Assembly (NCBI GenBank): GCA_963781885.1
Contig: CAWAHW010000001.1
Location: 128,001-192,000, forward strand
Direction of reading: 5' to 3'
DNA: 64,000 nucleotides
Source: an uncultured Spirochaetota bacterium
Lineage (GTDB): Bacteria > Spirochaetota > Spirochaetia > SZUA-6 > Fen-1364
Positions 1 through 64,000 of this stretch are shown piece by piece. How positions within the stretch are numbered: position 1 is the first letter of the stretch; every line of letters begins with the position of its first letter. The notes beneath the pieces are model-generated. The model saw nothing but the letters and a program-made list of their open reading frames with translations. It did not search any database and was not told the DNA's origin. Made by a program: the position numbers and the translations under genes.

Positions 1-750
1 GGCACGGAGGAAGAGGTGAAGCTCCTCCGTACGGCGGCAGAGGCGCTCGCGCCGCTGGGAGTGCCCCTCATTGCGAGCATCTCGGCGGACACGGTGGATG
101 CCTTCGGCGCCGCTGCCGCCCTGATCGCGCAGGCGGGCCCCGCGTTCATAGAAGTGAACATATCCTGCCCGAACGTCCAGGCGGAGCACGGCGAGATGTT
201 CGCTTCCTCTGCGCGATCCGCCGCGGCAGTCACCGCCGCGGTGAAGGCCGCCACCGCCATCCCGTGCATCGTGAAGCTGTCACCCAATGTGCCCGACATC
301 GCCGGCATCGCGCGCGCCGTGGTCTCCGAAGGCGCAGATGCAATCACTGCCATCAACACCATGCCGGGCATGCTCGTGGACGCGGAAAGCGGGATGCCCG
401 TGCTCGCAAACCGCGCGGGAGGCATATCGGGTGCGGCGCTGAAGCCCATTGCGCTGCGCTGCGTGGCGGAGATCGCCGCGGCGGTGTCCGTGCCCATCAT
501 CGGGACCGGCGGCGTGCTTACCGGCACTGATGCCGTGGAGATGCTATCGGCAGGGGCCACGTGCGTCGGGGTCGGCACGGCCATCGCGAGCCGCGGCGCG
601 CAGGCGTTCGGCCTGATACGGGAGGAACTCACGGCCTGGCTGCGCGAGCGCGGCTACACGTCACTGGACCAGGTGCGCGGCCGGGTGCAAAGGCCTCGTG
701 CGCCCTCCTTCACCAATCCCCCGCCAGTCCCCGGGGAAGGCGCATCATGA
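1..750 (+). CDS. pyrD: Dihydroorotate dehydrogenase family 1B catalytic subunit (5' end outside window)
   Basis: EVNISCPN active-site loop, VKLSPN, AINT, GGISG..LKPIA, IIGTGG; frame is open from position 1. Confidence 0.9.
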   Translation, partial: GTEEEVKLLRTAAEALAPLGVPLIASISADTVDAFGAAAALIAQAGPAFIEVNISCPNVQAEHGEMFASSARSAAAVTAAVKAATAIPCIVKLSPNVPDIAGIARAVVSEGADAITAINTMPGMLVDAESGMPVLANRAGGISGAALKPIALRCVAEIAAAVSVPIIGTGGVLTGTDAVEMLSAGATCVGVGTAIASRGAQAFGLIREELTAWLRERGYTSLDQVRGRVQRPRAPSFTNPPPVPGEGAS

Positions 751-1502
751 GCGGCCCCATGGTCGAAACGGCATCCCTTCCCTTCGCCGCGCGGATCACC
801 GAAAAGACGCAGGAGAACGCCCGCACGGTCATGCTGACGCTGGACGCCGCGCTGGAATGCGCGCCGGGGCAGTTCGCCATGGTCTGGCTGCCCGGTATCG
901 ATGAAAAGCCTTTCAGCATCGCCGGTGCAGACCCGCTCAGCTTTGCCGTCTCGCGGGTCGGCCCTTTCAGCGAGGCGCTCCACGGGCTGGAGCCGGGGAC
1001 CGGCTCTGGGTGCGCGGTCCTTTCGGCGCCGGCTTTTCCGCGGGACCCGGCCGCGCGCTCCTGGTCGGGGGCGGTTATGGCGCCGCGCCGCTGGCCTTCC
1101 TTGCCCGCGTGCTCCTTGCGTGCGGCACAAAGGTGGAGGCGGCCCTCGGCGCGCGCGGCGCCGATGACCTCCTGTTCGTGAAGCGCTTCCATTCACTCGG
1201 CGCGGCGGTGCATGCGGCAACGGAGGATGGCAGCGCGGGCGCGCGCGGCCTGATCACCGAGGTGGTGGGTCCTCTCCTGCGTGCCGGCGGCATCGACAGG
1301 CTGTACGCCTGCGGCCCCGAAGCGATGCTCGACGCGCTGGCGGCACTCTGCGGGGAAACCGGGGTGCCCGCCGAGCTTTCATATGAGGCCTACATGCGAT
1401 GCGGCATCGGCATCTGCGGCTCCTGCGAGCACGGCGAACGGCTGGTGTGCCGGGACGGCCCGGTCTTCTCCATGCCCGGCGAGCCGAGCGGGCCGATCAT
1501 GA
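747..1502 (+). CDS. pyrK: Dihydroorotate dehydrogenase electron-transfer subunit; frameshift near 998, 3' end runs in frame into the methyltransferase
   Basis: ATGA overlap with the pyrD stop; PGQF..EKPFSI in one frame, then RGPFG, GGGYG, YACGP, MRCGIGICGSC..VCRDGPVF ([2Fe-2S]) in the next; one G missing from a G run. Confidence 0.85.
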
Positions 1503-2263
1503 CGGCACGGCCATTCTATCGCAAGAACGACGTCACGATCGTCCGCGGGGACGTGCTCTCCACGCGCGCATTGGCCGCTGAGAGCATCGATCTCATCGTC
1601 ACGTCGCCGCCGTACAACGTCGACATCAAATACGGCCGGCACGACGATGCCCTGTCCTACCCGAAGTACCTCGAGTTCAGCCGGCGCTGGCTGGGCCGCT
1701 GTTACGAATGGCTTCGTGACGACGGCAGGCTGTGTCTGAATGTGCCGCTGGACAAGAACAAGGACGGCCAGCAGAGCGTCGGCGCCGATCTCACCTGCAT
1801 CGCAAAGGAGATCGGCTTCCGCTACCACTCCACGATCATCTGGAACGAGGGAAACATATCGCGGCGCACCGCGTGGGGCTCGTGGATGAGCGCCTCCGCC
1901 CCGTACGTCATCGCGCCGGTGGAGCTGATCGTCATCCTTTACCGCAAACACTGGAAACGCAGCACGGGAAGCGGCCAGTCAGATATCGACCGGCGGGATT
2001 TCATGGACTGGACAAATGGCCTGTGGACCTTCAACGGGGAAAGCCGCAAGCGCACTGGTCATCCCGCCCCCTTCCCCCTGGAGCTTCCGCGCAGATGCAT
2101 CAAGCTCTTCAGCTTCGTCGGCGACACGATCCTCGATCCCTTCATGGGAAGCGGCACCACCGTTGTTGCCGCGGCAGGGTGCGGTCGGAAGGCGGTGGGC
2201 ATCGAGATCGAGCAACGCTACTGCAGCCTTGCGCGCGCGCGCGTCGAGAAAGCCGCGCACTGA
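1499..2263 (+). CDS. Site-specific DNA methyltransferase, N4-C/N6-A, beta class
   Basis: IVTSPPY catalytic motif near the N-terminus; HPAPFP and LDPFMGSGTT SAM-binding motif near the C-terminus. Confidence 0.9.
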   Translation: MTARPFYRKNDVTIVRGDVLSTRALAAESIDLIVTSPPYNVDIKYGRHDDALSYPKYLEFSRRWLGRCYEWLRDDGRLCLNVPLDKNKDGQQSVGADLTCIAKEIGFRYHSTIIWNEGNISRRTAWGSWMSASAPYVIAPVELIVILYRKHWKRSTGSGQSDIDRRDFMDWTNGLWTFNGESRKRTGHPAPFPLELPRRCIKLFSFVGDTILDPFMGSGTTVVAAAGCGRKAVGIEIEQRYCSLARARVEKAAH

Positions 2264-2278
2264 TTCAGGCCTCCGCGG

Positions 2279-2764
2279 CTACTCCGCCGCCAGGTGACCC
2301 AGCGGGAGAGGAGAGCCTTCCTTCACCGTGCGCAGGACGACATTGCTCCTGATGTCCTTCACCATCGGCAGCGTGAGCAGCTTGCCAAACAGAAAGCGCT
2401 CGTACCGGGCGATGTCGGGGAAAACCGTCTCCAGGAGGAAGTCGGATTCGCCGGACACGATGTGACACGCGATGATTTCCGGCATTGCGCGGAAGGCCTC
2501 CTGGGCCGCCAGGGCGTTCTCATCACGGTGCCCGTCGACCTTCACGCCGATCATGACGGTCAGGCCCAAGCCCACCGCGCCTCTGTCAAGGTCCGCCCTG
2601 TAGCCGCGGATAAGCCCCGCAGCCTGAAGTGCCCGCACCCGGCGAAGACAGGGGGTCGGCGAGAGGCCGATTCGATCGGCGAGCTCGACATTGCTCAGCC
2701 TCCCATCGCCTTGCAGCGTTGCCAGGATGCGTTGATCGAAACCATCGAGAGTAGGTTTTGGCAT
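2279..2764 (-). CDS. Lrp/AsnC family transcriptional regulator
   Basis: LDGFDQRILATLQGDGRLSNVELADRIGLSPTPCLRRVRAL HTH; VSGESDFLL; GGAG upstream of ATG 2764. Confidence 0.92.
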   Translation of the reverse strand: MPKPTLDGFDQRILATLQGDGRLSNVELADRIGLSPTPCLRRVRALQAAGLIRGYRADLDRGAVGLGLTVMIGVKVDGHRDENALAAQEAFRAMPEIIACHIVSGESDFLLETVFPDIARYERFLFGKLLTLPMVKDIRSNVVLRTVKEGSPLPLGHLAAE

Positions 2765-2889
2765 ATACTGCTCCAAAAGTGAAATTTTTTGGTCTGATCA
2801 ACCATAAATATCCCATCTAGGAGGCTAAAAAGCAATGACATATAAAGCCTTGTGGCGATATTCTCAATCCAAGAAGTGAGGAGGTCATC

Positions 2890-4386
2890 GTGAGCTACTC
2901 CAAGGAATATCAAAGCACCGTGACCGCGCTCGAGGCGTTTACGAAAAGCTCTTCCGCGCGGGAGGGACGGGCGATCCACCAGCCTCCTTTGGCGGACCTT
3001 GTCAAATCGATGGACATCGAACGGCTGATCGCGGAAGGGGGCTTGCAGGGCAAGAGATTCGAACAATTCCTCGCCACCTACCTGTCCGCGGCGACCAGGC
3101 TCCACCACCCCGGCACAATGGCACACCAGGTGGCGGTCCCCGAGCCAATGGGCGCCCTGGGCGCCCTGATCGATGCCACGACGAACAACAGCGCGTCGAT
3201 CTACGAGATGGGTCCGTCGGCAGGCGCCATCGAGCTCGCGCTCCTCAATTGGATGCTGCGCAAGGTCGGATGGTCGCCGGTCCCGCTGCCCCCGGAGGGG
3301 GACGGTTCCGGCGACTTCGGCGGCGGCGTTCTGACGCACGGCGGGTCCCTGGCCAATCTGACGGCACTGATGGCTGCCCGCGCCTCCGCGGCGCCGGAAG
3401 CCTGGCGCGACGGCCTTCCCCGTGACTTCGTGCTCGTCGCGCCGGAAAGCGTCCATTACTCCATCGGCCGCGCAATCGACATCCTCGGCCTCGGCCGCGA
3501 CGCGCTGCGGGCCGCGCCGGTGGACGAGAACGGCAGGATCGAGCCTGCACGGCTGGCCGACTTCATCGCGGAACGGAAGCGCAAGGGGGAAAAGATCCTC
3601 GCCGTCGTGGCGAATGCCTGCCAGACGGCGGCCGGGCTCTTCGATCCCCTGCGCGCGATCGGCCGCATCTGCGCCGACGCCGGGGTATGGCTCCACGTCG
3701 ACGGCGCGCACGGCGCCTCGGCCCTGGTCTCCGCGCGTCACCGAGGGCTCCTGGACGGCATCGAGCTTGCCGATTCCCTCGTCTGGGACGCGCACAAGAT
3801 GCTCCGCACGCCGTCGACGTGCACCGCGGTGCTCGTCCGCGACCACCGGTGGCTGGACAGCGCCTTCCATCAGGAGGCGAGCTACCTCTTCCATGACAAG
3901 GACGAGCCGGGCGTCGACTTCATCCATCGGAGCGTCGAATGCACAAAGGACGGTCTCGGGCTGAAGCTCTTTCTTTCCCTTGCCGCCGAAGGAGAGGCGG
4001 GCGCGGCGCGATTCCTGGATCGCCAGGTCGAGTTGGCCGGGGACGCTGCCCGTTTCATCGCATCGAGACCCGGCCTCGAGCTGGCGATCATGCCCGAGCT
4101 CAACATCCTGTGCTTCCGCGCGGCGGGCAGCGACGAGCTGCAGCTCGCGATCCGCAAGCGGCTCATCGAGGAGGGCATGCACTTCATCTCGACGACCGAG
4201 CTCCGCGGCACGCGCTGGCTCCGGCTCTCGCTCATGAACCCGGCAACGGAGATGGAGGACATACGCTCGCTCGTCGCTGACGTGGAGTGCATCGCCGGGT
4301 GCCTGGCTTCGGGAGGCGCGGGGAACGCCGCGATGCCGCAGGGCGCGGCGGGCGCTCCAGTGCCACGGACTACCGTGGCGCAATGA
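2890..4386 (+). CDS. Group II PLP-dependent amino acid decarboxylase (diaminobutyrate/aromatic amino acid decarboxylase-like)
   Basis: GGSLANL, HYSI, WLHVDGAHG, DSLVWDAHK (PLP lysine); GAGGAGG RBS. Confidence 0.9.
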   Translation: MSYSKEYQSTVTALEAFTKSSSAREGRAIHQPPLADLVKSMDIERLIAEGGLQGKRFEQFLATYLSAATRLHHPGTMAHQVAVPEPMGALGALIDATTNNSASIYEMGPSAGAIELALLNWMLRKVGWSPVPLPPEGDGSGDFGGGVLTHGGSLANLTALMAARASAAPEAWRDGLPRDFVLVAPESVHYSIGRAIDILGLGRDALRAAPVDENGRIEPARLADFIAERKRKGEKILAVVANACQTAAGLFDPLRAIGRICADAGVWLHVDGAHGASALVSARHRGLLDGIELADSLVWDAHKMLRTPSTCTAVLVRDHRWLDSAFHQEASYLFHDKDEPGVDFIHRSVECTKDGLGLKLFLSLAAEGEAGAARFLDRQVELAGDAARFIASRPGLELAIMPELNILCFRAAGSDELQLAIRKRLIEEGMHFISTTELRGTRWLRLSLMNPATEMEDIRSLVADVECIAGCLASGGAGNAAMPQGAAGAPVPRTTVAQ

Positions 4387-4607
4387 CGGCGCAATGAATG
4401 CCACGGATTACCGTGGCGCAATGAATGCCACGGATTACCGTGGCGCAATGAATGCCACGGACTACCGTGGCGCAATGAATGCCACGGACTACCGTGGCGC
4501 AATGAATGCCACGGACTACCGTGGCGCAATGAATGCCACGGACTACCGTGGCGCAATGAATGCCACGGACTACCGTGGCGCAATGAATGCCACGGACTAC
4601 CGTGGCG
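4361..4607. repeat. Tandem array of a 27-bp palindromic REP-like unit TGCCACGG-A(C/T)TA-CCGTGGCG-CAATGAA; 9 hairpin copies
   Basis: Copies start at 4361, 4399, 4426, 4453, 4480, 4507, 4534, 4561, 4588; constant linker, no variable spacers. Confidence 0.97.
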
Positions 4608-4647
4608 GGCTTGCGCAAAGGGCCCCGATCGCCCACGATCTTTGATT

Positions 4648-5139
4648 ATGGCGATACGCGTCATCGTGACGGGGGGGACATTCGACAAGCACTATGACGA
4701 GATACGGGGCAGCCTCACGTTCAAGGATTCCCATCTGCCGGAGATCCTGAGCTTCGTCCGCTGCACGCTTGCCATCGAGCTGGAGATCAACCAGCTCATC
4801 GACAGCCTCGACATGCACATCGCCAACCGCGTGCAGATCCTCGAGTCCTGCCGTCGGGCGGCCGAGGAGCGGATCGTCATCACGCACGGCACAGACACCA
4901 TGGCGGAGACGGCCGCGGTCCTTGGAGCCGCGGCGCTGCCGAAGACGGTCGTGCTCACCGGCGCCATGGTGCCTTACATCTTCAACAACTCGGACGCGGT
5001 CTTCAACCTCGGGTGCGCGGTGACGGCCGTGCAGCTGCTCCCGCGCGGCGTCTACATCGCGATGAACGGCCGTATTTTCCCCTGGAACCGGGTGCGGAAG
5101 AACAAGGAGAAGGGCGTCTTCGAGGAGCTGCCGGCATAA
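4648..5139 (+). CDS. Short (N-terminal domain only) L-asparaginase family protein
   Basis: [20 protein letters not shown] motifs; 163 aa. Confidence 0.85.
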
Positions 5140-5177
5140 AAAAAGGGGATGCGGGGGTCCTCGTTCCCCGCATCCCC
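5138..5177 (-). terminator. Rho-independent terminator of the chemoreceptor gene
   Basis: GGGGATGCGGGG/CCCCGCATCCCC 12-bp stem followed by a T7 run on the minus strand. Confidence 0.85.
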
Positions 5178-5195
5178 GATCGTACGCGGCCCCGC

Positions 5196-7346
5196 TTACG
5201 CGACCGCGCTGTGCACCAACACTTTCGCCTCGGTCTGCGCGAGCTCGTGGCCCGCATCGATGACGATCTTGAACTGCGCCGTCATCTTCTGCAGCTCCTG
5301 CGCCATGCGGGAGAGCTGCTCGCGTCGCCGCCGACATCTCCTCGGCCGCCGACGCCGCCGTCTGCGTCACCTCGTTCACGTTCTCCACGGCCTTGGAAAC
5401 CTGCTTCGCGTTCGTCGTCTGCTCCTCGGTCGCCGCGGAGATGCTCTGGCTCATCTCGCTCACGTTGTTCAACGCTGAGGACAGCTCCTTCACCGCGTCC
5501 ACCTGCTGGGTCATCGATTCCGACAGCCCCGCGATCATCTCTTTCACCTTCTGCGACGCGGCCCGGATCTGCTCCATGGCGATCTGCGAGCCCTTCGCCG
5601 TTTCCACGCCCTTCGTGACGTTCTTCACGCTCTCCTTGATGAGCGCCTCGATCTCCTTCGTCGACGCCGAGCTGCGGTCGGCAAGCTTGCTCACCTCGTC
5701 GGCGACCACCGCAAAGCCGCGGCCGTGCTCCCCTGCCCGCGCCGCCTCGATGGAGGCGTTCAGCGCCAGCAGGTTCGTCTGGTCGGCGATGTCGGAGATC
5801 ACCGTCACGATGCCGCCGATCTTCTCCGAGCTGCCCGCGATCAGGTTGATGCCGTCCACCACCTCGGACACCGCCTTGGCTCCCTCCAGCGCGTTGTCCA
5901 CCGACTTGCCCGCAAGACCCGCAATCTCGGTGAGATTCTTCGACACGTCCTCGATCGACTGGTGCACCTGCTGCCATCGAGCTGGAGCCTTCCTCCACCG
6001 CTGCCGCCTGGCGACTGCGCATGCTCGGCAACCTGGTCCACGGATGCGGTCAGCTCCTCCACCGAGGCGCTGGTCTCCTCGAGCGTGGAGGCCTGGCTCT
6101 GCGCGCCCTCGGCGAGCTTCTGCGCGCTGGCAGTGATCTGCTCGCTGGAGGACGACACCTGCTCGGCGCTGTCCTGGATGGTGGCGACCATATCCCGCAG
6201 CTTCACCGACATGCCGTTCAACGAATCGGCGAGGGCGCCGATCTCGTCCTTCTGGTGGATGTCGAGCTGCTGGGTGAAGTCACCTCCCGCGACGAGCTGC
6301 GCAAAGGCAACGCCGCGCGCCAGGGGCTTCGTGATGGTGCGGGAGAACACGAGATAGATCAGGAATGCAAGGACGAGCGCCGCGACGCTGATGATGATGA
6401 TGAGGTTGCGCACGTCGGTGGCGGCCGCCAGGTATTCGGCGTCGGGAAGCGTCAGGGCGACGCTCCAGCCGGTCGCCTTCACGGGCGCGAAGCCCGCGGT
6501 CTTTGGCACGCCCTGGTAGACATAGGATTCAATCCCGCTCGCTCCCGAGATCATCCTTTTCGTGAGCGTCTCCATGCCCGCAAGCTTGGAGATGTCGAGC
6601 GTGAAGATGTTTTCCGTCTTCGGATGCGCGATCACGAGGCCCGTATTGTCCGTGACAAAGGCATAGCCGGTCGTGCCGATCTTTTCCCCGGCGATGATGT
6701 CGTTCAGGAAGCTGATGTCGGCGATCAGAGCGAATGCCCCGACAACCTTGTCTCCCGCGCGGATTGGTGCCGCAAAGGGAGCGAACGGCTTGCCCGTCAC
6801 CTTGTTGCGCGCCGCGGAGCCGGCGTTCACCGTTCCCGCCAGGGCCGTTTTCACGTAACCGCGATCACTGAAGTTCACCCCGAGATAGGCGGGGTCCGAA
6901 GCGGCGAATGCCACGCCGTCCAGCCCGACGACCATAATCACCTGGTAGCTATCCCCTATCCCCTTTGTCGAGCTGATCTTTTTCAGCTTCGCATCGACGC
7001 GGTTCACGAGGTCTGCAGTGGACGATCCCGAGGCCACGACGACCTTCCCGGGCTTTGCCGCGGGCTGCGCGACGGGCACCGCGGGCTTTTCCGCAACCGC
7101 TTGCGCCGCGGCAACGACGTCGTCATCGATCGAGTAGCTGAGGGCGGCCTTCTGCTCCTCGGCGAATACGCGGTCGATCATCTGCGCGATTTCCTGCGAC
7201 CTGCCCGCAAGTTGTTCGTTTTCCACGACCGTCAAACCCGATGTCGCGCGCGAGATCGCGATCACCGCCACGACCAGCAACGGAACGATGATGATGATCG
7301 TCCCGACCAGTACCAGCTTGACGCCAATTTTCATGTTCTTCAGCAT
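5196..7346 (-). CDS. Methyl-accepting chemotaxis protein (TM-dCache-TM-HAMP-signalling), frameshifted near 5960-6010 and 5323
   Basis: [33 protein letters not shown] hairpin tip; [16 protein letters not shown]; GYAFV/IAHP Cache motifs; GAGGAGG RBS; the repaired frame ends ..VHSAVA-TAA. Confidence 0.9.
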
Positions 7347-7397
7347 ATCTTCCTCCTCAGACAGCTAACCCGCCCAGTATTCCTTTATGGTTGATTA

Positions 7398-7413
7398 AGC
7401 AACTCCCATGCCA
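7398..7413 (-). promoter_or_regulatory. Sigma54 (-24/-12) promoter of the chemoreceptor gene
   Basis: Minus strand TGGCAT-GGGAG-TTGCT matches the TGGCAC-N5-TTGCW consensus, about 50 nt upstream of the ATG, next to an AT-rich tract. Confidence 0.75.
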
Positions 7414-7625
7414 AGGGGCAGAAAGGAAATTTCTGACATTTTAGCCATTTAAAAATATCAATTATATCCACAACATTAATTGTATGAGTCATAACTGCTT
7501 CTGTTTCCGATTGAACGTCTTGGCAGGCGGAGCACTTTGTTCCGTTTTCTTGGAACGCATTTGGAACAGTAACGGGCATTGTGCCCGGAGGCGCGGCGAC
7601 TTATTATTCGATAAAAGGCGGCTCC

Positions 7626-8381
7626 ATGCAGGAATATGGAAAGACTTTTGCGGGCGTTTACGACAAGCTGTGGACAGGTTTTGTCCTCAACCTTGCCCCG
7701 GTTCTTCACGCGTTCTATGAGTCCGCCCCCGGGAGCAAAAGGCGAAGGTTGCTCGATGTCTGCTGCGGAACGGGGCAGCTCCTCCTTCATTTCCTCGAGC
7801 ATGGATTCACGGGCACGGGCATCGATCTCTCCGCAGACATGCTGGAGCACGCGGGGCGGAACTGCGCCCGCTATGCCGCCGAGGGAAAGGTCGACTTCAC
7901 GCGCGCCGACGCGGCTGCCTTCGAGGTCCGGGGCTCCTATGATTTTGCGGTGTCGACATATGACGCCCTCAATCACCTCCCGAGCCTTCCCGCGCTCTGG
8001 TCCTGTTTCGCCTGCGTCCATCGGGCGCTCGACCCCGGCGCCCCGTTCATCTTCGACCTGAACACGGAGAAGGGTCTCCAGCGTTGGAACGGCGTCCGGG
8101 TGGAAAACGGCGAGCAGGTCATGCTCGTCAACCGGGGCATCTATACGCGGGGCATGGAGAGGGCCTACACGAAGATCACGGGTTTCGTACGGACCGCGGC
8201 GGACAGCTGGACGCGCTTCGAGGAGACCGCCTACAACACGATCTTCCCCATGGCGCAGGTGGAGGAAGGCCTTCTGAAAACCGGTTTTCAGAGGGTCTCT
8301 TTTGCCTCCTCGCGAAACCTGGCCGAGGCGGTGTCCGATCCCGAAGAGCTGGACCGGGCATTCATCGTCGCGCGGGCTTGA
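7626..8381 (+). CDS. Class I SAM-dependent methyltransferase
   Basis: LLDVCCGTG, GIDLSADML, YDALNHL, LDPGAPFIFD. Confidence 0.88.
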   Translation: MQEYGKTFAGVYDKLWTGFVLNLAPVLHAFYESAPGSKRRRLLDVCCGTGQLLLHFLEHGFTGTGIDLSADMLEHAGRNCARYAAEGKVDFTRADAAAFEVRGSYDFAVSTYDALNHLPSLPALWSCFACVHRALDPGAPFIFDLNTEKGLQRWNGVRVENGEQVMLVNRGIYTRGMERAYTKITGFVRTAADSWTRFEETAYNTIFPMAQVEEGLLKTGFQRVSFASSRNLAEAVSDPEELDRAFIVARA

Positions 8382-8461
8382 CGCGGCCTTGCCGGGGCAG
8401 GCGGCGCGCGCTTGCACAGGCGAAGCAAAGCTGGTATTTCCATTGCACACGGGAGAAAAAG

Positions 8462-9442
8462 ATGCCTGAGCTTTCGACGACCTACATGGGTCTCCGTCTG
8501 AAGAACCCCCTCATCGCCGGGAGCTCCGGCCTGTCGGCGACGCGGGAAGGCCTCGAGGGCCTCCAGGCAAGCGGCGTGGCCGCGGTGGTGCTGAAATCGA
8601 TCTTCGAAGAGGAGATCGCGGCGGAATACGACAGCGTGCTCACCGAGGCAAAGCGCAAGGGCATGAGCCTGGAAAGCTACGATTACTACGACTACCAGGT
8701 TCGCGGCGATCACGTGGAGGAATACGTCGCGTTCGTGCGGCAGGCGAAGAAGACGCTCTCCATCCCCGTGATCGCCAGCGTGAACTGCACCTACTCCCAC
8801 GAGTGGGTGTCTTTTGCCAAGCAGATCGAGGCTGCGGGCGCCGACGGCCTGGAGCTGAACATGTATTTCCTGCCCTCCGAGCTCACGCGCTCCAGCGAGG
8901 AGAGGGAGAAGGAATACCTCCTGATCATCGATCGGATCCTGCACGAGGTCCGCATCCCGATCGCGCTGAAGATCAGCTCGTCATTCTCCACCCTCGGCCA
9001 GATGATCGGGCGGCTGTCGAAGACGGGCGTCGCCGCGCTGGTGCTGTTCAACCGCTTCTATTCGATAGACTTCGACATCGAGAAGATGTGCGTGACAGGG
9101 ACCAACACCCTGAGCAGCGCGGCAGAGCTCGCGGCTCCGCTGCGCTGGATCGCCCTGATGTCGCGCCGTGTGGGGTGCGATCTTGCCGGATCAACCGGCG
9201 TCCACGACGGGGCCGCTCTGGTCAAGCTCCTCCTTGCCGGCGCAAAGGCCGTGCAGGCGGTTTCGGCGCTCTACAAGAACGGCCCGGGCGCCGCCGCGAC
9301 GATGCTCGATTTCCTTTCCGCGTGGATGGACCGGCATCACTTCTCCGCCGTGGCGGATTTCCGCGGCAGCATGAGCCAGGCGGAAAGCGAGGACCCTGCC
9401 GTCTACGAGCGCGTCCAGTTCATGAAGCATTACGCCTCGTAA
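8462..9442 (+). CDS. Dihydroorotate dehydrogenase-like flavoprotein
   Basis: LSTTYMGLRLKNPLIAGSS, VVLKSIFEE, ADGLELN, LVLFNRF, STGVH, YERVQFMK. Confidence 0.85.
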   Translation: MPELSTTYMGLRLKNPLIAGSSGLSATREGLEGLQASGVAAVVLKSIFEEEIAAEYDSVLTEAKRKGMSLESYDYYDYQVRGDHVEEYVAFVRQAKKTLSIPVIASVNCTYSHEWVSFAKQIEAAGADGLELNMYFLPSELTRSSEEREKEYLLIIDRILHEVRIPIALKISSSFSTLGQMIGRLSKTGVAALVLFNRFYSIDFDIEKMCVTGTNTLSSAAELAAPLRWIALMSRRVGCDLAGSTGVHDGAALVKLLLAGAKAVQAVSALYKNGPGAAATMLDFLSAWMDRHHFSAVADFRGSMSQAESEDPAVYERVQFMKHYAS

Positions 9443-9454
9443 GGCCGGCGCGGC

Positions 9455-12430
9455 CTACCACCCCGATTCAAAAAGGAAACCCCACGAGCCCGCGGGGACT
9501 GCAGGTCTCTGGAAGGGCACCGCGTAGTAGATCTGCAGCACGATCGCGTTCAGCACGTTGATTCTCACGGCCGCACCCGCGCTCACCATGGGCACGCGGG
9601 CGCCAGGATCCGTGCTGCCGGAAAAATCCGGCGGGCTCGTGCCCGTCCAGGCGACACCCGCGTCGACAAAACCGACGAGCGTGAGAGGCAGCCACGGGAA
9701 GTTCAGGAGGCCCACGTCGGCAGTGCCCAGGATCGGAAGGCGCAGCTCGGCGTTGAGCACGGCGATGCGGGACCCGAAAAGCCTGTCGATCTGGGGCACG
9801 TCCCCGCCCCCCGCGCCCTCGATTGAGGCCATCGAATAATACTCGTATCCCCGGACGAGCGCGGGGTCCCCGAGGTAGTAGTCGCCGATGAGCGCGTTGT
9901 CGGCGTCGCCGAGATAGCGTCCCTCGTGCAGCGCGCGCACGGCAAGGGAAAAAGGCTTGAGGTAGAGATAGGCGCGGACGTCGGCGATTGCGGTGGCAAA
10001 GAACAGCGAGCCCGTGTCGCCGTCGATCTCCAGCCGGTAACGGTAGCCCTTCAGGGGCTCGGTGAAGCCGAAGAAGGAATAGTCACCGACATAGGCCGCC
10101 CCGACGCGGAAGATGTCCAGCGGCGGCGGCACGTCGAGGGTCACCTGCCCGGCGCCGAGGTAGTTCCCCTGCTGGTAGAAGGACACGGGAGCGACCTGCT
10201 CGAACCAGACGTGCTGATAGCCCGCAAGAGCCTCTATCCTCCTGTTCGCGCTGAGCGGATAGGAGCCCTGTACGTCCGCGAGCTCCGTGAAGACCTGCTG
10301 CTGCACGAGCGCGGTGTCGGCGCCGGCAACGGTGATGGCGGCTGAAGGCAGGAGGAAGTAGTTCGTCTGCGGCAGGTGGGCGATGTCGATACCCCAGCCG
10401 AAGCGCCGCGCGCTGTTGGTGTAGGAAATCTGCCCCCCCAGCGTATCGACGGTGCCATTGACCTGCGCGACGATATCGACGAGCTGGTTGCCCGGCACGT
10501 CCTGCAGAAGCATCTCCGCCGTGCCGCCCAGTGTCGTGCCCAGGGCGCCGACGCTGAGCCCGATGTCGGTGGCGCTTGCCGACAGGAGCTGGAAGTTCGT
10601 ACGGTACGGCGCAAGGGCTCCGACCGGTGTGACCGGGAGATCCTGCTCCGCAAGCTCCGCGGCAGGAGAGATCGCCCCATCATATTGCACGGCGTTGCCC
10701 ACGGCCTCGTCGCCGCGCAGCACGTGCACCTCGTATCCCCTGTTGGTGAAAACGGAAAGGGCAAGGCTCCCGGTTGCCGACGCCACCGAGAGGCAGGGGG
10801 AAAGAAGCGTGAGCCCGCCGACGCCGGTGGCGACGTGGGTGACGCGGAAGAAGAGCCCCCCCGCCATGTCGTAGCGGTACACGTCCGGCACGCCGTCGGG
10901 ATCCGCGACGAAGTACAGGCTCTTTCCGTCGGGCGCAAAGACCGGGTTCACGTGCGTGGCGCCGTCCTTGATGGAGACGATGCGCACCGCACCTGTTGCC
11001 ACATTCATGATCCCGATGTTCATGGAGCCGAAGGACAGCGCGGCCCTGTCGGTCTTGCCTCCCTGGTCCGTCACGAAGGCGAGCGATTGCCCGTCCGGCG
11101 ACCAGGAGGGCTGCAGGTAGGCCGCGCGCGTGCGTGTGATCTTCGTGAGCGCACCGTCCGCCGGGTCCAGGAGCCAGATGCCGGCCTCCGCGCTCACGGT
11201 CGCCGACAAGGCGATCCGCGACCCGTCGGGGCTCCAGCTGATGCCCGACACGTCGTTCAGGTCGCCGAGGGGAACGACGCGGGAGATCCTGCCGCTGTGC
11301 GCGTCGGCAAGCGCCAGGGCCTCCCTCCCGTTCCGCTCGACGGAGAATGCGACCGTGCGCGAGTCGGCGCTCCACCCCCCCGACGAATCGGTAAAGTGCA
11401 GCGCGTCGAAGTGCGCATCGGTATCCGTGGAGCCCAGGCTGCGGAGGATTTTCCCCGAGGCCGTATCGGCGATGGAAAGACTGAAGGTGAAGGGGTCCGC
11501 CCGTGAGAACACGCCGATCATGGTTCCGTCCGGACTGATGGAGGGGCCGAGCACCGTCCCCGTGCCGATGCCGGCGAGCGTCCTGCCGACCTGCCGGGGG
11601 TCGGTGCGCCCGGCGAGCTGGGGAGAGATCCGGGCGGAAAGCTCGTCCTTCCAGAGCTTGGACAGATCGCCGAGACTCTTCACACCGAGGGCCGATGCAA
11701 GAGCCGTATCCACGCCGCCCGACGCGGAGGCAGTGATGAAAGCCTTCAACGCCGCGTCTCCCCAGCGACGGTCGATGAAATCCAGGAGCGCCTGCCCGAA
11801 GCGATAGGGAAAATACATATCGGGCCGGGAGGTCATCTGGGAGACGTCGGGCAGCGAGCCGTGCAGAACCGCGTCGCGCATCCAGATGGCCGTGAGCGGG
11901 TCGTCCTTTCCCAGCGACAGGTATTCCGCCATGCCCTCGATCAGCCAGGTCGGAAGCGGGGAGGAAGGCGAGAACGAGGAGCCTCCCCCTTTCATGAGAC
12001 GGAACTGGAACGCATGCACGAGCTCGTGGCCGATGACGTGATCGTCGTCCGCGGGGACGCCGGTGAGGGGAAGAAGGATCCTTCCTCCCAGGCTCTCCGT
12101 CACACCGCCCTCACCCGGGGAGATGAGACCGGGCACCGCATTGGATTGCTGGAAGTCGGCAAAGCTGTCGTAGAGGATCACCTTCTGCGGCCCTTCCAGG
12201 TCGGTGCCAAAGAGCGCAGCATGCCGTGCGTACCACTTCTCCAGCATGCGCGCGGCGTCCTCTGCCGCCGGCGTGCCCCGCGGATAGTGGAGGATCTGGA
12301 AATGCGTCGTCGTGAGCACGGAGAAATCGAGCTTCTTCCAGGTCACCTTGTTGCGGCCGAACTCCTGCGCGGAGGCCACGGACCCGGCAAACAGGAAAAT
12401 CACCAGAAGGGTCACGCCACGGCGGAGCAT
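9455..12430 (-). CDS. Exported protein: zincin-like domain + TolB/PD40 beta-propeller + Omp85/BamA-type C-terminal barrel
   Basis: Signal peptide; HELVH..WLIEGMAEY; repeated PSISPDG/WSPDG/FAPDG; VRGY loop motif, NAELRLP, terminal aromatic residue (FESGW). Confidence 0.8.
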   Translation of the reverse strand: MLRRGVTLLVIFLFAGSVASAQEFGRNKVTWKKLDFSVLTTTHFQILHYPRGTPAAEDAARMLEKWYARHAALFGTDLEGPQKVILYDSFADFQQSNAVPGLISPGEGGVTESLGGRILLPLTGVPADDDHVIGHELVHAFQFRLMKGGGSSFSPSSPLPTWLIEGMAEYLSLGKDDPLTAIWMRDAVLHGSLPDVSQMTSRPDMYFPYRFGQALLDFIDRRWGDAALKAFITASASGGVDTALASALGVKSLGDLSKLWKDELSARISPQLAGRTDPRQVGRTLAGIGTGTVLGPSISPDGTMIGVFSRADPFTFSLSIADTASGKILRSLGSTDTDAHFDALHFTDSSGGWSADSRTVAFSVERNGREALALADAHSGRISRVVPLGDLNDVSGISWSPDGSRIALSATVSAEAGIWLLDPADGALTKITRTRAAYLQPSWSPDGQSLAFVTDQGGKTDRAALSFGSMNIGIMNVATGAVRIVSIKDGATHVNPVFAPDGKSLYFVADPDGVPDVYRYDMAGGLFFRVTHVATGVGGLTLLSPCLSVASATGSLALSVFTNRGYEVHVLRGDEAVGNAVQYDGAISPAAELAEQDLPVTPVGALAPYRTNFQLLSASATDIGLSVGALGTTLGGTAEMLLQDVPGNQLVDIVAQVNGTVDTLGGQISYTNSARRFGWGIDIAHLPQTNYFLLPSAAITVAGADTALVQQQVFTELADVQGSYPLSANRRIEALAGYQHVWFEQVAPVSFYQQGNYLGAGQVTLDVPPPLDIFRVGAAYVGDYSFFGFTEPLKGYRYRLEIDGDTGSLFFATAIADVRAYLYLKPFSLAVRALHEGRYLGDADNALIGDYYLGDPALVRGYEYYSMASIEGAGGGDVPQIDRLFGSRIAVLNAELRLPILGTADVGLLNFPWLPLTLVGFVDAGVAWTGTSPPDFSGSTDPGARVPMVSAGAAVRINVLNAIVLQIYYAVPFQRPAVPAGSWGFLFESGW

Positions 12431-12519
12431 GATTGAAAAGATCGGCCGCCAGGCGGCACGGGTCAAGACCACCGGGCGGTGCATTTCCACAAAACGGACG
12501 AATTCAGTACTATTTATCG

Positions 12520-13563
12520 ATGCCCGAAACGCCTGTCACCGAGGAGCTTATCCGCAACGCGCTGCGGACGGTCGAGGAACCGGAGCTGCACCGCGACCTG
12601 ATCACGCTGGACTTCGTGCGCGACATCGCGATCAAGGGAAAAGACGTCGGGTTCACCATCACGCTCACCACGCCCGCCTGCCCGCTGAAGGACCAGATCC
12701 GCGACGAAAGCGAAAAGGCCATCCGCCGGCTGGTGCCCGGTGTGGGCGCCATCGCCATCGCGTTCGACGCGCGCGTGCGCGCGGACAAGCGGATCGAAGA
12801 CAAGATCCACCTCCCCATCAAGACCATCATCGCCGTGGGAAGCGGCAAGGGCGGCGTGGGAAAATCCACCGTGAGCGTCAATCTCGCCGTTGCGCTGGCC
12901 CAGTCGGGGGCCTCCGTCGGGCTTCTGGACGCGGACGTCTATGGCCCGAACATCCCCACCCTCATGGGCATCGACCAGCTTCCGCCGCCGGACGGTGAGA
13001 CGCTCGTGCCGGCGGTCGCTTTCGGCGTGCGGGTCATGAGCATGGGCTTCCTCATCGGCGCGGAGGAGGCGCTCGTGTGGCGCGGCCCCATGATACACGG
13101 CGCGCTGCGGCAGCTCCTCACCGAGGTCGCCTGGGGCAACCTCGACTACCTCGTCGTGGACCTTCCGCCGGGCACGGGGGACGCGCAGCTCAGCGTGGCG
13201 CAGCTCGTGCCGCTCACCGCGGGCATCGTCGTGACCACGCCGCAGCTTCTGTCCGTGAGCGATGCGCGGCGCGGGGTCGCCGCCTTCCAGAAGCTCGGCG
13301 TGCCCGTGCTGGGCATCGTGGAGAACATGAGCGGCGACGTCTTCGGCACGGGCGGCGGCGCGCGCGCCGCGGCCGAGCTCAAGGTGCCGTTCCTCGGCAC
13401 CATCCCGATGGACGCGCGCATCTCGCGCATGGGCGATGGGGGAACGCCGCCGGTCTCCGGCACGGAGACCTTTCCGGCCGCGGAGGCTCTGCGAAGCCTG
13501 GCGCGCAGCATTGCCGCCGGGATCAGCGTCCATCAGTACCAGAACAATGGGGGCGGACGATGA
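12520..13563 (+). CDS. apbC: Mrp/ApbC (NBP35) Fe-S cluster carrier ATPase
   Basis: N-terminal DUF59-like EPEL..LTTPACP; GSGKGGVGKST, DADVYGP, DLPPGTGD, VENMS. Confidence 0.92.
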   Translation: MPETPVTEELIRNALRTVEEPELHRDLITLDFVRDIAIKGKDVGFTITLTTPACPLKDQIRDESEKAIRRLVPGVGAIAIAFDARVRADKRIEDKIHLPIKTIIAVGSGKGGVGKSTVSVNLAVALAQSGASVGLLDADVYGPNIPTLMGIDQLPPPDGETLVPAVAFGVRVMSMGFLIGAEEALVWRGPMIHGALRQLLTEVAWGNLDYLVVDLPPGTGDAQLSVAQLVPLTAGIVVTTPQLLSVSDARRGVAAFQKLGVPVLGIVENMSGDVFGTGGGARAAAELKVPFLGTIPMDARISRMGDGGTPPVSGTETFPAAEALRSLARSIAAGISVHQYQNNGGGR

Positions 13564-14325
13564 AGATTGCAGTCGACATTACACGCGCGGATCCCCGCGC
13601 CGGCACAGCCGTGCACGTGCAGCGCTTCGAGGTGGAGGCCGAGCCCACGGAGACGGGTGCTCGACGTGCTTCTCTCCATCAGGAACACCATGGACGCCAC
13701 GCTTGCGTTCCGCGCGAGCTGCGCCCACGGTGTCTGCGGATCCGATGCGATGCGCATCAACGGCAAGGAGCGCCTTGCCTGCAAGACGCTCGTGCGTGAC
13801 GTGAGCGGGGATGCTCCCCTGCCCGTCATCAGCATCGAGCCCCTGCGCCACATGTCCGTGCAGCGCGACCTGGTGGTTGACCAGTCGGAGTTCTTCCGGC
13901 GCGCGCGCACAGTGGCGCCCTACCTCCTGCCAGCCGCGGAGAGCGCCCCGGCGGACGGCCGGGAGAGGCTGCAGTCGGCGGAGCAGCATGCGCAGTTCGA
14001 GGACGCCACGAAATGCATCAACTGCGGCGCCTGTTTCTCCGCGTGCCCGGTGCTGGAGAAGAATCCCCGGTTCCTCGGTCCCGCCGCCATCGTGCAGGCG
14101 GCGCGCTTCGTGGAGGACAGCCGTGACTGGGGACTGGCTCCGCGCCTGGACGCCCTTGATACCCCGGACGGCATCTGGGGATGCGAGAATCACTTCGAAT
14201 GCACACGCGTCTGCCCGCGCGAGATCAAGGTGACGAAGCTCATCAATCTCATGAAGCGCCGCGTGACGCAGGAACGCACGCGCCGGGGAGAGGTCGTGCA
14301 CGATACCGCGGAGAAGGGGGCATAG
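13560..14325 (+). CDS. sdhB: Succinate dehydrogenase/fumarate reductase Fe-S subunit, frameshift near 13655
   Basis: ATGA overlap; SCAHGVCGSDAM..LAC, CINCGACFSACP, CENHFECTRVCP; extra G in ACGGG. Confidence 0.88.
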
Positions 14326-15244
14326 GTGGGAGAGACGCAGGCGCCCGAAAGGCTGCCGCCGTGGTTCAAGGTGCGCCTCAACACGAGCAGGAGCTATGGC
14401 GCCATCAAGAGCCTCGTGCAGACCGAAGGGCTGCACACCGTCTGCCAGGAGGCGCGCTGCCCCGAACCTGCATGAATGCTGGGGCACGCACGGCACGGCG
14501 AGCTTCATGATCCTCGGAGACACCTGCACGCGGCGCTGCCGGTTCTGCGCGGTGGGCACGGGCCTTCCCGGGGCCGTAGACGTCCTGGAGCCGATGAAAG
14601 TGGCGGCCTCCGTCATGAAGATGGGTCTGAAGCATGCCCACGTCACGATGGTGAACAGGGACGACCTGCCGGACGGCGGGGCTTCTGCGATGGCCGCCAC
14701 CGTGCGCGCCATCAAGGCGCGCGCGCCGGAATGCTCCGTGGAGGTGCTCACGTCGGATTTCATGGGCGCGCGGGACGCCATCGCCGCGGTGGTGGAAAGC
14801 TCGCCGGACATCGTGAGCCACAACGTGGAGACGGTGCGGCGGCTCACCCCCCGGGTGCGCTCGCGATCCACGTATGACCGGTCGCTTCTTTTCCTCCGCA
14901 CCGCGCGGGAGCTGGACCCGAAGGCCGTCACCAAGTCGAGCCTCATGCTCGGGCTGGGAGAAACGCGGGACGAGATCCTCTCCACGCTGGACGACCTGCG
15001 CGCGGAAGACGTCGACATCGTGAATCTCGGCCAATACCTCCAGCCGACGCGGAACAACATCCCCGTGCAGCGCTACTGGACTCCGGAAGAGTTCGCCTCC
15101 CTGCGGGAGGCGGCACTCGAGCGCGGATTCCTGCACTGCGAGGCCGGGCCTCTCGTGCGCTCCTCCTACCACGCCGGCGAGCAGTACGAAAGCTTCCGGC
15201 AGAACCTCCAGCGTGTCCGCGCCGCGCGCGCGGCCGGGGCGTGA
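14326..15244 (+). CDS. lipA: Lipoyl synthase, frameshift near 14462
   Basis: RLPPWFK, TVCQEARCP/NLHECW (CX4CX5C), CTRRCRFC radical-SAM motif, HNVETV, VRSSYHA. Confidence 0.93.
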
Positions 15245-15936
15245 TCGAGACATCACACCGGACACCGGGCAGACGCCCGCGGACCAACCCGCTTCACCCC
15301 CTCATTGCCATCCGCGAGCTGGGCCGGGGCATATTCATCCTGCGTCTTGCGCGGGAAGGCATGCAATTCCGCGCCGGTCAGTGGGTCAATGTCGGCATCC
15401 CCGGCGCAGGGGAGCAGAGGGAATACAGCATCTACTCGCCGCCATCGGCGGAATACCTGGAGGTGCTGGTGAAGGAGATCCCCGGTGGCGAGGTTTCTCC
15501 TGCCCTGCACCGCTGCCGCCCGGGGGACCGTGTGGAGATCGACGGCCCGCACGGGGCATTCACCCTGGTGGAGGGGCTGCGCGATGCTCCGCATTACCTG
15601 TTCTGCGCATCGGGAACAGGGGTGTCGCCTTTTCACAGCTTTGTCACTGAATACCCTGCCACTGATTATGTCCTGCTCCACGGGGTTCGCCATCGCGCGG
15701 AGCTCGTGGACCCGGGAACGTACGACGCTGCCCGGTTCGTGCCGTGCATCAGCAGGGAGCCGGCGCGACCCGGCGAGCACCAGGGCAGGCTCACCGGCTA
15801 CCTCGCGGAACATCCCATCGACCCCTCGACATACTGTTACCTCTGCGGCAACAGCGACATGATCTATGAGGCATTCTCCCTCCTCACGCGTTTCGGCGTG
15901 CCGCGCGAGCAGATATTCGCCGAGATTTATTTCTGA
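15241..15936 (+). CDS. FAD/NAD(P)-binding ferredoxin reductase-like oxidoreductase
   Basis: FRAGQW, REYSI, GEVS, ASGTGVSPF, YLCGN, C-terminal EIYF. Confidence 0.85.
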   Translation: MIETSHRTPGRRPRTNPLHPLIAIRELGRGIFILRLAREGMQFRAGQWVNVGIPGAGEQREYSIYSPPSAEYLEVLVKEIPGGEVSPALHRCRPGDRVEIDGPHGAFTLVEGLRDAPHYLFCASGTGVSPFHSFVTEYPATDYVLLHGVRHRAELVDPGTYDAARFVPCISREPARPGEHQGRLTGYLAEHPIDPSTYCYLCGNSDMIYEAFSLLTRFGVPREQIFAEIYF

Positions 15937-15946
15937 TGGCCGGTGT

Positions 15947-15975
15947 TTGAAAGACATAGGCAGGCACAGTATTAT
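15947..15975 (+). promoter_or_regulatory. Sigma70-type promoter giving a leaderless transcript
   Basis: TTGAAA-17nt-TATTAT-6nt-ATG(15982), no SD sequence. Confidence 0.65.
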
Positions 15976-15981
15976 TTCAGC

Positions 15982-16647
15982 ATGGCTGGAAATGCACAGT
16001 TCCTGGCAGTCCTGACCTGCCTTGCTGGCATTGCCTGCGTCAGCCTCGACGCGCAGGTGGAAAAGAGTCTCTACCGCGAGACGCACGGCAGCAGGGTCTC
16101 CATGGTCGTCTACACGGTGAACAGGGCAGTCGGACAGATCGATCTGCAGTCCACGGGGGGCACCACCGACGACGAGATACAATGGGCGCCCGGCATGGGA
16201 ACGACGCTCTGGAAGGAGAAGGACTACCGGGTGGGCACGGACCTCGTGGCGGAGAGGAAGGGCGATGTGATCCACATCGCGGGCCGGCTTCGCGGCGAGG
16301 AGGTCGAAAGGGACATCGGCGTCGATGGGTCGCCCTGGTACCAGATACTAGGTCCGATCGTAGGGGATCTCCTGCCTGCGGACGCGGCGGAGCGGGAGTT
16401 CTGGGTCGTCAACCCCGACGACCTTGCGCCGCACAAGATGCTCGTCAGGCGCGCGGGAGCCGAGTTCCTAAGCTTCCGGGGTTCCCGGATCGAAACGAAC
16501 AAGATACATTTCTCTCCGGCCGGAGTGCTCGCGCGTTTCTGGGGCGCGGACTTCTGGTATCGGCAGCAGGACGGGGAATGGATCTATTCCCGGCTGCCGG
16601 AAGATGGCGGGATGACGATCAATGAGCTCCAAGAGTCCGGCGCCTGA
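15982..16647 (+). CDS. Exported hypothetical protein
   Basis: Hydrophobic N-terminus with SLDA cleavage-like site; beta-rich body; promoter directly upstream. Confidence 0.6.
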   Translation: MAGNAQFLAVLTCLAGIACVSLDAQVEKSLYRETHGSRVSMVVYTVNRAVGQIDLQSTGGTTDDEIQWAPGMGTTLWKEKDYRVGTDLVAERKGDVIHIAGRLRGEEVERDIGVDGSPWYQILGPIVGDLLPADAAEREFWVVNPDDLAPHKMLVRRAGAEFLSFRGSRIETNKIHFSPAGVLARFWGADFWYRQQDGEWIYSRLPEDGGMTINELQESGA

Positions 16648-17602
16648 GCGCGGGAAGGAAAAGAAGCGCTGGGATGCACTCGATGACCTTCGGGGCATCG
16701 CCGTGCTCACGATGATTCCCGTGAACGTGGCGGCCCCTTTCAGCGCCATCCCCGCCTGGTTCAAGCACGCCCCGTCCACGGGGCTCACATTCGCGGATTT
16801 CATCCTTCCCTGCTTCCTCTTCTCTCTCGGGCTTTCCGCCTCGTTCTCATTCGCCGCGCGCGTCAAAGAGAGAGGATTCGCCAGGACGCTCCTTCACGCC
16901 TTCATCCGCTACGCGGTGCTCTTCGCCTTCGGCACCATCGGCATTCTCCTGGTCGACCACACGGCCCGGTGGGAGGTCCTCCAGATGCTCGGCGCGACGG
17001 GCCTTCTTTCCTTCTTCTTCATGCTCCTCCCACCGTGGCCCCGTCTCGGCGCGGCGGCGCTCATGCTCGCATGCGTGGAAATACTGCGCCCGCTCGGCCT
17101 GGGCGCGCTCATCAACGGCTGGTACGACTCGGGGCTCGGCGGTCCCTGGGGGACATTCAGCCTTTCATTCCTGATCGTCGTCGCATCGGTGCTGGGCGAG
17201 CTCATCCGCGCCGCTGACGCGCGAAAGCGTCTTGCCTGGTCGTCGGGCTTCGCGGGCGTGTTGATTGCCGGCGGCATTATCGCCGCCCTTTTCCTCCCCT
17301 TTTCAAAGCACCTCATGAGCCTGAGCTACATCCTCTTCACCGGCGGCGTATCAGCCGGCGTGCTCGCGCTTCTCGTGGCGATCACTGAAATGTGGGGGGG
17401 CAGCCTCGGCTTCGTCAGGAGCGTCGGCCGCAACCCGCTCCTGCTCTATATGCTCCACGCCGTGCTCGGCGTGCTTGCCCTCACAGTCGCCGGCGTCGAT
17501 GCTTCGGGTGCCGCCGCGTGGGGGGCATGCGCCGTGGTCATTCTGCTCTGCATCGGCGCCGCCTGGGCGCTGGACGCGAAGAAGCTCTACGTGCGGCTCT
17601 GA
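16622..17602 (+). CDS. Heparan-alpha-glucosaminide N-acetyltransferase (NagX/HGSNAT)-like membrane protein
   Basis: RWDALDDLRG, GLTFADFILPCFLF, PFSKHLMSLSY, GRNPL; multiple TM helices. Confidence 0.75.
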   Translation: MSSKSPAPERGKEKKRWDALDDLRGIAVLTMIPVNVAAPFSAIPAWFKHAPSTGLTFADFILPCFLFSLGLSASFSFAARVKERGFARTLLHAFIRYAVLFAFGTIGILLVDHTARWEVLQMLGATGLLSFFFMLLPPWPRLGAAALMLACVEILRPLGLGALINGWYDSGLGGPWGTFSLSFLIVVASVLGELIRAADARKRLAWSSGFAGVLIAGGIIAALFLPFSKHLMSLSYILFTGGVSAGVLALLVAITEMWGGSLGFVRSVGRNPLLLYMLHAVLGVLALTVAGVDASGAAAWGACAVVILLCIGAAWALDAKKLYVRL

Positions 17603-17633
17603 GCCGCGATCGGATCGGCCGCCGTCCGCGCCG

Positions 17634-17975
17634 TCATGAGTCGATGCGCGGCACCCAGAGTCGGCGCTTCATGTCGACGCTCCCGTCCTCCTTCACCCTG
17701 ACGCCGTCCCGCTCCAGTGCCGCCTTCTGCTGCTCGTAACCGGCGCCGCGCGGCAGAGAGATCGACCCGCGGCTGTTGATGACCCGGTGCCAGGGAAGAC
17801 GCTCCTTTCGCGAGAGTGAGTGGAGGATGCGCGCGACCTGGCGCGCGGCGAGCGGGCTTCCCGCCACGGCGGCGACCTGGGCATATGTGGCGACTTTTCC
17901 GCGCGGGATGGAGCGGATGACCGCAAGGGCCCGGACGGTGAAGGGGGCGTATCTCCCTGCTCTCGACGCGGCCAT
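17634..17975 (-). CDS. Alkyltransferase-like (ATL/YbaZ, MGMT family) DNA-damage binding protein
   Basis: IPRGKVATYAQVA, ARQVA, PWHRV (W replaces the catalytic C of PCHR). Confidence 0.88.
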   Translation of the reverse strand: MAASRAGRYAPFTVRALAVIRSIPRGKVATYAQVAAVAGSPLAARQVARILHSLSRKERLPWHRVINSRGSISLPRGAGYEQQKAALERDGVRVKEDGSVDMKRRLWVPRIDS

Positions 17976-18146
17976 GCGCCCATGATACCGGGACAGCAGC
18001 ATCCCGTCAGCGCCTCGACGCGAGGCTTGACGGCATAATTAGCGCCGCTGAAGATCGTCGGGCTTGCGGTCATCGTTGCGGGCATGGCGCTGGTTGTTGC
18101 GTAGCGGGCGTGCCCCTCTCCGGCTATACTGTCCGGGGGGTTCGAC

Positions 18147-18947
18147 GTGGCAAGAACGAGGATCGTGATCACCGGTTCCACGCGCGGCGTGGGGCTGCGG
18201 ATGGCCCGGGAGTTCCTGTCCCGAGGGTGCGCCGTGATGGTCTCCGGGAGGACCTGGCAGGCGGTGGATTCCGCCGTCGCCCAGCTGAAGGAACAGGTGC
18301 GGGACGCCGACGTGCACGGCCACCCCTGCGACACCGGCGTCTACGCCCAGGTGGAGGCCCTGTGGAGTGCCGCACAACAGGAGTTCGGTGGCGTCGACCA
18401 CTGGCTCAACAACGCGGGCATCGGACAGACCGCGGTCCCGGTCTGGGAGCTGCCCCCGGAGGAGACGGAGGCCGTGATCCACACGGACGTCCTGGGCGTG
18501 CTGTATGGTGCCCGGGTGGCCATGCGCGGCATGTCACCGGCCGGCAGCGGGACGATCTGGTTCATGGAAGGCTATGGATCGGACGGCAGGATCATGAAGG
18601 GCATCACGGTCTACGGCGCGGCGAAGCGGGCCGTCCGCTATGCCGCCCACGCGCTCGCGGTGGAGGCAAAAGGCACGGGGGTCAACATCGGCACGCTGAG
18701 CCCGGGCATCATGGTCACCGATTTCACCCTGTCGAAGCTCGACAAGCGCGATGCCGCGGCCTGGAAGAGGACGCGCGCGGTCTTCAACATCCTTGCCGAC
18801 ACGCCCGAGACCGTTGCGGCATTCCTCGTGCCCCGGATCCTCGCCGCGAGAAAAAACGGGACGCACATCGCGTGGCTCACGACCGCGAAGATCATGTTCC
18901 GCTTCATGACGGCGGGCATCGCAAGGCGCTCCGTCATGCCGGAGTGA
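18147..18947 (+). CDS. Short-chain dehydrogenase/reductase
   Basis: ITGSTRGVG, NNAG, YGAAK, LSPG. Confidence 0.9.
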   Translation: MARTRIVITGSTRGVGLRMAREFLSRGCAVMVSGRTWQAVDSAVAQLKEQVRDADVHGHPCDTGVYAQVEALWSAAQQEFGGVDHWLNNAGIGQTAVPVWELPPEETEAVIHTDVLGVLYGARVAMRGMSPAGSGTIWFMEGYGSDGRIMKGITVYGAAKRAVRYAAHALAVEAKGTGVNIGTLSPGIMVTDFTLSKLDKRDAAAWKRTRAVFNILADTPETVAAFLVPRILAARKNGTHIAWLTTAKIMFRFMTAGIARRSVMPE

Positions 18948-18983
18948 CGGGAAGCGCACCCGAGCGACTCCCCGGCGCGTTGG

Positions 18984-19559
18984 CTACCCCTTTGAAAAGC
19001 GCGTGACTTCAAGCCCCTTGCCGATGGGCAGGGTGAGGGACTCCGCATTGCGACGCCCGCGAATGTATGCGACGTAGTCGGACAAATCGTGAGACAGGAT
19101 GTTGTCGGCGACCACCACGGCTCCGGGCGCAAGGACCACCAGCTTGAAAAAGCGAATGTAGTCGTCTTTCTCGCAATCGATCAGGATGAAATCCCGCTCG
19201 CCGCACGCAGGGATGATATCTGCCGCATCCCCCAGCACGAAATCCACCCAGCCCGAGAGTCCCAGCGAGGCAATCGTTTCTCTTGCCTCCGCCTGGCGCA
19301 TCGGCTCGATTTCTATCGATATCAGGCGCCCGTTTGCCTGGCGTGCAGCCTCGGCGAGGGCGATGGTCGAGATGCCGCTGGACCCCCCGATCTCCATTAA
19401 TCGCCGGGCATGACAACCGGCCGCGAGGGCGCAGACGAATTCCGCCGAGTCCGGCTCGAGGTTGCGATGCCGCGCGGACTGCGGGAGCTTTTCCGCATCC
19501 TGGGCCAGTTTCCTTTCCCACAATCGATCTATAGCGCCGCGTTTGAGATCGTCCAGCAT
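18984..19559 (-). CDS. O-methyltransferase family protein
   Basis: MEIGGSSGIST, ILIDCEKDDY, VVVADN, IGKGL; GAAGGGG RBS. Confidence 0.85.
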   Translation of the reverse strand: MLDDLKRGAIDRLWERKLAQDAEKLPQSARHRNLEPDSAEFVCALAAGCHARRLMEIGGSSGISTIALAEAARQANGRLISIEIEPMRQAEARETIASLGLSGWVDFVLGDAADIIPACGERDFILIDCEKDDYIRFFKLVVLAPGAVVVADNILSHDLSDYVAYIRGRRNAESLTLPIGKGLEVTRFSKG

Positions 19560-19631
19560 GACATCCCCTTCACAATTACATCCCGCATTGACGATACTCA
19601 TAGACGCCTGACGCGTCATCAGGAGGTGCTC

Positions 19632-20066
19632 ATGACCACGGAAGTCGAGATTCAGGCTCTTGTCGACCGGGAAACGGCCGCCTGGGATCACCAGGATGCC
19701 GAAGCCCTCGTGTCTCTTTTTCACCCCGACATGGTGTGGCCATGGCCGCCGGATCCAACCGCCCACGATCCGGCCTCCTGGGTTTTCCCGCAGGGCCGCT
19801 ACAACCGAGAGCGATGGAAGGCTGCCTGGTCCGAATTGTTCGGCGCATACTCGCTCGCGCACAACGAGCGGCACACGGTTCGCATCGTCACTTCCGCCGA
19901 AGGAGACGCCGCCTTTGCGGTTGTGGACGTCGATACGCTGTGGCGCAGACGCGGTGACGGAAGCCCCCTGCATTGGAAAGGCCGCGCCTGCAAAGGTTAC
20001 ACGAAGGTTGCCGGGAGGTGGTTGCTCATATTCCACACGGGATTGCTAGACTACGGCGGCAGATGA
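19632..20066 (+). CDS. NTF2/SnoaL-like protein
   Basis: AGGAGG RBS; AWDHQDAEALVSLFHPD...WLLIFHTG pattern. Confidence 0.7.
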   Translation: MTTEVEIQALVDRETAAWDHQDAEALVSLFHPDMVWPWPPDPTAHDPASWVFPQGRYNRERWKAAWSELFGAYSLAHNERHTVRIVTSAEGDAAFAVVDVDTLWRRRGDGSPLHWKGRACKGYTKVAGRWLLIFHTGLLDYGGR

Positions 20067-20157
20067 CGGGAGGCGTGCCCGTCCCGGCCGTATGCCGAAA
20101 ATGCTCCGCGGGCTCGGTCAGGCGGACGCCGACCGCGTGCCCGCGGATTTCAGTTCG

Positions 20158-20811
20158 TTACTTCGTGTAGCCGAGCTGCATGATGAACAACGGCACCTCG
20201 TCCTTGGCGAGGTTCGCCGCCGTCGCCGCAGCGGCCGGGGTGACGTTGAACATGACGATCGAAGAAAGCTTCAGCCCGCCCGCCACCAGCCCGATGTTCT
20301 CAGCCCCGTAGCTGGCCGTGCCCATGGCCATTTCCCGCCCCGCGGCGGCATTGCCCTTGACGAAAACGGGAAGCTTCGTGGTATCGCACGTGAAAAGCAC
20401 CATGAACGCTGCCGTGGCGATGTTCTCCGTCGTGATGGTCCCGCGGGCGTCCTTGGCGGAAACCTGCTTCAGGAGGTTGCTCTCCGGCAGGTAGCGATAC
20501 ACGCCCTTGGCAGTCAGAACGTAGAGGTTGATGTAGTTGACATCCCCCGAAACCGGGAACGTCCCGCCGGCCTTGGAGGCCGAGGAAACCGCATCGGCGG
20601 TGCCCTTCATCCCATTGCCCGCCCAGACGATGGTCGACAGGTCCGCCACCGACACGTCCCGCTGCACAAACGCCCGCGCGGCGGCCCGCGCCCTGATGGC
20701 ATCGAGCACGTCCACGCCGAGCTTGGCCGGCGGCTTGGACAGGGTGATGTCCTGGCTGAAGAGCGCCGCGGCGCTCAACGCAAGAACCAGGATCAACAGA
20801 GTCTTCTTCAT
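20158..20811 (-). CDS. Nitroreductase (SagB/ThcOx-like) family protein with signal peptide
   Basis: MKKTLLILVLALSAAALFS-Q; DAIRARAAARAF, LSTIVWAGNG, ENIGL; GGAGG RBS. Confidence 0.75.
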   Translation of the reverse strand: MKKTLLILVLALSAAALFSQDITLSKPPAKLGVDVLDAIRARAAARAFVQRDVSVADLSTIVWAGNGMKGTADAVSSASKAGGTFPVSGDVNYINLYVLTAKGVYRYLPESNLLKQVSAKDARGTITTENIATAAFMVLFTCDTTKLPVFVKGNAAAGREMAMGTASYGAENIGLVAGGLKLSSIVMFNVTPAAAATAANLAKDEVPLFIMQLGYTK

Positions 20812-21019
20812 GTGTTGCCTCCATCTTTTCCCGTTGAATCGAGATTCAGAAGCCTTTCGGCCGAGGCAGCCCGGGACTGCTGTCGCTCGTTTCGCCGTCA
20901 TGCTCCGTGAGAGTACCAGAAGCCGCCGTGCCGCCTCAATTACCTTTCTCCCGATTGTCTAAAGATACTGGATTTCCCGCGCATCGTTTTGCTCCTGTTC
21001 GAAGCGGGGCCGCCGGTCT

Positions 21020-22736
21020 TCACCGAACGCCGGACGGCAGGGGCGACTTCCGCAACGCCTCCAGGGTCTGCGTGCGGACCGGCTCGGAAAGATCCGCACG
21101 GGCGCGGGCAAGCACGTCTTCATCCGTGAGCTCCGTGTCGGTCATGGAAATCAGGGCCGTTTCCGCGGTCGCATCGAAGACAATGCCACGGGGCCCTCCC
21201 GGCGTCGGCGACCATGCCTCCCATTCCGGCAGGCCCGACCCGGGACGATTGGGGTTTCCCGTCCGGGCGAACGCCGCGAGGTAATCCATCATGGCGGCCG
21301 AGAGGGCTTTGCGGCCCGGCGCATTCTGACGCGTAAAGAGGAACGACTGCATCACCGCGTCGAGCGTGTCCGTGCCGAGGAAGAATGGATACTCGAGGGA
21401 ATGGAAGGCGCCCAGCCGCCTGCCCCAGCTCCCCGGCATGGGGCTCTTCCCCCGTGCGTCCATCGCACCCCATGAAAACAGGTATGTATAGACGGGCGGC
21501 TGATCGGCATGGGAGGTGAGGCGGCGTGCCACCTCGTCCACGCCGGACACTTTCCAGCGCTCGCTGCCGTAGGTCGCCTCTGCCTGGTAGAGATCGCCCT
21601 TCCATGGGGGATTTCCTGCAAAGGCCATGAAGAGCTTCAGCTCCTCCTTGTTGCCTCCAAGGATCACCGGGACCTTTCCCGGGTAGTCGTCGCCGGAAAG
21701 GGAATCGAAGCCGTCGACCGGTATGACCGCCCCGTCGCGCAGGATGGCGGGGTTGTCCGTCATGCCCATGGCGCCTGCCGCGTAGCACCGCACGATCTGC
21801 CGATCGGTCCGGGATCGCAGAAATGTCCGGGATCTGCTGCGGGCTCATGCCGGCTGCGGCCTTCTCCGCGTCGGCCGGCGTCCGCGCCTTGCCTGCCAGC
21901 AGAAGGAGCCGGTCCAGGGCGGCCTGCGCCCGCGCATCGGCCTCGTCCATGCCGTGCGTGAGGGCAGCGCCACTTTCCGACATCGCCCGCTGGAAGAGCC
22001 CGCGGGCGGGCTCCGCGATCAGAAGAGAAAGCACGTTGAAACCGCCCGCGGATTCTCCCGTCACGGTCACGGCGTGAGGATCGCCCCCGAATGACGCGAT
22101 GTTCTGCTGGATCCACTTCAGCGCCTGGATGATGTCCAGCGTGCCATAATTGCCCGAGGCATCCTCGGCAGACGCGCCATCACGGAGCGCCGGATGCGTG
22201 AACCAGCCAAAGGGGCCCAGCCGGTAATTCATGGAGACGAAGACGACCCGCGAGCGCGCGGCGATCCTGTTGCCGAAATAATCGGGCACCATCGTCGCCG
22301 AGCCGATGGTGTTGCCGCCGCCGTGTATCCAGACATAGACGGGCAGGTCGGTCTGGCTTCCCTGCGGCCGCCAGACGTTCAGATAGAGGCAGTCCTCGGA
22401 GCCGACGATGGAGCCGCGCACCAGGACGTTGTACTGCGTGCAGCCGGCGTTGAACGACCGCGAGGCGCGGATGCCCGCCCACGGCAGGGGATCCTGCGGC
22501 GCGCGCCAGCGCAAGTCCCCCACGGGCGGCCGCGCAAACGGGATGGCCTTCCACGCGATCGTGCCGTCGGCGTCAGGGAAGCCCTGCACGAGGCCGAAAC
22601 GTGTCTGGACAACCTGGTCGCCATTCCACGCCCCGGGCTCCCGCAGGGAGCCGACGGACGGCGCCGATGCGCAGGAAATGGCAAGCAGGACCGCAACGCC
22701 GCACAGGGCTGCCCTTATTCGTGTCTGGAGCTCCAA
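21020..22736 (-). CDS. Type B carboxylesterase, probable lipoprotein, frameshift near 21810-21825
   Basis: LLAISC lipobox; EDCLYLNVW, WIHGGG, GESAGG catalytic Ser; C-terminal GAFHSLE..FARTGNPN in another frame. Confidence 0.88.
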
Positions 22737-22748
22737 TGTGCACCCCCG

Positions 22749-23762
22749 TCAGCGAAGAATCGTCAGCCTCAGGACGGTATCCAGCAGGAGACCGAGCAGG
22801 TACCAGGCCCCGAATCGCCGCGTGAAGACGAACGTGGAAGCGACGTACCACAGCGGCCATGCCTCGTCGGGATAGCCGGCGGGCTTGCGGCTGGGACGCG
22901 TCTTGCGGAACATCGGCAGGACGTTCTTGAAGAAGAAGTACAGCGAGATGAAGGGGAGCAGGAGCAGCGGCGTGAAGTACCAGGTGGCCACGAGGTACAC
23001 CAGGATGAGATACGAGAGGGCAATCATCGCGATCACGACGATGCGCGCGGCGGGCCCGCCGATCAGCACGGGAAGCGTGGTGATGTGCTTCCGACGGTCC
23101 ATATCCATCTTGTCCAGGTGCTTGCCCACAAGGGTCGCCGAGACGCCCAGCGCATAGGGAAGCCCCGCGACCACCGCAAGCCAGCTCCACGTGCCCGAAA
23201 GAACGTAGTAGGCGCCGCCGATCATGAGCGGCCCCCAGACGATGAGCAGGGAAAGCTCTCCGAGGGCAATATACTTCAGCGGCCAGGTGTAGAACAGGAG
23301 AAAGAAGGCGCCCACACCGATGAGCACCCACGTCATCCATCCCGTGAAAAGCCCGAGCACGACCCCCGCGGCCAGCGCGAGGGTTCCCGTGACGATTGCG
23401 TAGAGCAAATGCCGGCGCGCCGTGAGGAAGCCGGTCTCCAGCACCTGCGGGCCGTACTGGTCGCGGAAGTAGTTGCCCTTGTCCACGCCGCGCCGGTAGT
23501 CAACAAGGTCGTTCAGGAGATTGTTCGTGCCATGGGCCATCATGAGGCCGAAGGCGATGAGGAGCCACTTCCAGCCCGCGATGGGTCCGTCGCGCAGCGC
23601 CAGGAGCCCGCCGATGCCCGCGGAGATCAGCGACATGACCAGCGCCGCCGCGCGCGTCGCGACGAGCCAGCGCGACAGCACGTCCAGGCCGTCCCATTCC
23701 TTGCGTGAAAGGCGCGGCATGGTCTTCAGGGCCTTCACCCACATCGCCGGCTGTAATTTCAC
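22749..23762 (-). CDS. menA: UbiA-family prenyltransferase (MenA-like)
   Basis: WLVATRA, NNLLNDLVDYRRGVD, YTWPLKYIALGE, HLDKMDMD; many TM helices. Confidence 0.75.
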   Translation of the reverse strand: MKLQPAMWVKALKTMPRLSRKEWDGLDVLSRWLVATRAAALVMSLISAGIGGLLALRDGPIAGWKWLLIAFGLMMAHGTNNLLNDLVDYRRGVDKGNYFRDQYGPQVLETGFLTARRHLLYAIVTGTLALAAGVVLGLFTGWMTWVLIGVGAFFLLFYTWPLKYIALGELSLLIVWGPLMIGGAYYVLSGTWSWLAVVAGLPYALGVSATLVGKHLDKMDMDRRKHITTLPVLIGGPAARIVVIAMIALSYLILVYLVATWYFTPLLLLPFISLYFFFKNVLPMFRKTRPSRKPAGYPDEAWPLWYVASTFVFTRRFGAWYLLGLLLDTVLRLTILR

Positions 23763-23856
23763 GGTTGAAGTATAATCGCCGCACCCGCGTGCGGCTATGG
23801 CACATGCCGGTAACGCGTGCGGGCGCCGGGATCCCCGCTCTCGGGGCGACGGCATG

Positions 23857-24204
23857 CTAGGCGCGCGAGAGGAGGACTCTGCTCCATTTGCGCGACCACG
23901 GATCGAGTGGTTCCAGAAGGAGGAACAGCTCTTTTCCCAAAGCAGTCAGCGCGTAGCCGTCCAATGTCCGCGCAACGATCTTTGCCGCCTGGAGATCCTT
24001 TATGCGGCCGTTGAGGATTGAGGGTGAGATGTTCCCGCTCTTCCTTTCGCAGGCGCTCTGCAGGCTCCTGAATGTCATCGGTCCTCGAGAGAGATTCCAT
24101 ATGATACCCATCGCCCAGCGCCTGCCGAGAAGGTCGAACAAGGCCATGAGGGGTTGGCCTGTCGTGGAGCCGCGGACCGGTTTGCCGGGCCTGGGTATCG
24201 CCAT
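23857..24204 (-). CDS. HxlR-family winged-helix regulator
   Basis: LFDLLGRRWAMGII, ISPSILNGRIKDL, YALTALG. Confidence 0.85.
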   Translation of the reverse strand: MAIPRPGKPVRGSTTGQPLMALFDLLGRRWAMGIIWNLSRGPMTFRSLQSACERKSGNISPSILNGRIKDLQAAKIVARTLDGYALTALGKELFLLLEPLDPWSRKWSRVLLSRA

Positions 24205-24211
24205 AAAATGA

Positions 24212-24409
24212 CTACTGCTTCGCGGCCCTGATGTCGGTGAGGGTCCTGCCCGCGCGGCCGATATTGTCTGTATCGAGCTCGGTGATGAGGACGGTGAACT
24301 CGTTCGCCGGTATCTTCGTGATCTCGATGGCGTCGGCGGACAACTTTTCGATGAGCGCCTTCTTCTGCTCCTGACTGCTTCTCCCCATGGTGATGTGAAT
24401 GACGGGCAT
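24212..24409 (-). CDS. 4-oxalocrotonate tautomerase family protein
   Basis: M-P(1)VIHI, SQEQKKALI, NIGRAG; 65 aa; AGGAGG RBS. Confidence 0.88.
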   Translation of the reverse strand: MPVIHITMGRSSQEQKKALIEKLSADAIEITKIPANEFTVLITELDTDNIGRAGRTLTDIRAAKQ

Positions 24410-24441
24410 GCGTGAATCCTCCTTTGCCAAGAACGGATTGA

Positions 24442-24479
24442 TGCTATCTTTAAAGTAGCATGCTACCATTAAAATAGCA
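24442..24479. promoter_or_regulatory. Two abutting palindromic operators TGCTA-N9-TAGCA
   Basis: TGCTAtctttaaagTAGCA (24442-24460) and TGCTAccattaaaaTAGCA (24461-24479) upstream of the tautomerase-HxlR operon. Confidence 0.7.
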
Positions 24480-24555
24480 ATGGGTGAACAGGATACTGCC
24501 TGTCCGCCATTCCCTGACCATCGTGCCGGCATGGGCGGTCTTGCTTCTGTCACGG

Positions 24556-26382
24556 CTAAATTGCGTGTCCCTTGAATTGGCTCAGATAGAGATGGTGGTA
24601 AAAGCCGTGCATGTCGAGCAACTGCTGGTGGCTCCCCTGCTCGACGATCTCGCCGTTGTTGATGACCACCACCTTGTCGGCGTCGCGGATCGTGCTGAGG
24701 CGATGGGCGATGACAAAGCTCGTACGGCCCTGCATCAGGCGCAGCAAAGCCTTCTGAATGCGTATCTCGGTTCGCGTATCGACGCTGCTCGTCGCCTCAT
24801 CGAGGATCAATATGGCCGGGGCCGCGAGAATCGCGCGCGTGATCGACAGGAGCTGGCGTTGTCCCTGGCTCAAGTTTCCCGCGCGCTCCGAAAGGTTGGT
24901 CTGATACCCCTGCGGCAACTGGCGGATGAAATGGTCGGCTTCGGCCATTCGCGCGGCCTCGATGCACTCTTCGTCGCTGGCGTCAAGGCGACCGTAGCGG
25001 ATGTTTTCCATGACTGAATCGGCAAAGAGAAAGGTATCCTGCAATACCAGGCCCAGGTTGCGGCGAAGGTCGGCCTTCCTCAAAGCGCGAATATCTGTGC
25101 CATCGATGCTGATGCTGCCGCCCTGAACCTCGTAGAAGCGGGTGAGAAGATTCATGATGGTCGTCTTTCCCGCGCCGGTGGGACCGACGAGGGCGATGGT
25201 CTGTCCCGCCGCAACCTCCAGGGAGAAGCTCTTGATGATCGGGTTGCCTGTCATATAGCCGAACTGCACGTTGCGCATGCTCACGTCCCCGCGCATGGTC
25301 GTCGCTGGCATGGCGTCCTTTGCATCGGCGACTTCCGAAGGCGTGTCGATGATCTCGAAAACGCGCTCTGCGCCGGCAAGGGCGGCCTGTATCGAATTGT
25401 ACAGGTTGGCAAGCTGGCGCAGCGGCGAGGTAAAGTTCTGCCCATAGTTGATGAAGGTGGCAATGGTGCCGACGCTCACGAGACCCTGGAGAGCAAACCA
25501 TCCGCCCAGGCTCGCGAGCACGATCACGAAAAAACTGCCCAGCACGGAGGTGAGGGGAAACAGCAGCAAGGCGTACGAGTTTGCATAGACTCCGGCTTCA
25601 AAAACAGCCTGGTTTTTTGCCCGAAACGCGTCAATGACCGACGCGTTGCGCCTGAAGGCCTTGATCACCTTCTGGCCGCTGATGGCTTCCTCGGCGATGC
25701 TGTTGAGCTCGCCGAGACCGTTCTGCAAGTTGCGAAACCCTTTCCGCGTATACTTCGCCACGAAGCGCGTGAACCAGATCATGATGGGGACGACCAAGAC
25801 GCTCGCCAGGGCAAGCCAGTGGTTGAGCACGAACATGGTGATGAGGATCCCGAGCATGGAAATCACGCTTGCCACCAGCGATGTGATGTTCTGCGAAACG
25901 GCCTGGTTGATGGCGTCGATGTCGTTGGTGAGCCGGCTCATGAGACCGCCGGCGGCGTGCGTGTCGAAAAAGCTCATGGAAAGCGTCTGGATGTGGGAGA
26001 ACAGATCGGTGCGCACCATCTTCAGAGCCCGCTGCGAGACGCGGGCCATGATCCAGTTGGCGGCCACCTGGAATGCATTGCTCAGGACATACACCGCGAG
26101 CATGAGGGCGGAGATTCGCAGGAGGCCGGGGATATCCTTTCCGCCGATGAATTTGTCGATGGCGACGCCCAAGAGGTAGGGGCCGCCCAGACCGAGAAGG
26201 GAATACAGCAGAACGAAACCGATGACGAGACCGACGGGCAGCCCGAAAGGCTTGAGGTAGAGAACCAGGCGGGTCATCGCCCGGCGCGGGTTGCGCGCCT
26301 TTTCCATGCGCGTAAGCCGGCTGGGACGATTTTGCAGGCTGAAACGAACGTCTGAAGTCGAAGGGGGAGAACTAGTCGCCAT
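24556..26382 (-). CDS. Heterodimeric ABC exporter subunit (TM + consensus NBD)
   Basis: GPTGAGKTT, LSQGQRQ, ILDEATS, IAHRL. Confidence 0.92.
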   Translation of the reverse strand: MATSSPPSTSDVRFSLQNRPSRLTRMEKARNPRRAMTRLVLYLKPFGLPVGLVIGFVLLYSLLGLGGPYLLGVAIDKFIGGKDIPGLLRISALMLAVYVLSNAFQVAANWIMARVSQRALKMVRTDLFSHIQTLSMSFFDTHAAGGLMSRLTNDIDAINQAVSQNITSLVASVISMLGILITMFVLNHWLALASVLVVPIMIWFTRFVAKYTRKGFRNLQNGLGELNSIAEEAISGQKVIKAFRRNASVIDAFRAKNQAVFEAGVYANSYALLLFPLTSVLGSFFVIVLASLGGWFALQGLVSVGTIATFINYGQNFTSPLRQLANLYNSIQAALAGAERVFEIIDTPSEVADAKDAMPATTMRGDVSMRNVQFGYMTGNPIIKSFSLEVAAGQTIALVGPTGAGKTTIMNLLTRFYEVQGGSISIDGTDIRALRKADLRRNLGLVLQDTFLFADSVMENIRYGRLDASDEECIEAARMAEADHFIRQLPQGYQTNLSERAGNLSQGQRQLLSITRAILAAPAILILDEATSSVDTRTEIRIQKALLRLMQGRTSFVIAHRLSTIRDADKVVVINNGEIVEQGSHQQLLDMHGFYHHLYLSQFKGHAI

Positions 26383-26411
26383 CGCGCATCCCTCCGGGAA
26401 TGCATGGTTTC

Positions 26412-28154
26412 TTATTCATGAAGGCCGCCGCCCAGCTGTGAATCGTATATTTCCCTGTAGATGAGGCTTGTCTGCAGCAGCTCTGCGTGCTTCCCTTCGG
26501 CGACAATGCGCCCCTCGTCGAGCACGACGATCTTGTCCGCGTTCAACACCGTGCTGATCCGCTGCGCGACGACAAAGCTCGTGCATCCCTGCATGAGCTT
26601 TCCAAGGGCGGCTTGAATCCTCGTTTCCGTTTCCACATCCACCGCGCTCGTGCTGTCATCCAGGATGAGAACGGAAGGTCGCGTGATGAGGGCACGGGCG
26701 ATTGCAATCCGCTGTTTCTGCCCGCCCGATACATTGCCGCCGCGCTCTTCGATGTGCGTGTCGTAGCCCTGCGGCAGACGAAGGATGAAATCGTGCGCCT
26801 GCGCCGCCGTCGCCGCGGCGATCACCTCATCGTCGCTCGCATCGGGTCGACCGTAGCGGATATTGTCGCGCACCGTGCCGGAAAAGAGGATGGTTTCCTG
26901 TGGAACGATGCTGACGTGGCCGAGCAGAGAGTCCTGATGAATACGGCGCACGTCGAGCCCCTCGATCAGAACGGCTCCGCGCACGGCATCGTAGAAGCGC
27001 GGAATGAGGTTGATCAGGGTCGTCTTCCCCGAGCCCGTGGTGCCCAGAAGGGCGATGGTTTGACCCGGCTCGGCCAGGAGACAGATATTTTCCAGCACCG
27101 CCAGGTCCGAATTGCCGTTGTAATGAAAATCGACGCCGTCGAACTCCACCCTGCCCTGCATGGTGGCCGGCAGCGTCAGTGCGTCAGCGGCTTCCTTCAC
27201 GTCAGGGATTGCATTCAGGACTTCGTTGATCCTTCTGAGGGAGGCAAGGCCGTTCGCCCAGGTATTGGAAAGCTGGGTCATCTGGATGAGGGGGGTCATG
27301 GTGGCGAGCAGGTAATTCGTGAAGGCGACGATCTGGCCCAGGGACAAGGTTCCCTTGACGGATTGGATTCCGCCCAACCAGATGACCAGCACCATGCCTA
27401 TGTTGATGAGCACGGTCATCACCGGCGTCATCGACGACATGAACTGCATGACCCTCGCCGTCCCTTGTGTCAGGTCGTCGTTGGCAAGCTCAAAACGCTC
27501 CGCTTCGTGGTCCGCGCGGACAAAGGACTTGACCAGCCGGGCGCCGGAGATGTTCTCCTGCAAGACCGTATTGAGGCGATCCAGCTTCTGCTGCACGACG
27601 CGGAAGAGCGGCTCCATTTTGACGCTGAAGAATACGATGACCGCACCGGTGGCCACGAGGAGAGGGATCATGGTGGTGGCAAGCGTCGGGGCCGTCACGA
27701 ACATCAGGATGATGGCGCCTATCAAGGTAAGCGGGGCGCGCGTGCCGATGCGCAGCGATATCTGGGCCAGTCGTTGCACGGCGCTCACGTCGCTGGTGAG
27801 ACGCACCATCAGCCTTCCCGTGGAAAAGCGGTCCAGGTTGCTGTACGAAAAGTCCTGGATCTTGACGAAAATGGCTTCCCGGAGATCGCGACCCACGCTT
27901 TCACCGACGCGAACGGAAGAATTGCTGTTGAGGACGGCAACGACCGTGCTCAACAACGTGATCCCGAACATGATTGCGGAAGTGCGCAGGACGGCGTTCA
28001 TGTCCTTCCGCTTGATACCCGTGTCGATGATCTGCTCGACAAGACGAGGCACCGCGAGGTCAAGAACGACGACGCCCACAAGCATGACAAATGAGAACAA
28101 GGCCAGTTTCCAATAGGGTTTGACGAATTGGAGAAGTGTTCGGATGTCTTTCAT
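26412..28154 (-). CDS. Heterodimeric ABC exporter subunit (TM + degenerate NBD)
   Basis: GTTGSGKTT, VSGGQKQR, ILDDSTS, VAQRI (degenerate Walker B and switch, as in TM287-type exporters). Confidence 0.92.
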   Translation of the reverse strand: MKDIRTLLQFVKPYWKLALFSFVMLVGVVVLDLAVPRLVEQIIDTGIKRKDMNAVLRTSAIMFGITLLSTVVAVLNSNSSVRVGESVGRDLREAIFVKIQDFSYSNLDRFSTGRLMVRLTSDVSAVQRLAQISLRIGTRAPLTLIGAIILMFVTAPTLATTMIPLLVATGAVIVFFSVKMEPLFRVVQQKLDRLNTVLQENISGARLVKSFVRADHEAERFELANDDLTQGTARVMQFMSSMTPVMTVLINIGMVLVIWLGGIQSVKGTLSLGQIVAFTNYLLATMTPLIQMTQLSNTWANGLASLRRINEVLNAIPDVKEAADALTLPATMQGRVEFDGVDFHYNGNSDLAVLENICLLAEPGQTIALLGTTGSGKTTLINLIPRFYDAVRGAVLIEGLDVRRIHQDSLLGHVSIVPQETILFSGTVRDNIRYGRPDASDDEVIAAATAAQAHDFILRLPQGYDTHIEERGGNVSGGQKQRIAIARALITRPSVLILDDSTSAVDVETETRIQAALGKLMQGCTSFVVAQRISTVLNADKIVVLDEGRIVAEGKHAELLQTSLIYREIYDSQLGGGLHE

Positions 28155-28173
28155 CGTTCGGCGGCGCCCCTTC

Positions 28174-28629
28174 TCATGATTCCTCGGGAGTAAATGTCTT
28201 CTTCAATATCTCCATGACCTGCCGAATGCTTTTCAACTCTTTTGCGGAGAGCGACGCCATCTGCCCTTTCATCCACACGCGGTTCTCCTGGAAATTCGCT
28301 TCCAGCACCGTGCTTGCATGCCGGGTGAGCTCCAGGAGCACACAGCGTCGGTCGTCACTCTCCTGTCGGCGCGTCACGAGGCCTTTTGCCACGAGCTCGT
28401 CCACGGCCTGACTGACCGCCGAGCGGCTGATTTGCTTCTTCTCCGCCAGATCGCCCACCGACTGGTATCCTTGGCGGATATGCCGCAAAACCCGAAACTG
28501 TTCCAGCGTAATGCCGAATTTCCTTGCAGCGGCCGTCCGCAACGTGGTGCGGATGCGCTCCCAGACCGGTGGAAGCGTCTCGAGCAGACTATCCACGGCC
28601 TGTTGCCGGGTAGAATCGATGGACTTCAT
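28174..28629 (-). CDS. MarR family regulator
   Basis: ITLEQFRVL, SRSAVSQAVDELVAKGLVTR, DDRR; AAGGAG RBS. Confidence 0.9.
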   Translation of the reverse strand: MKSIDSTRQQAVDSLLETLPPVWERIRTTLRTAAARKFGITLEQFRVLRHIRQGYQSVGDLAEKKQISRSAVSQAVDELVAKGLVTRRQESDDRRCVLLELTRHASTVLEANFQENRVWMKGQMASLSAKELKSIRQVMEILKKTFTPEES

Positions 28630-28643
28630 GGGGCTCCTTAATA

Positions 28644-28674
28644 GTTAAGGCTCTTATTAATTAAGGACATTAAC
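28644..28674. promoter_or_regulatory. Probable MarR operator (imperfect TTAAG-N-(C)TTAA repeats)
   Basis: AT-rich GTTAAGGCTCTTATTAATTAAGGACATTAAC directly upstream of marR. Confidence 0.5.
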
Positions 28675-28675
28675 C

Positions 28676-29299
28676 TTATAGCGGCGCATCATCGTCTTTG
28701 TCAAGAGCGGGAAGCGTGACGGGGCGCGTCGCCCGGGCGAAGGCTTCGCGCGCGGCAACCTGCAGCCTTTCTGAGGCAAAGATCGCGGCAGCCTCGGTGT
28801 CATCGTCGGGCAGGGGCATTGCAAGGAGCCGGCGCTCGACACCCGCGCAGTAGCGCGCCAGGGTGAGGGGGTCCACGAAGCGGCACGTGCCGGGGGGAAG
28901 CGGCGCCTGCGCGGGAGTGAGCGCGCCCCACAGATGGAGCGCTTCCGCGGCGTCCCGCTGGCCGATCAGGGCATAGAACTCAGGGAAGCTCGCCCGCTTC
29001 CCGGCGGAGGCGACGGGGTGCCGGGGTAGCCATCGGGTCACCAGCCGATCCAGCCACACGTGGCTGAAGTAGCCGAAGGCAAAGGCCTTTGCCGCCGGAT
29101 CTGTGTCAAGTGAGATTCGTCGAAGGTGACGGGCAGCCCTCCTGATGACAAGGTGGGTCCGGGCCGTAGGAAGGAAGCGCCTCAGGTCGATGCAGTCGGG
29201 CGCAATGGCGCCGGCCAGGAGCTCTGGCCGCAGAAGACGGGAGTCGGCAGCCTGGGCCGCCGCATGCGCAAAGACAAGGTGCGTCGCATCGAAAGGCAT
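28676..29299 (-). CDS. Hypothetical protein, zinc-dependent phospholipase C-like motifs
   Basis: N-terminal TH, GAIAPD, RTH, GYFSHVWLD. Confidence 0.55.
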   Translation of the reverse strand: MPFDATHLVFAHAAAQAADSRLLRPELLAGAIAPDCIDLRRFLPTARTHLVIRRAARHLRRISLDTDPAAKAFAFGYFSHVWLDRLVTRWLPRHPVASAGKRASFPEFYALIGQRDAAEALHLWGALTPAQAPLPPGTCRFVDPLTLARYCAGVERRLLAMPLPDDDTEAAAIFASERLQVAAREAFARATRPVTLPALDKDDDAPL

Positions 29300-29300
29300 G

Positions 29301-30297
29301 TCAGGGCGCGGGCGAAAGCACGATGGCCGTGCGCGTGTCCGCCGCTTCCCGGCAGCGCAGCGCGATCTCCGTCACGGCGAGCGCCTCCGCCGCGGTAATG
29401 CGCATCGGCGTGCCCTCTTCGATGTGCCGGACGAAATCGTGGAACATCGACACGGGCTCTTCCTTCTCCAGCCTGCGCGGGGGGGAGTCCTGGCAGATGA
29501 TGCTCGCCTCGCCGCCGAGCACTTCCACGACGCCCTTATCGCCTGCAATGCGCACGCGGTCGTCGCCATGCGTCGGGGCGGAGCCGGGACGGAAATAGTC
29601 GAAGGTGAGGCTCGCGCAGCCCGCATTGGCCAGGCGCATGAGGCAGGCGCCCGAGCTTTCCATCTCGCCCAGCCCCTTGTTGCCCGACGTGGTCTGGGAC
29701 GCGCTCACCTCCGTGATCCTGCCTCCGCTGTACCAGTAGATCCAGTCGATGCCGTGGATGGCCACCCACGGGAATGGTCCCCCCATAGGTGGCCCGGTGC
29801 GTATAGACGGGATGCCGCGTGCCCAGCTTGTACGACTTCTGCGCCGTGATGAGGAGCGGCTCGCCCACAAGGCCGTCCTTCACCGCTTTCCACGCGGCGT
29901 AGAAGGCCGGGTGGTAGCGATAGGACAGCATGGGACAGAGATCCGCCTTGCCCTGCGCATGCGTGCGGCGAAGGCGCTCGAGCTGATCCATGGAAACGGC
30001 CATGGGTTTTTCCAGGAAGACATGAATCCCTCGCTCGAGGCATTCACAGGCGATGCGCGACTGGAGGAAGAAGAAGGGAGCCACCACCGCGACGTGCGGT
30101 TTCTCCCTGTCGAGCATGCGGCGGTAGTCGTCGTAGTAGGGAATGAGGGAGGGCTCCATCTGGTCGACGAAGAACTCGCGGGCATCCTCGTCGGCGGATC
30201 CCGGCGCCACGCCGACGAAGCTCAGCTGCGGCAGCCGATCGCGCACCTCCAGGGCGAGGTCGATGTGACCGCTGGTGCCGATGATCACTGCCTTCAC
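29301..30297 (-). CDS. Gfo/Idh/MocA oxidoreductase, frameshift near 29770
   Basis: KAVIIGTSG, HVFLEKP, GGTIP/WVAIHGID split by an extra C; GGAGG RBS. Confidence 0.88.
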
Positions 30298-30375
30298 GGG
30301 AGATCCTCCGCGGACACTATAGCCTTTTCGCCGCTGCTTGTCCCATGAGCGCAAAACGTCTACTCTTTTCCCAGC

Positions 30376-31353
30376 ATGCGTTCCATCCATTCCCGCACTT
30401 TTCCCCTGCTCGTGGCCGCCTTGTGCGCCGTGCTGGCTGCGGGAGCCAGTGTCATCGCTTCTGCGGATTCGCCGAAGCCCAGCGTCCTGCGCGTGCTGGT
30501 GCCGCAGACGACCGCGGCCCTTCCCTTCCTCCGCATGGCGCAGGCAGGCGTCACCTCTTCGGGGCTCACGCTGAAGGTGGATTTCTTCGCCAATCATGCC
30601 CAGGCGCTCGCCATGCTGCTGCGCGGCGACACGGACCTCCTCCTCAGCGGCACGAGCCAGGGCTGGGAGAACAGGCTGGACGGCAGCCCCATCCAGATGA
30701 TCGATACGGGCGTGTGGGGCGTCTCCTCCCTCATCGGCAAGGACCCTTCCATCAAGGGCTTTGCCGACCTGAAGGGCAAGCGCATCGCCATGCCCTTCCC
30801 CGGCTCGCCGCTCGACTTCCAGAGCCGTGCTCTGCTTGTTTTTGAAAAGATCGATCCCGACAAGGACGTGACGATCAGCTACGGTCCTTTTCCGCAGAGC
30901 GTGCAGAGGCTGCTCGCCGGCCAGCTCGACGCCGCCGCGCTTCCCGAGCCGCTTGCCACAACGGTCGTGAGGAAGAACGGGCTCCTGCGCCTGGTCGACT
31001 ACTCCCAGGCTTGGGCCCGATTCACGGGCGGCGACCGGCAGTCCCCTCAGGTGAGCCTCTTTGCCACGGAGGAGTGGGCGCGCAACAATGTGTCGGTGAT
31101 CGCGGCGCTGGTCTCCGACTGGGACGCCGCCACGCGCGCGGTGGTCGCGGATCCGGCAAAAGCCGCGGCGCAATTCTCCACGGCGCTTGAAACTGACGCC
31201 GCCATCCTCGAGGAGGCGACGCGCAACACGCTTCTTGCGGTGCCGTCGCCGGCGGAAAACCGCACCCGCGTGCTCTCCTATTACCAGACGGTCTCGAAGT
31301 ACCTCCCGGCCGGGCCGCGTCCCCTGGACGAGCGGTTCTTCATCGTTCCCTGA
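30376..31353 (+). CDS. NitT/TauT-family ABC substrate-binding protein
   Basis: Signal peptide; DLKGKRIA, LDAAALPEP. Confidence 0.8.
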   Translation: MRSIHSRTFPLLVAALCAVLAAGASVIASADSPKPSVLRVLVPQTTAALPFLRMAQAGVTSSGLTLKVDFFANHAQALAMLLRGDTDLLLSGTSQGWENRLDGSPIQMIDTGVWGVSSLIGKDPSIKGFADLKGKRIAMPFPGSPLDFQSRALLVFEKIDPDKDVTISYGPFPQSVQRLLAGQLDAAALPEPLATTVVRKNGLLRLVDYSQAWARFTGGDRQSPQVSLFATEEWARNNVSVIAALVSDWDAATRAVVADPAKAAAQFSTALETDAAILEEATRNTLLAVPSPAENRTRVLSYYQTVSKYLPAGPRPLDERFFIVP

Positions 31354-31356
31354 GCC

Positions 31357-32838
31357 ATGACGGCCCGGCTCCCGACCCGCGCGCGGAAGGTGCGCCTGCG
31401 GCTGCTCGGCGCAGCGGGAGTGCTGATCCTTTTTGCCGGGTGGGCCGCGGCCAGTCTCATTGCGGGCTCCTTCTTCGTGCCGGCCCCCTGGACCACCATC
31501 GCCGACACGGCGCTGCTCCTGGCGCGCGGAGCCACGTGGACGCAGATCCTCATCACCTTCCTGCGCGTGCTCGTCGGTTTCGTCGCGGGATTCATTGCGG
31601 GCCTGGTGGCGGGAATCGCCATGGGAAGCAGCGCGGAGGTGGCGGCCCTGTTCCGACCGCTCGTGCTCTTCTTCCAGGGCATGCCGCCGTTGCTCTGGGC
31701 GATACCGCTGGTGGCGCTCATGGGCATCGGTCACCTTCCAACCATCGTCGTGATCGCCCTCATCACGTTCCCGCTCGTAGCGGTCACGCTGGGGGAGGGC
31801 ATGTCCACGCTGCCGCGCGACCTGGGGGAAATGCTTGCGCTCTTCGCCCCCGGTTTCGGCCCTCGGATCAAAGAGCTCGTGCTGCCGCACCTCGCGCCTT
31901 TCCTCGGTGCGGCCCTGAATGCCGGTCTCGTGCTCGCGGTGAAGGCATCGGTGACCGCGGAATACTTCGGAGCGAATGACGGCATCGGCTTCCAGATACA
32001 GGCAGCCTACATGGCGCTGCGCATCCACAGCCTTTTTGCCTGGGCCGCCGTCCTCATCCTCGTGATCCTCCTGTTCACCTCCCTCCTGCCAAGGGCCCGG
32101 AAGCTCGGGCCTGCGGTGGCACGGCTGCTCGCGCCCGCGGGTCCCGTGACGTGCAGCCTGGAGGATATCAAGGAGCTGAAACGCATCTTCACCTCCCTGA
32201 CCGGCACGCCGCGCGTGGTGCTTTCCGGCGTGAGCTTCGCTTATCGCCGCCAACGCCCCATTCTCCAAGGCATCGACATGTCCGTCTCGGCGCGGGAGAT
32301 CGCCGTGGTCACCGGGGAGAGCGGCATCGGAAAGACCACCCTCCTGAAGCTTGTTGCCTCACTGCTTGCGCCCGTGGAAGGGAAAGTCGAAAGCCCCGCG
32401 CGCATCGGCTACGTCTTCCAGGACGACAGGCTCCTGCCCTGGCGCACGGTGGCCGACAACACGGCCCTGCCCCTGCTCTACCAGGGTTACCCCCGCAAGA
32501 ACGCGCTGTGCTTCGCCTCCTACCTGCTTGCGGAGGCGGGACTGGGCGGTGAGGAAGGGAAGAAGCCCGACGAGCTTTCCGGCGGCATGAAAAAGCGCGC
32601 CTCGCTCGCCCGGTGCTTCGCGCGGCTTCCCGATGCCATCCTGATGGACGAGCCATTTTCCGGGCTGCATGCCGATGCGCGCAGCGAGCTCTGGGGCATG
32701 TTCCTCAGGCTCCACGCCTTGCATCCCGTGCCGACTCTCATCGTCACGCATTATCCCGAGGAGATCGCCGACCGCGCGGCCTGCCGCCTGTACACGCTGC
32801 AGGGCTCCCCGGCCCGGCTTGTGAGCGGGTCGCCGTGA
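31357..32838 (+). CDS. Fused ABC permease + ATPase (NitT/TauT family)
   Basis: TM half with QGMPPLLW and AEYFGANDGIG, then GESGIGKTT, FQDDRLLPW, LSGGMKKR, LMDEPF in one ORF. Confidence 0.85.
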   Translation: MTARLPTRARKVRLRLLGAAGVLILFAGWAAASLIAGSFFVPAPWTTIADTALLLARGATWTQILITFLRVLVGFVAGFIAGLVAGIAMGSSAEVAALFRPLVLFFQGMPPLLWAIPLVALMGIGHLPTIVVIALITFPLVAVTLGEGMSTLPRDLGEMLALFAPGFGPRIKELVLPHLAPFLGAALNAGLVLAVKASVTAEYFGANDGIGFQIQAAYMALRIHSLFAWAAVLILVILLFTSLLPRARKLGPAVARLLAPAGPVTCSLEDIKELKRIFTSLTGTPRVVLSGVSFAYRRQRPILQGIDMSVSAREIAVVTGESGIGKTTLLKLVASLLAPVEGKVESPARIGYVFQDDRLLPWRTVADNTALPLLYQGYPRKNALCFASYLLAEAGLGGEEGKKPDELSGGMKKRASLARCFARLPDAILMDEPFSGLHADARSELWGMFLRLHALHPVPTLIVTHYPEEIADRAACRLYTLQGSPARLVSGSP

Positions 32839-34181
32839 GCATCGCGTCGTTGAAAGCCGTCTCCGCGCGCATCCAGGCAGCGGCTCTGGCGGCGGCGGAC
32901 CCCTGCGCCGCGGTGCGCCGCGCCATCTCGCTCCACGGTGACACGCTTGCGGCGGCAGGATTCAGCATGGAGGCGCGCGGCAAACTCTCCCTTATCGCGG
33001 TGGGCAAGGCCTCGGTCGCGATGACGCGCGGCGCACTGGACCGTGTGGGCTCCCGGCTTTCCGCGGGCATCGTGGTCCATCCCCACGGTTATCCCGTCGG
33101 TGGGCTCTCGGACCGGCGCCTGGCGCTTTACGCCTCCGCGCATCCGTTGCCCGACGCGAGCGGGCTCGCCGCGGCCGGCAGGATTCTTGCGGCCGTTGAC
33201 GCCATGGGTGAAGACGAGCTCTGCCTCGTGCTTCTCTCCGGCGGCGGCTCCAGCCTTCTCCCCTGTCCCCTGCCGCCCCTCACGCTCGACGAGGTGATGG
33301 AGACGACCCGGCTCCTTCTTGCCAGTGGTGCCGACATCCACGAGCTGAACACGGTCCGCAAGCATCTGAGCGCCGTGGCAGGAGGAAGGCTTGCCGCCCG
33401 ATGCGCAGGCGTCATCGTGACCCTTGCCATCTCGGACGTGGTGGGGGACGACCCTGCCGTCATCGCCTCGGGGCCGACGGTCGCTGACCCCACCACATTT
33501 GCCGATGCGGCGGGTGTGCTTCGCCGCCATAGGCTGCTGGAGAGGGCGCCCCGGGCCGTGACGGCACTCCTGGAAGAAGGCTGCGCCGGCCGGAGAGCGG
33601 AGACGCCGAAGACGCTTCCTTCGCGCCATCTCTATTCCGTGATCGCGTCGGGCAATGTCGCGGCGGAAGCTGCGGCGGCAGAGGCGAGCCGGTGCGGCTT
33701 CACCCCGCTCATTGTGACGACGTCCCTGGAGGGAGAGGCGCGGGAGGCGGGACGGCTCCTGGCCTCGGTCGGCAAGGAATGCAAGGCGCATGGCAGACCC
33801 CTCCCCGCGCCCGCCTGCATTATTGCCGCAGGAGAGACCACGGTCACGGTCACCGGCAGCGGCACGGGCGGCAGAAATCAGGAGATCGCGCTCTCTGCCG
33901 CAACGGCGCTGCGCGGTGAGCCCTCCGTGCTTCTCACGTCATTTGCAACGGACGGAAAAGAAGGCAACACCGATGCAGCGGGAGCCTACGCCTCGAGCCT
34001 GACGGTCGCGGCCGGCGCTGCCCGGGGTCTGGATCCACACGCCTGTCTTCGCGACAACGATGCCCACCGGTTCCTCTCCGCCGCGGGAGAGGTGATCGCC
34101 ACCGGCCCCACCGGCACGAACGTGAACGACCTCACGTTTCTGTTGGTGGAGCAAGAGCCGGTTGCCCCATCACGATCCTGA
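32835..34181 (+). CDS. Glycerate 2-kinase (MOFRL/TtuD family)
   Basis: AVGKAS, LLSGGGSSL, ISDVVGD..IASGP, GETTV..GGRNQE, TGTNVND; GTGA overlap. Confidence 0.9.
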   Translation: MSIASLKAVSARIQAAALAAADPCAAVRRAISLHGDTLAAAGFSMEARGKLSLIAVGKASVAMTRGALDRVGSRLSAGIVVHPHGYPVGGLSDRRLALYASAHPLPDASGLAAAGRILAAVDAMGEDELCLVLLSGGGSSLLPCPLPPLTLDEVMETTRLLLASGADIHELNTVRKHLSAVAGGRLAARCAGVIVTLAISDVVGDDPAVIASGPTVADPTTFADAAGVLRRHRLLERAPRAVTALLEEGCAGRRAETPKTLPSRHLYSVIASGNVAAEAAAAEASRCGFTPLIVTTSLEGEAREAGRLLASVGKECKAHGRPLPAPACIIAAGETTVTVTGSGTGGRNQEIALSAATALRGEPSVLLTSFATDGKEGNTDAAGAYASSLTVAAGAARGLDPHACLRDNDAHRFLSAAGEVIATGPTGTNVNDLTFLLVEQEPVAPSRS

Positions 34182-34258
34182 AAGGCGTGCACGGTCACGC
34201 CGGCCGTTTCGGCGGGTCGCATTGACTTCTGCTCCTCCGCGCTGCACACTGGTTTGTT

Positions 34259-35053
34259 GTGTCATTTCTCGAGCGATTGAGCAGGTCCACGGTCGTCAAG
34301 AACGTCCTGACGCTGATCGTCTATGCGTTCTACGCCTGCGTGCTGGGCGCAAGCCTCGCTCCGTCGCTGCTTCTCATCATCTGGGCTTTCGGTCGCATGC
34401 TGTCCCCGGCCATACTGTCCGGGGCAATCCCCGGTCTGGGATCGATCGTGCTCTTCTGCCTGTTCCTCGGCCTGTCGGCATTCGTCTTCTTTTTCTTCGG
34501 CCTGCTCCTGATGGGAGCCATCATTCGTCTCTTCTCCCTCGGCGTGAAGCCTGGCCGGCATGAAGCGGCGTCGACAACGGTGCTCCTGTGGATCGTCCTG
34601 AACGGCGTCTGGACGCTCGCGTTGCGCCTCATCCTGCCGCTCGTGCCCATGACCCCGTTCTCCCAGATGTTCCATCGCCTCTCGGGGTGCAGGATCGGCA
34701 AAAATGTCTGGATCAACACGATCAACATGGTCGACTGCTACATGGTGAGCATCGGCGACAATACGGTGATCGGGGGAGATGCAATAATCTCACCCCACGT
34801 CTTTGAGGACGGCAAGCTCCTCATCCAGCGCATCACGATCGGGAAAAACTGCCTCATCGGGGGCCATTCCTACATCAGCCCGGGCGTGACGATCGGAGAC
34901 GGGAGCATGATCGGCATGAAGGTGTACGTCCGCAAGGGCAGACACATACCGCCGGGGTCGCGCCTGACAGCCGTGGCAGGGCTGTCGTTCCGAGGCGCCC
35001 TCGACCTCGAGCGGGAAACGTATCGGAAGCTGCGCTCCGCGATCAGGAACTAG
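34259..35053 (+). CDS. Membrane-anchored hexapeptide-repeat (LbH) acyltransferase-like protein
   Basis: Three hydrophobic segments, then GCRIGKNV, SIGDNTVIG, TIGKNCLIG, GVTIGDGSMIG. Confidence 0.75.
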   Translation: MSFLERLSRSTVVKNVLTLIVYAFYACVLGASLAPSLLLIIWAFGRMLSPAILSGAIPGLGSIVLFCLFLGLSAFVFFFFGLLLMGAIIRLFSLGVKPGRHEAASTTVLLWIVLNGVWTLALRLILPLVPMTPFSQMFHRLSGCRIGKNVWINTINMVDCYMVSIGDNTVIGGDAIISPHVFEDGKLLIQRITIGKNCLIGGHSYISPGVTIGDGSMIGMKVYVRKGRHIPPGSRLTAVAGLSFRGALDLERETYRKLRSAIRN

Positions 35054-35473
35054 GCGGGAAGGAGCTTCGCGGAGAGCGTGATCGTCGGTCCCGCAAGCGC
35101 CTTGGAAACGGGGCAGTCCTTCTTTGCCTTTTCAGCAAGCTTCTGGAAATCCGCCTCGGAAACTCCCGGGCACCACGGCTTCCGTGGATAGCTCTATCAG
35201 TGCGATCTTCGGCCCTTCCTCGAGGTGCACCGTCGCGGTGGTGCGCACATGCGTGGGCACGTGACCGGCGTCGGTGAGGAGAGCGGAGAGGAACATCGAG
35301 AAACACCCTGCGTGCGCCGCGCCGATCAGCTCTTCAGGATTCGTCCCCTTGCCGGATTCGAAGCGCGAGGCAAAGGTGTACGGGCCTTCCCAGGTGCCGC
35401 TTCCCAGCTTCATGGCGCCGGAACCTTCTTTCAGGGAGCCCTTCCATTCAGCCGTTGATGCACGAACTGCCAT
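35050..35473 (-). CDS. osmC: OsmC peroxiredoxin, frameshift near 35168
   Basis: AEWKGSLKEGSG, GTNPEELIGAAHAGCF; the repaired frame gives AKKDCPVSKAL...TAG. Confidence 0.9.
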
Positions 35474-35544
35474 GATAACCTCCACTCCCGCCGCTGCGCG
35501 CAGCGCACCAGCAAGATCAAGGTACTGACGCCGCGCGCAAGGCG

Positions 35545-36735
35545 TCAATGCGACGTTCTTTGGATGCCGCGGAAGGCCTCCGCCATGCGCGTCAGGCATT
35601 CATCGAGGATGCGCCGGGGGCAGGCAAGATTGATGCGCTGCATGCCTTCCCCTCCCTTTCCGAACATCGGCCCTTCGTCAAACCAGACCTTCGCCCTGCC
35701 CAGCAGGAATTCGTTGAGCTGTTGGTCGTTCATGCCCAGGCCGCGCATGTCCAGGAGCGCCAGGTATGTGCCTTCCAGCGGAAAGGCCGTTACCGCCGGC
35801 AGCTCCCGGGCCAGATAGTCCGTCATATACCGGTCGTTCGCCAGCACGTAGGCGCGAAGCTCGTCCAGCCATGCATCGCCCTTGCGCCAGGCCGCCTCGG
35901 CGGCGGCAGCCGCAATTGCATTCGCCGGGCCGGCAAAGAGCGCGCTGTGAGTCTTTTCCAGCCGGGCGCGCAGCCGGGGATCCGGCACGACGGAAAGCGC
36001 GCCGCCCAGACCCGCAAGGTTGAATGTCTTTGTCGCCGACAGGAGCGTGACGCTGACGGCCGCCGCCTCGGGAGAGACGGCGGCGATGGGCACGTGATGG
36101 AAGCCGGGCATCGTAAGGTCGCAGTGTATTTCGTCACTGACGATCACGACGCCGCGCGCGGCGCAGATCGCCGCCAGGTCGCGCAGGGTGTCCGGCTCCC
36201 ACACGCGCGCAACCGGGTTGTGCGGGCTGCAGAGGACGAGCATGCGCGTGCCGGCATCCATCACTTTTTCAAGGCCGTCGAGGTCCATTTCCCATCGGTT
36301 GCCGATGAGCCACAGGGGGTTTTCCACCACGCGGCGCCCATTCCCCCTGATGCGGAGCGGGAACGGGTAATAGACAGGCGGTTGGATCACGACGCCGTCT
36401 CCTGGTTCGGTGAGCGCAAGGATCGCGGCAACGAGCCCCGGGATGACGCCCGGCGTCGGGAGCATCCAGTCGCGCGTCACGGTCCAGCCGTGCCGTCTCT
36501 GGAGCCAGGCTATGGCCGCGTCGAACCAGGAATCCGGCTCCAGCGTGTAGCCGAATATGCGCTGATCCACCCTTGCCTGTATCGCCTCCTGGATTTCCGG
36601 GGGCGCGCGGAAGTCCATGTCGGCAACCCAGAGCGGAAGAAGCCCGCTCCGGCCGGGCGCAAAGCGCTGCGCGAAGTCCCACTTCAGGGAGCTCGTGCCC
36701 CGGCGGTCGATCACGGTATCGAAATCGTAGCCCAT
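35545..36735 (-). CDS. patB: MalY/PatB cystathionine beta-lyase-type PLP enzyme
   Basis: YDFDTVIDRRGTSSLKWD, WVADMDF, LCSPHNP, SDEIH, SATKTFN, RINLACP. Confidence 0.88.
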   Translation of the reverse strand: MGYDFDTVIDRRGTSSLKWDFAQRFAPGRSGLLPLWVADMDFRAPPEIQEAIQARVDQRIFGYTLEPDSWFDAAIAWLQRRHGWTVTRDWMLPTPGVIPGLVAAILALTEPGDGVVIQPPVYYPFPLRIRGNGRRVVENPLWLIGNRWEMDLDGLEKVMDAGTRMLVLCSPHNPVARVWEPDTLRDLAAICAARGVVIVSDEIHCDLTMPGFHHVPIAAVSPEAAAVSVTLLSATKTFNLAGLGGALSVVPDPRLRARLEKTHSALFAGPANAIAAAAAEAAWRKGDAWLDELRAYVLANDRYMTDYLARELPAVTAFPLEGTYLALLDMRGLGMNDQQLNEFLLGRAKVWFDEGPMFGKGGEGMQRINLACPRRILDECLTRMAEAFRGIQRTSH

Positions 36736-36766
36736 AACGTATTATATTGATGCAAGGAGGTACCCC

Positions 36767-37435
36767 ATGGCAACGGAGGACACCTTCTCTCCCGCCCCCC
36801 TTCCCCTTACCTTCACGTTATATGGTCATGCCACGCTGTCGATGACCTACGGCACCACGGTAATCCACGTGGACCCGGTCCGGGACTTCGCCGACTATTC
36901 CCGGGCAGCCAGGGCAGACATCATCCTGGTCACCCACGAGCACTCCGATCACCTCGACCTCGAGGCCATCGCCGCGCTGCGCAAGGACACCACTTCCATC
37001 GTGGTCGGTTCCAAGTGCGCGGGCAAGGTCAACGGCGCCATCGTCCTGCACAACGGGGACTCCCGCTCGCTTTCCGGCATCCGCATCGAGGCGGTGCCGG
37101 CGTACAATGTCGCGCACGAGCGGGCGCCCGGCGTGCCCTTCCATCCCAAAGGAAACGGCAACGGCTACGTGCTGACGCTGGGGGACCGCCGGGTCTACAT
37201 CGCCGGCGACACCGAGAACACGCGGGAGATGAAAGCGCTGAAAGGCATCGACATCGCCTTCCTGCCGATGAACCTGCCCTACACGATGACGCCCGAAATG
37301 GTCGCGGATGCGGCGCTCGCCTTCCGCCCGAAGATCCTTTACCCGTACCACGTCGGGGACACGGACACGTCGAGGCTCACGTCCCTGCTTGCCTCGGCGA
37401 AGGACATCGAGGTACGCATCAGACCGATGAAATAG
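36767..37435 (+). CDS. MBL-fold metallo-hydrolase (UlaG-like)
   Basis: THEHSDH, YIAGDT, PYTM, YPYH; AAGGAGG RBS. Confidence 0.88.
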   Translation: MATEDTFSPAPLPLTFTLYGHATLSMTYGTTVIHVDPVRDFADYSRAARADIILVTHEHSDHLDLEAIAALRKDTTSIVVGSKCAGKVNGAIVLHNGDSRSLSGIRIEAVPAYNVAHERAPGVPFHPKGNGNGYVLTLGDRRVYIAGDTENTREMKALKGIDIAFLPMNLPYTMTPEMVADAALAFRPKILYPYHVGDTDTSRLTSLLASAKDIEVRIRPMK

Positions 37436-37508
37436 GTCGATTGACTCGGCATCTTGTTCGACCCCATGATGCCGTGTGGGCCGTACGGGCCCCCGAAAGA
37501 AGGAAATC

Positions 37509-38778
37509 ATGAAGCGAAGCGCGCTCTTGTGCGCAATCCTGATGGCGTGCCTGGGATCCGCCGTGGCGGCGGCTCCCGTCGAGGTGAGCCTGGCCTACCC
37601 TGTTGCCGTCGATGCCCCGATCACGGCGATGCTGAAGGGCTGGGCGCAGGACTACATGATGAAGAATCCCGACGTGAAGGTGAACCTGATCTTTTCCGGC
37701 GGCTACCCCGACGTAAAGACCGCCATCCAGACCGCCATCCAGGGCGGCGCCACCCCGCCGACGCTGGCGGTGATGCTCGCCACCGACGTATACGACCTTG
37801 TGAACGCGAAATACGTCGACAGCCTGGATGACCTCGTGGCCGCGGCCCCCGGTGGAGCGGCTTTCATCAAGGACTTCCTGCCGGCCTACATGGGCAACTC
37901 CCACTACAAGGGCAAGCTGTGGAGCGTCCCCTTCCAGCGCTCGGCTGTGGTCTTGTACTACAACGCCGACCTTTTCGCCGCCGCGAAGCTCGCGCCGCCG
38001 AAAAGCTGGGACGAGCTGGGCAAGGACGCCCAGGCCCTGACGGTTGACGGGGGAAAGACGCGCTGGGGCATCGAGATCCCGACAGAGAATCCTTACTGGA
38101 CATTCCAGCCCCTGGCCATCGGCGCGGGCAAGAACGTCTTCACCGACGATGTGACGCTCAACTTCAACGCGCCCGAGGTGATCGACGCGGTGCAGTTCTA
38201 CATGGACCTGAGCCAGAAATACAAGGCAACACCCCCGGGAGTACAGGTGAGCTGGGGCTCATCCACGCAGAACTTCGCTGCCGGAAAGACGGCAATGATC
38301 ATTCACACGACCGGAAGCCTTGCCGGCATCCTCAAGACGGCCAAGTTCAAGGTCGGCGTCATGGCGGTCCCCGGAAAGATCGCGGGCACGCTGGCGAGCG
38401 TCACCGGCGGCGGAAACCTGTATCTCACCGCCGGCCACAGCGCCGCGGAGAGGAAGGCCGCCTTCGCCTTCGCCCAGTACCTCCTGGATCCGTCGCGCGT
38501 TGCCACTTTCAGCCAGGCAACCGGGTACATCCCGCACCGCACCTCGGCGGCGGCGACGCCCGAGTTCAAGGCGTGGCTCGCGCAGGTGCCCCAGGCGGCC
38601 GATGCATTCGCCGCCCTTTCATCGGCACCAGCCGGAGCTTGCGACGCAGAACCTGAACGCCGTGAAGACGATATTCAACAAGTACCTGCAGACCGCGTTC
38701 AACGGCACCCAGACACCCAAGGATGCCATGAACGCCGCGCAGAGCGAATCCGACAAGGCCCTGGCGGACTACCGCTAG
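37509..38778 (+). CDS. CUT1 ABC substrate-binding protein (UgpB-like), frameshift near 38625
   Basis: Signal peptide; SVPFQRS..LYYNAD, TGGGN, ATGYIP; the C-terminus continues in ORF 38320..38778. Confidence 0.82.
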
Positions 38779-38826
38779 AGCCCGAGAGAGGTTGGCGTCA
38801 CGAAGCGCTACCGCATCCTGCCGTAC

Positions 38827-39675
38827 GTGCTCGTGGCGCCGACCCTCGTTTTCGTCTGCCTGTTCACGCTGCTTCCGCTGGGAGAAGTCCTGGTCGGGAG
38901 CCTCTTCAAGCACAAGCTCAACATCCCGAAGTACCAGGTGCCGGTCTTTGCAGGGTTCGGCAATTTCTCGGACCTGTTCCGGGATCCCGAGTTCCTGCAG
39001 GTCGCTACGAATACGGGCATCTATCTCCTGGCGCTCATTCCCCTCCTGCTGATCGCGGCCCTTTTGCTGGCATTCCTCCTGGAAGGCAAGATCAGGGGAC
39101 TGGCCTTTTTCCGGCTCGCGGCATTCCATCCCACCGTGCTCCCGCTGGTGAGCGCCGCGACGATCTGGATGTTCTTCCTTACCCCCGGGTACGGTCTCTG
39201 GAACCAGTTCCTTCGGCTTTTCGGCTACGCGGGACCTGAAAACTGGCTGGGCAACCCCTCCCTTGCGATCTTCGCCCTCGCGCTCGTGGCTTTCTGGAAA
39301 AATGTCGGCTTCCTCATGCTCTTCTTCCTGACCGGCCTGCAGAATCTCGACCGGTCCGTGGTCGAGGCCGCCCGCATGGACGGGTCCGGGGGCCTGCGCC
39401 TGGTCACGCGCATCATCCTTCCCCTGATCCGGCGCCAGACGCTCTTTGTCACGACGATCGCCTTCATCGGCGCATTCCAGACGGTCGACCACGTCTTCGT
39501 CCTGACACAGGGAGGGCCCAGCGGCACGAGCACGCTGCCCCTGTACTACCTCTGGCAGCTTCGTTTCGACCGTATGGACGTCGGCCGCGGAGATGCGGTC
39601 ACGCTGATGCTCGTCCTCGCGCTGCTCGCCTTCACGGTCACCAATACCCTCATCAGTGAACGACATGAAAAATAG
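38827..39675 (+). CDS. CUT1 ABC permease (UgpA-like); true start probably slightly upstream
   Basis: EAARMDG loop, LTQGGP. Confidence 0.88.
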   Translation: MLVAPTLVFVCLFTLLPLGEVLVGSLFKHKLNIPKYQVPVFAGFGNFSDLFRDPEFLQVATNTGIYLLALIPLLLIAALLLAFLLEGKIRGLAFFRLAAFHPTVLPLVSAATIWMFFLTPGYGLWNQFLRLFGYAGPENWLGNPSLAIFALALVAFWKNVGFLMLFFLTGLQNLDRSVVEAARMDGSGGLRLVTRIILPLIRRQTLFVTTIAFIGAFQTVDHVFVLTQGGPSGTSTLPLYYLWQLRFDRMDVGRGDAVTLMLVLALLAFTVTNTLISERHEK

Positions 39676-40489
39676 GTTCGCTTCTTTCTCCCGTTTCGTC
39701 GTCCTCTGTATCCTGTCGATCCTGATGCTCGCTCCCCTGGTCTGGGCCGTGGCGGCGTCACTGCGGCCGCCCGAGTTTCCCTTCGCGCTGGGAAATGTCT
39801 TCTTCCATTCCACCCTCAGCCTTGCCAATTACGTCAAGGCATTTGCCCTTGCGCCATTCGCCCGGTACTACGCGAACACGCTCATGCAGGTCGGCGCGAT
39901 CATCGGCTTCCAGGTCGTCACCGCGAGCCTTGCGGCCTTTGCATTCGCGCGGTATCGCTTCAAAGGAGACCAGGCGCTCTTCACGATCATCCTTTTGCAG
40001 ATGATGATCCCGACGGCGGCCCTCCTCGTGCCGAACTTCGCCACGATCCGCTTCCTCCACCTGTACGACACCATCCCCGGCATCGCCCTGCCCTTCTTCG
40101 GCTCGGCCTTCGCCACGTTCCTCCTGCGCCAGAGCTTCCTGTCGCTGCCCCGGGACCTCGCGGACGCCGCGGCCATCGACGGCTGCCGTTGGGACCAGGA
40201 GCTGCGCCACGTGTATCTGTCCACGTCGAAGGCGTCGCTCGCCGCGATCGTCCTCTCGTCCCTGTCCTTCCATTGGAACGATTTCCTCTGGCCCCTCGTG
40301 GTCACACAGTCGGACAATGTCCGGCCGCTCACGGCGGGCCTCGTGCGCTTCACGCAGATGGGAGAGATCGGGGCGCAGTGGGGTCTGCTCTCGGCGGCAA
40401 CGATGATCGTCACCCTGCCCCTGCTGGTGGCCTTTGTAGTCTTTCAGAAGCAGTTCGTCAGGGGCTACATCTCGTCGGGCATCAAATGA
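39665..40489 (+). CDS. CUT1 ABC permease (UgpE-like)
   Basis: DAAAIDG, HWNDFLWPL, FQKQFVRG. Confidence 0.88.
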   Translation: MKNRFASFSRFVVLCILSILMLAPLVWAVAASLRPPEFPFALGNVFFHSTLSLANYVKAFALAPFARYYANTLMQVGAIIGFQVVTASLAAFAFARYRFKGDQALFTIILLQMMIPTAALLVPNFATIRFLHLYDTIPGIALPFFGSAFATFLLRQSFLSLPRDLADAAAIDGCRWDQELRHVYLSTSKASLAAIVLSSLSFHWNDFLWPLVVTQSDNVRPLTAGLVRFTQMGEIGAQWGLLSAATMIVTLPLLVAFVVFQKQFVRGYISSGIK

Positions 40490-40529
40490 AAAACGCCGTC
40501 CGCCTCAGGCGATGAATGGGAGCGGCTCG

Positions 40530-42284
40530 TCACGCCACCGGGGACCGGCCCAGGCGTCTGAGCGTCCGCACGACGCACGAATCCGCCTCATCGCCTGCGG
40601 GATGTTCGGCGAGAGTCCGATACAGCTCGATGCACGCCTGCTCGTAGCCGATCCCCGCCAGCGCCGCGATGATGCGGGTCGCCCTGTCCACGAGCTTCTT
40701 GTTCGTCGCGTTGACCTGGATCATCCAGTTTCCCCAGATCCGCCCGAGCCTTCCCATGGTGCCGGTGGACACCGTGTTGAAGATGAGCTTCACGGCCAGA
40801 TGGGAGAAAAGGTTCATCGATGTGCGCGGAAGTCCGATCGGGATGCGGATGGCGGGCAATCCTTCACGCCCGCGCGCGCCCTCCGCGGCGTCGATGGCGA
40901 GGACGGTCTTGCGCGGATAGCCGCCCGCTTCCCGCGCCAGATACCCCTCCACGCCCGCCGAAGGCGCGCCGCCGACCGTGACCGCGATCAGCGCGGAGAC
41001 GGGGGCTTCGCGGCGACTCGGATCCGGCTCGCTGCCGATGGCGTAGCGATAGATCTCCCCGACATCGAGCGCGGGCGGCTGCGCGATCATGCGCGCGGTC
41101 CCCTTCATGGCGATGTAGTCGTCACGCGTCCAGCTGATGCCGCGCGGCGCGCGGCGCAGCATGTGGTCCCACGCGTCGTGCGTGGCGCGCACGGGGTCCT
41201 TCACGAATGCCCAGGAGGGAGGCGATGAGACGTCATCCACGGTGCGGAAAGGCGGGACCATGAACGTGGGGGTGCGCTCCGTAGTGTCGGAGATGATGTC
41301 GAGCAGGTACTCGTCCGTGGCATAGGTGACGAGGCCGCGCGCTTTGTAGATGTCGGACTCGAGCTCCATCGCGGCGGCGATCCCGGCAAGGGCCGCTCCA
41401 GATGAAAGCCCGTCCACCAGACGATCGAAGCCGGCCGCATAGTCGAACGCGCCCGCCGGGCGCCGGTCCTCCGCGATGAGCGCGGCCGCCTGCTCGAGGG
41501 CCGCCCCGACCACGAGCATCTCGGAGCTCGTCGCCTGAAGGCGCGTGGAACCGGAAAGCGCCATGGGGCCCGTGAACAGATCGATCTTCACGATGCCCGG
41601 ACACTGGATCACCTCGCGCGACCGCTCGATGTGCGCGGCCAGCACGTCTGCCGGATTGTTGAAGACAAAGAAAACCGAGCAGCCGCGCTCATGGGCCTCC
41701 CACGCGGTGCCGATCACCGACGAGGTCTCCCCTCCCTCAGTGATGGCCACGAGGAGGTCGCCCCGCGAAAGACCGAGATCCCGGACCTGACGCCTTCCGA
41801 ACTCCTGGAAATCCTCGAAGTTCTCCACGGACCTGATGAGGGCGCGGTCTCCGCCGGTCATGATGCTGAAAGCCTGCGCTGCCAGGCGCCGACATTTCAC
41901 CGCCCCCGCGGGGTCCGTCCGTTCTGCGCGCAACGCCTCCTCCCCCCAGTACTCGCGCCACATCCGTTCGAGGATGATGGCGAGCCGGCCCGTTGCGCCG
42001 CATCCCGAGAAGCCGATCCTCTTTCCTTCGCGCGCGGCGCGCACGATTTCGCGGACGAGCGCCTCATAGGGGGCGCTTCTGAAGACCTCGGCCGCGCGCG
42101 GCGGAATGTCGCGGTCCACGGAAAGGAGCAGCGCGGCGCCCGCGGCGGCGTCCCGCTGCACGGTTGCGCTGAAGTCCTTTGTCCGGGGATGGGGGCCTTC
42201 GGTGGGAAGAATGCCGAGGTGGAACTGCGTCTCTTCCCGGATGAAGCGGCGCGCCTCGATGAGCGCCGCGTCCGCCCCGCTCAT
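40530..42284 (-). CDS. MurQ/glucokinase-regulatory-protein-like SIS-domain protein (584 aa)
   Basis: LPTEGPHP, SGCGATGRL, GPMALSGSTRLQA, KLIFNTVSTGTM..GNWMIQV..TNKKLVDRA. Confidence 0.8.
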   Translation of the reverse strand: MSGADAALIEARRFIREETQFHLGILPTEGPHPRTKDFSATVQRDAAAGAALLLSVDRDIPPRAAEVFRSAPYEALVREIVRAAREGKRIGFSGCGATGRLAIILERMWREYWGEEALRAERTDPAGAVKCRRLAAQAFSIMTGGDRALIRSVENFEDFQEFGRRQVRDLGLSRGDLLVAITEGGETSSVIGTAWEAHERGCSVFFVFNNPADVLAAHIERSREVIQCPGIVKIDLFTGPMALSGSTRLQATSSEMLVVGAALEQAAALIAEDRRPAGAFDYAAGFDRLVDGLSSGAALAGIAAAMELESDIYKARGLVTYATDEYLLDIISDTTERTPTFMVPPFRTVDDVSSPPSWAFVKDPVRATHDAWDHMLRRAPRGISWTRDDYIAMKGTARMIAQPPALDVGEIYRYAIGSEPDPSRREAPVSALIAVTVGGAPSAGVEGYLAREAGGYPRKTVLAIDAAEGARGREGLPAIRIPIGLPRTSMNLFSHLAVKLIFNTVSTGTMGRLGRIWGNWMIQVNATNKKLVDRATRIIAALAGIGYEQACIELYRTLAEHPAGDEADSCVVRTLRRLGRSPVA

Positions 42285-43531
42285 GCACGGCCCCCGTCCT
42301 GCGCAGCCTCGATCTCCTCGAAGAATCGGATGCAGGTGAGGAGCGCGCGCGGAATGTGGAAGCAACCCTTCCACTTCCCCCCCTTCTGCGTTGTCGACGG
42401 GTCCCCTTCCCGGTGGAGGTAGCCGAACCACTCGCCGTCGGCAGGGTCGTCGAAGCGCGCCCAGACGTAGTCGTCCACGCGGCGGAACCATTCCCAGAAT
42501 ACGGCGCGGCCGGTGATCTTGTAGGCGAGCAGGAACGCGCAGAGCGCTTCCGCGTGGACCCACCAGAGCTTCATGTCCCATTCGAGCTTTTCCGGCGGTC
42601 GGCCGTCCGCATCGAGATAGTAGAAAAGCCCTCCGAACGCCGCATCCCAGCCGCGCTCCGCCGTCCACAGCATTGCCTCGGTGACAAGGTCGACGATCGC
42701 ACGACGATCGACGGACCGGGAATCACGCTCATCGATGGGCCACGATTCCACCGCGCGCAGGACGAACCAGAGAACCTCCAGCGCGTGCCCGGGGGTGAGG
42801 AGCCGGCCCTCCATGCAGTCGGGGTGGCTGCCATCGGCGTACACGCGCTCGTAGACCGCGCGGCGCTCCCGGTCGATATGCAGCCTTGTCACCTGGTCTA
42901 TCGCTTCGCGCAGGTAACCTTCGCGCACGGCCGGCTCCACAAGATCGCCCATCTCCTGGGCAAGCCACACCTGGATCATGGGAAATGCCATGGCCATGAT
43001 CGGACGGTGGGCGGCGATCTGCTTCGTGAATCGCCCCTTGGGATTGGCTTTCCGTTCCTGGATGCGCCGATAGGTCGCCGCCGCGATCTCCCGGGCCTCC
43101 TCGTCTCCCGCCGCACGCGAGTATTCGGCCATGCCCGCCGCGGCGAAGCAGTCGGAGAAGATGTTGTACGCCTCCACCAGGGGCCGACCCGTGCGGTCCA
43201 ACGCGAAGTACCAGTCGCCCTCGGTGTTGCGGCCGTGCGCCTTCATGAACTCCACGCCCGCGCGCGCGTACTCCCGCCACGACGGCTCCGCGCGGTAGCC
43301 GGTGAAAAGCTTGGAAAACATCCAGACCCCGCGCCCCTGCAGCCACATGAACTTGTCCGTGTCGAAGATCGCTCCATCGCGCTCGAGGCAGCAGAAATAG
43401 CCTCCGTGCGCGCGATCGACCGAATGTCGCAGCCAGAACGGGAGAATGCTCTCCTCCAGGGAGCGGCGGTAGCGCTCTTTCAGGCGCGCCACCTCCGCGC
43501 GCATCGTCAATCGATCGAGGGAATCGTGCAT
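42281..43531 (-). CDS. N-acylglucosamine 2-epimerase (AGE family)
   Basis: LPFWLRHS, DTDKFMWLQGR, PGHALE, KLWWVHAE, KGGKWKGCFHIPR. Confidence 0.92.
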   Translation of the reverse strand: MHDSLDRLTMRAEVARLKERYRRSLEESILPFWLRHSVDRAHGGYFCCLERDGAIFDTDKFMWLQGRGVWMFSKLFTGYRAEPSWREYARAGVEFMKAHGRNTEGDWYFALDRTGRPLVEAYNIFSDCFAAAGMAEYSRAAGDEEAREIAAATYRRIQERKANPKGRFTKQIAAHRPIMAMAFPMIQVWLAQEMGDLVEPAVREGYLREAIDQVTRLHIDRERRAVYERVYADGSHPDCMEGRLLTPGHALEVLWFVLRAVESWPIDERDSRSVDRRAIVDLVTEAMLWTAERGWDAAFGGLFYYLDADGRPPEKLEWDMKLWWVHAEALCAFLLAYKITGRAVFWEWFRRVDDYVWARFDDPADGEWFGYLHREGDPSTTQKGGKWKGCFHIPRALLTCIRFFEEIEAAQDGGRA

Positions 43532-43548
43532 GGGGATTGCGCCTCCGT

Positions 43549-44403
43549 CTATTTGATCGCCCCTGCCGTCAATCCCCGGATGAACCAGCGGGACATGAAA
43601 AGGTAGAGAACGAGCATGGGGATGATGGCGATGGAGAGCCCCGTGAAGAGCAGGCTCCAGTCGGTGGAGAACTGCCCGAAGAACGTGGTCAGGCCCACCG
43701 GGAGCGTCTTCAACCCGTTGCTCTGGAGGAACACGAGCGGGAAGAAAAAGTCGTTCCAGAGCGGCACCGCGTTGTAGATCGTCACGAGCGCGATGGCGGG
43801 CGTCGTGACGGGCATGACGATGCGCCGGTAGATGCCCCAGTCGTTGCAGCCGTCGATGCGCGCGGCGTGCTCCAGCTCCAGGGGTATCGAGCGCATGAAG
43901 CCCGACAGGATGAACACGGTCGACGGCAGGCCCATGGCAAGAAAGATCAGGACGATCGCCGCCCGGGTGTTCATCAGGCCCAGGCCCTTGATGAGCATGA
44001 AGAGCGGGATGATCGCCGCCTTCAGGGGCAGCATGATGCCGCTGAGGAAGAGCATGAAGATGAAGGTGCGCAGCTTGTAGCGGTAGCGGCCGACGCCGTA
44101 GGCCGCCATCGATCCCAGCAGGAGAACGAAGGCCATGGAGATCAGCGTGACGATGAGGCTGTTGGCGAAGTAGCGGCTGAAGCCCCTGTCGATCCAGACG
44201 ACCCTGTAGTTGGAGAGCACGATGTGGATGGGAAGCGCAAAGGGGTGCTGGAAGATTTCCCGCGTCGTCTTGAACGACGAGACGATCATGTTGAAAAGCG
44301 GGTAGAAGATGAGCAGGGCATAGAGGGCCATGAGGAGCTGGGCGGCGGAGAGGACGATCGCCCGCCCGGGGCCCGCGCCGCGGAACCGCAGGTCGGTGGT
44401 CAC
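43549..44403 (-). CDS. Carbohydrate ABC permease
   Basis: HAARIDG, WNDFFFPL, GLTAGAIK. Confidence 0.9.
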   Translation of the reverse strand: MTTDLRFRGAGPGRAIVLSAAQLLMALYALLIFYPLFNMIVSSFKTTREIFQHPFALPIHIVLSNYRVVWIDRGFSRYFANSLIVTLISMAFVLLLGSMAAYGVGRYRYKLRTFIFMLFLSGIMLPLKAAIIPLFMLIKGLGLMNTRAAIVLIFLAMGLPSTVFILSGFMRSIPLELEHAARIDGCNDWGIYRRIVMPVTTPAIALVTIYNAVPLWNDFFFPLVFLQSNGLKTLPVGLTTFFGQFSTDWSLLFTGLSIAIIPMLVLYLFMSRWFIRGLTAGAIK

Positions 44404-45314
44404 AGCTCAACCTCGCGCGATCGGGTGGCGGCGATCGATCCGATGGAGGCGACGAAGGTGAGCAGGTAGATGACCACGCCGATCGCGCTCCCGATGCCGA
44501 TCTGGGGATTTCCCGAATCCACGGAGCCGAACGCCGTGCGATAGAAAAGGGTGCCAATCGTGTCCGTGGAATAGTTGGGCGGGCCGTCGAGCCCGGTCAT
44601 GGTGTAGACCTGCTCGAAGACGTTGAGGCTCCCGATGATCGTGAGCACGGTGATGACGGCGATCGCCGGGATGATCAGGGGAAAGACGATCTTCCAGAAG
44701 GTTGTCCATTCCCGCGCGCCATCGAGATGCGCCGCCTCCAGACATTCGCCCGGCAGGCCGTCGATGGCCGCCAGAAAGACCAGTGACGGGAAACCCACCC
44801 AGCGCCAGATATTGACGACGATGACGGAGAAGGTGGCGATCTTCTCCTCACCCAGCCACGCGTGGGTCCAGCCCGTGAGCCCGACCAGCTTCAGGAATGC
44901 GTTGACGAGGCCGTTCGGCTTCAGGTACAGCCCCCACAGGAAGCCCACGGCAACGATGGAAAAAAGCACCGGGATGAAAAAGATCCGCTTGTAGAATCCG
45001 CTCCCGGCGACCCTGCGGCTGAGAAGGTAGCCGAAGAGCAGGCCGATGCTGTTCTGCACGAGCATCGTGACGAGGAACCACTTGAGGTTGTTGCCCAGGG
45101 CGCCGAAAAATCGCGTCCGGTAGGGATCGGCAAGAAGGATCTTGCGGAAGTTGTCCAGCCCGACGAAGCCGCCCCGGATGAGCTGCTGCCAGTCGAAGAG
45201 GCTGTTGAAGAGCGAGACAAAGAGGGGCAGGAGGATGAAGACGCCCACGACGGCGAGCCCCGGAAGCACAAAGAGGGTGATCCACAATCCCTTGCGGACG
45301 TCGGCTCTCGTCAT
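44400..45314 (-). CDS. Carbohydrate ABC permease
   Basis: EAAHLDGA loop; GAAGGGAGG RBS before ATG 45314. Confidence 0.9.
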   Translation of the reverse strand: MTRADVRKGLWITLFVLPGLAVVGVFILLPLFVSLFNSLFDWQQLIRGGFVGLDNFRKILLADPYRTRFFGALGNNLKWFLVTMLVQNSIGLLFGYLLSRRVAGSGFYKRIFFIPVLFSIVAVGFLWGLYLKPNGLVNAFLKLVGLTGWTHAWLGEEKIATFSVIVVNIWRWVGFPSLVFLAAIDGLPGECLEAAHLDGAREWTTFWKIVFPLIIPAIAVITVLTIIGSLNVFEQVYTMTGLDGPPNYSTDTIGTLFYRTAFGSVDSGNPQIGIGSAIGVVIYLLTFVASIGSIAATRSREVEL

Positions 45315-45342
45315 GGATGCCCTCCCTTCTGCGGAAAATGAA

Positions 45343-45371
45343 CGGGGCGGCGCGCCACGGCCGCCGCCCCG
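45343..45371 (-). other. Intergenic GC-rich stem-loop after the binding-protein gene
   Basis: CGGGGCGGCG / CGCCGCCCCG inverted repeat; no clear T tail. Confidence 0.55.
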
Positions 45372-45387
45372 CGGATTGCCGGGCAGG

Positions 45388-46632
45388 CTACTTCTTGAAG
45401 GGAGCGTAGTACGTTGCGATCCCGTCCTGGATCTGCTTCGCGACGTCCGCCGGCGTGAGCGTTCCGGCAAACATGCCCTGAAGCGCCGCCTGCGCGAGCG
45501 TGGATCCGGTGGGCTGCTGGTAGCGGAAGCCCACGAGGAAGACGTACGGGGTCTCGTATTTCTGGAAGGAGAGCACCTTCGAGATGAAGGGATCCGCGGT
45601 GGTATCGACGCCCGGCACCACGGAGACCTGCTTGAGGCTCTTGATGAAGAAGTCGCCCGTCGCCTTGCTCGCGAAGTAACGCAGCAGCTTTGCGGCAGCG
45701 GCCTTGTTCTTCGATGCCGCGTTCATGCTGAAGTTCCCGTCGGCATACGTGGAAACGTACTGCGGGTCGCCCGCCTTTGCCGCGGGTCCGGGGAACACGT
45801 CGAGCTGCAGGTCGGGGTTCTGGGAGAGGAAATAGCCCGCCTCGAAGGAGCCGCCGATGAAGTGGCCGGCCTGCTCATTGATGAAGGAGGTCTGCATGTC
45901 GGTGTAGCTCACGCCCATGTAGAGATTCGGCAGGTAGGGAATGAGGTCTTTGAGCTTGCCGATCGCGTTCACGAAACGGGCATCCTGGAAGTTCGTCTGT
46001 CCCTTCACCACGGCGTTGAAGTAGTCATTGGCGCCGTAGAAATTGGGGCAGAGCGCTCCCAGCATGACCTCGAGGGTCCACCCATCCTTGGCGCCGTTGG
46101 CCAGGGGCTGGATGCCCGCCTTCTTCATCGCGTCGAGATTGGAGAGGAACTGGGCCCAGGTGGCAGGCGGCTTCAGTCCCAGCTTCGCGTACATCTTCTT
46201 GTTGTAGTAGACGAAAAGGGTCTGGCTGGCGAAAGGCACGCCGTATATCTTGCCGTCCTTGATCGACGTGGCTCCGCGCAGTGGCGCCGAGGCGAACCCC
46301 TTGAGCTCGGGCACCCACTGTTCCAGCGGCTCCAGGTAGCCGGACTGCGCGAATGTCTCCAGCCCGCCGTAGGCGCGGCTCTGGAACACATCCGGTCCCG
46401 CGCCGCCGCTCAGCGCCGCGGAGAGGATCGTGTTGTATTCCGTGTTCTTCTGCGCGGTCTGGACAACCTGGATGTCGGGGTTCAGCTTCTGGAAATCCGC
46501 CAGGAGCTGGTTGTACTTGTCCACGTCCTCGGGCCGCCAGGTCCAGTACTGGAGGGTCGTCTTCTGGCCGAAGGCGAGACCCGCGATACCAAGAATGAGC
46601 AAAGACGCGAGGAAAATCTTCCGTCCGTTCAT
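45388..46632 (-). CDS. Carbohydrate ABC substrate-binding protein
   Basis: Signal peptide ending AFG-Q; GPDVF, DGKIYGVP..VYYNK, PATW; AGGAGG RBS. Confidence 0.9.
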   Translation of the reverse strand: MNGRKIFLASLLILGIAGLAFGQKTTLQYWTWRPEDVDKYNQLLADFQKLNPDIQVVQTAQKNTEYNTILSAALSGGAGPDVFQSRAYGGLETFAQSGYLEPLEQWVPELKGFASAPLRGATSIKDGKIYGVPFASQTLFVYYNKKMYAKLGLKPPATWAQFLSNLDAMKKAGIQPLANGAKDGWTLEVMLGALCPNFYGANDYFNAVVKGQTNFQDARFVNAIGKLKDLIPYLPNLYMGVSYTDMQTSFINEQAGHFIGGSFEAGYFLSQNPDLQLDVFPGPAAKAGDPQYVSTYADGNFSMNAASKNKAAAAKLLRYFASKATGDFFIKSLKQVSVVPGVDTTADPFISKVLSFQKYETPYVFLVGFRYQQPTGSTLAQAALQGMFAGTLTPADVAKQIQDGIATYYAPFKK

Positions 46633-46736
46633 GGCTTCCTCCTGAGGCTTCCAGAGTGGCGTCGCCCTCCGAAGATGTCAAGTTGGACCGCCTCCGCCTC
46701 CTTCACGCGACGCGCGTTCTTCCGTATAGTGCCCCT

Positions 46737-47932
46737 GTGTCCTCCTCGGAAGAGCCCGATTCATTCATAATCGAAGGTGGCGAGGTCGTTCTCCCCGATC
46801 GCGTGATCAGGAACGGGGTCCTTCTTGCAAAGGGCGCAAAGATCCTCCACGCCGGACTGGCGCAGAAGCTGCCCCTTCCCCTTCCCGCCGGCTGTCGGCG
46901 CATCGATGCGCAGGGGGCGATCGTGTGTCCGGCGCTTTGGGAGCAGCACATACACGGCTGCGGCGGGATCAGCACGGAGGGGATGAGCCCCCGGTCGCTG
47001 AAAGAGATGGCGCGCTTTCTCGCCCGGCGCGGCGTCGGCGCCTTCCTTCCCACAACCGTCCCGCTCGAGGAATCCCTCTCGCTGTTGGGGGAGGCGATGG
47101 AGGCCACGGCGGGCGATCCCGACATCGCCGGGAGGATCCCGGCATCTCCGTGGAGGGTCCATTCGTCGCCCCGTCGCGTCGCGGGGCCATACCGGAAGGC
47201 CTCCTGCGGCAGCCGTCGCCCGCCTACCTTCAGCGTATGATCGCCCTTTGCCGGGGACACATGAAAATGCTCACCTTTGCACCCGAGCTGCCGAACGCGC
47301 GGGCGCTGCTGGACCCGCTCCGTGCTTCCGGCATCATCCCCTTCCTCGGGCATTCGGGAGCCGCGTTCACCGATCTGGCGGGCTACGAATCCATTTCCCC
47401 CCTGGGCGTCACGCATCTGTGGAACGGAATGAGCGGCGTGTCCCACAAGGAGCCGGGGCTCGCGCTCTGGGCCCTGCTGGACCGTCACGCCTTCACGGAG
47501 ATCAACTGCGACGGCACGCACGTCGACGATGCCGCGGTACAGCTCGTGCTTCGCACCCGTCCCGGGGAGAAGCTCATCGTCATCTCCGACGCCATAGCGC
47601 CGGCGGGCCTGGCGCCGGGCGGCGCGCCGTCCTTCCTGTATGGCAGGCGCCTGGTCGAGAAGGGCAGCGGCCTGTACGACGAAGACTCCGGTACGCTTGT
47701 CGGGTCGCGATCCCTGGTCCCGGACTGCCTCGTGCGGCTGGTGCACGATCTGAACGTGCCGCTTGCATCCGCGGTGAGCATGGCAACCTTGAATCCTGCC
47801 CGTCTCCTGGGCTACCCCTGCAAGGGCGCCTTGCTTCCCGGCTACGATGCCGACGTGGCCATCCTGAGCCGGGATTTCGCCCATTGCTCCTTCATGAGCT
47901 GGGAGGGGAGGCCTCTCTTCGAAGAGCCGTAG
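46737..47932 (+). CDS. nagA: N-acetylglucosamine-6-phosphate deacetylase, frameshift near 47140
   Basis: QHIHGCGG, FLPT, EGPF, TFAPE, GHS, THLWNGM, DGTHV, ISDA, NPA. Confidence 0.88.
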
Positions 47933-47935
47933 TGG

Positions 47936-49336
47936 TTACGGGACCGCCCGGTAGGTGCCGTCCGTCAGGTTGATGTCGATATTGTTGTCCGCGTGCGGCG
48001 GCTCGCCCTTCCACATCCCCTCGATCACGTCCTTCTTCATCGCGATCGCAAGCGATCCCATGAGGCTCAGGTTCTTCGTGGGATACATCTGCGTGCCCGT
48101 GAAATGCGCGTCCCCGGCGTAGTGCGCGAGCCCCGCCTCGGTGAGAGGCTCGGCGATGGTGTCCGCCTCCGCGCGGGAGATGCCGTAGCCCATGAGCACG
48201 CTTTCGATGTACGGGAACATTCCCTTGCGCGAATAGTCGCGCGCAAAGGCGGGGAAGCCCTCCGGCATCTCGGGAAGCGATTCAATGTGGAAGCTGCGCA
48301 CCTGCATGAGCTGGTCGGCGCCGATCTGCACGAGCCGGTACGGGCAGGGATAGGTGACGAGCGACCCGGTCTCGATGTCGTAGAGGAAACGGGGGCTCGG
48401 GGGCTCGCTCTTCGCGTCGCGGGCATCCCACCACGCACCGGCGATGTTCTGGGCGTGGAAGTGACCGGTGAAGACCGCGCGCACGCCGTCGTCCGCGAGC
48501 ATCAGGGAAAACGCGTCGTTGTCCTGCACGACGTACGCCGCGAACTGCTTCTTCTGCCCCGGGAAATGCTCCACCACCCCGTGGTGCATCATCACGATGA
48601 CGGCCTTGTTCTCCGCGCGGGCCCGCGCGAGGATCTCCTTCGCCCAGGCGAGCCTCTCCGGGGTGAACGATCCAGCGGTATGCTCGTGCTTCTCCTTTGC
48701 GCTGAGGTCGTAGCGGCAGGCATCCAGCGCCAGAAGCCACAGCCCGGGCGCGGGTTCCACGACGTAGGCAAGGGAGTTGGGGTCGCGCGCGATCGCCGCG
48801 TCGTAGCCGAAGTCGCGGTAGATCTCGGCAAAGCGCGCGGGGGTCACGTTGGGAATGCGGGAGGTCGTGTCCCCGTCGTACCGCACGGACTCGGGGTTGT
48901 TCACGTCGTGATTGCCCGGGATCACGAAGACGGGGATGCCGGCGGCCTTTATCCTTTCCAGCGCCGCGGCAACCGCGAGATGGACAGCCTCTTCCCCGTC
49001 CTTGCTGAGATCCCCGGGGACGAGCACGAAATGGGGCTTCGCCTCGATGATCTTGTCGATCACCGTATTCAGCAGGCTCACGCTGTGCTCGAAAATCTTC
49101 CTGTCGTCGAACTTGATCTTCTCAAAGGCGGGCTGCCCGATGCCCAGCTCGGGCAGGAAGATGTGCGGGTCGGAGAAGACGGCGAAGCTCGTCTCGGGAT
49201 AGGCGGGGAAAGGGCCTGTCGCTTTCTCCGCGCGGAAGCTCATGCTCGAGCATCCGGCGATAAGGAGCACTGCGAGTATCGCGAGGATCGCGGCGCGCAG
49301 CGCGATTGCGTGACGTCTGGTTGTCGCTGTCTTCAT
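47936..49336 (-). CDS. Calcineurin-like metallophosphoesterase lipoprotein
   Basis: LIAGC lipobox; SDPH, PGDL, PGNHD, MMHH, TGHFH. Confidence 0.88.
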   Translation of the reverse strand: MKTATTRRHAIALRAAILAILAVLLIAGCSSMSFRAEKATGPFPAYPETSFAVFSDPHIFLPELGIGQPAFEKIKFDDRKIFEHSVSLLNTVIDKIIEAKPHFVLVPGDLSKDGEEAVHLAVAAALERIKAAGIPVFVIPGNHDVNNPESVRYDGDTTSRIPNVTPARFAEIYRDFGYDAAIARDPNSLAYVVEPAPGLWLLALDACRYDLSAKEKHEHTAGSFTPERLAWAKEILARARAENKAVIVMMHHGVVEHFPGQKKQFAAYVVQDNDAFSLMLADDGVRAVFTGHFHAQNIAGAWWDARDAKSEPPSPRFLYDIETGSLVTYPCPYRLVQIGADQLMQVRSFHIESLPEMPEGFPAFARDYSRKGMFPYIESVLMGYGISRAEADTIAEPLTEAGLAHYAGDAHFTGTQMYPTKNLSLMGSLAIAMKKDVIEGMWKGEPPHADNNIDINLTDGTYRAVP

Positions 49337-49478
49337 GGGCTTTCCTTTTTCCAGGATGCGCCGAGAGTAGCAGGATGTACGTGATCGCGCAACAGCGCTG
49401 CGCGGACCCCGGCAGTTCTCCTTTTGGGCCTTAGCATGAAAACTTCTTGACATTTGGGAATCCATCGCCTAATAATCG

Positions 49479-49502
49479 TTATTGTAAGACAATCTTACAA
49501 TT
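49479..49502. promoter_or_regulatory. Operator 1 (GntR/FadR-type) upstream of the GntR-ARH gene
   Basis: TTATTGTAAGACAATCTTACAATT, containing the palindrome ATTGTAAGA-CAA-TCTTACAAT; TTGACA at 49447. Confidence 0.75.
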
Positions 49503-49563
49503 CATGAAGTGCCGTCCAAAGTTTCATGGGCTCTAGTGGCGGGTATGATCGAGGGGTGGAGTC

Positions 49564-51195
49564 ATGAAACCTGTTACACGAAAAACCCTGGCATCTCTCA
49601 TCGCGGAGCAGATCAGGGCCGAAATCGTCCGGGGGAATCTCAAGGCTGCTCAACGCCTTCCCAGCGAGGCGGAGCTGAGCGCGGAGTTCAATGTCGGCCG
49701 GCCCACACTGCGGGAGGCCCTTCGCATCCTCGAGGGCCAGGGATGGGTCCAGATCAAATTCTCCACCGGTGTTTTCGTTTCCGATCCCGAGAATCTCGCG
49801 GACCGCATGTCCTCGTACTACGGCAAGGAAGGAATACGGGACCTCCTGGATTCCGAGCTCGCCCAGCTCCAGCACGAGGGCAGGGAGGTGCCTGCCTCCG
49901 CCAGAACCGATCTTCTCCACCTGCAGGAGGACGGAAAGCTGCGGGAGATCGAAGAGCTGGTGGAGAAACTGCAGAAGCTCCCGGCATCGTCCAGCTTCTC
50001 CTACGTGGAGCCGACGACGCTCGCCGACATACGATCCGCCCGACAGGCCGCCGCGGAAGCGCCGGACAAGCGTGACAGGGTGGCCGATCTGAGGGATCGC
50101 ATCCACGGCGGCCTGCTGGGCCGCTGCATCGGCAGCCTCCTTGGCACGCCGGTCAATGGGTGGACCGCGAACGCCATCGAGCAGTATCTGCGCGCGATCG
50201 ATCGCTACCCCCTGACGGGTCTCATGCCCTACGCCCCGAACGAGGTGGCGCGCGGCCAGTATTCATTCCTCGGAGCCGAAGCGCAGTCCGCGCCCGTGCC
50301 CCCGCGGGGCCTCCTGCGCGGGGTCGAGCCGGAGTTCGCCATCCTCAACGACACGATCATCAGCCTCAAGGTGATGCAGCTCCACGGGTGGGATTTTTCT
50401 TCCGAGGACGTCGGCGAGGAGTGGCTTTCTTCCCTTCCCTACCGGACGACGCTCACCGCGGAAAGACAGGCGTACGGAAACCTCGTGCGGGGCCTCTCCC
50501 CGCCGGCCACCGCCACGATCCTCAATCCCTTCCGCGAATGGATCGGCGGCACCGTGCGCGCCGACCTCTACGGCTACGTCTGCCCGGGCGACCCTGCGCT
50601 GGCGGCGATGCTTGCCTTCCGCGACGCAACCGTTTCCCATACGAAGAACGGCGTCTACGGCGCCATGTTCGTGGCCGCTGCCATCGCCGCGGCGTTTGTC
50701 GCACAAAGCGCGGAGGAGATCGTCACGGCGGGCATGGGCCAGATCCCGCAGCGCTCCCGGTTGTGGGAGCTTCTGTCCCAGGTCGTGCAGTGGTGGAAGG
50801 ACGGAACGGAGTGGCAGGTTTCCGTGGCGCGCATCGAGGAGCGCTGCGCGGACTACCGGCGGCCGCACGTGCTGCCCAACGCGGCAAGAATCGCCGTCGG
50901 CGTCCTGCACGGGGGCCTGGACGTCCGCGCGACGATCTGCACGACCGTCATGTGCGGGAACGACCCGGACTGCAATGCCGGCGCTGCGGGCTCCATCATC
51001 GGCGTGCACGCGGGCGCCCGCGGCATTCCCGACGATTTCCGGCACGCCGTCGGTGACCGGCTCCCGAGCGCCGTGCTCGGCTTTCACGAGACGAAAATCA
51101 GCCTGGTGGCGGAAATGGCGGAAAAGATCGCGGCCTCCCGTCCGGGCGAGGGACGCGAGACGGTCAAGCCGGCGCGCGATGCGAAACGGATCTGA
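49564..51195 (+). CDS. GntR (FadR-like) HTH fused to an ADP-ribosylglycohydrolase-fold domain
   Basis: RLPSEAELSAEFNVGRPTLREALRILE HTH; LLGRCIGSLLG, TAERQAY, NPFREWIGG..RAD, SHTKNGVYG, GNDPDCNAG..GS. Confidence 0.85.
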   Translation: MKPVTRKTLASLIAEQIRAEIVRGNLKAAQRLPSEAELSAEFNVGRPTLREALRILEGQGWVQIKFSTGVFVSDPENLADRMSSYYGKEGIRDLLDSELAQLQHEGREVPASARTDLLHLQEDGKLREIEELVEKLQKLPASSSFSYVEPTTLADIRSARQAAAEAPDKRDRVADLRDRIHGGLLGRCIGSLLGTPVNGWTANAIEQYLRAIDRYPLTGLMPYAPNEVARGQYSFLGAEAQSAPVPPRGLLRGVEPEFAILNDTIISLKVMQLHGWDFSSEDVGEEWLSSLPYRTTLTAERQAYGNLVRGLSPPATATILNPFREWIGGTVRADLYGYVCPGDPALAAMLAFRDATVSHTKNGVYGAMFVAAAIAAAFVAQSAEEIVTAGMGQIPQRSRLWELLSQVVQWWKDGTEWQVSVARIEERCADYRRPHVLPNAARIAVGVLHGGLDVRATICTTVMCGNDPDCNAGAAGSIIGVHAGARGIPDDFRHAVGDRLPSAVLGFHETKISLVAEMAEKIAASRPGEGRETVKPARDAKRI

Positions 51196-51254
51196 AGCAA
51201 TGGAATGCACATCATCGGTGCGGGGATGAACCCCGCCGGAAGAAGGAGGAAGAG

Positions 51255-52541
51255 ATGTCCGAAACAGTGAATGTCCGGGGCAGACAGGACAGGGGGGCTC
51301 CCCAGATCCTGCCTGCCCGTGCGCAATCCGACCTGATCACGGAGCTGGTGAGAAACCGACTCGATACGGTTCTTCCCGTTGCCATGAAGGAGGCGGGGCT
51401 CGACATGTGGATCATCCTCAGCCAGGAGGACGACCTGGACCCCCTCTACAAGACGATGGTTCCGATGGACTGCTGGAACCCGATCCTCCAGATGCTCGTC
51501 TTCGTCGACGAGGGCAACGGAAAGATCAGCCGGTACAGCATCTCGGGGACCGATACGAAGGACCTCTACGAGCGTCCCTACATCGGACAGCTGGAGGAGA
51601 AGCAGTGGCCGGTGCTCCTCGACCTGGTAAACAAGCGGGACCCGAAGACCATCGGGGTGAATATCGGATCGGTGGCATGGGCGGCCGGCGGGCTCACGCA
51701 CTTCCTCTACAAGCAGCTTGAGGAAAAGCTCCCACAGAAGTACGCGAAACGCCTGGTCTCCGCGGAGAAAGCCGCCGTGCGCTGGGGTGCCTGCCTCACG
51801 GATCGGGAGATCGATCTTTTCCGGCACGTCGTGGAGATCGCCCACGGCATCATCGCCGACAGCTTCAGCCGGATGACGATCACCCCCGGGGTGACCACCG
51901 TGGACGACCTGGTGTGGTTCTACTGGCAGCGCTCCATCGATCTGGGCCTCGAGCTCTCCTTCCGGCCCTATTTCCGTCTCATTCGAAGCGACGCCGCCAT
52001 CCAGCTCCATGGCGCCAATGACAAGGTCATCAGGCCCGGGGACGCCATTCACAGCGACGTGGGCATCAAGTACCTTCGGATGAACTCGGACAACCAGCAC
52101 ATCGCTTACGTTCCCCGGAGGGGCGAGACGGATGCCCCTGCCGGGCTCAAGGCGCTCATGGCGCAGACCAACAGGCTGCAAGACATCTTCATGAGCGAGT
52201 TCAAGGTGGGCATCTCGGGCAATCAGCTTCTGCAGAACATCCTGAATCGGGCTCGGCGCGAAGGGATCGGCATGCCCCGGGTCTACTCCCACTCACTCGG
52301 GCTCTTCCTCCACCAGCCGGGACCCCTCATCGGCCTGCCGTGGGAACAGGAGAAGCCCCTGGCCCGTGGCGAGGTCCTGATGCAGCACAACTATGCATTC
52401 ACCATGGAGTTGAGCACGGATGGGCCGGTGCCGGAGTGGAACGGCCAGACCGTCAGATGCCCCATGGAGGAGCCGGTCGTGTTCACAAAGGAAGGCTGCA
52501 TGACGTTGAAGGGTCGGCAGACCGAGTTCTACTTGATATGA
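51255..52541 (+). CDS. M24 family (Xaa-Pro aminopeptidase-like) metallopeptidase, cytoplasmic
   Basis: Metal ligands in SDVG, NSDNQH, YSHSLG, MELS, MEEP; AAGGAGG RBS; no signal peptide. Confidence 0.82.
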   Translation: MSETVNVRGRQDRGAPQILPARAQSDLITELVRNRLDTVLPVAMKEAGLDMWIILSQEDDLDPLYKTMVPMDCWNPILQMLVFVDEGNGKISRYSISGTDTKDLYERPYIGQLEEKQWPVLLDLVNKRDPKTIGVNIGSVAWAAGGLTHFLYKQLEEKLPQKYAKRLVSAEKAAVRWGACLTDREIDLFRHVVEIAHGIIADSFSRMTITPGVTTVDDLVWFYWQRSIDLGLELSFRPYFRLIRSDAAIQLHGANDKVIRPGDAIHSDVGIKYLRMNSDNQHIAYVPRRGETDAPAGLKALMAQTNRLQDIFMSEFKVGISGNQLLQNILNRARREGIGMPRVYSHSLGLFLHQPGPLIGLPWEQEKPLARGEVLMQHNYAFTMELSTDGPVPEWNGQTVRCPMEEPVVFTKEGCMTLKGRQTEFYLI

Positions 52542-52571
52542 GCTTTTGCTTGACATCCGCCATTGGGCATG

Positions 52572-52601
52572 ATTGTATTATTGTCAGACAATAATACAAT
52601 T
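52572..52601. promoter_or_regulatory. Operator 2: perfect 14-bp inverted repeat upstream of oppA
   Basis: ATTGTATTATTGTC-A-GACAATAATACAAT; TTGACA at 52550. Confidence 0.8.
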
Positions 52602-52649
52602 TAGAAAACAACCCACGGACGTGGGAAAGCAAGGAAAAGGAGGAGTAGC

Positions 52650-54290
52650 ATGAAAGATTTCAAGACCAGATGGGCACGCATTGCGGTTTTCGCGATCGTG
52701 TTCATGGTGGGCGCGAGTGCCGTATTCGCGGCTGCGCAGAAGATTCTGTATCTGCCCGCCGACGCGGAGTTCGACAATCTCGACCCGCGGGTGTTGACGT
52801 CCACCATCCAGCAGCTCGTGCAGTTCGGCATTTTCGAGCCGCTCGTGCGCACGCACGACGGTCAGCTCCTGCCCGGCATGGCGAAGACCTGGGAGGAGTC
52901 CAAGGATGGAATGACCTATACCTTCCATCTCCGGGATGCCAAGTGGTCCGATGGAAAAGCGGTGACGGGCGGCGACTTTGTGCACGCGTTCGTGCGCATG
53001 TTCCAGATCTGCCCGGCAAGTCCCATCTATGACGACATCAAGAACGGAGCGGAGCTGCGCGCGGGCAAGGTGCAGCCGGCCGACCTCGGCGTGAAGGCGC
53101 CGGACGACAAGACGGTGGTCATCACCCTGAAGAACCCCGCTCCCTACTTCATGGGCCTCATCGCGAGCTCCTTCGGCGCGCCGGGCCGTGAAGACCTCGT
53201 CGCCAAGTACGGCGATGCCTACGGCGCGAGCGTCGACTCGCTGGCCAGCAATGGCCCCTTCATCCTCAAGGAATGGAAGAAGGACGACAAGATCGTGATG
53301 GTGAAAAACCCCAACTACTGGAACGCGGGAGCCATCAAGCTGGACCAGGTCGTCGTCTACGTCCTTCCCACCCCCCAGACCCAGCGGAATCTCTTTGACA
53401 GCGGGCAGCTCGACATGTATCTCCCCCGCGCCGAATCCGAGGCCAAGGATTACCAGGCAAAGGGCCTCCTGAGCTTCTTCGTACGCGGCGGGATCCGCGA
53501 CCTGCAGATCAACCGGCACGGCCAGAATGACCCCGTGAAGGCGAAGATCCTGAGCAATGTGAACTTCATGAAGGCCATCTCCTACGCCATCGACCGGCAG
53601 GGCTACGTGGACAACGTTCTCCAGGGAGCCGGCTACCCGGCCACCGTGCAGACGCCCCCCGGGACCGGCGTCTACCCCGGAAAGACCTGGGGCCAGGTGA
53701 GCACGAATATCGGCAAGTACCATCCCGTGAAGGCGGACCTGGCGAAGTCCAAGGCATACATGGATCTCGTGCTGAAGGACAACGGGTTCACCTCGGTGGA
53801 CCAGCTCCCGACGTTCGACTTCCTGACCTCGATCGGGCCCGACGATCCCAAGGACGTCACCGGTTACCTGCTGGGCGTCTTCAAGCAGATGGGCCTGAAG
53901 ATCAACGTGAAGCTCGCGACGGGCCAGCAGTTCTACAACAACCTGTACAAGCCCGCCCTCGCCTGGGACATGTGCCGCGCGGGGTGGGGCCCTGACTTCG
54001 ACGACCCGGCGACGTACATGGGCTACTGGGTCACCGCGTCCACCGACATGGGCGTGACCTATGAGAATGCCCAGTTCGATACTCTGTTTGCAAAGGCCAA
54101 CATGGAAACCGACCTCGTGAAGAGGGCTGTAATCCTCAACCAGGCCGAGGCCTTGTTCTCCGACAATGCGCCGTGCATCCCCATTACGTGGTATAAGGGT
54201 GAGATCGCGCTGTCGGCGCGCGTGAAGGGCTTCACGACCGCCATCACCGGACTGACGACGGACTATATCTTCGCGGACGTCACCAAGTAA
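52650..54290 (+). CDS. oppA: Oligopeptide ABC substrate-binding protein (family 5)
   Basis: Signal peptide; YTFHLRDAKWSDG, SNGPF, KNPNYW, GWGPDF; AGGAGG RBS. Confidence 0.9.
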   Translation: MKDFKTRWARIAVFAIVFMVGASAVFAAAQKILYLPADAEFDNLDPRVLTSTIQQLVQFGIFEPLVRTHDGQLLPGMAKTWEESKDGMTYTFHLRDAKWSDGKAVTGGDFVHAFVRMFQICPASPIYDDIKNGAELRAGKVQPADLGVKAPDDKTVVITLKNPAPYFMGLIASSFGAPGREDLVAKYGDAYGASVDSLASNGPFILKEWKKDDKIVMVKNPNYWNAGAIKLDQVVVYVLPTPQTQRNLFDSGQLDMYLPRAESEAKDYQAKGLLSFFVRGGIRDLQINRHGQNDPVKAKILSNVNFMKAISYAIDRQGYVDNVLQGAGYPATVQTPPGTGVYPGKTWGQVSTNIGKYHPVKADLAKSKAYMDLVLKDNGFTSVDQLPTFDFLTSIGPDDPKDVTGYLLGVFKQMGLKINVKLATGQQFYNNLYKPALAWDMCRAGWGPDFDDPATYMGYWVTASTDMGVTYENAQFDTLFAKANMETDLVKRAVILNQAEALFSDNAPCIPITWYKGEIALSARVKGFTTAITGLTTDYIFADVTK

Positions 54291-54315
54291 GGCGCCGCAC
54301 GCAGTATGAGCGAAC

Positions 54316-54346
54316 GAGGCCGGGTCGCGGGACCCGGCCTCTCTTC
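54316..54346 (+). terminator. Stem-loop after oppA (weak terminator or mRNA stabiliser)
   Basis: GAGGCCGGGTC-gcgg-GACCCGGCCTC followed by TCTTC. Confidence 0.6.
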
Positions 54347-54409
54347 ATCCCTCAAAGTCAAAATGAAAGTCGGTGAGACCCGGGGTTCCATCCCCGGGGA
54401 AGGACGGGT

Positions 54410-55330
54410 ATGGCACGCTATATTCTGAATCGCGTCCTTGTCGCGATTCTCACGATGTTTGTCCTGGCGACGACCACCTTCTTCCTCATGCGGCTGGTGC
54501 CCGGCGACCCCATGGCCGGGCCCAAGGTGACACCGGAGGTGAAGGCGATCCTCCGCAAGCACTACGGGCTGGACAAGCCCCTGATGGAGCAATACGTCAT
54601 CTACATGGGCAATCTCCTGCGGGGGGACTTCGGCTGGTCCATGGCCAAGCGCGGCAATCGCGTGAACGACATCATCCGTGACGCCTTTCCCGCCTCCCTG
54701 GACCTCGGCGTCCGGTCGATGATCGTCGCCATCATCATGGGCCTCTTTTTCGGGATCGTCGCGGCCCTCCACCGGGGAAAGCCCATGGACTACCTCACGG
54801 TGATCCTCGTCCTGGTCGGCATCTCCGTGCCCAGCTTCGTCGTTGCCGGCCTGCTCCAGTATTTCTTCGGCGTCTACCTCCACGTCCTGCCCGTGGCCCG
54901 CTACGACAACTGGAAGGCGACGCTCATGCCGACATTCGCCCTGAGCCTCGGCACGATGGCCACCCTTGCCCGCTACATGCGCGCGAGCATGCTGGAGATC
55001 GTCAACGCCGACTACATCAAGACGGCAAAGGCCAAGGGATTGAGTCGTCTGCAGATCGTCATGCGCCACCAGGTGCGCAACGCCCTGTTCCCGATCCTCA
55101 CCATCCTGGGTCCCGCCATCGCCATGGTGCTCACGGGGTCCTTCATCATCGAGACGGTCTTCGCCATCCCCGGCCTGGGCCGGCACTACGTGAACGCGAT
55201 GCAGAATCTCGACTACACCCTCATGCTGGGCCTCACGCTGTTCTTCGGTTTCTTCCTGATCGCGATGAATCTCCTGGTGGACTTCGCCTACGGGCTGATC
55301 GATCCCCGGGTCCGGCACACGCGGGGATGA
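54410..55330 (+). CDS. oppB: Oligopeptide ABC permease
   Basis: PGDP, YGLDKP, DYIKTAKAKGL, IDPRVR. Confidence 0.92.
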   Translation: MARYILNRVLVAILTMFVLATTTFFLMRLVPGDPMAGPKVTPEVKAILRKHYGLDKPLMEQYVIYMGNLLRGDFGWSMAKRGNRVNDIIRDAFPASLDLGVRSMIVAIIMGLFFGIVAALHRGKPMDYLTVILVLVGISVPSFVVAGLLQYFFGVYLHVLPVARYDNWKATLMPTFALSLGTMATLARYMRASMLEIVNADYIKTAKAKGLSRLQIVMRHQVRNALFPILTILGPAIAMVLTGSFIIETVFAIPGLGRHYVNAMQNLDYTLMLGLTLFFGFFLIAMNLLVDFAYGLIDPRVRHTRG

Positions 55331-55340
55331 GGAGCGTGCC

Positions 55341-56258
55341 ATGAGCGAGCTGCCGCGGGAGATGTTCACACCGCTCGATCGGGCGGAAAAGGCCGGGCTG
55401 AAGACGGAAACCGAGACGATCGCGTTCTGGAGCGACGTCTGGCGCCGGTTCCGCAGGAACAAGGCGGGCATGGCGGGAGTGGTGATCGTCCTCCTCTTCG
55501 TGATCCTCGCGATCGTCGGCCCGTCGCTCGTGCCCTTCAAGTTCGACCAGATCGACCTGACGTCCACCTACGTCCTTCCCGGACGCGCGCACTGGTTCGG
55601 CACCGACCTCCTGGGCAGGGACATCTGGGCCGAGCTCTGGGTGGGCGCCCGCGTCTCGCTCCTGATCGGCGTCGTCTCCGCGCTGAGCCAGATGGTCATC
55701 GGCACGATCATCGGCTCCCTCTCCGGCATCTATGGCGGCAAGGTCGACATGATCATCATGCGCGCCGTGGACATCCTGATCGCGGTCCCCTTCCTGATCT
55801 GGGTGAGCCTCTTCATGCTCGTGCTGAAGCCGGGCATACAGTCCATCATCCTCGCCTTCTCCATCACCGAATGGAAAGGCATGGCGCGCCTCGTGCGTGG
55901 CGAGGTCCTGCGCCTGAAAGAGACGGAATACGTCCTGGCAAGCAAGGGCATGGGGGCTTCCACCTGGCGCCTGATCACGAAGCATTTCTTTCCCAATCTC
56001 CTCCCCGTGGTCACCGTCTCCGTGACATTCCAGGTCACCGCCGCGATATTCGGCGAGGCGTTTCTGAGCTACATCGGCCTGGGCATCCAGCCGCCGCTCA
56101 CCTCATGGGGGGTCCTGATCGCGTCAGGGATCAACGAGATGCGCTCCTACACCTACATGCTCTTCATACCGGCGGTCTTCATCAGCCTCACGATGCTGTC
56201 GCTGCAGCTCATTGGCGACAGCCTTCGCGACGCCACCGACCCGAAGCTCCGGCAGTAA
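55341..56258 (+). CDS. oppC: Oligopeptide ABC permease
   Basis: HWFGTDLLGRD, EYVLASKGMGA, GDSLRDATDP. Confidence 0.92.
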   Translation: MSELPREMFTPLDRAEKAGLKTETETIAFWSDVWRRFRRNKAGMAGVVIVLLFVILAIVGPSLVPFKFDQIDLTSTYVLPGRAHWFGTDLLGRDIWAELWVGARVSLLIGVVSALSQMVIGTIIGSLSGIYGGKVDMIIMRAVDILIAVPFLIWVSLFMLVLKPGIQSIILAFSITEWKGMARLVRGEVLRLKETEYVLASKGMGASTWRLITKHFFPNLLPVVTVSVTFQVTAAIFGEAFLSYIGLGIQPPLTSWGVLIASGINEMRSYTYMLFIPAVFISLTMLSLQLIGDSLRDATDPKLRQ

Positions 56259-56271
56259 GGGGCGCGCGAAG

Positions 56272-57297
56272 ATGCCACAGGAAAAGCTTCTCGAAGTGCA
56301 GAATCTCACGATCTCCTTCCACACGTTCGCCGGCGACGTCTCGGCCGTGCGCAACGTGGACTTCGACCTGCGCCCGGGCGAGGTGATCGCCATCGTGGGG
56401 GAGTCGGGGAGCGGCAAGAGCGTCTCCACGCAGGCGATACTCGGGCTCACGCCGATTCCCCCCGGCGAGATCAAGAGCGGCAAAATCCTTTTCAAAGGGG
56501 AGAACCTGCTCACCTGCAGTGCCAGACGCCTGAGCGAGGTGAGCGGCGCGCAGATTTCGATGATCTTCCAGGACCCGATGACCTCGTTGAATCCCACGAT
56601 GAAGGTGGGAAACCAGATCCGGGAAATCCTCCACCAGCACGCGCGGCTCACCCGGGCGGAAAGCGCGGAGCGGGCCATGGAGCTCATGAATCTCGTCGGT
56701 ATCCCCGAGCCCCGGGTGCGCCTGGGCCAGTATCCCCACGAGTTCTCGGGCGGCATGCGCCAGCGCGCCATGATCGCCATGGCAATGGCCAATCGCCCCG
56801 AGATCCTCATTGCCGACGAGCCGACGACGGCGCTCGACGTCACCATCCAGTCGCAGATACTCCGGCTGCTGCGCGAGCTGCAGCGCGACTTTCACACGGC
56901 CATCATCCTCATCACCCACGACCTCGGCGTGGTTGCGGGCATGGCGGACCGCATCGTGGTCATGTACGCGGGCAGGGTCATGGAGGAAGGCACGACCGAC
57001 CAAGTCTACTATCGCCCCCACCATCCCTATACGGCCGGTCTGCTCCAGGCCGTTCCGAGCCTCGCGGATGACGAGCGGAAAAAGCTGCGCACCATCGAGG
57101 GCACGCCGCCCTTCCTTCTCCATGTTCCCCCCGGGTGCCCCTTTGCCGAGCGTTGCGACTATTCGATGCGCATCTGCAAGGAAAAGGAGCCGCCGTACCA
57201 CCATCCCGAGGCCGGCAACCGGGTCTTCTGCTGGCTCTACGACGAGGGTGCATCGGATCAGCGCGCGCGATTCGCGGCAAGGGAAGTGGCGCAATGA
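56272..57297 (+). CDS. oppD: Oligopeptide ABC ATPase
   Basis: GESGSGKS, FQDPMTSLNP, FSGGMRQR, HPYT, GCPFAERC. Confidence 0.93.
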   Translation: MPQEKLLEVQNLTISFHTFAGDVSAVRNVDFDLRPGEVIAIVGESGSGKSVSTQAILGLTPIPPGEIKSGKILFKGENLLTCSARRLSEVSGAQISMIFQDPMTSLNPTMKVGNQIREILHQHARLTRAESAERAMELMNLVGIPEPRVRLGQYPHEFSGGMRQRAMIAMAMANRPEILIADEPTTALDVTIQSQILRLLRELQRDFHTAIILITHDLGVVAGMADRIVVMYAGRVMEEGTTDQVYYRPHHPYTAGLLQAVPSLADDERKKLRTIEGTPPFLLHVPPGCPFAERCDYSMRICKEKEPPYHHPEAGNRVFCWLYDEGASDQRARFAAREVAQ

Positions 57298-58250
57298 CGG
57301 CAAAGATCCTGGAGCTTCATCATCTCCAGAAGCATTTCACCCTGAGCAGGGGACGGGTGCTGAAGGCCGTGGAGAACATCGACCTTGACATCTACGAAGG
57401 GGAGACCTTCGGGCTGGTCGGAGAGTCGGGCTGCGGAAAGTCCACGCTGGGAAGGACCATCAAAGGCATCTACGAGCCCACGGCCGGCCAGATCCTTTAT
57501 AACGGAAAGGATACCGCTCACATGGACGGCCAGGAGCGCAAGCTCTACCGCCGTGATTTACAGATCATCTTCCAGGACCCCTACTCATCGCTCAACCCCC
57601 GCATGACGGTGAAGGAGCTGATCGCCGAGGGGCTGGAGATACACGGTCTGGGCACGAAGGAAGAGCAGAAAGAAAGGGTCTTCGAGACGCTGAAGCTCGT
57701 GGGGCTCAGCCCCGAGTACGTGACGCGCTTCGCGCACGAGTTTTCCGGCGGCCAGAGACAGAGGCTTGCCATCGCGCGCGCGCTTGCCGTGAGGCCGCGC
57801 TTCATCGTCTGCGATGAGCCCATCTCCGCGCTGGACGTCTCCATCCAGGGGCAAATCGTGAACCTCATGAAGGACCTGCAGCGAGAGCTCGGCCTCACGT
57901 ACCTCTTCATTGCCCATGACCTGTCCATGGTGAAGTACATCAGCGACCGCGTCGGGGTGATGTACCTGGGAAGACTGGTGGAGGTCGCCGACAAGGCGGA
58001 GCTTTTCGCCAATCCGCAGCATCCCTATACGCAGGCTCTGCTGTCTTCCATCCCGATCCCCAATCCGAACATCGAGCGGCAGCGGAAGGAGATCCCCATC
58101 GAGGGGGAGATCCCCAGCCCCCTTGAAAAAATCGACGGCTGCAGCTTCAAGACGCGCTGCCCTTTCGCAGTGGCAAAATGCGACACCATGGCCTACGAGC
58201 TTCGGGACATCGGCAACCAGCACGTCGTGATGTGCACGAAGTTCCAGTAG
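57294..58250 (+). CDS. oppF: Oligopeptide ABC ATPase
   Basis: ATGA overlap; GESGCGKST, FSGGQRQR, DEPISALD, HPYT. Confidence 0.93.
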   Translation: MTAKILELHHLQKHFTLSRGRVLKAVENIDLDIYEGETFGLVGESGCGKSTLGRTIKGIYEPTAGQILYNGKDTAHMDGQERKLYRRDLQIIFQDPYSSLNPRMTVKELIAEGLEIHGLGTKEEQKERVFETLKLVGLSPEYVTRFAHEFSGGQRQRLAIARALAVRPRFIVCDEPISALDVSIQGQIVNLMKDLQRELGLTYLFIAHDLSMVKYISDRVGVMYLGRLVEVADKAELFANPQHPYTQALLSSIPIPNPNIERQRKEIPIEGEIPSPLEKIDGCSFKTRCPFAVAKCDTMAYELRDIGNQHVVMCTKFQ

Positions 58251-58282
58251 CCGCGCGTCGCTTTCCCTGGGCCCCTTGACGC

Positions 58283-58311
58283 TTGACCCCCCGCGCTCCC
58301 TGGTGTAAGTT
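58283..58311 (+). promoter_or_regulatory. Sigma70 promoter of the ilv leader
   Basis: TTGACC-17nt-TAAGTT. Confidence 0.6.
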
Positions 58312-58321
58312 CGTGAAGGTT

Positions 58322-58408
58322 ATGAACGGAAAAGGCTTGCAGACACGGCTCGCGCTCCTCGTCGTCGTACTCGTACTTTCGGGAGGCACCGCCGTGTGTG
58401 CACCGTAG
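58322..58408 (+). CDS. ilvB leader (attenuator) peptide MNGKGLQTRLALLVVVLVLSGGTAVCAP
   Basis: 28-codon ORF with the run L-A-L-L-V-V-V-L-V-L, directly before the terminator and ilvB. Confidence 0.85.
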   Translation: MNGKGLQTRLALLVVVLVLSGGTAVCAP

Positions 58409-58429
58409 GCTGGTCAAGCGAATTGACAC

Positions 58430-58468
58430 AAGCCCTGCTCGGTGGACACCGAGCGGGGCTTTTTTTTT
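58430..58468 (+). terminator. Attenuator terminator of ilvBN
   Basis: AAGCCCTGCTCGGTG / CACCGAGCGGGGCTT stem followed by a T run, 14 nt before the ilvB start. Confidence 0.9.
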
Positions 58469-58482
58469 CCGAAGGAGGGGTC

Positions 58483-60147
58483 ATGGAGTACAGCGGTGCG
58501 TCCCTGCTGATCGAGCTTCTGAAGCGGCAAGGCATCGGTATCGTGGCGGGCATACCCGGGGGCGCGAATCTCCCCCTGTACGACGCGCTGGGCCAGAGCG
58601 ACATGCGCCACATCCTCGTGCGGCACGAGCAGGCGGGCGGTTTCCTTGCCCAGGGCATGGCCCGCTCCACGGGCAAGGCCGCGGCGTGCATGGCAACGTC
58701 AGGCCCGGGCGCGGTGAACCTGCTCACCGCCATTGCCGATGCAAAGCTCGACTCTGTGCCCATCATCGCCGTCACGGGTCAGGTCGCCTCGGGGCTGATC
58801 GGCACCGACGCCTTCCAAGAGGTTGACACCTACGGCATGAGCATCCCCGTGACGAAGCACAACTTCCTGGTCCGCTCGATCCAGGAGCTGCTCGAGGTCG
58901 TTCCGGAAGCTTTCCGCTTCGCCCTCTCGGGCAGGCAGGGCCCCGTGCTCATCGACATGCCCAAGGACGTCCAGCAGGCACGGATCGATCTTGCCGACCT
59001 GCCCGCACCGGGCGTGCCCGACCCTGCCCCCGTCCCTGACGGGGCCGTGCTCGCCTCCATGGCGCGCCTGATCGCCTCCGCGGAACGGCCCCTGCTCTAC
59101 GTCGGCGGCGGCGTCGTGGCCTCGGGGGCGGAAGAGGAGGTGCGCGCGCTTTCCGCGGCGTGCGGCATACCGGTGGTCTGCACGCTCATGGGGATCGGCA
59201 TCATGGACCCGGACGACCCGCTCCACCTTGGCATGCTCGGCATGCATGGAAGCCAGGCCACGAATCTCGCGGTGGACCGCACGGACCTCCTCATCGCGCT
59301 GGGCGTGCGTTTCGACGACCGTGCAACGGGTCTCATTGCCGGCTTTGCCCCCCGCGCGCGAGTCATCCACATGGATATCGACGAGGCGGAGATCGGCAAG
59401 ATCCGGCGGCCCGACATCTCGGCGGCCTGCGACGTGAAGCGCGCCCTGCGGAGGCTGAACCGCCTGGTGGGCACGACGCGCCGGGAGGCCTGGCGGGCGG
59501 AGATCGAAGCGATGAAGCGCGCTCATCCCCTGGCCGTTCCCGACGATCCCTCCCACGCGAGCAATCTCGTGCGGTCACTCGCCGCGCTGGCGCCCGACGC
59601 GCTCCTCACGGTGGACGTCGGCCAGCACCAGATGTGGGCGGCGCAGTGCTGGCCCGTGCGCGGCACCCGGCGCTTCCTCACCTCCGGGGGTCTGGGGACA
59701 ATGGGTTTCGCGGTTCCCGCGGCGATGGGCGTCGCCCTTGCGCACCCCGGGCAGAGCGTGCTCGCGCTCACGGGTGACGGCTCGCTCCTCATCAACATCC
59801 AGGAGCTGGCCACCATCGCGGAGAACCGGCTGGACGTGAAAATCTGCGTCTTCAACAACGGCCACCTGGGGCTCGTGCGGCAGCAGCAGGAGCTTTTCTA
59901 CGGCAAGCGCTACGTGGCCTCTCGTTTCGACACGCGCCCGGATTTCGCCGCGATCGCCCGCGGCTTCGGCATCCCCGGCTGCACGATCGGCCTCCCCCAC
60001 GACAGGGCCTCGCTGACCCGCGCGCTCTCCATCAAGGGACCCGCCCTGCTGGACATCGCGCTGTGCGAGACGGAGAACGTCTACCCCATGGTCCCGCCCG
60101 GAAAGAGCAACGTCGAGGCCATCCTCAGCCAAAGGAGCGATGCATGA
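58483..60147 (+). CDS. ilvB: Acetolactate synthase large subunit
   Basis: GIPGGA, RHEQ, TSGPG, AFQE, RFDDR, DVGQHQMW, GDGS..NN TPP motif. Confidence 0.95.
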   Translation: MEYSGASLLIELLKRQGIGIVAGIPGGANLPLYDALGQSDMRHILVRHEQAGGFLAQGMARSTGKAAACMATSGPGAVNLLTAIADAKLDSVPIIAVTGQVASGLIGTDAFQEVDTYGMSIPVTKHNFLVRSIQELLEVVPEAFRFALSGRQGPVLIDMPKDVQQARIDLADLPAPGVPDPAPVPDGAVLASMARLIASAERPLLYVGGGVVASGAEEEVRALSAACGIPVVCTLMGIGIMDPDDPLHLGMLGMHGSQATNLAVDRTDLLIALGVRFDDRATGLIAGFAPRARVIHMDIDEAEIGKIRRPDISAACDVKRALRRLNRLVGTTRREAWRAEIEAMKRAHPLAVPDDPSHASNLVRSLAALAPDALLTVDVGQHQMWAAQCWPVRGTRRFLTSGGLGTMGFAVPAAMGVALAHPGQSVLALTGDGSLLINIQELATIAENRLDVKICVFNNGHLGLVRQQQELFYGKRYVASRFDTRPDFAAIARGFGIPGCTIGLPHDRASLTRALSIKGPALLDIALCETENVYPMVPPGKSNVEAILSQRSDA

Positions 60148-60437
60148 ACGGCCTGCCGAATACCATTGTGAAGCTCATGGTGAGGAACCACCCGGGAACG
60201 ATGTCGCACATCACGGGTCTTTTCTCGCGGCGCGGCTTCAACCTCGAGGGCATCCTCTGCGCGCCGGTGGACAGCGGCGCCGACAGCGCCATGTATCTCC
60301 TGGTGCGCAACGACGACCGTCTGGAGCAGATCGTGAAGCAGCTCGGGAAGCTCTATGACGTGAAGTCGGTGGCCGTGCAGGACGACCTTGACCACACGGT
60401 CTTCAACCGCATCGAGGAGATGATGAACGACGCATAG
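60144..60437 (+). CDS. ilvN: Acetolactate synthase small (ACT) subunit
   Basis: ATGA overlap; VRNHPGTMSHITGLFSRRGFN, EQIVKQLGKL; 97 aa. Confidence 0.9.
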   Translation: MNGLPNTIVKLMVRNHPGTMSHITGLFSRRGFNLEGILCAPVDSGADSAMYLLVRNDDRLEQIVKQLGKLYDVKSVAVQDDLDHTVFNRIEEMMNDA

Positions 60438-60471
60438 CGTGGAGCGCCACGGATGCGGGGGGATCCGCCGC

Positions 60472-62379
60472 TCAGATCTGCTTCACCTGGAGGCAGCGGA
60501 CCATATACAGCTCGATATAGCGCAGGAGGAGATCGCGCTTCTTGATCTGCGTGAGGCTCTTGCTGATCGAAAGCTGTTCGGCAAGGGCGTGTATCCTCTT
60601 GGGGTCCGGCGGCCGCACGAGGAAGCTCCGACGGACCGGCCGCAGAAAATCGCGGACAAGGGCGTTGACGTCTTCCACGAGATTCTTCTTCTGGTCCGGC
60701 GCGTACAGCGGATTCCACTTGTCGGCGAGCTCCGCAAGGGTGGCGTCGATCGTGCTTCCTTTGGAAACATATTGCGATATCAGGGACTGCACGCTGCGCT
60801 TGTAGCGCAGGAGATTCTCCTTGCTCTGCGCCTTGCCGGCGTCTGCCTCGATCGTTTTCACGCCCGTTTCCACGGGAGCTGCCGGCGCCGTGGCCGCCGG
60901 TGCGGGAGAGCCCCCGTCCTCCGCCGCGCCCCTCCTGCCGGCGAACATCCGGCGGAACATGCGGAGGATGGAGCTCAACACGGGCACCGTCATCCAGAAT
61001 GGCAGGTAGATCCGGGCATTTTTCAGGAGCTGCACGCGGGAGAGTCCCAGGAGCTCGTCGAAGGGGCGAAGGATATTCTCCACGGCAAAGCACTTTCCCA
61101 GCTCGCGTTTCGCATCGTCGGCAATACGTGCCTCTTCGGCCGTGAGGTAGAGCAGGCCCCCATTGGACAGCGCCGTCAGAAGCGGAAAGCCCTTCTTCAC
61201 CCGGGTGTCCACGTCCTTGCGGAACGCGGCGTCGGTCTTTGCCACGACCGGGGAGCGATCCTCCCGCAGCTCCGCGGTCCACTCGTCGAGGTACTGCTTG
61301 CGAAGGACCTCGGAGCACTCGGCGAGCTTTTTCAGGAAGACCGGCACGACGAAGTCGCGCTGGATGAAATATTCCTTCTTCTGCTCCGCCGCGTGGACGC
61401 GCACGATCTGGGGGACCGATTCGTCTCCCGTCCGCTTGGTCTTCTCCTTCAGGAATGAATGGATGAAATCCTGACTGTGCTTGTTGACGAAGGTCACGCC
61501 CTTGTCGTCCTTCAGGCGATAGAGCTCCTGGAAGCCGAAGACGAACGGGCTCTTGCGGACCTGCGCCTCAAGGCTCTTCCTGTCATCCGCCCACTCCTTC
61601 TCCCGCTGCACCGCCCCCTTTTTGTGGAAGACGGTGTAGCCGATGATGTAGGCGGACTGGCACACCCCCTGGTCCTGGTCGGTCCTTTCCTGCTTCGCGC
61701 GGAAGTCTTGGAGAACGAGGTTGGACAGGTGCGTCCAGAACCGGAAGCTGAAGTCGGTGGGATCGAGAACCGAGACGGCGGCCTTCTTGGGCCGCATCGA
61801 CACGTCCTCCATCCATTGCCGTACGGACACCTCGCTGCCGCGCAGGGCCCCCAGGAGCTTCGTCTCGGCGTACGCGGCATTCTTCCCGTCTTGCAGATAA
61901 CGGCTGAGCTTTGCCACGGCGGCGTCGATCAGCTCCGCGCCCACGCATTCATGCGGGACGACCAGCGGGTCCAGGCCGTCGGGGAACTGCAGCCGCACGA
62001 TGCCCTTCATGCCGGGCGCGCTCGTCTCCAGAAGCGCACCCAACTGCGCCTTCACGTCGGCGGCGATGAGGGACCCAGCGGCAAGGGGCGCGGGCGCCGT
62101 CTCTTCGCGCGGAAAGGGCCGGCCCGGGTCGACGCTGAGACGACGGTACTCCTCCGCAAGGGCGAGGCCCGGAAAGTCCGGGATGGTCACGATGCGGGGT
62201 TTTCCCGCCTCCACGGAAACAATGGTGAGATCGGCGAGCTCCGTGACGGCCGCCTCGATCTCCCCCGGCTGGACCTGGCCCTTGGTGAGAGAGGTCGCGA
62301 ACTGGCGCAGATCTATCGTCGCGCTTTTCGTGCGAAGCGCGAACGCCTGCAAAAGGGGGAGCAAGTCCTTGGCAAGCAT
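60472..62379 (-). CDS. Conserved hypothetical protein (635 aa, mostly helical, one amphipathic/hydrophobic segment)
   Basis: Long ORF with typical codon usage; upstream TTGAAC-17nt-TACACT promoter; resembles spirochaete hypotheticals from memory only. Confidence 0.75.
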   Translation of the reverse strand: MLAKDLLPLLQAFALRTKSATIDLRQFATSLTKGQVQPGEIEAAVTELADLTIVSVEAGKPRIVTIPDFPGLALAEEYRRLSVDPGRPFPREETAPAPLAAGSLIAADVKAQLGALLETSAPGMKGIVRLQFPDGLDPLVVPHECVGAELIDAAVAKLSRYLQDGKNAAYAETKLLGALRGSEVSVRQWMEDVSMRPKKAAVSVLDPTDFSFRFWTHLSNLVLQDFRAKQERTDQDQGVCQSAYIIGYTVFHKKGAVQREKEWADDRKSLEAQVRKSPFVFGFQELYRLKDDKGVTFVNKHSQDFIHSFLKEKTKRTGDESVPQIVRVHAAEQKKEYFIQRDFVVPVFLKKLAECSEVLRKQYLDEWTAELREDRSPVVAKTDAAFRKDVDTRVKKGFPLLTALSNGGLLYLTAEEARIADDAKRELGKCFAVENILRPFDELLGLSRVQLLKNARIYLPFWMTVPVLSSILRMFRRMFAGRRGAAEDGGSPAPAATAPAAPVETGVKTIEADAGKAQSKENLLRYKRSVQSLISQYVSKGSTIDATLAELADKWNPLYAPDQKKNLVEDVNALVRDFLRPVRRSFLVRPPDPKRIHALAEQLSISKSLTQIKKRDLLLRYIELYMVRCLQVKQI

Positions 62380-62500
62380 ATCGTGAATAAAGTGTAGTCC
62401 AAGGATTCCGCCCGTTCAAGTTCGCGCATGCGGCGCGCAAAAACGCTTTGCCTTGAAATGCACCTTCCCGCCGAGTAGACTGTACAACGAGACAGGCACA

Positions 62501-63691
62501 GTGAAGCTCTCGACGTCGCTACCGCTTCTCTTCGCGCTCTTTGCAATGGCGGCCCTGCCCGCGGCGGCCCAGCAGCAGCCACCCCTGGTCTGCCTCGTCA
62601 CGACAATCCAGGACCTCTCAGCCCCCGGCTCCGACACGGGCGCCTACGAACAGACGATCACCGACGCGGTGAGCGCGGCGGCCGGCGCGCACGGCTACAC
62701 CCTCGTGCCCGCCTCCGCCGGGCGCGATGCCGCCGCGGCGTCGCCGTCACCCGATGCGTCGCCTGGCGGCGCGCAGGCGGCATCTCTCGCCGTGGCGCGC
62801 GCCGTCGGGGCAGATGTCGCGGTGACGGGATCCTTCGTCGTGGAGAACGACCAGATATTTTTCACCATTCAATGCTGGGACGTGGCAGCGGGAAAGCTCG
62901 CCGCGGGCGTCCAGCAGACGACCCCCTTCAACCTGGCCTTTTTCGCGCTGCTCGATGAAAGCCTCGGCACGCTGTTCTCCTCGGTCCAAGTGGAGAGGAA
63001 CAATGCGCCGCGGCTCGTCTTCACCTCCCCCGACGAGGGGATGGAGGTCATCCTTTCCGGCGACGTGGACATCGGGCAGGTCAGCGGCGGCCGCGTGAGC
63101 TGGCCGGTGACGGGCGTGGCGCCGGGGACGAAGATCGTTGTGGAAAAGCGCAAGACAGGGTTCCACACCGATCGCCAGACTGTGACCCTGGTCACGGGCA
63201 AGGAGATTCCCCTGACGCGCCTGACCCCGCTCCACGCGTCGTCCGTGGAGTATTCAGAAACGATCGGACAGCTCATCGGCGTCGGCGCGGCGATGCGCGC
63301 CTACATGATCCCGGACTGGCTCTACTTCTCCATCGGCGGTTACCCGTGGATACAACCGCCGGCCTCCGTCGCGCTGCGCGCCGCTTTTCACTTCGACGAA
63401 GAGCTCAATCTCGGCGGCTACGTCATCTTCTCACCGGGCTCCCCGTTCCGCCTCGGCCTTGCAAGCGGCGTCGGCCTCGTTCTCACTTTCATGAGCACAC
63501 CGGGTTTCCCCGTCTATACCGATGCCTATGTGGACCTCGCCCGCATCTCGCTCGAGCTCGACCTGCCGCGCGTGGCCTTTTTCATCCGGCCCGAGTTCAG
63601 GTACGCCCTGGGGTTGGGAACGAATCTGCTGGGAACGGGCTGGCTCATGCAAAACGGCCCCGGCATTTCGATCGGCATGGTGGTCAGATGA
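62501..63691 (+). CDS. Exported hypothetical protein (TolB-N/CsgG-like domain, PEGA-like domain, C-terminal beta-strand region)
   Basis: Signal peptide ending AAA-Q; GADVAVTGSF; KTGFH; upstream TTGAAA-17nt-TAGACT. Confidence 0.6.
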   Translation: MKLSTSLPLLFALFAMAALPAAAQQQPPLVCLVTTIQDLSAPGSDTGAYEQTITDAVSAAAGAHGYTLVPASAGRDAAAASPSPDASPGGAQAASLAVARAVGADVAVTGSFVVENDQIFFTIQCWDVAAGKLAAGVQQTTPFNLAFFALLDESLGTLFSSVQVERNNAPRLVFTSPDEGMEVILSGDVDIGQVSGGRVSWPVTGVAPGTKIVVEKRKTGFHTDRQTVTLVTGKEIPLTRLTPLHASSVEYSETIGQLIGVGAAMRAYMIPDWLYFSIGGYPWIQPPASVALRAAFHFDEELNLGGYVIFSPGSPFRLGLASGVGLVLTFMSTPGFPVYTDAYVDLARISLELDLPRVAFFIRPEFRYALGLGTNLLGTGWLMQNGPGISIGMVVR

Positions 63692-64000
63692 GCCGCTTTG
63701 TTCGTGCCGCAGCAGCCGCCCTCGCGGTCCTTCTTCTCGGCTCGTGCGACGTGCTTTTCATGGGCCGTTTTCCTTCCGATGTCACCCAGGCGACCGCGCG
63801 CATCGATCTGTCCTCCTCCATATCCGCGTCTGCGGCGAGCTCATTCACGCTGTCGGTGGTTGCGGCGGGAAACCTCGAGTTCGTCGTGCTTGCCTCTAGC
63901 CTGGGCTTCGACAGCTCCCAACCCCACGTCCTGGTCCTGTCTCCGCAGCTCACGTTCCAGCAGAAGTATTCGACGGACGATCTTGCGGTGGTGCCGACCG
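63688..64000 (+). CDS. Hypothetical lipoprotein (3' end outside window)
   Basis: ATGA overlap; MSRFVRAAAAALAVLLLGS-C lipobox; frame stays open to the window end. Confidence 0.7.
   Translation, partial: MSRFVRAAAAALAVLLLGSCDVLFMGRFPSDVTQATARIDLSSSISASAASSFTLSVVAAGNLEFVVLASSLGFDSSQPHVLVLSPQLTFQQKYSTDDLAVVPT

Follow-up and report, generated by a model that had tools for sequence, protein, structure and literature searches.

A GntR regulator with a degenerate ADP-ribosylglycohydrolase-like domain as the predicted controller of an M24B hydrolase and an Opp importer in an uncultured Spirochaetota bacterium

Which genes are controlled by a GntR-type regulator that carries an ADP-ribosylglycohydrolase (ARH) fold, and what might such a protein sense? 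The question is raised by a locus in the window, the whole stretch of 64,000 nucleotides analysed here from an uncultured Spirochaetota bacterium, where a GntR-HTH/ARH-fold fusion stands ahead of an M24B hydrolase and the full oppABCDF set, with a metallophosphoesterase lipoprotein transcribed divergently. The original prediction had described this gene content with its coordinates, all of which was confirmed by open reading frames and by Pfam and NCBIfam profiles. The features are the following:

47936..49336 (likely extent; ORF 47936-49465), minus strand: calcineurin-like metallophosphoesterase lipoprotein, divergent neighbour (Metallophos, 62 bits); likely start Met44 (49336), then the lipobox LIAGC
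49447..49476, plus strand: promoter of the regulator-M24 operon, TTGACA, 18 nt, AATAAT; 11 of 12 consensus positions
49481..49501, no strand: predicted operator O-reg, ATTGTAAGAcaaTCTTACAAT, a 9-3-9 palindrome with the core ATTGT-N3-ACAAT, covering the expected transcription start
49564..51195, plus strand: GntR-HTH/ARH-fold regulator, 543 aa, P0001 (PF00392 and PF03747)
51255..52541, plus strand: M24B-type (prolidase/aminopeptidase P-like) metallohydrolase, 428 aa, P0003 (PF00557)
52550..52579, plus strand: oppABCDF promoter, read from the sequence; TTGACA at 52550-52555, weak -10 at about 52573-52579 with a TG before it
52572..52600, no strand: predicted operator O-opp, ATTGTATTATTGTC-A-GACAATAATACAAT, a perfect 14-1-14 palindrome with two nested ATTGT/ACAAT pairs, overlapping the -10
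52650..54290, plus strand: oppA, periplasmic SBP_bac_5 binding protein with a signal peptide (SBP_bac_5, 238 bits)
54410..55330, plus strand: oppB, permease (profile matches)
55341..56258, plus strand: oppC, permease (profile matches)
56273..57297, plus strand: oppD, ATPase (ABC_tran and oligo_HPY); ORF open from 56212, likely start ATG 56273
57294..58250, plus strand: oppF, ATPase (ABC_tran and oligo_HPY); ORF open from 57135, likely start ATG 57294, overlapping the oppD stop as ATGA

The shared operator-like motif that had been suspected before the regulator and oppA is real. It consists of two palindromes (49481-49501 and 52572-52600) with the core ATTGT-N3-ACAAT, sitting directly behind TTGACA promoters, of which that of oppABCDF is missed by a simple consensus scan because of its weak -10. 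The core occurs at only two places in the genome (4,643,512 bases minus 16,000), both at this locus, compared to one place for the reversed pattern used as a control; thus, the motif count alone is not far above chance, and the weight lies on position and conservation. Both operators, their -35 boxes and the spacing are conserved in G005 and G018, the two same-genus genomes carrying the locus (the window's own genome being G000), with the flanking DNA diverged, and the O-reg 21-mer is identical in all five clade members compared (the window, G005, G018, L101 and L102). Moreover, of 24 distant GntR-ARH genes, 12 have the same core no more than 120 nt upstream, compared to 6 of 1355 control windows taken at these loci and about 1% of shuffled sequences; many of the compared loci are related to each other, so that such counts overstate independence. 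By sequence, the predicted operators have the form expected for the GntR family, namely a palindrome, close to the promoters under control, that has GT-Nx-AC as its core. The regulator is succeeded by the M24 gene in G005, G018 and L101, and in the first two of these also by Opp. As two cognate operators at two promoters are kept with the genes in both of these genomes, the earlier grouping of regulator, M24 and oppABCDF into one regulon is supported, and these genes probably form a single locally controlled unit.

The divergent phosphoesterase, which had been counted in the same regulon, was rejected as a member, having neither an operator nor a conserved linkage to the regulator. Inspection for motifs and palindromes found no operator in the part of the intergenic region next to it; in G005 it is set apart from the regulator by a 2.86 kb GH3 segment, with the phosphoesterase still in the same region; and it was not found in about 49 kb around the G018 locus, nor beside any of the 14 distant fusions with a readable downstream gene. 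The conserved partner within the window's clade is not the phosphoesterase but a cytoplasmic NagZ-like GH3, adjoining the regulator in four of the five clade members.

Regarding the regulator, a winged HTH (residues 12-72; PF00392, 66.4 bits against a cut-off of 27) is followed by a helical linker (about 85-175) and an ARH-like domain (182-490; ADP_ribosyl_GH, PF03747, 132.3 bits against 26.2). The best solved matches of the HTH are those of NanR and PdhR, and the NCBIfam matches, including weak MocR-like models, are confined to it, with the exception of a sub-threshold PhnF match (52.5 vs 156.8 bits) reaching residue 158. C-terminal to the HTH, Pfam finds PF03747 only, and neither UTRA nor FCD. 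GntR regulators are classed by their effector domain, the described subfamilies being FadR/FCD, HutC/UTRA, MocR/aminotransferase, YtrA and AraR. Since PF03747 alone is found in this position, the ARH-fold effector domain falls outside these groups and would represent a further subfamily.

The AF2 model of the regulator (pLDDT 80) has ARH3, MJ1187 and DraG as its top Foldseek matches (E 1.6e-6 to 4e-5, TM about 0.65-0.73 on the target), and the C-terminal G-x-D-x-D motif aligns. As read from sequence alignments, D467-x-D469-C470 is the sole kept part of the catalytic and metal-binding set in the window regulator: the catalytic Glu, in a column matching 'ATVEF' of DraG and 'MPTEN' of MJ1187, is replaced by Asn198, and the DDD triad by G253-V254-E255, around which residues 238-258 have pLDDT <50 and are predicted to be disordered. 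This loss is common to the window's clade, whose members are 50-86% identical to the window regulator. The Glu is found in 0 of 13 clade proteins compared to all 107 others of the family; within the triad, Asp occupies the second position in 0 and the third in 1 of the 13, compared again to 107 of 107; the D-x-D-C motif is kept. In the tree of ARH domains, the GntR, LacI and XRE fusions form three separate groups, and the degenerate clade is monophyletic (support 100) inside the GntR fusions, on a long stem of 0.54 substitutions per site. Because the catalytic Glu and the acidic triad were lost, the domain of this clade looks like a pseudoenzyme, a sensor rather than an enzyme. The ARH-fold one-component sensor of the original prediction is thereby supported in its sensor-like character, with no positive sign that it binds ADP-ribose.

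The reading that we favour, with a probability of roughly 65%, is a small self-contained regulon in which a GntR-ARH repressor acts on regulator-M24B and oppABCDF and senses through its pseudoenzyme domain. The regulator, presumably as a dimer, would bind the ATTGT-N3-ACAAT palindromes at sites overlapping the start site of its own promoter, which serves regulator and M24B, and the -10 of the oppABCDF promoter, blocking RNA polymerase at both. Binding of a small molecule by the ARH-derived C-terminal domain, without hydrolysis, would then release the repressor from DNA, and Opp would import oligopeptides with a free N-terminus, to be cleaved by the cytoplasmic M24B.

The two operons have the components for such a role. 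The M24B hydrolase matches Peptidase_M24 (PF00557) with 39.4 bits (cut-off 23) and no NCBIfam model, and a signal peptide search found none, the protein being predicted as cytoplasmic. All 12 of the 12 homologues aligned share its five metal ligands (D268, D279, H346, E385 and E405), which also line up with T. maritima aminopeptidase P. Foldseek indicates two domains, an N-terminal creatinase/prolidase-like one and a pita-bread one, with about 400 columns aligned on prolidases and aminopeptidases P (E 3.8e-16 and weaker, TM 0.64-0.68 on the target) at a sequence identity of only 12-18%; creatinase and ectoine hydrolase are also housed by this fold. The Opp importer is complete, with SBP_bac_5, two permeases and two ATPases with oligo_HPY. 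The closest solved relatives of OppA are the peptide-binding OppA and DppE (E 8e-54 to 8e-49), beside NCBIfam equivalog scores that are all far below the cut-off (OppA model, 183 vs 947). In addition, OppA keeps R-x-G-W-x-x-D, aligned with Arg413 and Asp419 of Salmonella OppA; this Asp presumably anchors the free N-terminus of the peptide, which argues against N-blocked MurNAc-peptides as cargo.

Concerning the signal, the original mention of otherwise sugar-modified peptides gains some support, because of the GH3 beside the regulator. Among solved structures, the clade GH3 is nearest to GH3 beta-N-acetylglucosaminidases, B. subtilis YbbD/NagZ among them (E 4e-58 to 3e-51), and it has no predicted signal peptide. 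The window's genome has lost it: compared to G005 the 2.86 kb segment is gone, and the best match elsewhere has 30% identity, which makes the link to sugar an indirect one there. A sugar-bearing inducer, such as a GlcNAc-type glycopeptide or a cell-wall fragment, is the leading candidate, although the odds are somewhat against it. A related alternative is the salvage of cell-wall material, with import of peptidoglycan peptides (muropeptides or murein peptides) and a sensor for an amino-sugar or muropeptide signal. Besides the cytoplasmic, glucosaminidase-like GH3, the surroundings would fit: in the window and G005 the locus adjoins nagA, a MurQ-like etherase, a GlcNAc 2-epimerase and an NgcE-like sugar ABC importer, and G018 has a divergent enolase-superfamily gene with 198 bits against the L-Ala-D/L-Glu epimerase model (cut-off 500). 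However, this amino-sugar operon is unlinked to the locus in G018, and G000, besides having lost the GH3, has a closest epimerase copy of 29% identity. Operator comparison found no operator belonging to the GH3 itself. The clade GH3, as read by eye, lacks the exact D-[ST]-H signature that NagZ enzymes carry after KHFPG. Moreover, OppA is closer to general OppA than to MppA (E 8e-49 vs 1e-31), and cell-wall salvage appears rather unlikely as the role of the locus.

A further alternative regards the ARH-like domain as only a dimerisation scaffold with no ligand, in a constitutive or otherwise controlled repressor of an ordinary peptide-uptake operon. The loss of catalytic and metal-binding residues, the disorder predicted for residues 238-258 and the long branch are consistent with it, and the degenerate clade might have lost ligand binding altogether. 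However, the subfamily-invariant residues outside the catalytic set are largely kept in this clade (84 invariant columns in alignment A1), its 50-86% identity to the window regulator suggests that the entire domain is under purifying selection, and local repressors without an effector are unusual. A mere scaffold is thus unlikely compared to the ligand-sensing pseudoenzyme of the favoured regulon.

Most GntR-ARH proteins keep all catalytic residues, so across the family the domain may combine catalysis with sensing. The neighbours of the 14 distant loci are sugar or oligosaccharide ABC importers and glycosidases. An ABC binding protein lies directly downstream of 10 of these fusions (6 SBP_bac_1 and 4 long SBP_bac_5), and GH78, GH2, GH32, GH51, sulfatase, ThuA or nucleoside hydrolase genes are found near them. 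M24 or Metallophos genes stand beside the regulator in 0 of the 14, so the expectation that homologues would keep M24, opp and phosphoesterase neighbours was not borne out for M24 and Metallophos; homologues in other contexts were among the findings that the original prediction itself had named as counting against its model. It could be argued that Opp carries oligosaccharides (e.g., chito-oligosaccharides), as in many Thermotogae-type loci, and that M24 is not a peptidase, given the four distant regulators that precede a long SBP_bac_5 among glycosidases, the N-acetylglucosaminidase-like GH3 of the relatives and the non-peptidase members of the M24B fold; however, the match of OppA to peptide binders (E 8e-54) compared to a chitin-oligosaccharide binder (2e-12), along with its Arg/Asp peptide-terminus motif, makes this very unlikely. 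As for ADP-ribose scavenging, in which ADP-ribose or ADP-ribosylated peptides would be sensed through the ARH fold and taken in by Opp, with M24 trimming the peptide and the phosphoesterase cleaving the ADP-ribose moiety, it can call on a real fold whose known members bind ADP-ribosyl conjugates (PDB titles), on the kept D-x-D-C and on a phosphoesterase that is a direct neighbour in the window and stays within the region in G005, but it is highly improbable in view of the Glu lost in 13 of 13 clade members, the degenerate triad, a phosphoesterase that lacks an operator, is separated by the GH3 in G005 and was not found in the 49 kb or so around the G018 locus, the distant fusions adjoining sugar importers and glycosidases rather than Metallophos or M24, and a neighbourhood with no Nudix, macro, NAD-related or ADP-ribose metabolic genes. 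Likewise, ADP-ribose conjugates are improbable as the inducer.

The favoured regulon, with its GntR-ARH repressor, can be compared to several known systems. MocR, GabR and PdxR are local regulators with a GntR winged helix, a long linker and a whole enzyme fold as the effector and oligomerisation domain. The window regulator is alike in having a whole enzyme fold behind a GntR HTH and a long linker; however, those regulators use a PLP-dependent aminotransferase, whereas here the fold is ARH (PF03747), a PLP site is not to be expected and the window's clade has lost the catalytic residues. NrtR is a Nudix-fold, ADP-ribose-responsive repressor whose regulon is NAD metabolism. It shares with the window regulator a hydrolase fold of ADP-ribose metabolism fused to a winged helix as a sensor, but the fold and domain order differ and nothing points to ADP-ribose, placing the window protein outside the NrtR family. 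With ARH3, DraG and MJ1187 the fold is common, at 12-16% identity, whereas the window protein has some 90 additional residues as a helical extension and the HTH fusion, and it fails as a catalytic ARH member because of Asn198 in place of Glu and the missing acidic triad. Regulators of the HutC/NagR and FadR types are similar in their GntR HTH, GT...AC-core palindrome, autoregulation and adjacent uptake or catabolic operon, as predicted from sequence for the window, but its C-terminal domain is neither UTRA nor FCD. In E. coli GgaR(YegW)-yegTUV, a GntR regulator is functionally tied to the ARH-family YegU, a transporter and a sugar kinase (PMC10819704); there, the regulator and YegU are separate polypeptides and the effector domain of YegW is not ARH, whereas the window regulator carries the ARH fold itself. 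A full-text literature search for a GntR-ARH regulator found no characterised example.

The widespread ARH subfamily of about 440 residues is suggested to act on sugar-type substrates in carbohydrate-uptake loci, not on ADP-ribosylated proteins, which would widen the known chemistry of the ARH fold. A possible but doubtful extension is that ARH-fold domains form an undescribed class of one-component effectors, recruited independently by GntR, LacI and XRE DNA-binding domains to control the import of glycosylated nutrients. Where the active site is intact, such proteins could be 'trigger enzymes' that reset themselves by destroying the inducer, and the window's clade would be a pseudoenzyme side branch whose sensing has shifted to a modified (glyco- or ribosyl-) peptide imported through Opp. 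The clear predicted operator makes the GntR-ARH family an easy experimental entry point, and the search for the ligand could exploit the window's clade, in which the active site is knocked out naturally. The family is large: GntR-ARH proteins make up 64 among the 120 best database clusters, and they occur in many uncultivated anaerobe lineages.

ORF and domain analysis of the interval from 47.9 to 58.3 kb confirmed the genes and coordinates of the original prediction: a GntR winged helix fused to a domain of the ADP-ribosylglycohydrolase (ARH, PF03747) fold, an M24B-type metallohydrolase (M24), an Opp importer and a divergent phosphoesterase. The features of the locus and of its left flank, in DNA of about 64% G+C, are the following.

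40530-46632, minus strand: amino-sugar operon with an NgcE-like SBP_bac_1 protein, two permeases, an N-acyl-D-glucosamine (GlcNAc) 2-epimerase (467 bits) and a MurQ-like SIS protein
46656-47932, plus strand: nagA, GlcNAc-6-P deacetylase (140 bits), in two frames split near 47140
likely start at 49336 (Met44 of the ORF), minus strand: calcineurin-like metallophosphoesterase (Metallophos, 62 bits)
49447-49476, plus strand: near-consensus regulator promoter, TTGACA, 18 nt, AATAAT (11/12 positions)
49481-49501: O-reg, putative operator ATTGTAAGAcaaTCTTACAAT, a 9-3-9 palindrome downstream of the regulator promoter
plus strand: GntR-ARH regulator, 543 residues (GntR winged helix, residues 12-72, 66 bits; ADP_ribosyl_GH, residues 182-490, 132 bits)
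next gene after the regulator, plus strand: M24 protein, 428 residues, without signal peptide
from 52550, plus strand: -35 box TTGACA of the opp promoter, past the M24 stop
52572-52600: O-opp, putative operator, a perfect 14-1-14 palindrome overlapping a weak -10
downstream of M24, plus strand: oppA, oppB, oppC, oppD and oppF, in that order
56273, plus strand: ATG at which the oppD start was placed
57294, plus strand: ATG at which the oppF start was placed, overlapping the oppD stop

From Met44, the phosphoesterase carries a lipoprotein signal ending in LIAGC. Regarding RNA elements, no Rfam family matched between 47000 and 59000 at E values up to 0.1. A GC-rich stem-loop (51216-51240, GCGGGG-atgaa-CCCCGC) lies in the 59 nt that separate the regulator stop from the M24 start; lacking a T-run, it is not a typical terminator.

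An operator-like motif before both the regulator and oppA had been proposed, and it is present at the two promoters, both palindromes sharing the core ATTGT-N3-ACAAT. In the 4.64-Mb genome, this core occurs in exactly two places, O-reg and O-opp, a count that by itself is weak evidence, since the reversed-pattern control gave one place. The looser TTGT-N3-ACAA has four copies in the window against 0.07 expected, the two besides the operators lying within coding sequence; one of these (TTGTCGCACAA, 50696-50706), inside the regulator's own gene, may be due to chance or be an internal low-affinity site. The weight of the case for these putative operators is in their position and conservation: in the two same-genus genomes that carry the locus, G005 and G018, whose regulators are 86% and 75% identical to that of the window, both palindromes, both TTGACA boxes and the spacing are conserved while the flanks have diverged, and the O-reg 21-mer does not vary by a single letter among the five clade members seen, namely the window, G005, G018 and two metagenome contigs, L101 and L102. 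Between operator and ribosome-binding site, the 5' leader of oppA also has a small hairpin (52612-52625, CCCACG-ga-CGTGGG), which in G005 reads CCCACA-gg-TGTGGG, a compensatory pair, and was not seen in G018.

The palindrome also extends to the wider family, as surveyed in the 120 nt before the regulator start of GntR-ARH fusions from metagenomes and genomes, 38-46% identical to the window protein, at 24 loci with at least 80 nt available. TTGT...ACAA was found in 15 and ATTGT...ACAAT in 12 of the 24 regions, with a spacer of 3 nt in nearly all, compared to 43/1355 and 6/1355 in other 120-nt windows of the same loci and to about 7% and 1% of shuffled sequences. One metagenome locus (L122) contains ATTGTCAGACAAT, which is identical to the core of the oppA operator in the window, and the 21-mer of another (L123) differs from that of the window at two positions. 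Several of the 24 loci are close relatives and do not count as independent trials; even so, the link between this type of winged helix and the palindrome is hard to explain by chance.

The ARH assignment of the C-terminal part of the regulator depends on profiles and folds, as a PDB search with the single domain sequence returned nothing beyond the HTH, and the ESM Atlas gave only generic ARH clusters for residues 85-543 (scores 0.88). The AlphaFold2 model (pLDDT 80, pTM 0.81) retrieved ARH3, MJ1187 and DraG in Foldseek, with E values of 1.6e-6 and weaker, TM of about 0.65-0.73 on the target and 12-16% identity. In profile alignment, the N-terminal G-x-x-x-G-x-P-x-E corresponds to GDALGATVEF of DraG and GDALGMPTEN of MJ1187, and the C-terminal G-x-D-x-D-(T/C) also matches both enzymes.

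Catalytic columns were then tabulated in the 120 best homologues, 13 from the window's clade and 107 outside it. The glutamate of the N-terminal motif, which we take to be the counterpart of the catalytic Glu41 of ARH3, in agreement with the PDB titles of E41A substrate-trapped complexes, is present in 107/107 proteins outside the clade (standalone ARH proteins of about 440 residues, LacI fusions, XRE fusions and most GntR fusions) and in 0/13 within it, being replaced by Asn in eight, Gln in four and Thr in one (Asn198 in the window protein). The second and third Asp of the DDD triad are likewise found in 107/107 outside the clade, and the window protein has G253-V254-E255 followed by a five-residue insertion, in a region modelled with pLDDT below 50; its C-terminal D467-x-D469-C470 is retained. 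As judged by these residues, the ARH-like domain is a dead enzyme in the window's clade. Many other residues invariant in the subfamily survive there, which fits a pocket that could still bind something but would be unable to cleave it.

Regarding the origin of the fusions, the 120 best clusters comprise 64 GntR+ARH, five LacI+ARH and four XRE-type HTH+ARH proteins and 47 ARH domains alone. In a tree of the ARH domains (119 of 120 sequences, one being too short), the GntR fusions all group together (SH-aLRT 100), the LacI fusions make up a second group (support 83) and the XRE fusions lie within another, distinct one (support 100). Seven proteins in which no HTH was called are nested among near-identical GntR fusions, probably because their calls are truncated. 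The joining of one enzyme subfamily to three kinds of DNA-binding domain is the usual signature of a sensor domain. Inside the GntR group, the degenerate clade is monophyletic (support 100), on a long stem of 0.54 substitutions per site.

The neighbourhoods of the wider family point to sugars. Some neighbouring genes came from a crude longest-ORF script, and since it over-extends ORFs in high-GC DNA, only Pfam-confirmed neighbours were relied on. Standalone ARH homologues are mostly found beside carbohydrate genes: SBP_bac_1 with two permeases, PfkB kinases, LacI and RpiR regulators, Gfo/Idh/MocA oxidoreductases and IU-type nucleoside hydrolases. The gene after the fusion could be read at 14 distant GntR-ARH loci; it encodes SBP_bac_1 at six, a long SBP_bac_5 (640-665 residues) at four, and at one locus each ThuA, GH32, an Opp-type ATPase and a URO-D-like protein, with GH78, GH2, GH51, a sulfatase and a nucleoside hydrolase farther along. 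Because of these carbohydrate genes, the family at large is predicted to control sugar or glycoside uptake loci. The expectation that homologues would keep M24, Opp and phosphoesterase neighbours is thus borne out for M24 and Opp in G005 and G018 but not in the distant fusions, where M24 or Metallophos was found at 0/14 loci.

Two side observations concern these loci. In L115 (8013-10994) and L118 (3-2997), probably near-duplicates, a standalone ARH paralogue of 432-436 aa lies directly upstream of the fused gene, the pair being followed by a sugar-binding protein; such an enzyme-plus-sensor pair would be a good system for finding the substrate. In addition, URO-D-like genes, of the uroporphyrinogen decarboxylase family, adjoin GntR-ARH regulators in two metagenome loci (L122, 2778-3824; L113, 3936-5030) and lie on both sides of an M24 homologue of 48% identity from an Anaerolineae genome (L191, 8003-11832), so that the association with GntR-ARH or M24 recurs.

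Within the window's clade the partners are different. M24 follows the regulator in G005, G018 and L101, and Opp comes next in both relatives whose sequence extends far enough (G005 and G018). In four of five clade members the regulator has a GH3 gene as its neighbour, placed before it in the same orientation in G005, G018 and L101 and right after it in L102. Among solved structures, this GH3 is closest to GH3 beta-N-acetylglucosaminidases, YbbD/NagZ among them, and no signal peptide was found on it. Compared to G005, the window lacks a 2.86-kb segment exactly between the phosphoesterase leader region and the regulator -35 box, and its genome has no GH3 of the adjoining type (the best GH3 elsewhere is 30% identical), so the phosphoesterase is adjacent to the regulator only because the GH3 was lost. 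As no operator faces it and no copy turned up in the sequence retrieved for the G018 locus, the phosphoesterase was rejected as a regulon member. The proposed regulon is real in its regulator, M24 and Opp parts but smaller than predicted. The G005 copy of the phosphoesterase (L093, 1-1181; L187, 10862-10999) matches the window protein in two frames and is apparently frameshifted, which again hints that selection does not act strongly on it and the locus together.

The family of the M24 protein is uncharacterised, widespread and highly conserved. More than 5,500 matches were found, with 59-97% identity among the 120 listed, the named ones among the matches listed being M24 family or aminopeptidase P family. 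A PDB search with the single sequence found nothing, profiles and folds again being needed; its five metal ligands are invariant in 12/12 aligned homologues, and its model (pLDDT 81) resembles two-domain prolidases and aminopeptidases P, with creatinase and ectoine hydrolase weaker. Regarding the importer, OppA carries a signal peptide, and its nearest relatives of solved structure are peptide binders (E 8e-54 to 8e-49, versus 2e-12 for a chitin-oligosaccharide binder). It retains R-x-G-W-x-x-D, aligned with Arg413 and Asp419 of Salmonella OppA, which hold the peptide C- and N-termini, and this motif favours peptides with a free N-terminus as the probable cargo.

In a sample of 200 genomes from the phylum, no other had the M24 protein, and the fused regulator was absent from a sample of 400, where only four standalone ARH genes occur, and within the genus the regulator is present in 3/21 genomes; owing to this sparsity, the locus is considered an accessory unit, probably acquired horizontally. 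A plasmid search for M24 gave one 36%-identical match in an unrelated neighbourhood, and five genomes with standalone ARH genes gave one 48%-identical M24, between two URO-D-like genes and an amidohydrolase.

Beyond the existence of the operators and their conservation at promoters, the mechanism is inferred. The regulator would repress both promoters, bound on the start site of the regulator-M24 unit and on the -10 of opp, where the double palindrome may hold two dimers, and binding of an inducer in the inactive ARH-like pocket would release it. Through O-reg the regulator would also control its own gene, so that it and M24 stay at low levels until the inducer is present. The original suggestion that the system scavenges ADP-ribosylated peptides is unlikely, given that the glutamate is present in 0/13 clade proteins, that the triad is lost in the window protein, and that the distant fusions lie in predicted sugar or glycoside uptake loci.

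The GntR-ARH architecture itself is visible in databases, as proteins of this kind already carry the automatic JGI label 'GntR family / ADP-ribosylglycohydrolase'. No description of a GntR-ARH or other HTH-ARH regulator was found in the open-access full-text literature, one in a subscription journal being possible, and the passages of PMC9503650 examined mention no HTH-ARH fusion. According to PMC10819704, E. coli GgaR/YegW represses yegTUV, including the ARH-family gene yegU; there YegU is a separate protein, whereas in the window the ARH fold is fused to the regulator. The novelty lies in a GntR subfamily, so far uncharacterised, whose sensor has the ARH fold; one of its clades consists of pseudoenzymes and has shifted from sugar-uptake loci to a unit of GH3, M24 and Opp.

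The surroundings of the locus were also compared. The amino-sugar operon, whose MurQ-like etherase scores 129 bits, below cut-off, is syntenic in G005 and has no linkage to the locus in G018, where a divergent enolase-superfamily gene, L-Ala-D/L-Glu epimerase-like (198 bits, below cut-off), takes the place of the amino-sugar genes. The nagA gene is in one frame in G005, and its split in the window means either that it is a pseudogene with a frameshift or that the assembly is wrong; a family-less 393-aa ORF on the opposite strand (46703-47884, minus) is probably its antisense shadow. Together with the GH3, the amino-sugar and epimerase-like genes hint at a cell-wall or glycopeptide theme, which is plausible without being established. 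On the other side, a Leu/Val-rich leader ORF of 28 codons (58322-58408, plus) precedes a GC-rich hairpin of 14 bp with a T run (58430-58470), after which comes the acetolactate synthase start (58484, plus), and the region 58322-58484 looks like a classic branched-chain amino-acid attenuator. The terminator at 58430-58470 was thus rejected as a plain end of the opp operon, since it follows the leader ORF and is part of this putative attenuator. In G005, the leader peptide is nearly unchanged and the hairpin carries paired changes.

Follow-up and report, generated by a model that had tools for sequence, protein, structure and literature searches.

Regulators of the GntR family are classed by their effector domain, and six subfamily types have been described, namely FadR, HutC, MocR, YtrA, AraR and PlmA (PMC4494728). 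MocR, GabR and PdxR combine the GntR winged helix with a large enzyme fold for effector binding and dimerisation, and MocR operators are often direct repeats (PMC4494728). The regulator considered here, encoded in a window of 64,000 nucleotides (the whole stretch of DNA that was analysed), has a GntR helix-turn-helix (HTH) too; however, its enzyme fold is that of an ADP-ribosylglycohydrolase (ARH) instead of a PLP aminotransferase, and its operator is a GT..AC palindrome. The C-terminal domain matches none of the six types. Since GntR regulators are classed by this domain, the protein would add a seventh.

NrtR is a local regulator whose effector domain likewise has a fold of the ADP-ribose-processing type (PMC2330246). 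In NrtR this fold is Nudix rather than ARH, the effector domain comes first and is followed by a C-terminal winged helix, and NAD metabolism is regulated. The effector of NrtR is ADP-ribose. In the yegTUV system of E. coli, GgaR (YegW) is described as a GntR single-target repressor that is tied to the ARH-family yegU and senses ADP-glucose; however, the regulator and the ARH protein are encoded by separate genes there, and sensing is assigned to the C-terminal domain of GgaR itself (PMC10819704).

Vertebrate ARH2 (ADPRHL1) has the ARH fold with altered SDDT and DSDS-type motifs and, in the account of PMC9738213, no detectable activity; it lacks a DNA-binding domain and functions in muscle. DraG, ARH1, ARH3 and MJ1187 share the fold with the window protein, and their first and last motifs can be aligned. 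These are stand-alone proteins of ~300-360 aa with the full set of Glu, [ST]DD[ST] and DxD[ST], whereas the window protein is without the first two motifs, is extended at the N-terminus by 90 aa and ends its last motif with Cys instead of Ser/Thr. Its long-type ARH domain is shared by intact fusions with GntR, LacI or XRE domains, known in databases only as 'ADP-ribosylglycohydrolase family protein', which differ in keeping Glu and DDD. The intact GntR fusions (clade A) also have the operator core ATTGT-N3-ACAAT before the gene. CUT1-type sugar ABC transporters follow in three of three clade-A loci read (L004, L005 and L006), L004 also has a GH78 rhamnosidase, and no peptide-type transporter follows any intact fusion whose context was read.

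A literature search for ARH as a GntR effector domain or a transcription-factor sensor found no description, and such a role, if true, would be the first for this fold found in that search. We consider it likely that the window protein is a homodimeric local repressor of the GntR family, whose effector and dimerisation domain is a long-type ARH pseudoenzyme serving as a non-hydrolysing ligand sensor.

The fused gene and its family

The regulator is encoded by a single unbroken ORF that starts with ATG and comprises the following parts.

49564..51195, + strand: GntR-ARH regulator gene, 543 aa (ORF, Pfam and homologue clusters)
49597..49779, + strand: GntR winged helix-turn-helix, residues 12-72 (PF00392, 1.8e-18, 66.4 bits, cut-off 27)
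49789..50106, + strand: helical N-terminal extension of the long-type ARH, residues 76-181 (predicted helices 88-137)
50107..51033, + strand: ADP-ribosylglycohydrolase fold, residues 182-490 (PF03747, 3.5e-38, 132.3 bits, cut-off 26.2)

The initial annotation had read the gene as a GntR HTH and an ARH fold in one uninterrupted ORF, the latter replacing the usual FCD or UTRA domain. The ORF, Pfam, the homologue clusters and the orthologues all agree with the first part. As to the second, PF03747 is the sole C-terminal Pfam family, and a Pfam search of the regulator found neither FCD nor UTRA. The best NCBIfam matches span the HTH only and lie far under the cut-offs. NanR and PdhR are the nearest solved HTHs, and the best Foldseek matches of the ARH domain are MJ1187, ARH3, a Thermus ARH and DraG, with a probability of 1.00. 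No second PF03747 gene was found in the 4.64-Mb genome. The extension (residues 76-181) is the least constrained region of the gene, with dN/dS of 0.09-0.37, and is more than a mere linker, since stand-alone relatives (~440 aa) align from regulator residue ~90 on.

Among the matches listed, GntR and ARH occur together in 64 of 120 homologue clusters; LacI is joined to ARH in 5 of these 120 and XRE in 4. A FastTree tree built from the ARH domain (116 rows, after removal of 4 fragments) places all GntR-fused rows in one clade (99) and the LacI and XRE fusions outside it. The clade of the window protein (clade B) forms a monophyletic group (100) with a long stem (0.53), and a metagenome scan yielded only two further clade-B loci, both on short contigs. 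Fusion of the long-type ARH to a DNA-binding domain has occurred independently for GntR, LacI and XRE. Catalytic residues are kept in 51 of the 64 GntR fusions and in all 9 LacI or XRE fusions among the matches listed. Because most HTH-ARH fusions are intact, inactivation would be a later step in one clade and not the origin of sensor use; recruitment as a regulator domain appears to have come before the loss of catalytic residues. Sensing may need no inactivation, and the intact fusions may work differently.

The context of stand-alone or otherwise fused long-type ARHs was surveyed at 27 loci (107 neighbour ORFs, two each side, from greedy ORF calls; 30 loci had been chosen, of which 3 were left out because they had no ARH ORF called). 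One conserved partner gene was not found in these 27 loci, and no substrate can be deduced from them. The neighbours include a PfkB kinase in three loci, a second ARH paralogue in three, glycoside hydrolases in four, sugar-isomerase-like TIM barrels in two and GFO/IDH/MocA proteins in two. Many of the loci are archaeal, with a context unrelated to carbohydrate use.

Catalytic motifs of the ARH domain

The three motif positions in the window protein are as follows.

50155..50157, + strand: Asn198 where the family has its catalytic Glu, GKPVEGW being changed to GTPVNGW (homologue alignment and profile search of solved structures)
50320..50355, + strand: residues 253-264, GVEPEFAILNDT, in place of DDD-x-D-Y-T, with DDD lost and a 5-residue insertion (homologue alignment)
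50962..50973, + strand: D467-P-D469-C470, a retained motif of the DxD[ST] type, which is the metal-B site in ARH3 (conservation; aligns with DraG DADT)

The motifs quoted in the initial annotation, GTPVN (N198), RGVEPEFAILNDT (252-264) and GNDPDCN (465-471), were all found, and the three statements made about them stand. The Glu of G(K)PVE is changed to Asn, and all 13 members of the clade have N, T or Q there. The acidic DDD is absent; the homologue alignment confirms this, as 107 of the 120 homologues listed keep Glu and DDD (two of them as NDD). The remaining 13 are the window's clade, with N, T or Q for Glu, no DDD and five extra residues in its place. The C-terminal DxD is kept and aligns with DraG DAD. 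DxD[C/S] is present in every listed homologue with a complete C-terminus; in 61 fused sequences D467 and D469 never vary and C470 hardly does (conserved to at least 90%), and all three residues are kept in 12 of 12 clade-B sequences. Cys470, at the last position of DxD[ST], is likewise Cys in 94% of long-type relatives.

The catalytic Glu after the first helix is Glu41 in ARH3 and Glu25 in ARH1 according to PMC9738213. In ARH3 the reference motifs are 76-TDDT-79 for metal A and D314, D316 and T317 for metal B. A profile search of solved structures aligned the family's GKPVEGW with GATVEF of DraG and GMPTEN of MJ1187, and its DTDCNGA with DADTTGA of DraG; the full-domain profile aligned only these first and last motifs. 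For the middle DDD region no solved ARH chain was found with either a 130-aa piece of P0014, a clade-A protein, or a 53-sequence profile of that region. The order of the motifs and their invariance suggest that the family DDD corresponds to the metal-A motif [ST]DD[ST].

Columns conserved to at least 90% in 104 other sequences (92 columns) were compared with 12 clade members. At least 10 of the 12 members keep 71 columns, 4 are partly kept and 17 are lost (183, 184, 191, 195, 198, 220, 253-255, 263, 330, 331, 391, 443, 473, 474 and 519); the first motif (183-198) is among the losses, as is the DDD motif (253-255, 263). Positions 253-255 vary freely within the clade. In the window protein G253-V254-E255 and the insertion stand in the place of DDD. 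Judged from these alignments, the loss of catalytic residues is genuine and clade-specific. The degenerate domain is under purifying selection: for three orthologue pairs dN/dS is 0.10-0.16 in the ARH domain and 0.06-0.11 in the HTH.

In ARH3 the D77A change is reported to remove MgA and all activity while ADP-ribose is bound more tightly, and D314A to remove MgB and weaken binding 44-fold (PMC8141533). The window protein has lost the presumed metal-A-type motif and kept the metal-B-type motif with most conserved residues, and it should therefore bind without cleaving; its ARH domain would have lost hydrolase activity.

The domain might instead still be a hydrolase that works through other acidic residues or a single metal, so that the protein degrades its substrate and regulates as well. 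The window protein still has the acidic residues E255, E257 and D263 within or next to the stretch that formerly held DDD, and the DxDC motif and 71 of the 92 columns are kept. Also, the full catalytic set in 51 of the 64 GntR and all 9 LacI or XRE fusions means that enzyme-regulators may be ancestral. However, at the Glu position each of the 12 clade members compared has N, T or Q, and no replacement acidic set is conserved: residue 255 is E, D, A, H or G, residue 257 is E, Q, A, G or S in the sequences shown, and residue 263 is D, H or F, with D263 kept in 9 of 12. Furthermore, the single Asp77-to-Ala change abolishes ARH3 activity in the data of PMC8141533, and ARH2, with altered motifs, shows none as described in PMC9738213. 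We regard a surviving hydrolase as improbable. The predicted model is weak near the site, with pLDDT <50 at 239-254, 294-297 and 306-322.

Operators, promoters and neighbouring genes

The genes and control elements around the regulator are as follows.

49447..49476, + strand: sigma-70-like regulator promoter, TTGACA, 18 nt, AATAAT (promoter scan, 11/12 matches)
49481..49501, no strand: putative operator O1, a 21-bp perfect palindrome, ATTGTAAGAcaaTCTTACAAT, with the core 13-mer ATTGTAAGACAAT (49481-49493) and an extra ACAAT 8 bp on
51255..52541, + strand: M24-family metallopeptidase-like gene, 59 nt after the regulator (PF00557, 7.4e-10)
52550..52555, + strand: conserved TTGACA, -35-like, of the ABC-operon promoter (invariant in the intergenic alignment)
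52572..52600, no strand: putative operator O2, a 29-bp perfect palindrome with the core 13-mer ATTGTCAGACAAT (52580-52592) and ATTGT and ACAAT 8 bp away on either side
52650..54290, + strand: family-5 solute-binding protein gene, OppA/DppE/MppA-like (PF00496, 1.9e-70)
54410..56258, + strand: two ABC permease genes, 54410-55330 and 55341-56258 (translations read and operon position)
56212..58250, + strand: two ABC ATPase genes, ORFs 56212-57297 and 57135-58250 (the second with ABC_tran and oligo_HPY)

O1 sits directly 3' of the regulator promoter and O2 precedes the downstream Opp-type ABC operon. Both match the form of the GntR operator consensus, given as NyGTNxACNy with extra half-sites at 7-12 nt (PMC4494728). 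O1 is identical in loci L001, L093 (G019), L098 and L099; in a 3-genome alignment none of its 21 columns varies, whereas the flanks do. O2 is conserved in L001 and L093, and the two are the sole long invariant blocks of the intergenic alignments. The TTGACA of the regulator promoter is invariant in the same 3-genome alignment. At the ABC-operon promoter the promoter scan called no -10. ATTGT-N11-ACAAT occurs three times in the window against 0.02 expected, at orthologous positions in L001 and G019, and the 13-bp palindrome ATTGT-N3-ACAAT has two copies in the 4.64-Mb genome, both at this locus. The conserved operator would thus define a regulon of two promoters confined to this single locus. 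If so, and with an operator unique in the genome, the protein could become useful as an orthogonal switch when its ligand has been found.

The same operator was sought by direct pattern search at 10 clade-A loci with at least 98 nt upstream. The exact 13-mer is present in 7 of the 10 and a one-mismatch copy in 2, at the same place, directly after a TTGACA/TATAAT promoter; 1 is ambiguous. These loci are partly close relatives, so the counts are not independent. A palindrome scan of the same upstream regions was mostly blank. Intact and degenerate sensors with a common operator offer a natural comparison of how an enzyme becomes a receptor.

The M24-like gene is probably co-transcribed with the regulator and is syntenic in L001, L093 and L098. 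Atlas clusters call its product M24 family metallopeptidase (generic names only). A search for solved relatives by sequence found none, and NCBIfam gave no family at E 1e-5, only a methionyl aminopeptidase match far under the cut-off (17.4 bits vs 171). The solute-binding protein has OppA, DppE and a murein-peptide binder as its nearest solved chains, and its NCBIfam OppA match is under the cut-off. The true starts of the ABC ATPase genes are probably later than the ORF bounds. Over 49300-52800 Rfam found nothing above gathering scores, and the ABC leader has a small conserved hairpin whose folding energy is not significant.

Upstream in the window lie a NagA-like gene, which is split over two frames, a MurQ-like gene and an N-acylglucosamine 2-epimerase gene. 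A GH3 gene and an L-Ala-D/L-Glu-epimerase-like gene stand beside the G019 orthologue, and a GH3-like ORF follows the L099 orthologue. A muropeptide-salvage theme was retained as no more than a lead, as all the NCBIfam matches that speak for it (NagA, MurQ, the epimerases and GH3) are under the cut-offs.

Homodimer model and proposed regulation

The regulator is predicted to homodimerise. Its homodimer model has an ipSAE of 0.65 vs 0.02 for the best of three controls, at least 40% of contacts agree between runs and partner pLDDT is at least 79. Among proteins of known structure, 20 of 30 that were solved as pairs came up to this mark, as against 1 of 23 that were solved as single chains; these calibration counts are approximate for a model that, as here, uses a custom alignment. 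The predicted interface is symmetric and comprises residues 253, 285, 288-295, 304-309 and 503-509.

A dimer of this kind would also suit an ARH domain that is only a dimerisation module and has no small-molecule ligand, the regulator being constitutive or responding to a partner protein or to a modification. In favour of this, the homodimer model reaches the mark, its interface falls on the family-conserved residues 288-309, and the context names no ligand. However, DxDC and invariant residues outside the interface (among them NPFREW 321-326, SHTKNG 358-363, H435 and N439) persist in 11-12 of the 12 clade members, and since a pure scaffold has no need of them, their retention counts against this reading, as do the dN/dS of 0.10-0.16 in the ARH domain and the position of the gene at the head of an uptake operon, which is typical of ligand-controlled local repressors. 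A mere scaffold seems to us unlikely.

The preferred reading remains the non-hydrolysing sensor. That an enzyme fold has been reused to sense a ligand, as the initial annotation suggested, is supported by comparative evidence: the purifying selection, the 71 of 92 columns kept, the conserved operator and the independent HTH fusions all point this way. The winged helix would bind the ATTGT-N3-ACAAT palindrome with its extra pentamers 8 bp away. Bound at O1, directly after the -10 of the regulator's own promoter, which probably also drives the M24-like peptidase gene, and at O2, over the promoter of the Opp-type ABC importer, the protein would act as a repressor rather than an activator; at the ABC promoter the position of the operator suggests this. 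The ARH domain, without the catalytic Glu and DDD and with D467-x-D469-C470, would bind and not cleave a ligand, presumably a small molecule of the ribosyl or glycosyl type linked to the imported substrate, and binding would free the operator.

We also offer a wider, tentative proposal, which we hold to be rather doubtful as a whole. HTH-ARH fusions could be one-component regulators of a class not yet described, with a ribosyl- or glycosyl-hydrolase fold that reads a metabolite. The intact GntR, LacI and XRE forms might be trigger enzymes that bind and destroy their inducer, and the window's clade a natural pseudoenzyme with only the binding half of the binuclear site, mimicking ARH3 D77A. The ligand could be a sugar- or ribose-bearing peptide, such as a cell-wall muropeptide or a ribosylated peptide, that enters through the OppA/MppA-like transporter under the regulator's control. 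If this is true, the ARH fold would be linked with the salvage of peptidoglycan or peptides and not with protein ADP-ribosylation. The family also poses a testable question, namely which half of the binuclear metal site serves binding and which catalysis.

The joining of two genes by mis-assembly or a frameshift is a negligible prospect: the NagA-like gene broken over two frames indicates that indels occur in the assembly, however, the public-run contigs are identical over 49482-50078, full-length orthologues with the fusion are found in two further genomes (86% and 75% identity) and on two metagenome contigs, both domains occur together in the 64 clusters among the matches listed, and both are under purifying selection. 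At the junction, which the initial annotation proposed to confirm in raw reads, contigs of public runs (assembled Logan contigs, possibly from the window's own sample, with several gene parts uncovered) match with 0 differences and 0 gaps (49624-49937; 49482-49808; 49782-50078) and bridge it without indels. The fusion is genuine.

Architecture and occurrence of the fused regulator

The regulator is encoded in the window by a single uninterrupted ORF, in which Pfam recognizes two domains:

49564..51195, + strand: regulator ORF, 543 aa
Residues 12-72: GntR winged helix (66.4 bits, cut-off 27)
Residues 182-490: ADP_ribosyl_GH domain (132.3 bits, cut-off 26.2)

Pfam found no FCD or UTRA domain in the 543-aa protein, and its NCBIfam matches are to the HTH only, far under cut-offs. 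The initial annotation, which placed an ADP-ribosylglycohydrolase (ARH) fold where the usual FCD/UTRA effector domain would be, in one unbroken frame with the HTH, is thereby borne out. Stand-alone ARH forms, about 440 aa long, align from near query residue 90, and residues 76-181 are therefore no linker but belong to a "long-type" ARH as its N-terminal extension. Contigs assembled from public runs cover 49482-50078 with zero differences and zero gaps, and one contig, 49624-49937, crosses the junction (expected at about 49790-49840) without an indel; these are assembled contigs, perhaps from the window's own sample, and not raw reads. Fused full-length orthologues occur in two of 25 other genomes searched in the same family (86% and 75% identity), and two further ones on metagenome contigs. 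The HTH-ARH fusion is real.

The homologue set comprised the best 120 of 292 clusters with E ≤ 0.001, from 8000 scored candidates. PF00392 and PF03747 occur together in 64 of these 120 clusters, a LacI HTH with ARH in 5, an XRE HTH with ARH in 4, and the ARH domain alone in 47. The window's genome has no further PF03747 gene. In an Anaerolineae MAG, a gene for a LacI-HTH + ARH fusion (locus L060, 4939-6558, + strand) adjoins SBP_bac_1 and GH94-like genes and a second ARH paralogue of 591 aa. Bathyarchaeia commonly carry long-type ARH genes of the stand-alone kind; at three such loci (L011, L020, L028) the ARH gene is followed by the same two genes, one of the amino-acid-kinase family and one with a metallo-beta-lactamase fold, and carbohydrate genes are absent next to it.

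GntR subfamilies are set by the C-terminal domain, and the ARH domain is none of the six types (FadR, HutC, MocR, YtrA, AraR, PlmA) described (PMC4494728). MocR regulators are known to employ an enzyme fold as the effector domain, in their case an aminotransferase fold, and NrtR follows the same principle with a Nudix-like domain (PMC2330246). E. coli GgaR, a GntR repressor that senses ADP-glucose, controls the operon of yegU, an ARH-family gene, in trans (PMC10819704). A full-text literature search covering few subscription journals did not turn up any account of an HTH-ARH fusion; both domains already appear in the automatic names of the source databases.

Catalytic residues and predicted fold

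The motifs quoted in the initial annotation are all present in the translation: GTPVN (Asn198), RGVEPEFAILNDT (252-264) and GNDPDCN (465-471). According to PMC9738213, active ARH3 is defined by Glu41, Thr76-Asp77-Asp78 and Asp314-x-Asp316-Thr317, and active ARH1 by Glu25, SDD and DSDS; ARH2 differs at these motifs, is reported there without detected activity, and provides a precedent for an ARH fold lacking it. A profile of the ARH part, built with 42 stand-alone relatives, aligns the family GKPVEGW with DraG GATVEF and MJ1187 GMPTEN, and the family DTDCNGA with DraG DADTTGA. From motif order and invariance only, we infer that the family DDD would correspond to the [ST]DD motif.

Among the 120 aligned proteins, the best of 292, Glu and DDD are found in 107 (two of these with NDD), and the full catalytic set in 9/9 LacI/XRE fusions and 51/64 GntR fusions. 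The window's clade accounts for 13 (P0001-P0013, at least 50% identity to the window protein); in its members the Glu is replaced by N, T or Q, and the DDD motif is missing, with five additional residues at its place. DxD[C/S] is retained by all of the 120 sequences with a complete C-terminus, in the window protein as D467-x-D469-C470. The proposed replacement of Glu and DDD, with the C-terminal DxD kept, holds for the window protein and for its clade, the DxD in members with a complete C-terminus. Conservation of at least 90% in 104 sequences from outside the clade marks 92 columns; the clade keeps 71 of them (in at least 10 of 12 members), partly keeps 4 and has lost 17 (183, 184, 191, 195, 198, 220, 253-255, 263, 330, 331, 391, 443, 473, 474, 519). 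The losses take in the first motif, DDD and the two residues following DxDCN. Positions 253-255 are free to vary inside the clade. Comparison of three orthologues gave dN/dS values of 0.10-0.16 (ARH domain), 0.06-0.11 (HTH) and 0.09-0.37 (N-terminal extension); the degenerate ARH domain is being preserved rather than decaying.

In a FastTree tree built on the ARH columns (116 rows; fragments P0013, P0062, P0071 and P0087 left out), all GntR-fused sequences group in one clade with support 99, six ARH-only calls nest among them, and the LacI and XRE fusions fall elsewhere. The window's clade, to which P0005, an N-terminally shorter call, is assigned, comes out as monophyletic with support 100 and has a long stem (0.53); its nesting is provisional, because the tool warns of long-branch effects.

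Built from a 61-sequence alignment, the AlphaFold2 model reaches a mean pLDDT of 80.2 and a pTM of 0.80; confidence is low near the catalytic site, the poor stretches being 239-254, 294-297 and 306-322. Foldseek ranks MJ1187, ARH3, a Thermus ARH-related protein and DraG highest, each with probability 1.00 and E between about 1e-6 and 1e-5. The highest query-normalised TM-scores among the matches listed, 0.44-0.45, belong to PDB 8xks_Q / 8xqw_G, an ARH-like subunit of the Chlamydomonas Ycf2/Orf2971-FtsHi motor complex, which at 495 aa by sequence is near long-type ARH length. Modelled as a homodimer, residues 76-543 reach a score of 0.65, and the three controls reach 0.02 at best; this is a model score and not a measurement, with contact agreement of at least 40% and partner pLDDT of at least 79 in the runs; the same mark was attained by 20/30 proteins solved as pairs and 1/23 solved as single chains. 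The dimer model has a symmetric interface (residues 253, 285, 288-295, 304-305, 307-309, 503-509).

In ARH3, metal A is bound by Thr76, Asp77, Asp78 and Asp316, and metal B by Asp314, Asp316 and Thr317; D77A abolishes metal A and all activity and tightens ADP-ribose binding, and D314A removes metal B and weakens binding 44-fold (PMC8141533). Having lost Glu and the DDD cluster and kept D467-x-D469-C470, the window protein may be a binder without cleavage; by analogy, its residue pattern is as would be expected for one.

Putative operators

Two palindromes, O1 at the regulator promoter and O2 before an Opp-type ABC operon, are candidate binding sites:

49447..49476: sigma-70-like promoter (TTGACA, 18 nt, AATAAT), from a promoter scan
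49481..49501: O1, perfect 21-bp palindrome ATTGTAAGAcaaTCTTACAAT, 4 nt past the regulator promoter
52572..52600: O2, perfect 29-bp palindrome, 16 nt past a TTGACA and 50 nt ahead of the solute-binding-protein gene
52612..52625: leader hairpin (L001, about 11012..11025; L093, about 7836..7848, - strand)

The window contains three copies of ATTGT-N11-ACAAT vs. 0.02 expected, and the pattern recurs at orthologous places in two loci with orthologous regulators (L001 and L093, the latter of genome G019). When both intergenic regions are aligned across three genomes, no long block is invariant apart from the palindromes and TTGACA boxes. The core 13-mer ATTGT-N3-ACAAT has exactly two copies in the 4.64-Mb genome, both of them at the regulator locus (a reversed control pattern, once); the looser N11 form has one more site elsewhere. 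The 13-mer also lies ahead of catalytically intact GntR-ARH genes, directly past a TTGACA/TATAAT promoter and 10-28 nt from the start codon: at loci with at least 98 nt upstream it is exact in 7/10, has one mismatch in 2/10 and is ambiguous in 1/10, several of these loci being close relatives of one another. It agrees with the GntR consensus NyGTNxACNy and with the 7-12 nt spacing reported for extra half-sites (PMC4494728). Because the palindromes lie over or just past the -10, their position suggests repression.

The leader of the binding-protein gene contains, between O2 and the ribosome-binding site, a 5-bp CCCAC-loop-GTGGG hairpin, whose stem is kept and whose loop varies in three genomes. 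Its folding energy is no better than that of shuffles (z -1.36, -0.46, +0.91), and an Rfam search gave no match above gathering.

Gene neighbourhood

An M24-family peptidase-like gene begins 59 nt past the regulator. Past O2 lie a family-5 binding protein (nearest OppA, DppE and a murein-peptide binder), two permeases and two ATPases; the regulator-peptidase-transporter order is retained in L001 and G019. The intact GntR-ARH genes stand upstream of CUT1 sugar transporters in 3/3 loci read, in one case beside a GH78 rhamnosidase. Several neighbours hint at amino-sugar or muropeptide salvage. The window has genes resembling NagA and MurQ and one for a GlcNAc-2-epimerase, the G019 orthologue is adjoined by GH3 and L-Ala-D/L-Glu-epimerase-like genes, and a GH3-like ORF follows the orthologue at L099; the NCBIfam matches behind these hints are all under cut-offs.

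The gene that diverges from the regulator and shares the intergenic region with O1 (47936-49465, - strand) encodes a calcineurin-like metallophosphoesterase bearing LIAGC, a signal of lipoprotein type; this neighbour is not conserved, G019 having an upstream GH3 gene in the same orientation. A 712-aa ORF (40530-42668, - strand) is matched by models of MurQ, the N-acetylmuramic acid 6-phosphate etherase, only at about 207-387 and 617-684, below cut-offs, and may be an over-call in GC-rich DNA or contain a hidden frame break. The gene resembling NagA, the N-acetylglucosamine-6-phosphate deacetylase, is split:

46656..47932, + strand: NagA-like gene in two reading frames (nagA profile)

Frame 1 (46656-47240) matches profile positions 4-103 and frame 2 (46925-47932) positions 127-371; the frame changes at about 47073-47141, by a short run of C, and either a genuine frameshift or an indel in the assembly could account for the break.
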